Shown here in pieces: positions 1 through 33,974 of a DNA stretch of 33,974 bases. Within the stretch, counting starts at the first letter, position 1, and each line of letters opens with the position of its first letter. The position numbers were made by a program, and so were the translations under genes. Where the stretch lies: IMG/VR virus record IMGVR_UViG_3300025103_000076, positions 1-33,974 of that record; one strand, 5' to 3'. Source of the DNA: a virus (taxonomy: Duplodnaviria; Caudoviricetes). The notes under the pieces were generated by a model. That model was not told the origin of the DNA and made no database searches. It worked only from the letters and a program-made list of their open reading frames with translations.

Positions 1-437
1 GCTTGTTGTGCAGCTTGAGCACCTTGAGCTCTTAATCTTGTATTTTGTGCCTCTTGTTTTTCTATTGTAGCTGCAACACCTTTTTTACTTCTTAAAGCAG
101 CTTGTGCTAAAGCAGTTGCACCACCAGCACCAGCTCCAGTAGCTCTTAATGTATCTAATGTATTAGCTAAACTAATATCAGCTTCTTCTGCTTGCATTTC
201 TGCAGCACCTGTCGCTACTGATAAATTTGAGAATTGATTCTGTATCATGCCTGATCTATCGACTATTTGATCTGCAGGATTTATAATATCTTGTCTATTG
301 CCTACTAATCTCTTAAGTTGCCCTCGTAATTTTTTCGCCTGACGTCTAGCTCTTCTAGCAGCTTTTGCCGCACCAATACCCTGGACTATTCCTCCAATTG
401 CTGACGTCGCTGCTCCAATTATTGCTCCTATTGCCAT
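1..437 (-). CDS. Putative internal virion/ejection (cargo) protein, 3' end runs off the window
   Basis: Not in the ORF track. ATG at 437 gives MAIGAIIGAATSAIGGIVQGIGAAKAARRARRQAKKLRGQL...GAGAGGATALAQAALRSKKGVAATIEKQEAQN, open to the window edge. A Gly/Ala hydrophobic N-terminus followed by Ala/Gln helical sequence, placed after the tail genes, is typical of podovirus ejection proteins. Confidence 0.65.
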   Translation of the reverse strand, partial: MAIGAIIGAATSAIGGIVQGIGAAKAARRARRQAKKLRGQLKRLVGNRQDIINPADQIVDRSGMIQNQFSNLSVATGAAEMQAEEADISLANTLDTLRATGAGAGGATALAQAALRSKKGVAATIEKQEAQNTRLRAQGAQAAQQ

Positions 438-447
438 ATTTTTTAAT

Positions 448-1851
448 TTATTTTGATGATATATTTATTTCATTAGAGATACCGAATAACTCTGCTCTTT
501 CTTCATTAGAGATAGTTGTAGGTTCATAGTACTGTATTTCAAATTCAGCGTGATAACCTTTTATACCACTTGTTGTATTGAAAATGTTTCTATTAAAGTC
601 TGCTGTATAATCAGCTACAGCAAAAGGTTCGTCCTGTATAAGTTCTCTGTAATATTTACTTTCTTTTAGCTTAAAACCAATATCTTTTGCAGCACCAGTT
701 TCATCTATTATAGTCACACCTTTTTTAGGTATTTTATATGCTTGTTCAAATTGACGAGGATTTAAAGCATCTTGTTTAAAAACATTCTCTGCTCTCCCTG
801 TTTCCATTTCCCAACCTTCTGTTCCTTCGTAACTTAACGTATGGAATGTTTTTATACTACCTGGTGCATCGTTCATTATAATTTTAACATACGAAGGATC
901 TTTAGATGTCCAACCATAGAATCTATTGTATTCAGCTTCTGGATCATAATGTCTCCATATATATCTATTACTAAATGTGTAAAAATGGTTTGTTAAACTT
1001 AATCCGAAACTTGGTTTATAAGAATATAAAGAAACCCAACCTTTTGATCCTTCTGAAAAACCAAGTGTTGCAAAACCTGTATCAGTTTGGATAACTCCAT
1101 ATTCATCAGTTTTCTTACCAACACTAATGTTAGAGTTTTGAAGAGATACTATGTATTGATCGTGTTTTTCGTCATACATTCCAAAAATTCTGTTAGTACC
1201 ACTACCAGTTGTACCACCTATAAAGTTAGGTTCAGAAGCGACTAATGCTAAATTATCTCTAAAAAAGTCCTTCATTCCATACATAGATATAGGTGTGACA
1301 CCATCTCTAGTTAATCTACATATAACACCTCTATTTTTATCAGCAAAGTATTTTCTTCCACCATGAAAAGCAAAACTCTCAGGATTCTTACTTATACCAT
1401 ATTTACCTAAGTAAGGTATAACTTGTCCTATAACTTTTGCACCAGCTGTAGTTAATGCTTGTCCTTCAGCTGTATAAATAGCGTCTTTATCTATAAGAGC
1501 TCTACTAACTTTATTTTCTTGAAATATATTTATATTTGTATCTTCTGCATGTAATTTCTGTATATTACCATTAGCAATATCAACAGCTCTAGTTATTGCA
1601 CTACCAATAGGAAATTCATTTGTTTTATTTACTTTTGTTTTAGAATTATATATTCCAGAATACATCATAGCATTACCTCTTCGTCTAGGACCATATTCTT
1701 CATCTGTAGTATATGCTTTAACACCAAAATCAACTGATGTTTCATTATATCCACCTCGTATTCTAGCTTCTTCTACATGCCAATCTCCCCATCTAACTCC
1801 ACCAGCTAGTATAAAACAATTATAATACGCTATTTCTATTGGTTGTGCCAT
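448..1851 (-). CDS. Tail stabilization/muzzle protein, C-terminal part (beta-propeller-like)
   Basis: Motifs IQKLHAEDTNINIFQENKVSRALIDKDAIY, YGISKNPESFA and YFADKNRGVICRLTRDGVTPIS resemble crAss-like muzzle / P22 gp10-like stabilization proteins; position fits. Confidence 0.7.
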   Translation of the reverse strand: MAQPIEIAYYNCFILAGGVRWGDWHVEEARIRGGYNETSVDFGVKAYTTDEEYGPRRRGNAMMYSGIYNSKTKVNKTNEFPIGSAITRAVDIANGNIQKLHAEDTNINIFQENKVSRALIDKDAIYTAEGQALTTAGAKVIGQVIPYLGKYGISKNPESFAFHGGRKYFADKNRGVICRLTRDGVTPISMYGMKDFFRDNLALVASEPNFIGGTTGSGTNRIFGMYDEKHDQYIVSLQNSNISVGKKTDEYGVIQTDTGFATLGFSEGSKGWVSLYSYKPSFGLSLTNHFYTFSNRYIWRHYDPEAEYNRFYGWTSKDPSYVKIIMNDAPGSIKTFHTLSYEGTEGWEMETGRAENVFKQDALNPRQFEQAYKIPKKGVTIIDETGAAKDIGFKLKESKYYRELIQDEPFAVADYTADFNRNIFNTTSGIKGYHAEFEIQYYEPTTISNEERAELFGISNEINISSK

Positions 1852-2356
1852 CTATAAAATCTTTTATTTTTATATATTTATTTTTATATTCTTTACTTTT
1901 TAATATTTTTTTTCCAGGTTCTTTATAACTAGTTTCAAATAAACCTTTGAATATTTCTTTTCCACCATAGTTATGTGTGTATGTTTTTGGAACTAAATCT
2001 CCTCTAGTTATTTTAATTTCATTAAAGTCTCTAATTTTAACTAAAGGTTTGTATTTACCATCAGGAAAAGGATCTAATACATCAGACCAAAACATATCTA
2101 TTAGTAAACCATCTTTTAAACCTATTAGTTTAGCTAAATTTAATATTAATCTTAATTTTTTATTAATATTACCTTGTATTATTATATCTATATCTTTGGT
2201 ATCTTTTTTATTAATAAATCCACCAACTAAATAATATTCATAATCATGTACATTAAACAAACTAAACATTTCCCACCACTTTAAAAATAACTCAGTAGTT
2301 GGTTTAACCCATCTTTTATCAAATACTACACCATTGTCATATTCTCTCTTAGCCAT
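1820..2356 (-). CDS. Putative nucleotidyltransferase (Pol-beta fold)
   Basis: YYLVGGFINKKDTKDIDIII approximates the hG[GS]x(n)DhDh motif, and LLIDMF supplies a candidate third Asp. Very AT-rich; overlaps the next gene by 32 nt. Confidence 0.55.
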   Translation of the reverse strand: MAKREYDNGVVFDKRWVKPTTELFLKWWEMFSLFNVHDYEYYLVGGFINKKDTKDIDIIIQGNINKKLRLILNLAKLIGLKDGLLIDMFWSDVLDPFPDGKYKPLVKIRDFNEIKITRGDLVPKTYTHNYGGKEIFKGLFETSYKEPGKKILKSKEYKNKYIKIKDFIDGTTNRNSVL

Positions 2357-2365
2357 TTTAATTAT

Positions 2366-5300
2366 CTATCCTGGAGATTCTCTATCGTCGCATTCTTCTA
2401 TTTCAGTTACCGATGTTACTGATCCACTACTATTAATTTGTACACACCAGAATCCAGGTGATACCGCGGCGGTTTGATATAAATAAAAACCAGCAGAGGC
2501 AAAAGTTGTTAATGTTGAATTTGTATAAACTAAATTACCTACATGAACTCTTAATTCACTATTATCAACAGTTGGATATACTGTTCCTGTACCAACTGTC
2601 GCATAAAATATACTTTGAGCTTCTTGACAAGCATCACATTCACTAGGACCGCAAACTGTTAAAGCACCTGTTTCAGATGTTATACCTTCAGCTATTGTTA
2701 GATTCATAGTTGTAGTATTATTACTAGCCATACCATCATTTACTGTTATTGTCATTACTCTATTACTAGCTGTCGAATCTATAAAGAAAGATTGAGCATT
2801 TGATTGCGTCCAACTAGATGTTGTTTTAACAGTCATAGTGTTACCAGAAATAGTTACCAGAAAATAAGTATTATATGCTGAACTTCCCATAGCCCAAGTA
2901 ACTGTCATAGAACCGTTACTAGCACCATAATGATTTTCATTAGTTAAACTAGATCCATTTGTTACATTGCTATCTGTATACACAGTTACATTACTTCCAG
3001 CAGTTGGAGAAAGACTAGCACTAGTAGAAGAAGTGGTAAATGTTGGTACAGATGGTGTTACTGTATATGCTTGAGATGGGTATATAGATCCTGAATTTGG
3101 ATCATTTATTTGAAAATTAACATTCACAGTATCACGACTTGAACCTCCTCCATGATGTCTAAAACCTCCAGTTGCGGTTAATACTCCAGTAGAAGAGTTA
3201 ACTGCAATTTTACCTGAAACATCAGTTGAATCTCCAAGCGTAGCACCTGTAACACTGAAAGATAAATTATCAGGAGATGCATTATCATCAGCGTCAATAG
3301 TAGCAATAGTTCCTCCTATTGAAGTTCCTTCTGGAAAAGAAGTTGCACTTGATGTAAAATTGTCTGGTGCATTAACTACAGCTGAGGTATCACTTAATTC
3401 TTCATTTAAATCTTCAACTAATCCACAAGTGCCAGTTTCATAATATATATCTATATTAGATTTAAAAGGTTCTGTTTCAAAAACGGATAAACCTTCATAA
3501 GATCTAGTAAGTAATAACCTATCACCTAACGTAAGAGTTTGTAGACTACTCATTGTTATTAAGTTGTTATTTGCACCCGAAGCATAATCTAAAACTTTTA
3601 CTGTTTTATTATCTGAACGAAAAGCTAAATTTGTAGCATTAACAGAATAACCATTAAAATCATCATTACTTCCTATAGCTGAATTATTCGACTCCATGTC
3701 AGTAGCAATTTTAACTTCATCAGATTTATCAGTAGTAGTATGAACATAATATTCTGATATAGTACTGTTACCAGTACCAGAAGCGTGATATACTTTTAAA
3801 TTAGGTAATTCTGCTATTAAAGGGTTTCTATCTTTACTGTATATAAAGTTATATATACTAAAACCACCAGTACCAGAAGCATTATCATCTCCAGACATGT
3901 ATAAATTTTGTTCAAATGCATCACCTAACGTTATTACCTCACCTGGTTCGTGCAATTGAGCGTTTTGAATAGAAGCTCCACTTGTACTAAAAACTACTTT
4001 AGGATATAATCTTTCTTCAGATCCCATCACACCTTTTCTATTAAGATCTGTATCATTAATAGATCTTGGCACTTTATTTATATTATCTCCATATAAACTT
4101 AAAAAACTTTTTCCACCATCTCTACTTGTATTACTTTCATCTTCTATATTATCCCAACCATCAAAAGGATGTGAAGCGTAAATATTATAATAATCTTGTT
4201 CAGATTGTTTAACAACAATTTTATATGAATACCATCCATGTGGATTAAAAGTAGCACTAAAAGTACCATTATACATGTGTTGTAAACTTTGAAAAAGTTG
4301 TAAGTCATTAAATATTATAGCTAAACCTTCTCCATAAGCTATTTGATTTGCTGTCCAACTGTGGTGTTTAAATGACATTGGAATACCTGATAAAGCAAAC
4401 GCGGCTGATAATACAATAGTGTCAGCATCAGTTATACTAGCTACTGTTGTTCCAGTTGTTATACCAGATCCAACAACTTCCATACCTACCGCTATATTAG
4501 TATTGTCTGCGGTTAAAGTTACTGTTGTTGAAGTTCCACTTGTACTACCCGTAGCTGTTGTTATAACAGTATCTGAATAATCTGATGTAACAGGTGATGT
4601 TGTTATAGTGTCTGCGTCATTAGCTGTAGATGATGATAATACAACTGGAGATTGTCTACCATATTTATCCGCAAATACCATACCTACTTGATATGTTCTT
4701 CTTTGTTTAATAGAATGGAACTTATAAGCATTAAATGTTTTTTGTATTAAACCGTGGGTTTGACCAAATTCTTGATCGCCTTTACTATCCACACCTAACG
4801 TATAATCGATACCTCTTTTACCAGCTTGATCTTTTGGAAATTGATAATTTTCAACATAATTAGCTAATATAACTCTATTACCAACTATATCTAAAGCTTT
4901 TGCCATAAGAGGAACTTGATCGTAAACTCTTATTAATTGATCTTCTGGTAAAACCTTAATAGGTTGTTCAGATTTATAAACATATTTTAAAGTTTGTCTC
5001 TTATAAGTATCAGCAGTAGACGATGGTTTTATGGAATACCAATCAAAATCAGAATTAGTCATCTCTGATACTTTTATACTCTTAACAGATCTAATGGCTA
5101 AACCATCAGATTCTTTAATTAATATTTCTACTGAATCAATTTTGTAATCATTAGCATAAGCACCAAAACTAGGATTAAAACTTGCGTCTCTTTCATCTAA
5201 GTTAGGCATAGGTATTCTTAAAACAACTTTATTAATAGCATTTTGCATTAAATCAACAGTTGTCTTTCTATAAACACTATGTTTTGATACATCTATCGTT

Positions 5301-6214
5301 GGTTGATTAGCCATCGCGTTTGCAGTATCTTCAGTGTCTGATATTGCGCCATTGTTTAATGGTTCGAAAACAATCTGTGTAAATGGTGCCATAATTGAAT
5401 ATTCACCATCTTCAAACTTATATCTATATGAGAACCTAATAAACTTATCTCTCATATATTCAGATTTTATACTACCATTTGTTTTATCGGTTATTACATC
5501 ATCAGTAGCTTCATCATCTTCAGCCCAATAACCACTTCTATTAAGTAATTGTACTGGAGAATAAGGAGCATACTTTGCTAAACTAATCTGTTCTTCACAC
5601 GTGTAATAATTCGCTGTTGCTTTTGCTTTGGCTATATTTATCTTTCTAGGTTGATTATAGTTATCTGTCCAGTATAATAAATCATCTATAACTTGTGCGC
5701 CTGTTATTAAATGAGCTATACTAAAATTTAACCAAGGACCATAAGCCAATACTATTGTATTATCCTCTTGAATATCATATAGTACTATTGCACATTGATC
5801 TAATGATGGTGAAGAACCAGTTCGTGGATTAATATTATATGCTGTTCCACCAACCCAATCTGATCCAGCTCCTGCAGCTCTAGTTATAGCTCTTATATCG
5901 TCTGTTTGAGTACCAGAGAAATTAGTAACAAAATAAATTACTCTTTTATTTTTAACATCTCCTACATAACCAATTACTTCTGGTAATATACTAGTGCTAG
6001 TTGCAAAAAGAGTATTGTTACTAGCATCTTTAAGATCAGTGGCAATATTTTTAGCAATATTACCTAGTAAAATTTCTAATGCACCAGAATCGCTATCATC
6101 AGATTCAGATAAAGCCACGTTTTGGGCTTCTCTATATTCTCCTTTTTGAATAAGCCTTTCATCAAGGTCTTTATTCATCTTACCTTTGATAAAGTTGTTT
6201 TTAATTTCTGGCAT
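2366..6214 (-). CDS. Tail stabilization/muzzle protein, N-terminal part, with C-terminal cadherin/Ig-like domains
   Basis: N-terminus MPEIKNNFIKGKMNKDLDERLI..GEYREAQN, plus LYWTDNYNQPRKINI, RFSYRYKFEDGEYS and YQVGMVFADKYGRQSPV, which I recognise from crAss-like tail proteins. Confidence 0.7.
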   Translation of the reverse strand: MPEIKNNFIKGKMNKDLDERLIQKGEYREAQNVALSESDDSDSGALEILLGNIAKNIATDLKDASNNTLFATSTSILPEVIGYVGDVKNKRVIYFVTNFSGTQTDDIRAITRAAGAGSDWVGGTAYNINPRTGSSPSLDQCAIVLYDIQEDNTIVLAYGPWLNFSIAHLITGAQVIDDLLYWTDNYNQPRKINIAKAKATANYYTCEEQISLAKYAPYSPVQLLNRSGYWAEDDEATDDVITDKTNGSIKSEYMRDKFIRFSYRYKFEDGEYSIMAPFTQIVFEPLNNGAISDTEDTANAMANQPTIDVSKHSVYRKTTVDLMQNAINKVVLRIPMPNLDERDASFNPSFGAYANDYKIDSVEILIKESDGLAIRSVKSIKVSEMTNSDFDWYSIKPSSTADTYKRQTLKYVYKSEQPIKVLPEDQLIRVYDQVPLMAKALDIVGNRVILANYVENYQFPKDQAGKRGIDYTLGVDSKGDQEFGQTHGLIQKTFNAYKFHSIKQRRTYQVGMVFADKYGRQSPVVLSSSTANDADTITTSPVTSDYSDTVITTATGSTSGTSTTVTLTADNTNIAVGMEVVGSGITTGTTVASITDADTIVLSAAFALSGIPMSFKHHSWTANQIAYGEGLAIIFNDLQLFQSLQHMYNGTFSATFNPHGWYSYKIVVKQSEQDYYNIYASHPFDGWDNIEDESNTSRDGGKSFLSLYGDNINKVPRSINDTDLNRKGVMGSEERLYPKVVFSTSGASIQNAQLHEPGEVITLGDAFEQNLYMSGDDNASGTGGFSIYNFIYSKDRNPLIAELPNLKVYHASGTGNSTISEYYVHTTTDKSDEVKIATDMESNNSAIGSNDDFNGYSVNATNLAFRSDNKTVKVLDYASGANNNLITMSSLQTLTLGDRLLLTRSYEGLSVFETEPFKSNIDIYYETGTCGLVEDLNEELSDTSAVVNAPDNFTSSATSFPEGTSIGGTIATIDADDNASPDNLSFSVTGATLGDSTDVSGKIAVNSSTGVLTATGGFRHHGGGSSRDTVNVNFQINDPNSGSIYPSQAYTVTPSVPTFTTSSTSASLSPTAGSNVTVYTDSNVTNGSSLTNENHYGASNGSMTVTWAMGSSAYNTYFLVTISGNTMTVKTTSSWTQSNAQSFFIDSTASNRVMTITVNDGMASNNTTTMNLTIAEGITSETGALTVCGPSECDACQEAQSIFYATVGTGTVYPTVDNSELRVHVGNLVYTNSTLTTFASAGFYLYQTAAVSPGFWCVQINSSGSVTSVTEIEECDDRESPG

Positions 6215-6218
6215 TTAA

Positions 6219-7355
6219 TTAACTTTTTATACGTTTTGATTTACCTCTCATTACTTGAGTAAGTTCACCCAGTTTTATATTTGATAATCTTAGTTTTGCA
6301 TTACGCATCGCAGCTCTTCGATCTTTTTGAGCTCTTTGTATTTGGTATTCAGGTATATTTATTTTTGTAGACAATATACCATGATATATATATTTATATA
6401 TAGCGTCTTCAGCAAGTTTATGTACTTTCATTTCGCCATCTTGTGCTAAACCATCTGACACATACTTTATTGTTATTGTCTTACCAGACATTGAACTATC
6501 AAAACCAAATTGTCCATTTGCTTCATCTATTATAAATACACCATTAAAGTTAGCATGTTCAGGATCTGATCCAAATCTTGATGATGCTTTGTGGTATGTG
6601 TTTGATATGTAATGTGAAAATAAATAATAATCATCTGTATTACTTCTTCCAGAGAATCTATCTAATTCAAATTGACTAGTAAATCTATCTTCTGTCACAC
6701 TTGGTGTTATTGTTAGTGTATTACCATCAGAATCAAATAAATATCCACCATCACCATCTTGAGCTATAGACTCAGAAGGTCTTGATGTGTATCTTGCTGG
6801 AAATATTGGGTGTTCTACACCAGCTGAATCAACCCAAGATAATCTAATGTAATTAACATAATCTTGAGGCATTGGTATTGTTAAGCTAGGTGGAACATCA
6901 ATTTCTTGAATTTTTTCCATTCTTGATACATCATAAGCAAATTCCTGTATACCTCTTTTTGCTTGAAATAATACGTCACTTTTATTAATATTATTTAAAA
7001 CTTTACCGTTACCAGTAAAACCATACATAAAGTTTGTTACTATATCAACTAAATTTATATATCTATAATCTCCTAATGATCTATCTATAAACTCTACTAA
7101 AACTACATCACTAACAGCTAATGCTTGAACAGCTGTATCAATGGTTATATTTGGACTAGAATAAGCATAAGATGTTCTGTTTATTTCAGTTCCATTAAGG
7201 TATATTATAAAATCTGTTTCGGCTGCTGGTAAACTACTTACAGTAAGTTCATAAACACCTGCTGAACCTCCACCAGATGCTTGAGCTGTTGTGGTTACAA
7301 ATCTTTGACTACTGTTGTAATATTGTTCCGCTGTTGTTGTTCCTAATAATCCCAT
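6219..7355 (-). CDS. Tail ring/tubular structural protein
   Basis: AKRGIQEFAYD, PQDYVNYIRLSWVD and YVSDGL..VHKLAEDAIYKYI; position between capsid and muzzle genes. Confidence 0.6.
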   Translation of the reverse strand: MGLLGTTTAEQYYNSSQRFVTTTAQASGGGSAGVYELTVSSLPAAETDFIIYLNGTEINRTSYAYSSPNITIDTAVQALAVSDVVLVEFIDRSLGDYRYINLVDIVTNFMYGFTGNGKVLNNINKSDVLFQAKRGIQEFAYDVSRMEKIQEIDVPPSLTIPMPQDYVNYIRLSWVDSAGVEHPIFPARYTSRPSESIAQDGDGGYLFDSDGNTLTITPSVTEDRFTSQFELDRFSGRSNTDDYYLFSHYISNTYHKASSRFGSDPEHANFNGVFIIDEANGQFGFDSSMSGKTITIKYVSDGLAQDGEMKVHKLAEDAIYKYIYHGILSTKINIPEYQIQRAQKDRRAAMRNAKLRLSNIKLGELTQVMRGKSKRIKS

Positions 7356-7362
7356 AATTTAT

Positions 7363-8406
7363 TTATTGTTGTGCTTTTGAAATTGTGCCTGCTTGACCTA
7401 ATTGCGTTGCTGCTTGTAAAACTTGAGGATCTTTAATAACAAGACCCGAATAACCTAAAATAGTTATTATTAATTCTGTTTCATTTGATATATGTAAAGT
7501 AAAATCAGTAGAACCATCACTAGAACTACTATATAAATCACCAACTCTTAACGTTAATACAACATCATCAGCTCCAAGCCATATATTGTCTAGCGCTGGG
7601 ATTGTTATTGTATCTCCAACAGCAAAACCAGATCCTGCCGCTGTTACATTAGTAGCTGTAACTGTACTACCAGATACTGTTAATGTTATACCTACACCAG
7701 TTCCACTACCGCTTGTTGTTACGCCATTAGTGCCAATTGCTATTGCATAATCTCCATCTGTTAGTCCAATTGTTTGGTTTGTTGATATTATTCCTGTACC
7801 TTGAGATCCTAATATAACTCCGCCTGCAACAAAAGGATTCGCATCATATATATTAATACCATAATTTGCATTAACTGTATAACCCCATCTAGGATCAGGT
7901 GGAGTTTGTAAATATTGTAATCTTAAAGCACCTAAAGCCCATGCTCCATCAGTTAGAGCTGGTTCAACGACAATACTACCTGCTCGTTGATAATATACTG
8001 GAAAGAGTGTTGAGGGTGCAGTTAAGGGTGAAGATTTTAGATAAGCTAATCTATTTTTATCTATTTTCTCTAATTGAACTGTTTGATTAGTAACTGTAAG
8101 ATCAATTACTTTATATAAATCGGTTGGAAGGGTTCCAATACCGTTTGCTAGTGTTATATCTGTGTATGCGTAAAATTCATCTATTTGTTCTTGAATTTTA
8201 GCAGGTATATCAGCTATACCTTCGTTTATACGATTAAAATTATCTAAGTTTAAGAACTTATTATAATCATAAAATAACTTTTCTAATATTTCTTTTTGAC
8301 CTTGTACAGCTAAGTTATTGAATTCATAAGGTGTTAAATAACCTCTTTGTTCTTTGTTTAATATAGATAAAACAGTTTTATATACTTTGTTTACGTTAAT
8401 CGCCAT
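7363..8406 (-). CDS. Head-tail adaptor/ring structural protein
   Basis: MAINVNKVYKTVLSILNKEQRGYLTPYEFN and YLQTPPDPRWGY resemble crAss-like ring proteins; position fits. Confidence 0.6.
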   Translation of the reverse strand: MAINVNKVYKTVLSILNKEQRGYLTPYEFNNLAVQGQKEILEKLFYDYNKFLNLDNFNRINEGIADIPAKIQEQIDEFYAYTDITLANGIGTLPTDLYKVIDLTVTNQTVQLEKIDKNRLAYLKSSPLTAPSTLFPVYYQRAGSIVVEPALTDGAWALGALRLQYLQTPPDPRWGYTVNANYGINIYDANPFVAGGVILGSQGTGIISTNQTIGLTDGDYAIAIGTNGVTTSGSGTGVGITLTVSGSTVTATNVTAAGSGFAVGDTITIPALDNIWLGADDVVLTLRVGDLYSSSSDGSTDFTLHISNETELIITILGYSGLVIKDPQVLQAATQLGQAGTISKAQQ

Positions 8407-8418
8407 AATTTCTTTTTT

Positions 8419-8460
8419 TTATAGTAAGTAGTCACCTCATAGAGATGACTACCTCTATAA
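8419..8460. other. Intergenic stem-loop
   Basis: GTAGTCAcCTC-ata-GAGaTGACTAC (8428-8452) with outer TTATAG/CTATAA arms. No U-tract follows on the coding (minus) strand. Confidence 0.55.
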
Positions 8461-8466
8461 AGTTAT

Positions 8467-9291
8467 TTATTTTAGTTTTTTCTCAACTACTTGAAAAACT
8501 TCAATACCATTATCTGTTTTAAACCATGCAGCTAATGCTGAATATGGATTTTCATCAAATGGGACAGTTAATAATTTTCTGTCGTTTGAAGCCCATGTGA
8601 ACGTTCTATTATCGCTCGAAAGCTTTATAATACTTTGTTCAACTGATTTTATACCAATATTTCTAATATTAATATTTTCATCATTGACAAGTTCTAAGAA
8701 TAAATTTGGATTCTTTTGAGCAAATATCATTACATCTCGTTTAAGCTCCTTAGAAGTCATCTTAGTAACTCTATCGCCTAAGTCTGTTCTTAATATTGCT
8801 TCAACTTTATCAATTTCTAGATTTTTAGCAGCATTCATAGCGTCTAATTGTAAATCTAATGAATCAATTTCTACTTCTGCAATAGCTTCAGCGTTAAACT
8901 CGGTGTATGTTTTATTAGCTTCTGGATGATATATAGATAAAAACTTTTGTAACATTACTTGTTCTTTTTCTACATATAATTTCCCGTTTCTAAATATAAT
9001 ATGCCCAAGTCTTTGAGGACCTTTCATTTCGTCAACAAAAACTGTTTGTTGATTTCTACAATATTTTATTTCTCTTTCGTGAGCTTTTTCCTCATCAAAA
9101 TAAAATAATCCTTTTGACTTCATTATATAAACTGGTGGTATTCGTTGTAAATTCAGTTCATATAATCTATCTTTAACCTCCCATCTAGGAGATTGAGGTT
9201 GTTTAACCTCAACTTTTGGTTGTTCTACAACCTGTGGTTCTTCAACCACTTTTACTTTTGGCTTTACAGCCGTTTTTTTGGTTTTTTCCAT
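8467..9291 (-). CDS. Conserved phage protein downstream of the major capsid gene
   Basis: 274-aa ORF with an AT-rich leader; position after the MCP; function unknown. Confidence 0.6.
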   Translation of the reverse strand: MEKTKKTAVKPKVKVVEEPQVVEQPKVEVKQPQSPRWEVKDRLYELNLQRIPPVYIMKSKGLFYFDEEKAHEREIKYCRNQQTVFVDEMKGPQRLGHIIFRNGKLYVEKEQVMLQKFLSIYHPEANKTYTEFNAEAIAEVEIDSLDLQLDAMNAAKNLEIDKVEAILRTDLGDRVTKMTSKELKRDVMIFAQKNPNLFLELVNDENINIRNIGIKSVEQSIIKLSSDNRTFTWASNDRKLLTVPFDENPYSALAAWFKTDNGIEVFQVVEKKLK

Positions 9292-9317
9292 GATATAATA
9301 TAATATAAATTGTTAAT

Positions 9318-9356
9318 AAAATAAAAGCCTAGGGAGCCGAAGCTCCCTTTGCTTTT
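9318..9356 (-). terminator. Rho-independent terminator after the major capsid gene
   Basis: Minus strand AAAAGCaaAGGGAGC-TTCG-GCTCCCTagGCTTTTATTTT: GC-rich stem, C(UUCG)G tetraloop and U-rich tail. Confidence 0.85.
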
Positions 9357-9366
9357 AATATAAATG

Positions 9367-10839
9367 TTACTTAAGTATTACGAAGTTATTCGCAGCTTGT
9401 GTAACAAGACATCTTTCAGATAGATAGTTAATCTCCATCTTGTCAATATTGGATGTTGTAGCACCTACAGATCCAGTAACCCAAGATTTTAATTTTCTAT
9501 CGTCAGCTTGTCCAGCTCTATATCTAACGTGTAGGAATGGTCTCCTTACATTAGATCCTACTGTCTGATCGTATACTGAAGAAGTACCTGCAGGTATAAT
9601 AACACCTTTGATACCACCAACGTGCCCTCTTGCAGAAGGATCGTTTAAGTATTTCCAATCAGTTTTGTAGAAGTCATAAGAACCTCTTCTAAATCCAGAG
9701 AATCCTAGATTTAACGCCATGTCCTTGCTGTTTTCAAATACTCCCCAAGAAGTACCACCATCAAAGTTAGAATTAACTTGACTTAACATGTCATCAAATA
9801 CTAGATTTGAAGCTCTGTTTAAGTAAAGCATATTCTCTTCAATAGCACCTTGCTTATCTAATTCAGCTAATAGCAAGTCAAAATCAGCTAATGCGTCAGA
9901 TGCTTGATCTACTAAATTAGTAGCTATAATACCTCTTGCTTCGATTGCAGCAAATAAACCTTCAGAACCTTCAGGAGCACTCATGCCACCTGTAGTTGAA
10001 TCAAAAGCAGTACCAGAACTAACACCAAACGCGCCAGTTGCAGCTCTTTCTTCAGCTTCAACCATAGACATCTCTAAATAATCATTGAATCTTGTTCTAG
10101 TGTCACCAGACGATTTTAGATACCATAAGTATCCACCTTGTCCACCTTCTCCAGAAACTTCAACCCAGCCAATTTGCGCTGTGTCAGATCCATTGATTTC
10201 AAAGTGATCTTTTAAGATCATTGGTCTATTTGTAAAAGTTTTGAAATTTGGTTCAACAGAATCTTGCATAGTATCTTGTCCTTTAGCAAATTCAGAACCA
10301 TATACGAAGAACTTAATAACTTGGTTATTAGCTGTAGTAATACCAGAGATATTATCTACGTGATCTACAGTATAAGGTCTAATTGTTAAAGCAGAAGTAC
10401 TTGCTGACTCTGATCCATTACCACCGTCAATACCTGCAGTTACGATAGCTTTGAAAACTACATCGTTTACTACAGCTACTACAGTAGCACCTTTTCTAAC
10501 AGCATGAGCTTCACTAGCTCCACTGTCAATGTTAGTGATTTCATCAATCACACCCGTTACAGGATTAATTTCACCTGTGTATGCTAAATGTAATCTACCT
10601 TGCTCAGACCAAACTACTTGATCAGATTGTAAAGGTAATTCTGCACTTAGCATAGATAAAAAGCCAGATAAAGTTCTATTACCATATCTGTCTACTTCCT
10701 TTTCATATAATTCAGGAAGATATTGTTGAGCCCAACCATTGTTTTGGATGTCTAGATAGTTAGCTGCAAGCGTCATTTGTTGATACGCTGGAGTAACTAT
10801 AGCACCACTAGCAGGACCCGATAAACTTACCGTTGCCAT
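9367..10839 (-). CDS. Major capsid protein
   Basis: WAQQYLPELYEKEVDRYGNRT, SDQVVWSEQGRLH, FFVYGSEFAKG, LNLGFSGFRRGSYDFYKTDWKYLND and YLSERCL; follows portal and scaffold and precedes a strong terminator. Confidence 0.85.
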   Translation of the reverse strand: MATVSLSGPASGAIVTPAYQQMTLAANYLDIQNNGWAQQYLPELYEKEVDRYGNRTLSGFLSMLSAELPLQSDQVVWSEQGRLHLAYTGEINPVTGVIDEITNIDSGASEAHAVRKGATVVAVVNDVVFKAIVTAGIDGGNGSESASTSALTIRPYTVDHVDNISGITTANNQVIKFFVYGSEFAKGQDTMQDSVEPNFKTFTNRPMILKDHFEINGSDTAQIGWVEVSGEGGQGGYLWYLKSSGDTRTRFNDYLEMSMVEAEERAATGAFGVSSGTAFDSTTGGMSAPEGSEGLFAAIEARGIIATNLVDQASDALADFDLLLAELDKQGAIEENMLYLNRASNLVFDDMLSQVNSNFDGGTSWGVFENSKDMALNLGFSGFRRGSYDFYKTDWKYLNDPSARGHVGGIKGVIIPAGTSSVYDQTVGSNVRRPFLHVRYRAGQADDRKLKSWVTGSVGATTSNIDKMEINYLSERCLVTQAANNFVILK

Positions 10840-10870
10840 AATTTTTAATTTTTAATTGTTAAACTTGTTT

Positions 10871-12028
10871 TTAATAATTTTTAAGTCGAAATTTAGAGCT
10901 AGAACTAGTATCGCCGCTTATAACTCTCACTTTTTGACCTCCGGCAGTAACTTGGCCATCCGCAGATTTTCTTCCGTCTAAGTTTATATTCTTAGCTTCA
11001 GAAGTCATCTGTGTAATAGCATCGGCTTTGCCTTGTTCGTAAAAGTGATTAGCTAAAGCATCAGCGTTTCTCGCAGCAAACAAAGATTTATGGTAACCCT
11101 TAGCGTCTTGTAGTAAATTATCTTTACTAACATATTGACTGAAAACATTCATCACATCCGATTGGGATTTCTTTATTTCCTGCACATCTTTAACGTTATA
11201 ACGATATTTTTTGTCTCCAACTTGAAAATCAAAACCTTTGAATTTTTCATTAAAAACTTTGTCAGTTTCTTTGTTAAAATGTTTCTGTTGTTTCGCGTTT
11301 AAATCACTAGCTTGTCCTTGCTCATCGTTGTAGCGGTTGAAAAATTCTATAGCCTTTTGTTGATCTTTAGATAACTTCGAACCTAACTTAAGTTCTTGGT
11401 AATATTTACTCTTCAGAGTTTCCAAATGGTTTTTAGCTTGAACAACTGCCTCTTTATAAGCAAGTTTCTTTCTTTTTACATCCCTTGGTTCATCTGATTC
11501 TTCATCAAAAGCAAAATTATCTTCAATCATGAAGTTAACTTCGTCTGAAGAAAGATGAGGTTTTGTTGACTTGTAGTACTCTCGCAAGAGTGCTTCGTCA
11601 TCAACATTTGAGTAATCCGCATTGAGGCGGGCGTAATCCTCAATCGTTCCACCAGTCTCATTCATAAACTCCACGAGTTTCTCAATGTTTTCTGGTAGTT
11701 CCACTTCTGGAGCTTTATCTTCTATTTCTTCTTCAACTGTTTCTTCTGCTTCTTCAACAGATTCTTCAGTTTGTTCTTCCTCTGTGACTTCTTGTAAAGT
11801 AGGAACTTCAGTTTCTTCAACTTTTTCTTCTACTTTTTCTTCTTTCACAGGTTTTTCCACTTTTTCTTTAGTGGTTTCTTTTTCTACAGGTGGTTTACTT
11901 AAATCCACCTTGTAAGAACCGTCTTCCTGGAAGCCGGTATCTTTTTGAGGTTCTTCAATTACTTTAGCTTCGACTTTCTCGTCAGCTACTTGTTCAACAA
12001 CCTCTTTTTGTTGTTTTTCATTTGCCAT
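10871..12028 (-). CDS. Putative capsid scaffolding/assembly protein
   Basis: Acidic, low-complexity N-terminus and helical core, directly upstream of the MCP. Confidence 0.6.
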   Translation of the reverse strand: MANEKQQKEVVEQVADEKVEAKVIEEPQKDTGFQEDGSYKVDLSKPPVEKETTKEKVEKPVKEEKVEEKVEETEVPTLQEVTEEEQTEESVEEAEETVEEEIEDKAPEVELPENIEKLVEFMNETGGTIEDYARLNADYSNVDDEALLREYYKSTKPHLSSDEVNFMIEDNFAFDEESDEPRDVKRKKLAYKEAVVQAKNHLETLKSKYYQELKLGSKLSKDQQKAIEFFNRYNDEQGQASDLNAKQQKHFNKETDKVFNEKFKGFDFQVGDKKYRYNVKDVQEIKKSQSDVMNVFSQYVSKDNLLQDAKGYHKSLFAARNADALANHFYEQGKADAITQMTSEAKNINLDGRKSADGQVTAGGQKVRVISGDTSSSSKFRLKNY

Positions 12029-12060
12029 AATATAATATTATAAAATTAATTAATAAAAAT

Positions 12061-12420
12061 TTACTTCTTAGCGTAATACGCTATAATTTGTCCAGCAGCA
12101 CCTACATCAATTGATGTATATTTACCATAAATTGTACATCCAGCTGGTAAATCAAAATTTGTTGCATTTATTTGTACACCACCAGATCCTTCTGCTGTTG
12201 TTTCAGCGTCTGCAGCTAAATCATTAGCAGCATCTTCTGTATTTGCCCATCTTGTAGCTGTATCAGCAACTAAACCACCAGAAGCAGCAAAATCAGTTGC
12301 TACTAAAGCTGTTATAGCTACAAATACACAATCAGTTGGAGGTACTATAGGATCACCACCAGCTATCTGAAATGTAGATCCAGATATATTACCTGGAAAA
12401 GTTTTCATTCTTTGTTCCAT
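12061..12420 (-). CDS. Small beta-rich putative virion protein
   Basis: 119-aa ORF between portal and scaffold, ending LPAGCTIYGKYTSIDV..IIAY. Confidence 0.5.
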   Translation of the reverse strand: MEQRMKTFPGNISGSTFQIAGGDPIVPPTDCVFVAITALVATDFAASGGLVADTATRWANTEDAANDLAADAETTAEGSGGVQINATNFDLPAGCTIYGKYTSIDVGAAGQIIAYYAKK

Positions 12421-12446
12421 TGTTTTTTTGTTTTTTAAATGTTAAA

Positions 12447-14870
12447 TTACCTTGGCTCAAATTGTTCCAAGTCGAAACCGCCTAAACTGTCAAACCCAGC
12501 GGATTCAAACTTTTTAGATCCAGTATCCTTTTTTCTTTGTTCTATAAGTTCACTTTGTTGAGAAGCTTGTATTTTAGTTCTCTCATCTTTCCTATCTTCT
12601 TTATACTTCTCCTTATCTTTAATTACACTACTTTCTTGAGATTTAAGTTGCATATTTAATTCAAATTCTTTTTGCATTAAATCAAATTTAATTTGAGCTT
12701 CTTTTTCCATTTTCTTAATATCAAATTCAAGTTGTGCTTGATTAACACTAATCTTACTCTCTGTTAAAGCTTGTTCTTTTTCCATTTCAGCTTGAGCTGA
12801 TGCTTGAGCCGCTTGAGCATTAGATTCAGATTGAGCTTGTATATTTTGTTGTTGAATAGCTTGATCTTGTTCAAATTTCTTTCTTTTTCTAACCTTTAAT
12901 AACTGATTAGCTAATTTTAAATTCTTTATTTCTCTAACATCAATAGCATCTTCTAAGTTTATAGCTTGTTGCTGTAATGCCATTTGAATATTATTCTCTA
13001 ATTGTTGTTTTTGTTCTTCATCAGGAGCTAATTCTAAAAATATACCAAAATCATGAATATGTAATTTTTTAACTTCACTTAATGTTCCAACGTTGAATCT
13101 ACCTAAAGAAAGTACAAATTGATTTCTAGTATTAGAATATTCTAAAACATCAGATATTCTTAAAGATACCGCTTCAGCTGTTTTTAAAGCTAAGAAAACA
13201 CCAGCTTGTAAAATATGTCTAGTAGCTGTATTTGAGTTAGCAGCCGCAAGTTTTTGTAATCCAACCAATGATTGTTTGTCTGGCATACTACCATCTCTTG
13301 CTTCGTTAAGTCCAGTAACATCACGCATCATTTGTAAATAATAATTGTATGACTGTATTAAACTTTGTATCTTACCTTGACCTCCACTTGATTGTAATTC
13401 TTGAATCGGCATTCTAGCATTATTAAAATCACCATCCTGTGTCATTGATCTACCAATTACAGAACCAGTTTGGAAGTACATATTTAAAGCTTCTTGTGGA
13501 TTATAATTAGTTCCGTTACCTAAATCTATTTCAGCAAGTCCATCAGCGTCTAAATATACACCATCTGGAACTACTCTTGACATAACTTGTTGTAACTTTA
13601 AATGTGTTAACTGAATCATGTCAGCAAACGTTATCATTCTACCAACTAAAGATTCTGGTTTACCTTTATACATTCTTGGAGCAGTTATACAGTAACTCAT
13701 AGCTACTTTAGTTATATCTGCTTTAGGTCTAGTCATGTTTTCACATTTTTTCCATTCAAACAAATAATCATGACCAACTATTTTAACACCAGAATATAAA
13801 ACCTCTATAGATCTTTTTACTCTTTGAAATCTAGCTCTTTCGTCTTTAGGTGGATTAAATGTGTTATCTTTCTTTAAAGCTTTATCTCCACCGCTAGAAC
13901 CTTTCTTTAATTTATAAACTTGATCGTTGAAAGTTTTGTATTCAAAACGTAAAACATTAACATATCCTTTGTCATTTTCATGCGCAGATTTTTTATAATA
14001 ATTATATTTATCTGTATCAGGACCTTGATATTTCGTTTCTATGTCTTCAATATCTTCTATTGTTAATTCAGGAAATTGCTTTTTAAGATCTTTTATTTTT
14101 ACCCTTTCAACTTCACCAATATACCATAAATCATCAAAGTAAGGTGATTCACTATATGAAAAAACTAAATTAACAGGGTCTACATAATTTACCGTTATTC
14201 CTTCAGCGGTATTAAAACCATTTTTAACACAAGCTATTCCTAAAACAGTTAAATCATAATCTAAACGTTTCTTTAATAAATCATATTTATTAAGATTCAT
14301 TACGTTAGCTATAGCTTCTTCTTCTGCTATTTCAATAGATTGCTTATATTGTAATTGCATGTGAACAGATAATTCTTCATCATCTGTTGGTAAATTCATT
14401 GGATCGTTGTTGAAAGTATTAATACCAGTTTGTTCTTTAACATTTTCTTTAAAAGATCTAAACTGCATATCTTCTAATACACCTTCTATATAATCTGTTC
14501 TTCTTTTTGCAGACGCTGGATCAATAGAGAAAGCTTTTATATCATATAATCTTTCATTAATACCATTTACTACTATATCTACAAATTTAGGTATAATAGG
14601 TACTGGTTTCCAATCTAAATTAAGATAAGATAAATCACCGTTAATAGATAATTCATCTTTATATTTCTGTATTGATTGTTCTCCACGAGCGTATAATCTT
14701 AAATCATGATAACGAAGCTGCGTATCAAGATATCTCTCACTACCGCTATCAGTACCAAACCATTCAGCTTCTATGGCTCTTGCAACCTGCAATCCATATT
14801 TTTCATCAGATTTCTCAATATCAGGCACTGCCTGACTAGGAAATCCAGATTTTACTTGTGTTTTAATCAT
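12447..14870 (-). CDS. Portal protein
   Basis: LRLYARGEQSIQKYKDEL, LDWKPVPIIPKFVDIVVNG, RDVTGLNEARDG and a C-terminal coiled coil; immediately after TerL. Confidence 0.85.
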   Translation of the reverse strand: MIKTQVKSGFPSQAVPDIEKSDEKYGLQVARAIEAEWFGTDSGSERYLDTQLRYHDLRLYARGEQSIQKYKDELSINGDLSYLNLDWKPVPIIPKFVDIVVNGINERLYDIKAFSIDPASAKRRTDYIEGVLEDMQFRSFKENVKEQTGINTFNNDPMNLPTDDEELSVHMQLQYKQSIEIAEEEAIANVMNLNKYDLLKKRLDYDLTVLGIACVKNGFNTAEGITVNYVDPVNLVFSYSESPYFDDLWYIGEVERVKIKDLKKQFPELTIEDIEDIETKYQGPDTDKYNYYKKSAHENDKGYVNVLRFEYKTFNDQVYKLKKGSSGGDKALKKDNTFNPPKDERARFQRVKRSIEVLYSGVKIVGHDYLFEWKKCENMTRPKADITKVAMSYCITAPRMYKGKPESLVGRMITFADMIQLTHLKLQQVMSRVVPDGVYLDADGLAEIDLGNGTNYNPQEALNMYFQTGSVIGRSMTQDGDFNNARMPIQELQSSGGQGKIQSLIQSYNYYLQMMRDVTGLNEARDGSMPDKQSLVGLQKLAAANSNTATRHILQAGVFLALKTAEAVSLRISDVLEYSNTRNQFVLSLGRFNVGTLSEVKKLHIHDFGIFLELAPDEEQKQQLENNIQMALQQQAINLEDAIDVREIKNLKLANQLLKVRKRKKFEQDQAIQQQNIQAQSESNAQAAQASAQAEMEKEQALTESKISVNQAQLEFDIKKMEKEAQIKFDLMQKEFELNMQLKSQESSVIKDKEKYKEDRKDERTKIQASQQSELIEQRKKDTGSKKFESAGFDSLGGFDLEQFEPR

Positions 14871-17073
14871 TGTTTATTGCTTTTGATAACATACCTTTAT
14901 TGTTGTATTTTTTAAAACCAAAACTAACATTTGCTGTTGTTCTTTCTGGTCTTGGTCTATATAAATCTTTATTACATGCCATAATTGCTAATCCTGAACT
15001 AATAGTAGCATCAAACTTTGTTCTATTATTAATATCAAACCTAGCCCAGTCATTTAATGTTTTATTAAAACTTATATTACCGTAGTTTCCTTCTTCACCT
15101 GCACCGACATATTGTTGTATATAACTCTCTATAGCAGAAGCGTGAGCTTGTTTAATATCTTCACTTGAGTTTGGTATTCCACCAACTTCTCTTTCTGCAA
15201 CAGATAATTTGTTCCAAATTTTATCTGGTCTATTCATTGAAAATCCTCTATAACCTCTACGTTTTAAATAATATAAAAGTCTAGGTTTGTTATTTTCACA
15301 TAATATTGGCATTCCATAAAATACTAATGCCATTAAAACATCTTCAAAAAATATCTCAGCTGTTGCTGGTCTAGCTATATACTCTAAAAAGAAACTATTA
15401 GGTGGAGCATCTTCCATGGAAAACTTTGTTAATCCATGTAAAGCTCCATTAGATCCTTTACCATCTGTTGTTCCTGAAATATCATAAGAGTCACAACCAA
15501 AAGCTCCCATGTGTTCATTACCAGGATATTTTTTACCATTTTTAATGATAATATTGTTTTGTAACTTAAATGATGGTACCCAAGATAAATTAAAATTACC
15601 ATTTGAATCTGGAAAAAACTTTACTCTTGAATCTTTAATACCATTTTCCCAAACAAAACTTCCAATAATTGGATTTGGATTAATATCATTATAATCTATT
15701 TGTTCGTATATTTTAACTAAATTAAATATACTTCCTTTTGTTTCGTCTCTAAAAGCGTGTTCTTCAGTTCTAGGAAATTGACGATAAAATTCATTTAAAG
15801 CATCTTGATCGTTTTTTAATCCATCTGCTTCATTTTCCCAATGTTTAATAATTCCTGTGTCGATATATTCTCCATAAGGCCCTTCAACCTCTGTTTCTGG
15901 CGTATCGAATACAGGGTGTCCATAAGAATCAATGAATCCCTCGTAGTTCCATTCCATAGGTATGAACAAACTATATAATCCCGAGCTAGTCTGTCCGTTG
16001 CGGTTTCTTTGTGTAACATCTGAATTATTATATAGTTTCTTAAAATTATCACCACCTTTATCTAAAGCATTAGAAGTAGATCCCATCATACATTTTCCTA
16101 TAATTCTACTACCAAGTCTTAATGTGGTTTTTGTTACTCTCCAGTTATTTAATATATTATCTGGTCTTTCCCATTTACCACTTTCATCATGTGCTAATAA
16201 TTTTAGCTTTTCACCATCATAACTGTTATCTCCTGTGTTCTTCCAATCAATAGTTGTATCTAACCCTTGTAATTCTTCTAGTTTTTCATTACTAGTTATT
16301 TTTCTTCTAGTCAATTTACTAGCTGGTACTCTATATGCTAGTTCTGTTTTAGGTCGATCCATACCGTCTTGAATCGGTTTAAAGAAAAATGGATAATTAA
16401 CTGAAATTGGTACAACCTTATCAGTAAACATCTTTTTAGCATCAGCACCTGTTTTAGATAAAATACCATATCTTGAATCACTTGAGATAGTAGCTAAATT
16501 AACTATTTCCCCTGAAGCCATGAAAGAAAAACCAGAACGTCTATTCTTTAAATAACACATTCCATAACATCTAGTATCTGCTTTACATGCTTCCCAAAAG
16601 ATATAAAATATTCTATTTGCTTCTCTAAAATCTGGTTTACCTACATCAATTTTACTCCATTGTAAGTACATATAATGAGTACCTGTTATATATGTTGGTA
16701 CACCTTTGTTATAATACCAGAATCCTTCTTCTCTTCTTCTAAACTCTTCTTCTATATAATCTATATATTGATTTTTAAAATCATTAGGATATTCTTTCCA
16801 ATCAAATATAGTTTTAATTCTTTTTAATGCTTTAGGTTGCTCAGTTACCTGCCATTTGTCATTATCAAACTTTTTAATGTTCTTATATGTTGGTGGTAAT
16901 GCTACTTTGAGATTTTGTATCTCATATATATCACCTATTTGACCTGTTTTACTTATAACTATAATATCGTTTTCTTTATTATAACCATATTTCCACTTTT
17001 TAGACTTATTTAGTCTTTTTATAGTGTTTATTTTAACAGGTTGTATAACCTTATATAAAGTTTGTTTATACAT
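14863..17073 (-). CDS. terL: Terminase large subunit
   Basis: Walker A-like YLKNRRSGFS, Walker B LLAHDESGKW, GSTSN coupling motif, and nuclease-domain motifs GCDSYD and FDATISSGLA. Confidence 0.9.
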   Translation of the reverse strand: MYKQTLYKVIQPVKINTIKRLNKSKKWKYGYNKENDIIVISKTGQIGDIYEIQNLKVALPPTYKNIKKFDNDKWQVTEQPKALKRIKTIFDWKEYPNDFKNQYIDYIEEEFRRREEGFWYYNKGVPTYITGTHYMYLQWSKIDVGKPDFREANRIFYIFWEACKADTRCYGMCYLKNRRSGFSFMASGEIVNLATISSDSRYGILSKTGADAKKMFTDKVVPISVNYPFFFKPIQDGMDRPKTELAYRVPASKLTRRKITSNEKLEELQGLDTTIDWKNTGDNSYDGEKLKLLAHDESGKWERPDNILNNWRVTKTTLRLGSRIIGKCMMGSTSNALDKGGDNFKKLYNNSDVTQRNRNGQTSSGLYSLFIPMEWNYEGFIDSYGHPVFDTPETEVEGPYGEYIDTGIIKHWENEADGLKNDQDALNEFYRQFPRTEEHAFRDETKGSIFNLVKIYEQIDYNDINPNPIIGSFVWENGIKDSRVKFFPDSNGNFNLSWVPSFKLQNNIIIKNGKKYPGNEHMGAFGCDSYDISGTTDGKGSNGALHGLTKFSMEDAPPNSFFLEYIARPATAEIFFEDVLMALVFYGMPILCENNKPRLLYYLKRRGYRGFSMNRPDKIWNKLSVAEREVGGIPNSSEDIKQAHASAIESYIQQYVGAGEEGNYGNISFNKTLNDWARFDINNRTKFDATISSGLAIMACNKDLYRPRPERTTANVSFGFKKYNNKGMLSKAINND

Positions 17074-17360
17074 TACTTAGATCTTCGTTCTGCAAAACCA
17101 CTAAATGACTTCTCTTCTTCTTTTTTTAAAGGCTTGTTATTTAGTATAGCTTCTTCTTCTTGTATACGAGTTAATATTTCAAAAGCATCAAATATAGCTA
17201 ATTTCTTTGTTGCTGCAGCATTTTTTAATCTATCTGCTGTTATATCATCTCCACTATCAACAATAGGTTCTTTAGCAACTTTAACTAACTCCTCAACTGC
17301 TTTGTAACCAGCTTGGATTATATTCTTTTTCTTTTCCTTGATATTCATATTTAATTTCAA
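17073..17360 (-). CDS. Putative terminase small subunit (true start may be Met at 17348)
   Basis: Short helical protein (RLKNAAATKKLAIFDAFEIL) whose stop overlaps the TerL start; assignment is positional. Confidence 0.5.
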   Translation of the reverse strand: MKLNMNIKEKKKNIIQAGYKAVEELVKVAKEPIVDSGDDITADRLKNAAATKKLAIFDAFEILTRIQEEEAILNNKPLKKEEEKSFSGFAERRSK

Positions 17361-17880
17361 TAAATTTATTATTCACTCGATAAAGCCTATTATTATTTAT
17401 AATAAACTCATATTCTCCAGCTGGATTATATCCTACTAATTCTCCTTTTTTGAAACTACCATCAGAATACTTTATAATACCTATTTGCTTAGCTTCTAAA
17501 CCAACTTCATTTTGTATTGGTTTAATAAACGAATATCCTTTTAAAGCTTTCCACTTATTGTTACATGAGCACTTTTTGTATGCAAAGATTTGATCTAAAC
17601 TTACTTTATATAAATCTTCTGATATAAAATTACTAGAATTCTTTTCTTGACCTCTAGCATTGTGCCATCTTCTAAAAACGTTATGATGAACTATAATCTC
17701 ATAACCCTCTTTTATTTCAGTTTCAAACTCAGCTGGTAAACCTACAACTATAGCTTCTCTACTTATATACTTATGATCGAATATTTCAGAGTTTAAAATT
17801 AATTCTTTATCTCCTATCTTTTTAGTATTATTGTATCGCTTCGCTTTAGGTTTTATTAAAAAATAAAACGTGCTCTTCAT
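17293..17880 (-). CDS. GroES-like co-chaperonin (possibly tandem GroES folds)
   Basis: Two GroES-like segments: FLIKP..AIVVGLP..IKEGYEIIV and FIKPI..GIIKY..FKKGELVGY. Confidence 0.5.
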   Translation of the reverse strand: MKSTFYFLIKPKAKRYNNTKKIGDKELILNSEIFDHKYISREAIVVGLPAEFETEIKEGYEIIVHHNVFRRWHNARGQEKNSSNFISEDLYKVSLDQIFAYKKCSCNNKWKALKGYSFIKPIQNEVGLEAKQIGIIKYSDGSFKKGELVGYNPAGEYEFIINNNRLYRVNNKFIEIKYEYQGKEKEYNPSWLQSS

Positions 17881-18101
17881 TAATACTCTAGATTATATTC
17901 AACTGATATAGCCATGTTTTTGTTAAAATCTTTCCAAGGCATTACATCATCTTTTTTTGATATAAAAACACTATATTTATCGTCATTTTCTACGATATCG
18001 CATATTGTATGTCCACCATACACTTCTTGTCCTACGGAATAATGCATCGCTTCATTTTTATAGTCTCTACCGATACTAATTTTTCTTATTAACTTCGCCA
18101 T
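17880..18101 (-). CDS. Hypothetical phage protein
   Basis: 73-aa ORF; stop overlaps the next start. Confidence 0.6.
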   Translation of the reverse strand: MAKLIRKISIGRDYKNEAMHYSVGQEVYGGHTICDIVENDDKYSVFISKKDDVMPWKDFNKNMAISVEYNLEY

Positions 18102-18345
18102 CTTCTGCAGGTTTTATAGATCCATCGGTAATATCAATATTAACATTACCATATTTTTCTTTTAAATTATTTTGTTTTTCACTTAATTTATCTCTAAATT
18201 TAAGCGCAGCACCTATCATTTGTGCCTTTTGTACTTCTATACTACCTAAATCCATTTGAATGTTATTGATTGCTTTAACTGTTCCTTGTAACTCAATAAG
18301 TTCTTCTTGTGTTATTTTAGTAGGTTTTATTTTATTTTTTGCCAT
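18076..18345 (-). CDS. Hypothetical coiled-coil protein
   Basis: 89-aa helical ORF ending LKEKYGNVNIDITDGSI; AT-rich leader. Confidence 0.6.
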   Translation of the reverse strand: MAKNKIKPTKITQEELIELQGTVKAINNIQMDLGSIEVQKAQMIGAALKFRDKLSEKQNNLKEKYGNVNIDITDGSIKPAEDGEVNKKN

Positions 18346-18368
18346 TTTATTAAATTTTAATTCACTTT

Positions 18369-18379
18369 TATATTATCAC
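18369..18379 (-). promoter_or_regulatory. Putative promoter motif GTGATAATATA (copy 1)
   Basis: Intergenic 11-mer identical to 19341-19351, about 24 nt upstream of the ATG at 18345. Confidence 0.5.
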
Positions 18380-18405
18380 GCAATTGTCACGCTTTTTAAT
18401 GTTTT

Positions 18406-19314
18406 TTATTTTTTAACTGCTTTCTTTTTATTTACTACAATAAACCAGTTTTTATATTTATCTCTTTTTGTACATATATAATCGAGATATTTATCAACTT
18501 TTTCTCTCCAATCTTTATCTACTTTTGGATTTATAATACCAGATTTTGGACTAGAAAAACACTTATTTATAAATTCTTTTATCCTATGTTGATTATCAAA
18601 CAAATAATTATTTATACAAGCAAATGAACCTTGTTGTATACTATTCCAAGTATCTATTGGTGATATTGTTTTACCTAAAACCGCAGCATAAATAGCACTT
18701 TCACTAATATGAGTTGTGTAGACATGTTTTGCTTTTTGTAAATAATGATACATATCTACATCTCTAGGTAATATATTTTCTTCACCAAAAAAATCCTTTA
18801 ATTCACCAATAATTTGATGTGTTGTAATGGGATGTGGTTTAAAATATACGTTATTACCGTGAGATTTTGATATTTGTTTTAATCTATTCAAACAAACATT
18901 AGTTTTAACTTTATTTGAACCTGGTAATACTACTAAATAATCTTTTGGAGGATATTTCTCAAATGATTCTTTTCTACCTTGATATTTATTAGCATTTTTA
19001 GATAAAATATTTTCTACCAAATGATCTGTCCAATCATCTACGTCCTTAACATCATCATGCCAAGCATCTAACATCTGCTCATTTCTAAGCTTAGTGTTTA
19101 ATGGCTGCATGTAAAAATTAGTTGCGAACTCAGTATAAGCCATAGTTTTAAAGTAAGGCATTTCGTCAGCCATTACGTCGTAACTAGTTTCTAAACCTAG
19201 TTCACTACACTTTCTTATTAAATAACCTTCAACTGGTTCTAAGTCGTATAGTTTTTTATTCTTCTTGAGTGGTCCGATTCTACCGTCCAGCTCTTTTTTA
19301 TTAAACATTTGCAT
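18406..19314 (-). CDS. Putative glycosyltransferase, KpsS/KpsC capsule-biosynthesis-like
   Basis: YLVVLPG, VYFKPHP and YLQKAKHVYTTHISESAIYAAVLGKTI match the K-x-HP and V-x-T-x-x-S...A...GK pattern of the KpsS/KpsC-like C-terminal domain. Confidence 0.55.
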   Translation of the reverse strand: MQMFNKKELDGRIGPLKKNKKLYDLEPVEGYLIRKCSELGLETSYDVMADEMPYFKTMAYTEFATNFYMQPLNTKLRNEQMLDAWHDDVKDVDDWTDHLVENILSKNANKYQGRKESFEKYPPKDYLVVLPGSNKVKTNVCLNRLKQISKSHGNNVYFKPHPITTHQIIGELKDFFGEENILPRDVDMYHYLQKAKHVYTTHISESAIYAAVLGKTISPIDTWNSIQQGSFACINNYLFDNQHRIKEFINKCFSSPKSGIINPKVDKDWREKVDKYLDYICTKRDKYKNWFIVVNKKKAVKK

Positions 19315-19340
19315 ATTATTAAATTTAATTGTTATTACTA

Positions 19341-19351
19341 TATATTATCAC
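19341..19351 (-). promoter_or_regulatory. Putative promoter motif GTGATAATATA (copy 2)
   Basis: Intergenic, about 27 nt upstream of the ATG at 19314; identical to 18369-18379. Confidence 0.5.
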
Positions 19352-19371
19352 ACATTTTTTGTGTTTTCTAC

Positions 19372-22300
19372 TTATGCCATGCTAGTTTCACCATCAAGTG
19401 GTTCTCTATTTGTGAAATCTTGTCTTTCTGTAGAATAATCTTTTACATATGCTCCACTATACCACCACCTAGTTGTATTCACTGTAGTAGTTGTAGTATA
19501 TGCTGTTGTTGTGGTTGTACTTGTGTTAAATGCTGTTGTAGTACTTTTACTAGTAGACCACGAAGTAGAAGTTGATTTACTTGTAGTCCAAGTCGTCGAA
19601 GTACCTTTATTAGTAGACCACGTGGTAGTATATGCTGTTGTTGTTGATGTTTGTGTGTTATATGTTGTTGTAGTACTAGTACTAGTGTTATAAGCAGTTG
19701 TAGTACTCTTGCTCGTTGATACAACAGTTGATGTTGCTTTTGATGTTAATGTACTAGTATTAAATACAGTGCTTGTTGCTGTGGTTGTATTATATACTGT
19801 ATTAGTGTTTTTACTTGTACTAACCACGGTGCTAGTACTAGTATTATATGTTGTAGTAGTATTAGTAGACGTGTTAAACGTGGTTGTTGTAGCAGTTGTT
19901 GTATTAAATGTTGTTGTGGTACTTTTACTTGTCTCATACGTTGTAGTTGTACTCTTAGTGGTTTCTACCACTGTACTAGTAGAAGTATTATAAGTAGTTG
20001 TGGTACTTTTTGTTGTATTATATGTTGTGTCTGTACTTCTATTTGTATTATAAACTGTAGTTGTTGTTGTAGAGGTATTATATGCCGTAGTAGTATTTTT
20101 ACTTGTTTGAACCACAGTGGTTGTACTCGTATTATAAGTTGTAGTGGTATCAGTAGATGTATTATACGTAGTAGTAGTACTTTTATTAGTACTCCATGTC
20201 GTTGTAGTAGATTTACTAGTACTCCAAGATGTATTTGTACTTTTACTAGTCTCAACTACAGTACTAGTTGAAGTATTATATGTCGTAGTGGTATCTGTAC
20301 TAGTATTATAAGTAGTAGTAGTATTTTTACTAGTTTGCCATGTAGTAGCTGTACTCTTGCTTGTTTCTACTACAGTTGCTGTAGATCTTGTTGTATCTTT
20401 AGATGTATTAAAAGTTGTCGTAGTATTCTTACTAGTACTTACAACAGTAGCAGTTAATTTTTCAGTACTCGTACTAGTGTTATAAGTTGTGCTAGTAGTT
20501 TTACTTGTTGATACTACCGTGTTTGTACTTTTACTCGTACTAACCACTGTGTCAGTAGAGGTATTATACGTTGTCGTAGTATTAGTAGATGTATTATACG
20601 TTGTAGTTGTTGATGTACTTGTATTAAAGGTAGTAGATGTAGATTTAGTTGTTTCATATGTAGTCGTTGTACTCTTACTAGTTTCTACAACTGTACTTGT
20701 ACTAGTGTTGTAAGTAGTTGTGGTGTTAGTACTAGTATTGTAAACAGTATTAGTAGCTGTACTTGTATTAAATGTAGTCGTTGTGTTTTTACTAGTAGAC
20801 ACCACTGTAGCTGTTGACTTGCTAGTTTGAACAACAGTAGATGTACTAGTATTATAGGTTGTCGTAGTAGCGGTTTGAGTATTATAAGTGGTTGTAGTTG
20901 ACTTATTAGTGCTCCACGCTGTTGTAGTTGACTTACTAGTTTCGTAAGTTGTTGTTGTTGATTTACTAGTAGATACCACTGTCGTAGTTGATGTATTATA
21001 TGTTGTAGTAGTATTTTTAGTAGTATTATATGTTGTATCAGTACTTCTTGACGTGTTATAAACAGTTGTAGTTGTTGTAGATGTGTTAAACGCAGTACTA
21101 GTTGATTTAGTAGTTTCTACTACAGTGTTGGTACTAGTGTTATAAGTAGTCGTAGTGTTAGTAGATGTATTATAAGTAGTTGTCGTGTTAGTTGAAGTAT
21201 TATAAACAGTATTTGTAGATTTACTAGTGGATACTACTGTATTAGTTGATTTAGATGTTTCATATGTAGTAGTAGTACCTTTATCTGTTTCAACAACAGT
21301 ACTTGTAGATGTATTATAAGTGGTAGTAGTTGCAGTTGTAGTATTAAATGCAGTAGTAGTTGACTTACTAGTACTCCAACTAGTAGCAGTACTTTTGCTA
21401 GTAGACCAAGTTGTGTTAGTTGATTTACTTGTTGAAACAACCGTACTTGTACTCGTATTATAAGTTGTAGTGGTATTAGTTGAGGTGTTATAAACAGTAT
21501 TCGTAGACTTACTAGTGCTCCAAGTTGTATTAGTAGATTTACTAGTTTCTACAATAGTATTTGTTGATTTACTTGTCGATACAACTGTAGAAGTAGAAGT
21601 ATTATAAGTGGTAGTAGTATTAGTGGATGTGTTATACGTTGTTGTGGTTGCAGTACTAGTATTATATGTAGTAGTTGTGTTTTTACTTGTTGATACTACC
21701 GTAGCTGTTGCGGTACTAGTGTTATATGTAGTCGTAGTATTCTTATTTGTTGAGACAACAGTACTAGTAGCTGTATTATAAGTTGTTGTAGTATTTTTAG
21801 ATGTACTAACTACAGTAGTAGTTGAAGTTGCAAAACTAGTACTCATTGTAGTCTCGGTATTAGTACTAGTATTATATGTTGTTGTTGTTGTTTTATTAGT
21901 GGACACTACAGTTGCAGTGGCTTTACTCGTAGATACTACCGTGCTTGTAGATGTATTATAAGTCGTTGTTGTGTTAGTAGACGTATTATAAGTAGTTGTC
22001 GTAGCTGTACTAGTATTCCATGTAGTAGTGGTAGACTTTGAAGTACTCCACGTAGTAGTAGTACTTTTGGATGTACTAACCACAGTGCTCGTAGAAGTAT
22101 TATACGTAGTAGTAGTATCTTTAGTTGTATTATATGTTGTGTTTGTACTCCTAGCAGTATTATATACCGTAGTAGTGTCTGTTGACGTATTAAATACTGT
22201 GCTAGTTGATTTACTTGTACTAACTACTGTAGATGTTGATGTATTATATGTAGTCGTAGTATTTGTAGAGGTATTATAAGTTGTTGTTGTAGCTGTTTGA

Positions 22301-23598
22301 GTATTGTATGTTGTAGATGTATTTTTACTAGTAGATACAACAGTATTCGTAGATTTACTAGTTGATACAACTGTAGCGGTTGCTTTACTAGTACTAACTA
22401 CAGTTGATGTACTAGTGTTGTACGTAGTTGAAGTGGCTGTTGTTGTATTGTATGATGTTGTAGTATTCTTGTTTGTAGACCACGTAGTTGTGGTGCTTTT
22501 ACTCGTACTTACTACAGTAGCAGTGGCTTTACTCGTTTGAACAACTGTTGAAGTAGATGTGTTATAAGTAGTAGTAGTTGCTGTTGTTGTATTATAAGTG
22601 GTTGTAGTATTTTTACTTGTACTCCACGTTGTATTAGTAGACTTACTTGTGGATACAACGGTAGATGTTGTTTTACTAGTTTCCACAACTGTACTTGTAG
22701 AAGTATTGTATCTAGTAGTAGTTGCTGTGGTGGTATTATATTCTGTAGTTGTACTAGTACTTGTATTATAAGCTGTTGTAGTTAATGTATTGGTTGAGGT
22801 ATTGTATGTAGTGGTAGTAGTTGTACTTGTATTCCATGTAGTTGTAGTATTTTTTGAAGTACTCCAAGTCGTTGTATACTCAGTTGTTGTTGAGGTAGAT
22901 GTATTATATGTAGTTGTTGTATTAGTACTTTTATCAGTTTCTTGAATTTGGGTGGTAGTTGACGTATTATAAGCTGTTGTGGTATTAGTAGCCGTACTTG
23001 TATTCCAATTAGTAGTATATTGTGTAGTAGTTGTTGTTGTAGTAGATGTATTATACGTGGTTGTAGTAGTTGTACTAGTAGCTGTATTATAAGTAGTAGT
23101 GTAATCTGTGTTAGTAGTTTTGCTAGTTGTAGTACTTGTATTATATGTAGTTGTTGTATTAGTTGTTTTGTCTGTTTCATACGCAGTACTCCAAGTTGTA
23201 GTTGTAGATCTCTGCGTCTCAGTGGTAGTATTATATGCAGTATTCCAAGATGTAGTTGTAGTTCTTGAAGTATCTGTACTTGTATTATATACAGTGGTTC
23301 TACTAGTAGCCCACGTAGTAACGTGATTAGTTGAGATAACAGTACTACTTGATGTTGAAGTATCTCTATGTGTTTGTCTTGAGGTACCAGTAGAGGTACT
23401 TTTTGATGTACTCCAAGTTGTGTCTGTGTTTCTATTAGTATTTTTAGTAGTACCACGATTTGTTAATCTATATGTATTTTGAGTTGTTTGCCAAGTTGTA
23501 GTAGTTGTAGTATTAATAATATACAGTATGTGTGGCGTTAGAATTCTACGCCAAATATCGAAAAAACTACCAAGAGGATTTAATGATATACTATGCAT
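19372..23598 (-). CDS. Giant Thr/Ser-rich repeat protein B (1408 aa)
   Basis: 4.2 kb uninterrupted ORF of ~10-aa units with variable synonymous codons; short unique termini; start overlaps the upstream stop (ATGCATAG). Confidence 0.85.
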   Translation of the reverse strand: MHSISLNPLGSFFDIWRRILTPHILYIINTTTTTTWQTTQNTYRLTNRGTTKNTNRNTDTTWSTSKSTSTGTSRQTHRDTSTSSSTVISTNHVTTWATSRTTVYNTSTDTSRTTTTSWNTAYNTTTETQRSTTTTWSTAYETDKTTNTTTTYNTSTTTSKTTNTDYTTTYNTATSTTTTTTYNTSTTTTTTTQYTTNWNTSTATNTTTAYNTSTTTQIQETDKSTNTTTTYNTSTSTTTEYTTTWSTSKNTTTTWNTSTTTTTTYNTSTNTLTTTAYNTSTSTTTEYNTTTATTTRYNTSTSTVVETSKTTSTVVSTSKSTNTTWSTSKNTTTTYNTTTATTTTYNTSTSTVVQTSKATATVVSTSKSTTTTWSTNKNTTTSYNTTTATSTTYNTSTSTVVSTSKATATVVSTSKSTNTVVSTSKNTSTTYNTQTATTTTYNTSTNTTTTYNTSTSTVVSTSKSTSTVFNTSTDTTTVYNTARSTNTTYNTTKDTTTTYNTSTSTVVSTSKSTTTTWSTSKSTTTTWNTSTATTTTYNTSTNTTTTYNTSTSTVVSTSKATATVVSTNKTTTTTYNTSTNTETTMSTSFATSTTTVVSTSKNTTTTYNTATSTVVSTNKNTTTTYNTSTATATVVSTSKNTTTTYNTSTATTTTYNTSTNTTTTYNTSTSTVVSTSKSTNTIVETSKSTNTTWSTSKSTNTVYNTSTNTTTTYNTSTSTVVSTSKSTNTTWSTSKSTATSWSTSKSTTTAFNTTTATTTTYNTSTSTVVETDKGTTTTYETSKSTNTVVSTSKSTNTVYNTSTNTTTTYNTSTNTTTTYNTSTNTVVETTKSTSTAFNTSTTTTTVYNTSRSTDTTYNTTKNTTTTYNTSTTTVVSTSKSTTTTYETSKSTTTAWSTNKSTTTTYNTQTATTTTYNTSTSTVVQTSKSTATVVSTSKNTTTTFNTSTATNTVYNTSTNTTTTYNTSTSTVVETSKSTTTTYETTKSTSTTFNTSTSTTTTYNTSTNTTTTYNTSTDTVVSTSKSTNTVVSTSKTTSTTYNTSTSTEKLTATVVSTSKNTTTTFNTSKDTTRSTATVVETSKSTATTWQTSKNTTTTYNTSTDTTTTYNTSTSTVVETSKSTNTSWSTSKSTTTTWSTNKSTTTTYNTSTDTTTTYNTSTTTVVQTSKNTTTAYNTSTTTTTVYNTNRSTDTTYNTTKSTTTTYNTSTSTVVETTKSTTTTYETSKSTTTTFNTTTATTTTFNTSTNTTTTYNTSTSTVVSTSKNTNTVYNTTTATSTVFNTSTLTSKATSTVVSTSKSTTTAYNTSTSTTTTYNTQTSTTTAYTTTWSTNKGTSTTWTTSKSTSTSWSTSKSTTTAFNTSTTTTTAYTTTTTVNTTRWWYSGAYVKDYSTERQDFTNREPLDGETSMA
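19470..23510 (-). repeat. Degenerate ~30-bp (10-aa) coding repeat array
   Basis: Units [YFW]NTSTxTxTT and [VWY][SEQ]TSKxTxTT, with 8-aa units at N-to-K transitions. Confidence 0.9.
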
Positions 23599-24631
23599 TA
23601 CTTATTGATTTTCTTATTAATACTTTATTTACAAAATAATTGAAATCTGATTGTATCTCATATATAACATGAACTTCATTGTTTTCAGAATTATCAAAAT
23701 TATTACTTGTTACTTCTACTTCCCCATCTAAGGTGTATAAAATATCACCAGCCACAACGTCTTTTAAAACTACATCGATCCAATTATTATTTCTTTTTAC
23801 TACCATGGGTAGTTTAGCACTACCGCTTATTAAATTAGTGTTTAATGTAAATACACCTTGACATTTCATAACCCTACATTCAACTCCTGATTTAAGTTCT
23901 AAACTAGGATTAGAAGGATCCGCACAAGAAAGTACGCTACTTTCATAGTTAGGAGTATATTTAATATCAACGCTACTAGAATCACTATCATATATTACAG
24001 AACCAGCTTTAACACCAAAACCCTCTGTTCTAGTAAGTGTATATAAAGGTACATAATATTTATCTCTATTATAATAAGTGTTCTCTACAGGATCTACAGC
24101 TACCTCAGTAAAAGATACATTATCCCAATAAAACATCATCCATTCGTCTGTTGTTCCACCACTAAAATTCCACCAACTAATTTTACATGTACTATTAGCT
24201 TTTTGTTTACAAAAATATCTAAAATCTTTATGTAAATCATCATCTACATATGTATCCATTAATATTGCGTCATATCTAGTTGTTTCTTCAGATAATAAAT
24301 CTATCCACTTACCTTCCTTAATAATTACATTAGATTTATCAGCTGCCCACGCTTTTAATTTTACTATTATTTCCGGATGGCATTCAACTATAGTATGTGA
24401 AGCAGGGTTTCTAGCTTGAACAGCAGTAGATAATATACCCATTCCGAAACCACACTCTAACACATGATCTCCCGCGGCTACAGCAACTTCTGCCATTTTT
24501 TCCATAATAGGTTGTTCCCAAGACATCATTATCTCTCTAGTATCATTTAATTCTGGACAATGATATGTTATCTTATCATCTGTAAATGTTAAGTTAGCTG
24601 CTAAATATGAATCTCTAAATCTATGTGCCAT
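23591..24631 (-). CDS. SAM-dependent methyltransferase (Rmt2/GAMT-like) fused to a degenerate Hint domain
   Basis: IMMSWEQPIM, motif I VLECGFGMG, HTIVECHPEI and YDAILMDTY; the C-terminal ~140 aa follow a Hint-like layout. Confidence 0.75.
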   Translation of the reverse strand: MAHRFRDSYLAANLTFTDDKITYHCPELNDTREIMMSWEQPIMEKMAEVAVAAGDHVLECGFGMGILSTAVQARNPASHTIVECHPEIIVKLKAWAADKSNVIIKEGKWIDLLSEETTRYDAILMDTYVDDDLHKDFRYFCKQKANSTCKISWWNFSGGTTDEWMMFYWDNVSFTEVAVDPVENTYYNRDKYYVPLYTLTRTEGFGVKAGSVIYDSDSSSVDIKYTPNYESSVLSCADPSNPSLELKSGVECRVMKCQGVFTLNTNLISGSAKLPMVVKRNNNWIDVVLKDVVAGDILYTLDGEVEVTSNNFDNSENNEVHVIYEIQSDFNYFVNKVLIRKSISNA

Positions 24632-24644
24632 AGTTAATTATTTA

Positions 24645-27600
24645 TTATTGACATCCTCTAAAACAATCTCCACCGCCTCCATCTGTTTGAGTTTGTGTAC
24701 TAGTATTATAATACGAAACATAATGTGTATTATAAGTTGTTGTATACGCAGTAGAAAAAGTGGTTAATGTTGAAGTTGTTGTATTATACGTAGTGGTTGT
24801 GTTAACATTCCACGATGTAGTATATATTGTTTGGGTTAAAAAAGTTGTAGTAGTAGAGGTATTATATGCAGTGGTTGTAGAGGTGTTAAATACAGTGGTG
24901 GTGGTAGTATTATATGCGGTGCTCCAAGTTGTAGTTGTAGATTTTGAAGTCTGAGTAGCGGTATTATATGCGGTAGTCCAAGTTGTAGTTGTGCTTCTAG
25001 TGGTGTCAGTACTTGTGTTATAAGTAGTAGTGGTTTCTGTTGATGTGGAGGTATTATATGCGGTACTCCAAGATGTAGTTGTATTTCTGTTTGTTACAGT
25101 ACTTGTATTATACGTTGTAGTAGTATTAGTAGTTGTACTTGTATTATATTGAGTTGTAGTATTAGTTGTTTTACTGTATAACGTACTAGTGCTTACCACG
25201 GTATTTGTACTAGTGCTTGTTGACGTATTATAAGCTGTAGTTGTAGAAGTATTATATGTTGTTGTTGTGGTAGTAGAGGTACTTGTATTATAATTGGTTG
25301 TTGTTGCCTTAGTTGTGAGTGTACTAGTATTCCACGTAGTAGTAGTATTCTTGCTAGTACTCCAAGTAGTTGTGGTAGATTTAGTTGTGTTATATGCTGT
25401 TGAAGTCAATGTACTAGTACTTGTATTATACGCCGTTGTTGTCGACTTAGTTGTTGATGAAGTTTCATCTGTACTCCTAAGAGTGCCCCATGATGTTGTT
25501 GTAGCAGTATTATATGTGGTTGTAGTATCTGTACTTGTGTTATACACGGTTGTTGTGCTTGTGGTAGTATTAAAGGTGGTGGAAGTACTCTTACTTGTAG
25601 AAACAATTGTGTTAGTAGATTTTGAAGTTTCTACTACAGTAGACGTTGCTGTATTATACGTAGTTGTTGTATCAGTTGAAGTATTATATGTAGTGGTTGT
25701 TGCTGTTGAAGTATTAAATACAGTATTAGTAGATTTACTTGTACCCCAAGTTGTATTAGTATTTTTACTTGTAGAAACAACTGTTGTTGTAGCAGTGTTG
25801 TAAGTTGTGGTGGTATTAGTTGAAGTATTGTATGTGGTCGTAGTTGCAGTAGTGGTGTTAAAGGTTGTTGAAGTATTTTTACTTGTAGAAACAACTGTGT
25901 TAGTTGATTTACTAGTACTTACGACTGTAGCTGTTGCTTTAGATGTACTTACAACTGTTGTTGTAGCTGTATTATATGTAGTTGTTGTATTCTTACTAGT
26001 ACTCCATGTAGTAGATGTTGTTTTTTGAGTATTATATGTAGTATTGGTTGATCTACTAGTATTATAAGTAGTTGTAGTGGTTTTACTTGTTTCAACTACT
26101 GTGCTAGTGGCTGTATTATAGGTTGTTGTTGTTGACGTACTAGTGTTAAATGTAGTAGTAGTGTTTTTATTAGTACTCCATGTTGTAGTTGTTGATTTGC
26201 TTGTTTCGTAGGTTGTAGTAGTTGACTTGCTAGTACTAACAACCGTTGTTGTACTTGTATTATACGTGGTAGTGGTATTAGTACTAGTGTTAAAAGTTGT
26301 CGTTGTATTTGTTGACGTATTATATTGAGTACTTGTATTAATATTTGTTGTAGTACTAGTGTTATAAGTCGTACTAGTACTTGTATTAAACGTTGTGGTT
26401 GTGCTTTTAGATGTACTAACAGTAGTAGTAGTACTTGTATTATAAGTCGTTGTTGTAGCAGTAGAGGTATTATAAGTCGTCTCTGTGTTTGTACTTGTAT
26501 TAAATACTGAGCTAGTTGTCTTACTAGTAGACACCACTGTTGATGTAGATTTACTAGTCTCATATGTTGTGGTAGTTGCTTTACTAGTGCTTACTACAGT
26601 TGTTGTCGCTGTATTGTAAGTTGTTGTAGTTGCGGTGGTGGTATTAAAAGTTGTAGTTGTAGCAGTGGTGGTATTAAATGTAGTAGTGGTATTTTTATTA
26701 GTACTCCAAGTGGTGGTTGTTGATTTATTTGTACTAACCACTGTATCTGTACTTGTATTATAAACAGTTGTTGTTGCTGTAGTTGTATTAAACGTTGTCG
26801 TCGTATCTGTACTAGTATTAAATGTTGTTGTGGTTGATTTACTAGTTTGCCACGTTGTATTTGTGTTTTTACTTGTGCTTACTACCGTACTAGTGGAAGT
26901 ATTATATACTGTAATTGTACCTTTTTGAGTATTGTATGTAGTAGTTGTGGCGGTAGATGTGTTATAAGTTGTAGTAGTATTCTTATTAGTTTCATAAGCG
27001 GTTGTTGTACTTTTACTAGTAGATACTACTGTCGCTGTAGTTTTACTAGTCGATACAACTGTAGTAGTTTGGGTATTATACGTAGTTGTGGTATTTTTAC
27101 TAGTTTCCCAAGTTGTAGTAGTTGACTTTGTAGTGTTATAAGTCGTATTAGTGCTTCGATCGGTATTATAGGTTGTCGTGGTGGATTTTGAAGTTTCTAC
27201 TACTGTAGACGTACTAGTATTATATGTGGTTGTAGTACTGGTACTAGTATTAAAAGTTGTAGTTGTTGCTGTGCTAGTGTTAAACGTTGTAGTAGTTGAC
27301 TTACTTGTAGAAACAACAGTATTAGTACTTTTATTAGTCTCAACAACTGTTGATGTAGCGGTGTTGTATGTAGTTGTTGTATCAGTACTTGTGTTAAAAG
27401 TAGTTGTCGTGGATTTACTAGTGCTCCATGCTGTACTTGTACTTTTAGATGTAGATACAACCGTTGCTGTTGCTTTACTTGTAGAAATAACAGTTGTTGT
27501 AGCGGTATTAAACGTTGTAGTAGTAGATTTACTAGTTTCATATGTAGTAGTAGTGTTCTTACTAGTTTCATATGTTGTTGTGGTAGATTTACTCGTACTT

Positions 27601-28760
27601 ACTACTGTTGCTGTAGCTTTACTAGTTGATACTACTGTACTCGTACTAGTATTATACGTTGTTGTAGTTGCAGTTGTCGTATTGAACGTAGTGGTTGTAT
27701 TTGTGCTAGTATTAAAGGTAGTATTAAAAATAGTGGTTGTATTTGTGCTAGTATTATATACAGTGGTTGTACTAGTACTTGTGTTCCATGTAGTAGTATA
27801 AGTAGTTATTGTATTAGTACTTGTATTATACGTGGTGGTAGTAGTAGTAGAAGTATTAAATTCTGTAGATGTTGATTTGCTAGTAGATACTACCGTAGCA
27901 GTGGCTTTATTAGTACTTATTACAGTTGTAGTACTAGTATTGTATGTGGTAGTGGTTGCTGTTGAAGTGTTAAAAGTAGTAGTAGTTGCTGTACTAGTAT
28001 TAAATGTTGTAGTCGTAGACTTGCTAGTTTCAACCACAGTTGCAGTTGCTTTAGATGTACTAACAACAGTTGTGGTACTAGTGTTATAAGTTGTTGTAGT
28101 AGCAGTACTAGTATTCCAAGTGGTTGTAGTACTTTTTGTTGTATTATAAACAGTATTTGTACTTCGATCAGTATTATACGTAGTAGTTGTTGATTTAGTA
28201 GTTTCAACAACAGTGCTAGTAGAAGTATTATATGTAGTGGTTGTGTTAGTACTTGTGTTGTAGGTAGTAGTAGTACTTTTACTGGTGCTCCACGTTGTGT
28301 TTGTGGACTTACTAGTAGATACAACTGTGGCGGTTGCTTTTGAAGTTTCTACTACAGTTGTTGTAGATGTGTTGAATGTTGTGGTGGTAGCTGTTGTAGT
28401 ATTATAAGCTGTGCTAGTGTTTTTGTTTGTTGCCCAAGCTGTAGTATACTCTGTCGTAGTGTTTGTCGCAGTGTTATATACTGTACTTGTACTTTTACTA
28501 GTCTCATACGTAGTTGTAGTACTTTTACTTGTAGATACTACAGTATTAGTTGATTTACTAGTTATTGTACTAGTATTAAAAACTGTAGTAGTAGTTGTAG
28601 ATGTATTAAAAGACGTTGTGGTATTGGTACTAGTATTAAAGGTTGTGGTTGTGGATTTTGAGGTAGCCCATTGAGTACTAGTAGACGCTGTAGTAGCTGT
28701 TGATGCAGCTGTACTTTTTGTCCACCAGTCTTTTTTCCAGAATCCTAACCATTTTGCCAT
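24645..28760 (-). CDS. Giant Thr/Ser-rich repeat protein A (1371 aa)
   Basis: 4.1 kb uninterrupted ORF using the same unit vocabulary as protein B; Trp-rich N-terminus and a GGGGDCFRGCQ C-terminus. Confidence 0.85.
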   Translation of the reverse strand: MAKWLGFWKKDWWTKSTAASTATTASTSTQWATSKSTTTTFNTSTNTTTSFNTSTTTTTVFNTSTITSKSTNTVVSTSKSTTTTYETSKSTSTVYNTATNTTTEYTTAWATNKNTSTAYNTTTATTTTFNTSTTTVVETSKATATVVSTSKSTNTTWSTSKSTTTTYNTSTNTTTTYNTSTSTVVETTKSTTTTYNTDRSTNTVYNTTKSTTTTWNTSTATTTTYNTSTTTVVSTSKATATVVETSKSTTTTFNTSTATTTTFNTSTATTTTYNTSTTTVISTNKATATVVSTSKSTSTEFNTSTTTTTTYNTSTNTITTYTTTWNTSTSTTTVYNTSTNTTTIFNTTFNTSTNTTTTFNTTTATTTTYNTSTSTVVSTSKATATVVSTSKSTTTTYETSKNTTTTYETSKSTTTTFNTATTTVISTSKATATVVSTSKSTSTAWSTSKSTTTTFNTSTDTTTTYNTATSTVVETNKSTNTVVSTSKSTTTTFNTSTATTTTFNTSTSTTTTYNTSTSTVVETSKSTTTTYNTDRSTNTTYNTTKSTTTTWETSKNTTTTYNTQTTTVVSTSKTTATVVSTSKSTTTAYETNKNTTTTYNTSTATTTTYNTQKGTITVYNTSTSTVVSTSKNTNTTWQTSKSTTTTFNTSTDTTTTFNTTTATTTVYNTSTDTVVSTNKSTTTTWSTNKNTTTTFNTTTATTTTFNTTTATTTTYNTATTTVVSTSKATTTTYETSKSTSTVVSTSKTTSSVFNTSTNTETTYNTSTATTTTYNTSTTTTVSTSKSTTTTFNTSTSTTYNTSTTTNINTSTQYNTSTNTTTTFNTSTNTTTTYNTSTTTVVSTSKSTTTTYETSKSTTTTWSTNKNTTTTFNTSTSTTTTYNTATSTVVETSKTTTTTYNTSRSTNTTYNTQKTTSTTWSTSKNTTTTYNTATTTVVSTSKATATVVSTSKSTNTVVSTSKNTSTTFNTTTATTTTYNTSTNTTTTYNTATTTVVSTSKNTNTTWGTSKSTNTVFNTSTATTTTYNTSTDTTTTYNTATSTVVETSKSTNTIVSTSKSTSTTFNTTTSTTTVYNTSTDTTTTYNTATTTSWGTLRSTDETSSTTKSTTTAYNTSTSTLTSTAYNTTKSTTTTWSTSKNTTTTWNTSTLTTKATTTNYNTSTSTTTTTTYNTSTTTAYNTSTSTSTNTVVSTSTLYSKTTNTTTQYNTSTTTNTTTTYNTSTVTNRNTTTSWSTAYNTSTSTETTTTYNTSTDTTRSTTTTWTTAYNTATQTSKSTTTTWSTAYNTTTTTVFNTSTTTAYNTSTTTTFLTQTIYTTSWNVNTTTTYNTTTSTLTTFSTAYTTTYNTHYVSYYNTSTQTQTDGGGGDCFRGCQ
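24690..28670 (-). repeat. Degenerate ~30-bp (10-aa) coding repeat array
   Basis: Same N-type and K-type units as in protein B. Confidence 0.9.
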
Positions 28761-28772
28761 GTGTCATTTTTT

Positions 28773-29624
28773 TTAAGAGAAGTCACCAATATAATTTACA
28801 AATACTTTATTTGTTGCTAAAACAATATATGATAGTACTGATGACTTGCTATTACCAGTTACAAAATTCACTGTTGCTCCAGAAGGAGTGTGCATATAAC
28901 TAGGTAATGCAGCAAAAGCTACGGTACCAGAAGAAGCGTTATTAATTATTATATTACCAGATTGTCCAACATTATCAGAGGTAATAGTTAAAGCTATGGT
29001 ATTTGTAGCAGCGTTAGCATTTATAATAAAATTATCATTTAAACTTAAATCACAAGTATGTGTATTGGTAGAATGAGTAACAGTTGTTACAGTTCTACGT
29101 AAATTTTTTGTTACTAAAACAGTACCTTGGAATAAACCATCAGAAGCTATATCTTGAATAGCATAAACTAATCCTGTTGATGGAGTTCCTTTATGTGTTT
29201 TATATGTTAATGTTAAATCATAAAAATCACTATTACTACTATTAACAGCTATATTACTTACCCAATATGCACCCCATATATTACGATCATTTAATTCTAC
29301 TATAACTATGTCTCTATTTGCTAATACATTTAAAGCATCTGGAGCCATAATATCACTACAATTATCATAATGATATTTACTTACTGTTATACTTGTAATA
29401 CTTGCCCAAGCAGAACTATCTGATGAAAACTCCCCACATCCATCTGCAGTACTCATATATTGCCAAGCAAATCTTATAGATGATCCAACAGCATTTGTAG
29501 CATCCATCCAGGCTGCAATATCTTTTACTTGATAGTTTCTAGTTGTCGAACCTTGATCTGATCCAAGAAGTTTGTCTGTTCCATGAATAACTTGATCTAC
29601 AGCTATATTTTTAATCTTAGGCAT
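28773..29624 (-). CDS. Putative fibre/appendage structural protein
   Basis: N-terminus DKLLGSDQGSTTRNY resembles virion-attachment segments. The C-terminal beta domain (CDLSLNDNF..GQSGNIIIN..VLSYIV) resembles phage fibre tip domains. Confidence 0.5.
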   Translation of the reverse strand: MPKIKNIAVDQVIHGTDKLLGSDQGSTTRNYQVKDIAAWMDATNAVGSSIRFAWQYMSTADGCGEFSSDSSAWASITSITVSKYHYDNCSDIMAPDALNVLANRDIVIVELNDRNIWGAYWVSNIAVNSSNSDFYDLTLTYKTHKGTPSTGLVYAIQDIASDGLFQGTVLVTKNLRRTVTTVTHSTNTHTCDLSLNDNFIINANAATNTIALTITSDNVGQSGNIIINNASSGTVAFAALPSYMHTPSGATVNFVTGNSKSSVLSYIVLATNKVFVNYIGDFS

Positions 29625-30034
29625 TATTTTCCGTTTTTAAGTTTGTTATATTTTTCAACACTACGACCACCAAAATAAGCACCAATAGTAGTCATAAGTA
29701 CTAATTGAAGTAAATCCACCCATTTGGCTTCTACTTCAAATTGTAATGATCCACTATCAATAAATACCATGAGCACGGTCGCCACTATAAGGAATATGAG
29801 TACGAGAGGACGAACTGAACGCGTTAACCAGTTTCCGTGCTCTAAATCTGCTTTCCACCTTTCGGTAACATTCTTTTGCATAGCCGCTTCTGCTTCTATG
29901 AGGATTTCAGTCATTTGTTTTTCAAATTCTGCCTTTTCATCTTTAGTGCGTACGAATTTATCTACTACTCCACTAATCTTTTCAACAATACCACCACCGG
30001 CACCACCGAAAAGTTTTGCTAATAACTTACTCAT
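29624..30034 (-). CDS. Holin, 3TM/GTA-holin-like
   Basis: RWKAD..WLTRSVRPLVLIFL, two hydrophobic helices and AYFGGRSVEK. Confidence 0.75.
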   Translation of the reverse strand: MSKLLAKLFGGAGGGIVEKISGVVDKFVRTKDEKAEFEKQMTEILIEAEAAMQKNVTERWKADLEHGNWLTRSVRPLVLIFLIVATVLMVFIDSGSLQFEVEAKWVDLLQLVLMTTIGAYFGGRSVEKYNKLKNGK

Positions 30035-30037
30035 ATC

Positions 30038-30412
30038 TTAAGCTTTTGCGAAACTCATGTATTCTACATACTGAGCTGAAGTACCTGTAACATATATATC
30101 CGCAGCACCATTGCTCGGTATCACTGCAAATTCTCCAGTTCCTATTGTAGCTATTCTTGTATTAGCTTCTGAGTTACCACTCGTGTTATGTACATAAAGA
30201 AGATTTGATGCAGATAAATTATTAATTACTATTACTACGTTTCCTGTGTCATCGGCTTCTTGAATCTGTTGAGCAGAACCATCTAGCTTAAGTTTATGTA
30301 CTTTATTACCTTCGTTTGTTGTAAATGCTTTAGTGAAGTTCACCGCCACGGCGTCTGAAAAAGGACCACCTGCGGCTGCCACTAATTTTAATGTTGCTGT
30401 TAATGTTGCCAT
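30038..30412 (-). CDS. Small beta-rich putative virion protein
   Basis: 124-aa Ala/Thr/Gly-rich ORF starting MATLTATLKL. Confidence 0.5.
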   Translation of the reverse strand: MATLTATLKLVAAAGGPFSDAVAVNFTKAFTTNEGNKVHKLKLDGSAQQIQEADDTGNVVIVINNLSASNLLYVHNTSGNSEANTRIATIGTGEFAVIPSNGAADIYVTGTSAQYVEYMSFAKA

Positions 30413-30415
30413 AAT

Positions 30416-30502
30416 CTATTTTTGTTTTTTCTTTTTACTATAATACTTTTGATATTTTCGTTTCGGTTTTAAACCTCCACCTTTTTTCTTTTTTCCAGGC
30501 AT
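30416..30502 (-). CDS. 28-aa highly basic peptide
   Basis: MPGKKKKGGGLKPKRKYQKYYSKKKKQK*. Fills the gap between neighbours exactly (2 nt after the upstream stop, 3 nt before the next ATG). Below the ORF-track cutoff. Confidence 0.65.
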   Translation of the reverse strand: MPGKKKKGGGLKPKRKYQKYYSKKKKQK

Positions 30503-30504
30503 AA

Positions 30505-30807
30505 TTATGTTATATTAGGGTTACTTAAATCTTCTTGTGCATTATAGCCCCCACCTCCCGGTATGTTTTCTGGACGACCTCTTTTGGTCATGCCTACAAT
30601 TTTTTGTATAATACCTGAGTTATCTAAACTAGGTTTCTTATCTACAAAAGGTACAGGTCTCTTAAAAGGACCTTCGCTTACCTCATTATTAGAACCGAGT
30701 TCTTGTTTGAATCCAACGGATTCGCTACTTGAACTTCTGTCTTGTTGGGATTTTTTAAAGTGCTTTATAGCAGCCATAATAGATTTCATATTTCCAATTG
30801 GGAACAT
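30505..30807 (-). CDS. Hypothetical protein, probably disordered
   Basis: 100-aa ORF in operon orientation with an AT-rich leader. Confidence 0.55.
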   Translation of the reverse strand: MFPIGNMKSIMAAIKHFKKSQQDRSSSSESVGFKQELGSNNEVSEGPFKRPVPFVDKKPSLDNSGIIQKIVGMTKRGRPENIPGGGGYNAQEDLSNPNIT

Positions 30808-30825
30808 AGTATTGAGTTTTAATTG

Positions 30826-31266
30826 TTAACGATCATTGTCTTTAATCATATCATCAATAGCTTTATTATAAACTTTATCTGTATATGATTTGTTGTCGTA
30901 GAATTTGGATCTTTCTGATGTAGGTAAATCTTCTTCACCTAATAGAATTCTATATATCCTACTTATAAGCTGGGAGCATTTAAATGATGTCTTAAAAATA
31001 CTGTATTTGATTGAAGTGCGGTTTCGATGTCTCCATGTTTCTATCCAACCTTGTTGTCTTAGTCTTTCCCATCGGTTTTTATCCCATGAGTAAGTATATG
31101 TACCATCGATAAATTCTTGTCGTGTAAACCTGTCTTTACAGTCTAAATATATTAAAAGTTCTAAATCGGCATCTTTTAATTCGTAAGTTTTACAGGCCCA
31201 TTTACGAACGAGCCTGTAATACTTAAGAATTTGCATTTCGCGTAGATCTGCAGAACTTAATCTCAT
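30826..31266 (-). CDS. Putative winged-helix DNA-binding protein
   Basis: LKDADLELLIYL..FTRQEF..RLRQQGWIE follows a MarR-like wHTH pattern. Confidence 0.5.
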   Translation of the reverse strand: MRLSSADLREMQILKYYRLVRKWACKTYELKDADLELLIYLDCKDRFTRQEFIDGTYTYSWDKNRWERLRQQGWIETWRHRNRTSIKYSIFKTSFKCSQLISRIYRILLGEEDLPTSERSKFYDNKSYTDKVYNKAIDDMIKDNDR

Positions 31267-31273
31267 TTAACTA

Positions 31274-31648
31274 TTAGTTATCTGGATTAGTATCAGCATC
31301 AGCGGTTGAGATAATACATGCAGATATGTTTGAATCAACATATACGCTGTTATCATCATCAGCAACAACTAGCATAGCTGCACCGTAAGGGTCAGCAATA
31401 GCTTTAGCTATACTTGTACATACTGCTTTATAAGCTCCAGAAGTGTAAGTTAACTCAACGTAATTCTTTGTAGAATCAGCGTCAGTTCCTTCAGCAATCC
31501 TTGGATTCTTAAAATAAACATTGCATGTAGTAGCAGCAGTTGCGTTGATAGACATAAGGTCAGCAGCTGGGATAACAATGTTATCTGCAGCAGCATCAAC
31601 ACCACCTCCACTCGCGAAGTAAAGTAATTTTGCGTGTAATTTTGCCAT
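31274..31648 (-). CDS. Hypothetical protein, possibly virion-associated
   Basis: 124-aa Ala/Asp-rich ORF. Confidence 0.55.
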   Translation of the reverse strand: MAKLHAKLLYFASGGGVDAAADNIVIPAADLMSINATAATTCNVYFKNPRIAEGTDADSTKNYVELTYTSGAYKAVCTSIAKAIADPYGAAMLVVADDDNSVYVDSNISACIISTADADTNPDN

Positions 31649-31712
31649 TTTTAGATTTTTTAAGGGTTAAACAATAATTTCAGCACGACTATATTAAATT
31701 TCAATTGATTAA

Positions 31713-31970
31713 CTATTCAACTATAACTACATCTGCGTGCTTTATAACAAAATAATAGTTACCGTCGAATTCGATCCCATGACCAGCATTCTTATCATAA
31801 TAAACAATATCATCTTTTTTGATACCATTTACTAGATCGCCAATACTTTCCACACGACCTTTTAAATACCTAACATCGTCATTTTGTGTTTCTGTTAAAA
31901 CAAACCCACTTTCAGACTTAGGCTTTTCTTTTATTTTCTCTATGACTATGTAATAATTAATTGCTTTCAT
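31713..31970 (-). CDS. groES: Co-chaperonin GroES (phage-encoded)
   Basis: MKAINYYIVIE..KSESGFVL..KGRVESIG..IKKDDIVYY..VIKHADVVIV; overlaps the groEL stop. Confidence 0.85.
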   Translation of the reverse strand: MKAINYYIVIEKIKEKPKSESGFVLTETQNDDVRYLKGRVESIGDLVNGIKKDDIVYYDKNAGHGIEFDGNYYFVIKHADVVIVE

Positions 31971-33528
31971 CTACTATCCTTATATTATTTATTACACAAT
32001 CTGCCGAAATTATAGTAGTTACTACTGATACTGCGTTGCGCAGCGCCGATTTTGTTACCAAAACCGGATCAATAATTCCAGCTTTTACCATATCTACTTC
32101 TTTTCCGCTTGTAACATCTATACCATAACCAGGTTTTTTAGGATTACATCTTTCTAAACCTGCATTATCTAGTATAGTACAAAACGGTGATAATATAGAT
32201 TCGGTTAATATTTTTTCTCCGATGTTATCTTCATCTATATTTTGAGCTGCATTTAATAGAGCAATTCCACCTCCAGGAACAATTCCTTCCTTTAAAGCGG
32301 CTTTAGTAGCATAAACAGCATCTTCAACTCTATCCTTTTTCTCTTTCAATTCTACTTTAGAATCAGCACCTACATATACAACTCCCACACTACCTGCTAA
32401 TATTGCTAGCCTTTGTTCTAGCTTTTTCCTCATAAAAGGATTTTTATCCTCCTTTTTAATTAGCTTCTTAACGTGTGCTATTCTTTCTTTTAGTTCCTCA
32501 CCTGTTTTATTTACAGTAAACACTGTATGTTTGTCGTTGGTGATTACTTTTATAGCATTACCTAAACAATCTGGTTCTATTAAATCGAAATCATCTCCAA
32601 GTTCTTCATTTATTACTTTAGCACCAGTTACTATTGCTAAGTCAGCTATAGTATCTTCTTTTGTAGGTCCAAAACCAGGTAGGTCTATAAAGTTAACCTT
32701 TATATTACCTTTCACTTTATTAGCTAGTAATGCTGCTTTTGGTTGTTGTTCTAACTCACCTACTATTAATAGTGGCCTATTTTGTTTAATACAAAATTCC
32801 AACACTGTTTGTATCTTTCTAACATTTGGAATAGCTGTAGAAGATATAAGTATATAAGGATTTTCTAATTCACATACACCTTTATCTTTATCAGTTATTA
32901 AATATTTAGATTTTAATGGACAATCTATCTGTACACCATCAACAACATCAACATATGTTTCCCCTGTTAATGACTCTTCCATTAATACAACACCATCTTC
33001 ACCTACTTTTTTATAAGCTTCTGATATATGTTTACCTAATTCCTCATCATTATTACAAGATATTGTAGCAACTTGTTTTAAAAGCTTGTTATCTACTTCT
33101 ATTGCTGTCTTGTCTAGATATTTAATTACTTTATCCATACCAGACTTAATACCTTTCTTCACGTCTCTAATAGATTCCTTATTATATTCAGGATTACTAG
33201 CTACATTTAATAATGAATGAGCAAGAACGGTAGCCGTTGTGGTACCGTCGCCTGCTTCTTTCACTGTTCTCTGAGCTGCTTCTTTTAGTAAAGTAGCACC
33301 CATGTTTTCAACCGGATCAAATAAGACTACGGATTCTGCGACCGTTACACCATCTTTTGTTATCACCGGTTTTCCTAGTGCGTCTTCGTAAATTACACAT
33401 TTACCAGAGGCACCGAGTGTAGATTTAACAGCGCTATTAAGCTTTTCTACACCTTGAATTATTTTATTTTTAGCATTATCGCCGAAGTTTAATGACTTGA
33501 CGATTTGGCTGGGTTGATTATATTCCAT
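31957..33528 (-). CDS. groEL: Chaperonin GroEL (phage-encoded)
   Basis: ITKDGVTVA, AGDGTTTATVLA, EKKDRVEDA..ATKAALKEGIVPGGG and GIIDPVLVTKSAL. Confidence 0.95.
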   Translation of the reverse strand: MEYNQPSQIVKSLNFGDNAKNKIIQGVEKLNSAVKSTLGASGKCVIYEDALGKPVITKDGVTVAESVVLFDPVENMGATLLKEAAQRTVKEAGDGTTTATVLAHSLLNVASNPEYNKESIRDVKKGIKSGMDKVIKYLDKTAIEVDNKLLKQVATISCNNDEELGKHISEAYKKVGEDGVVLMEESLTGETYVDVVDGVQIDCPLKSKYLITDKDKGVCELENPYILISSTAIPNVRKIQTVLEFCIKQNRPLLIVGELEQQPKAALLANKVKGNIKVNFIDLPGFGPTKEDTIADLAIVTGAKVINEELGDDFDLIEPDCLGNAIKVITNDKHTVFTVNKTGEELKERIAHVKKLIKKEDKNPFMRKKLEQRLAILAGSVGVVYVGADSKVELKEKKDRVEDAVYATKAALKEGIVPGGGIALLNAAQNIDEDNIGEKILTESILSPFCTILDNAGLERCNPKKPGYGIDVTSGKEVDMVKAGIIDPVLVTKSALRNAVSVVTTIISADCVINNIRIVDESN

Positions 33529-33612
33529 TTAATTTAATTTTAGTCTTCGTATAGATAGAAATGAATAGGTATTCCTAACAAAACTATTCCTATACATATT
33601 AATAATTCCACT

Positions 33613-33930
33613 TTATTTAAAGGTTTTAACTACTTTAGGTCCTTTTGTGAACTCTAACTTTTTATTGTAGTGACTGATACTGCCATCTATAGCGGTTTCT
33701 GCACCTTCTATTGTTTCCCTTCTTGTAACATCGTTCCATTTGTCGCAACAATGATCCTTTTCAGAATCACAATTACAGTTAACGTCTCGGTATTCGGTTT
33801 GAAAAAATCCATTTGGTAATTGAACTATTCTCCAGTTCTTCTTTTCAGCTAAGTGCTTCCAAGCTTCTATGGTTTCTTCGGTAATTTGTGGTTGACTACT
33901 CCACGATCTAGTCGCATAAAAATACGTCAT
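33613..33930 (-). CDS. Hypothetical phage protein
   Basis: 105-aa ORF with NWRIVQLPNGFFQTE and a Cys-rich loop CNCDSEKDHCC. Confidence 0.6.
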   Translation of the reverse strand: MTYFYATRSWSSQPQITEETIEAWKHLAEKKNWRIVQLPNGFFQTEYRDVNCNCDSEKDHCCDKWNDVTRRETIEGAETAIDGSISHYNKKLEFTKGPKVVKTFK

Positions 33931-33974
33931 AATTTTGGTATTTAAGGTTATGCAGAGGCTTTTTCATTCTTTGT

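Follow-up and report, generated by a model that had tools for sequence, protein, structure and literature searches.

Each chain of the T4 gp37 needle supplies a hairpin and coordinates metal with His residues, and in the streptococcal antigen I/II stalk two distant repeat regions run antiparallel, an alpha-helix with a polyproline helix, with a tip domain between them. Designed beta-hairpins, which are single chains of 10-20 residues, carry cross-strand cation-pi, aromatic and Thr-Thr pairs on one face. T4 gp37 (PDB 2XGF), lambda Stf and Bizionia C24 form a six-stranded needle from three chains (PMC7291167, PMC12028318); Peptidase_S74-type chaperone domains act as trimers, and the known clients of such intramolecular chaperones (ICA) are parallel homotrimeric triple beta-helices (PMC8326128 and the TLP-12 preprint cited next). 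The TLP-12 glycofibril is a thin beta fibril in which three chains of simple repeats carry a glycan coat on Ser/Thr; it is an alveolate parallel homotrimer of Gly-Ser (Gly-Ser-x-x-Ser) dodecapeptides whose candidates have an ICA at the C-end (bioRxiv 10.1101/2025.09.30.679562).

The window (the whole stretch of DNA analysed, 33,974 nucleotides) encodes two Thr-rich proteins, A and B, which, judged from sequence, quite probably form an antiparallel beta-strand zipper held in a basic:aromatic register, giving a thin fibre of ~240-430 nm that an uncultured Flavobacteria phage likely carries on its particle. Since the residue match is kept by dozens of phages at differing lengths, the two proteins would likely join as a zipper in a single fibre, very long and thin. 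The gp37-type needle shows that long antiparallel strands have a structural precedent among phage fibres. Unlike in that needle, the arms of the zipper are separate gene products of about 1300 residues each rather than some tens, about half of their residues are Thr, the register lies in an aperiodic basic:aromatic code, and the paired spans contain no His in A and two in B, with the His residues of relatives placed on the aromatic-paired face. The one-chain hairpin of the needle is matched, as a sequence pattern, in four cultured single-chain relatives and not in the window. Designed hairpins have the same types of side-chain pair, but they are not a natural, evolving two-gene code, and antigen I/II is one chain of periodic repeats, whereas the zipper would have a residue-by-residue aperiodic code in two genes. 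A C-terminal intramolecular chaperone, as in S74/ICA tail fibres and tailspikes, ends the A proteins of one clade of relatives and is absent from window A; unlike known ICA clients, an S74-tailed A would need an antiparallel partner chain. Compared with TLP-12, the zipper differs in having 3 Gly per paired span, units of 8/10/14 residues, an antiparallel hetero-match and a positional code.

Mirror register of proteins A and B

The two genes have the following features.

24645..28760, (-) strand: protein A, 1371 aa, outgoing strand of the proposed zipper, paired span residues 26-1341
28719..28760, (-) strand: A N-terminal peptide, residues 1-14, aromatic/basic, likely attachment end
28164..28166, (-) strand: A landmark Arg199, pairing with the region of B landmark 3
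27156..27158, (-) strand: A landmark Arg535
26052..26054, (-) strand: A landmark Arg903
24651..24665, (-) strand: C-x-R-G-C motif behind a Gly run at the C-end of A, at the expected hairpin-turn site
19372..23598, (-) strand: protein B, 1408 aa, returning strand of the proposed zipper, paired span about residues 50-1366
23515..23595, (-) strand: non-repeat 27-residue extension at the B N-terminus, missing from most relatives
22909..22971, (-) strand: the sole odd-length unit of B, 21 aa, residues 210-230, where the register makes its only shift, from 1392 to 1391
22150..22152, (-) strand: B landmark Arg483
21046..21048, (-) strand: B landmark Arg851
20038..20040, (-) strand: B landmark Arg1187

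The sequence-only reading had given both ORFs the ends found here, and its landmark Arg residues lie where it had put them (A199/535/903 and B483/851/1187, with spacings of 336/368 and 368/336 and all sums equal to 1386). Its landmark coordinates denote the third base of each codon. The run strings that it quoted after landmarks 2 and 3 were recovered with our own tokenisation (one 'N3' unit, A609, has Lys), and the YTTA insert lies, as described, opposite the Lys of FNTSTLTSKATSTV.

With A read forwards and B in reverse, the two fit over 1316 positions and the register shifts only once, by a single residue: the exact register is i+j=1392, and 1391 beyond A1174, where a one-residue bulge falls in the 21-residue unit of B. 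Opposite Y/F/W in this register stand 136 of the 138 Lys/Arg/His residues of the pair, and of the 1980 antiparallel offsets i+j=1388 and 1392 have the highest residue-level mutual information. The rule had been described as a two-letter code in which N units pair with K units. Of the 125 unit starts in the paired span of A, 119 lie opposite a B unit start, and only 97 of these are N:K or K:N (21 are N:N and one is K:K), so that the two-letter code holds as an approximation; the information lies at the level of residues, with basic facing aromatic and Thr facing Thr, and this register is offset by 4 residues from the unit starts. Alternation between two faces is strict, one holding Thr and all F/Y/W/K/R/H and the other nearly only T/S/N/A/V, with F, Y and K each at <=0.2% on this small-residue face (24,000 positions per face) and ~15% Ala/Val/Ile/Leu/Gly.

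The complementarity is far above that of both shuffled and offset strings. The best ungapped count for the window pair is 121, against a mean of 34 (maximum 48) in 1000 unit shuffles and a mean of 45 (maximum 74) in 1000 shuffles of 29 blocks. The same pairing matrix gives 219-1706 for antiparallel and 26-73 for parallel alignment, and the parallel control led us to reject simple duplication, which has parallel order, as the origin of the mirror order. A and B have units and short DNA words in common on the same strand (238 shared 16-mers), and parallel mutual information has maxima at internal offsets (0.645 over 766 residues); none of this yields the mirror order. DNA inversion or reversal was rejected, gene A sharing 0 16-mers with the reverse complement, reverse or complement of gene B. 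Assembly artefact or collapse was also rejected, because no exact DNA repeat is longer than 27 nt (A) or 30 nt (B) and because A and B differ by no more than one substitution in other assemblies (L172 0/0, L001 1/1, L170 B 0). In the window the arms are two genes rather than both strands of one chain, and A:B (1706) outscores the self-pairings A:A (924) and B:B (1027); as these are not small, off-register pairing must be avoided in vivo. Neither protein has a family in Pfam, PHROGs or NCBIfam, and a profile of 18 A segments retrieved 0 PDB sequences at E<=1, a search whose sensitivity is limited by low complexity.

Covariation among related phages and single-chain hairpins

From 50 distinct two-ORF loci, 11 were dropped (nine with an ORF cut at the contig end, L004 frameshifted and L130 cut), and the removal of 3 duplicates left 36 non-redundant complete gene pairs. 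The arrangement is not unique to this genome: dozens of related phages carry matched pairs of very different lengths. The homologous pairs vary together: the Thr-rich lengths of A and B (394-1631 aa) correlate with r=0.999 (n=36), as do 18 disjoint genome-pair length contrasts (r=0.999), and in unit order the best-scoring partner is the own B for 35 of the 36 A proteins, the miss being a near-identical sister genome. Paired spans in the main register cover 373-1522 residues (n=36), with at most two one-residue shifts each and one 24-residue shift (L124), and in a held-out test on 31 pairs 2765 of 2845 basic residues lay opposite aromatics. Among the left-out loci, L004, L010, L012 and L074 reach 80-97%; L086 (18/65) and L130 (14/47) score low because their overlap is mostly non-repeat domain.

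Similarity between genomes appears, descriptively, to follow predicted contact and not gene: rho is 0.67 for A-proximal/B-proximal and 0.50 for A-distal/B-distal, against 0.10 for A-proximal/A-distal and 0.19 for B-proximal/B-distal, all on non-independent pairs. Behind looped-out domains the register resumes with shifts of +147 and +144 (domain in A) or -130, -167 and -182 (domain in B), clearly in four of the five pairs examined and weakly in L030. Peptidase_S74 is above the cut-off in five of the A C-terminal tails from 11 relatives, weak in two and not found in four. A search for a short A to match the mosaic B of L025 found window-like copies only. In some relatives the repeats are nearly palindromic, with high self-scores. 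Shuffles, offsets and homologous pairs all failed to refute the antiparallel co-assembly proposed from the window, for which covariation is the basis of the physical claim.

A self-complementary single-chain hairpin adjoins the same glycosyltransferase-like (GT-like) gene in four of six cultured phages examined, its basic:aromatic register centred on a turn or loop: KVP40.0254 (9 pairs, 0/2000 shuffles as good), 6E35.1a p0320 (12 pairs, 0/2000), Lullwater gp41 (10 pairs, 3/2000) and DCM gp43 (9 pairs, 35/2000). Cr30 gp254, the neighbour of the GT-like gene, has no hairpin (92% of shuffles as good), DLP6 has no such gene annotated, and the two-gene form was found in 0 of the six. Because the hairpin lies beside the same GT-like gene in these four phages, an ancestral hairpin is likely to have been split at its tip into A and B, one arm each, with the Cys-closed tip loop kept on A; the C-x-R-G-C motif occurs in 19 of 36 A proteins and is comparable to the Cys-closed tip loop of 6E35.1a p0320. 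The hairpin genes of Lullwater and DCM, both Caulobacter podoviruses, lie directly behind an annotated tail fibre gene, and those of the Vibrio phages in a modification island far from the tail genes. AlphaFold2 without an alignment gave KVP40.0254 a pLDDT of 38, too low for use. The N-terminal domain of KVP40.0254 is common to small adhesin-like proteins, one of which, P0010, has a precomputed GP38 label that our own Pfam scan did not reproduce.

Neighbouring genes and the proposed fibre

The zipper genes of the window are accompanied by the following genes.

9367..17073, (-) strand: virion structural protein, portal and large terminase, a Flavobacteria-type tailed phage context
18406..19314, (-) strand: GT-B-fold protein, nearest CMP-sugar (Kdo/sialyl) transferases, directly after B
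23591..24631, (-) strand: GAMT-like methyltransferase with a C-terminal Hint-like domain, between A and B
28773..29624, (-) strand: fibre/adaptor protein, likely zipper docking site

In the window and 35 relatives the zipper genes lie behind the fibre/adaptor gene amid virion and lysis genes, and the ~110-aa C-terminal domain of the fibre/adaptor protein stands ahead of A in 35 pairs, the 36th locus being cut off. Against seven cultured-phage proteins an HMM of this domain was weak at best (Cr30 gp253, domain E 2e-4; Lullwater gp40, 0.04), and pairwise BLAST was not significant. The GT-B gene stands directly behind B in 36 of 36 pairs, and likewise behind the cultured hairpins. The model of its product (pLDDT 70) has a GT-B fold, with Foldseek matches to KrkA (E 1.2e-4) and KpsC (E 6.6e-4) and VIA matches to 5wc6 (Z 9.7, rmsd 3.6, 136 aligned) and WbbB/KpsC (Z 8.5-8.8), tied with a UDP-GlcNAc epimerase (Z 9.1); the modelled fold is closest to CMP-sugar GT-B transferases (KpsC, WbbB, KrkA, polysialyltransferase), a putative activity. 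An FKPHP stretch, presumably with a role in nucleotide binding, is invariant in 12 GT-like sequences. GTDB genomes contain neither a relative of this protein nor a unit-pattern match, and thus give no prophage-based host. The GAMT/RMT2-like methyltransferase, with a putative guanidino substrate, matches 3orh_A (E 1.9e-12, positions 39-205) over the SAM-binding core; its Hint-like domain has weak intein/Hint matches only and lacks splicing residues (Gly at the start and no terminal His-Asn in 8 full-length rows). The GAMT-like methyltransferase also occurs beside other fibre genes without a zipper.

We propose that A and B very probably pair in this register, the aperiodic cation-aromatic order fixing a unique register and length. 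The aromatic/basic N-terminal peptide of A, the kind of which is conserved among relatives, and the conserved C-terminal motif of B belong to the same zipper end, and it is likely that through them a virion fibre is docked on the upstream fibre/adaptor domain, for reach or for tip domains. We lean slightly towards three A:B ribbons (A3B3) closing into a needle of six strands whose interior is the small-residue face, and otherwise a single ribbon. Window A lacks an S74 domain and, in its paired span, any His, so that its own sequence supplies neither a trimer nor a metal core. A complex prediction of A167-246 x3 with B1146-1225 x3 (18-row alignments) gave 0.00 in two runs of a job unlike the calibration, in which the controls were also unfolded, and counts in neither direction. 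The chances are about even that the linked GT-B protein glycosylates the fibre. Length and tip would vary through matching duplications and through swaps of a central cassette made up of the A 3' end, the methyltransferase and the B 5' end; this cassette would encode the entire distal part.

The register would be the same if one A and one B formed a two-stranded twisted ribbon, a monomer on a trimeric fibre tip with its small-residue face as a bottle-brush glycan acceptor, an arrangement that we regard as possible but not probable. The 93 and 98 N-x-S/T triplets of A and B, a face rich in Ser/Thr/Asn, the constant GT-B gene behind B and behind the cultured hairpins, and the adhesin-type N-terminal domain of KVP40.0254 (without the GP38 label, which was not reproduced) would suit such a ribbon. 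The S74 trimer chaperones on five of 11 A tails speak against it; the near-exclusion of large residues and the ~15% Ala/Val/Ile/Leu/Gly on that face fit burial equally well, and the GT fold resembles CMP-sugar transferases that extend glycans, not protein N-glycosyltransferases.

A filament outside the virion, freed at lysis or shown on the infected cell as a decoy, exclusion or aggregation factor and modified by the linked enzymes, seems improbable. It would agree with the two modifying enzymes that accompany the zipper genes, with the distance of the Vibrio phage hairpin from the tail genes, and with the GT homologue VP6E351A_0314, which is missing from the 94 particle proteins of 6E351A (PMC12028318). 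Tables S4 and S8 of the same study show a gene set without the hairpin ORF, so that this proteome is uninformative on the hairpin itself. Against such a filament stand the position of the zipper behind a fibre/adaptor gene amid virion and lysis genes in the window and 35 relatives, the tail-fibre chaperone domains fused to A, the hairpin gene directly behind the tail fibre gene in Caulobacter podoviruses, and a signal peptide that is not evident by eye. That A and B fold separately, as solenoids or disordered mucin-like chains, with the mirror as a by-product of ~10-/~48-residue periodicity, DNA inversion or assembly, is very improbable and, as an explanation of the pattern, refuted computationally. 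Strong periodicity does produce side peaks 10 and 48 residues off the main register, and the near-palindromic repeats of some relatives have a similar bearing, but block shuffles that keep the periodicity reach at most 74 against 121, inversion and long exact repeats are absent from the DNA, partner specificity and length covariation extend over 36 genomes, and the register survives irregular units and inserted domains. In addition, with only 3 Gly and no Pro, neither paired span offers turns for a solenoid.

Scope and significance of the pairing code

No description of such a pair or hairpin was found in the literature searched, which leaves most subscription journals outside, and the accessible parts of PMC11053796, PMC11972413, PMC12750041 and PMC11725842 hold nothing relevant to the zipper. 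An ESM Atlas search gave a best match of 0.88, in viral clusters, as a lead only. The sequences point, in our judgement with good probability, to a class of phage fibre that is widespread and as yet undescribed. Two chains or arms of up to about 1,600 residues would here recognise each other by an aperiodic, nucleic-acid-like side-chain code, with RNA-stem-like bulges, looped-out domains and a terminal loop; the code would set register and length and evolve by compensatory duplication and cassette exchange. The zipper and hairpin genes, which have no family match, show a blind spot, and one of them escaped the gene calling behind a published virion proteome.

If the proposal is true, proteins would provide a natural case in which partners recognise each other over more than 1000 residues by a linear complementarity rule that can be read off, a kind of rule known for nucleic acids and seen in proteins only in short form. 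Thousands of evolution-tested cross-strand pairs would then be at hand for beta-sheet design, with programmable strand pairing and length, and a fibre several times the length of a podovirus particle could alter the encounter rates of marine phages. Caulobacter phage Lullwater gp41 and Vibrio phage KVP40.0254 would serve as cultured models for structure and role.

Probable antiparallel pairing in the window and among relatives

The two Thr-rich proteins of the putative zipper, A and B, are encoded on the same strand:

19372..23598, minus strand: B, 1408 aa, 46% Thr
24645..28760, minus strand: A, 1371 aa, 48% Thr

ORF translation and unit tokenisation reproduced what the sequence-only reading had described, namely the positions and spacings of the three rare landmarks (YNTxRSTxTx-YNT[TQ]K) in each protein, their A+B residue sums, and the runs of N units ([YFW]NTSTxTxTT) and K units ([VWY][SEQ]TSKxTxTT). 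In an unbiased scan of 1980 antiparallel offsets, residue-class mutual information was maximal at i+j=1388 and 1392 (A residue plus B residue). The proposed two-letter code held only in part: at 1388, 119 of 125 unit starts lie opposite unit starts, but N:K or K:N pairing accounts for only 97 of these 119. At 1392, five-residue words coincide exactly (YNTST against reversed VSTSK), and basic stand opposite aromatic residues in 136 of 138 cases over 1316 positions. The single one-residue register shift in the window is located at B's only odd-length unit, and each landmark forms a double pair, with a Tyr and a basic residue on both strands. The complementarity (121 observed) exceeded every shuffled control, with maxima of 48 in 1000 shuffles of B units and 74 in 1000 shuffles of B's 29 N-run/K-run blocks. 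DNA inversion and repeat collapse were both excluded as the source of the mirror pattern. Only across A and B does GC skew change sign (window 19001–28000); this follows from their Thr codons and offers an inexpensive way to locate genes of this kind.

IMG/VR was scanned for relatives with the unit pattern (25 stretches), an alignment of the GT-like protein encoded after B (best 80 of 256) and the methyltransferase encoded between A and B (2 and 61 loci). Loci with two Thr-rich ORFs numbered 50 distinct, 39 complete and 36 non-redundant. Among the best 80 of 256 GT loci, 73 contain a Thr-rich ORF, and the other seven end at most ~220 bases upstream of the GT-like gene. A pairing matrix trained on five pairs was applied to the remaining 31, in which Y, F or W stands opposite 2765 of 2845 K, R or H residues, a count to be read with the caveat that the aligner itself rewards such pairs. 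Antiparallel scores ranged from 219 to 1706, versus 26–73 for the parallel control, and the aligned spans are hundreds of residues long with 0–2 one-residue shifts (one shift of 24 in the exception, L124). The training-free ungapped fraction had a median of 0.83 in own pairs (n=39) versus 0.33 in cross pairs (n=1482). Neither unit order nor length varies independently between partners, as the antiparallel reading had demanded: for 35 of 36 A proteins the top-ranked partner is their own B, and the Thr-rich lengths of A and B (394–1631 residues) correlate at r=0.999, also in 18 disjoint contrasts. A and B very probably pair in the basic:aromatic register, the only reading that accounts for their covariation. 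In addition, the B proteins of the L048 clade (L049, L056, L060, L063, L097) have repeats that are near-palindromic in the pairing code and give a high reversed self-score.

Anatomy of the putative duplex and the proposed fibre

Judged from sequence, the putative A:B duplex is organised like a stem that has bulges and internal loops along its length and a loop at its end. It has two alternating faces (24,000 positions each). On one, Thr makes up 64%, and almost every F, Y, W, K, R and H is found there; the opposite one carries T, S, N, A and V, with F, Y and K each at ≤0.2%. Two positions away from a basic or aromatic residue, in either direction, the partner strand carries Thr in 83–99% of cases. 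The A N-terminus and B C-terminus, which share one duplex end (proximal), both carry conserved non-repeat motifs. Of the 36 A C-ends, 19 carry Gly-run-C-x-R-G/N-C, 11 combine a small domain with a tail resembling the tail-fibre chaperone Peptidase_S74, and five have a Gly-rich RGGG tail. In the final register, the Cys-motif Arg of A falls 0–10 residues past B's first residue in relatives (second or same register in L028 and L123); the window departs from this placement owing to B's N-terminal extension. This extension (window 23515–23595, minus strand) is a 27-residue, aromatic, amphipathic-looking start, identical in L001, L170 and L172; in L030, B opens with a comparable aromatic leader of ~23 residues, and most relatives begin MPNTTT. 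A domain of ~140–180 residues is inserted near the same end in A of one clade or B of another, and the register picks up again after it.

Gene context and the tail-fibre chaperones on A suggest that the zipper is likely to be a fibre of the virion, attached through the upstream domain. Three A:B ribbons would close into a needle like gp37, the tip of the phage T4 long tail fibre, and the S74 domains (5 of the 11 A tails of that kind score above cut-off) and the strict small-residue face tip the balance slightly towards this arrangement, S74-type domains being described as trimeric (PMC8326128). The main alternative is a single glycosylated ribbon. The fold of the GT-like protein is GT-B, nearest to CMP-sugar transferases at moderate scores, and the chances that it modifies the fibre, a guess from gene linkage, are about even. 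For 1316 pairs, the fibre length calculated from geometry is 240–430 nm: a six-stranded barrel would measure about 240 nm at shear 12 and about 350 nm at shear 6, a flat ribbon about 430 nm. The putative A/B fibre may resemble the gp37 needle in how it works; by the testable features it is a non-member, being encoded by two genes, without the His core and without a sequence match.

A and B matched no named family in the libraries searched, and our literature search returned no description of such a zipper pair; the A/B observation is real. New are a putative Flavobacteria-phage module with 36 pairs, its split-hairpin link to cultured phages via the common GT-like gene, the probable tip-loop remnant on A, a similarity pattern set by contact instead of by gene, and the case that S74 makes for a trimeric fibre.

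Gene order and evolution of the pair

The layout is fixed: a protein with a conserved ~110-aa C-terminal domain, A, one or two methyltransferase-like genes, B, and the GT-like gene. The ~110-aa domain precedes A in 35 of 36 loci, the remaining locus being cut off, and the GT-like gene follows B in all 36. In L069, L084, L100 and L139 the upstream protein is this domain alone (123–124 aa); elsewhere the domain, a portable adaptor with no family match, closes proteins of up to 1406 aa. Because the methyltransferase also adjoins other fibre genes where the zipper is absent, it is the looser member of the module. In five such loci (L132, L135, L146, L148, L149), a short GAMT-like gene is flanked on one side by a fibre gene of great length and on the other by a gene for a ~190-aa protein, rich in Ser and Gly, that closes with a Gly-rich Arg-Gly tail. 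Gly-rich C-tails with Arg are met repeatedly beside the methyltransferase, and the conserved Arg of such tails is, speculatively, a candidate substrate. The C-half of the methyltransferase (window 24300–23591 region) is a Hint-like domain without splicing residues; judged by gene length, it occurs where A ends in C-x-R-G-C and is missing where A has an S74 tail.

Internal duplications of A have mirror counterparts in B (A137/473/841 with B1142/806/438). The distal part of the duplex would be encoded by the A 3' end and the B 5' end, and since both flank the methyltransferase, one cassette exchange could replace both tip strands. Similarity between genomes tracks contact rather than gene, consistent with such exchange: touching parts correlate at rho 0.67 and 0.50, the two ends of one gene at 0.10 and 0.19. 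L058 and L059 are alike proximally (0.98, 0.98) and less so distally (0.38, 0.39); L065 and L069 have the opposite pattern, the distal part being common. The mosaic B of L025 (L025:1–1100, 303 aa) is 92% like L082 over its first ~280 bases and 99.8% like the window over the rest, with the junction near landmark 3. This is consistent with cassette exchange or, alternatively, with an assembly chimera; the short A predicted for it was looked for and not found, the L025 A being off the contig.

Putative hairpins in cultured phages and the probable host

Distant homologues of the GT-like protein were found in 26 cultured phage records. In four of six phages opened, a single Thr-rich protein lies just upstream of the GT-like gene and its halves follow the basic:aromatic rule (KVP40.0254, 6E35.1a MYOV011v1_p0320, Lullwater gp41 and DCM gp43); among these six, the rule was not found in Cr30 gp254 or DLP6. 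The register is centred on a Lys-Gly turn in KVP40, a six-residue Pro-rich loop in the Caulobacter phage Lullwater (host CB15) and a C-G-K-G-V-C loop in the Vibrio phage 6E35.1a. These centres suggest that the two residues of a basic:aromatic pair sit directly across the strands from each other, and that the terminal Cys motif of A is probably a former hairpin tip loop. The 6E35.1a hairpin gene (L165:2461–2994) stands first in an island that includes QueC-like, NAMPT and radical SAM genes. One record labels it 'putative cell wall mannoprotein'; in its place, the sister record (L164) and the proteomics paper have three ORFs that look spurious. As the gene set of the 6E351A virion proteome (PMC12028318) has these three other ORFs where the hairpin lies, that proteome is no test of a virion role. 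Small proteins (P0006–P0009) combine a KVP40.0254-type N-terminal domain with a short Thr-rich hairpin, as miniature zippers; P0006 has an extra domain inserted at the hairpin tip.

The record (33,974 bases, ~56% complete) carries all genes of the window on the minus strand, among which PHROGs names a large terminase, portal, virion proteins, a holin and a GroES-like gene. Terminase matches in cultured phages (identity up to ~44%) are Flavobacterium, Cellulophaga, Tenacibaculum or Maribacter phages in 86 of 87 cases. These relatives, together with a GroEL-like gene at 31957–33528 (recognised by eye from sequence), point to Flavobacteria as the host; GroEL-bearing phages of marine Flavobacteriaceae have been described (PMC5332604). 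Two GroES-like genes (195 aa, PHROG match; 85 aa, by eye) accompany the GroEL-like gene across window 17293–17880 and 31713–33528.
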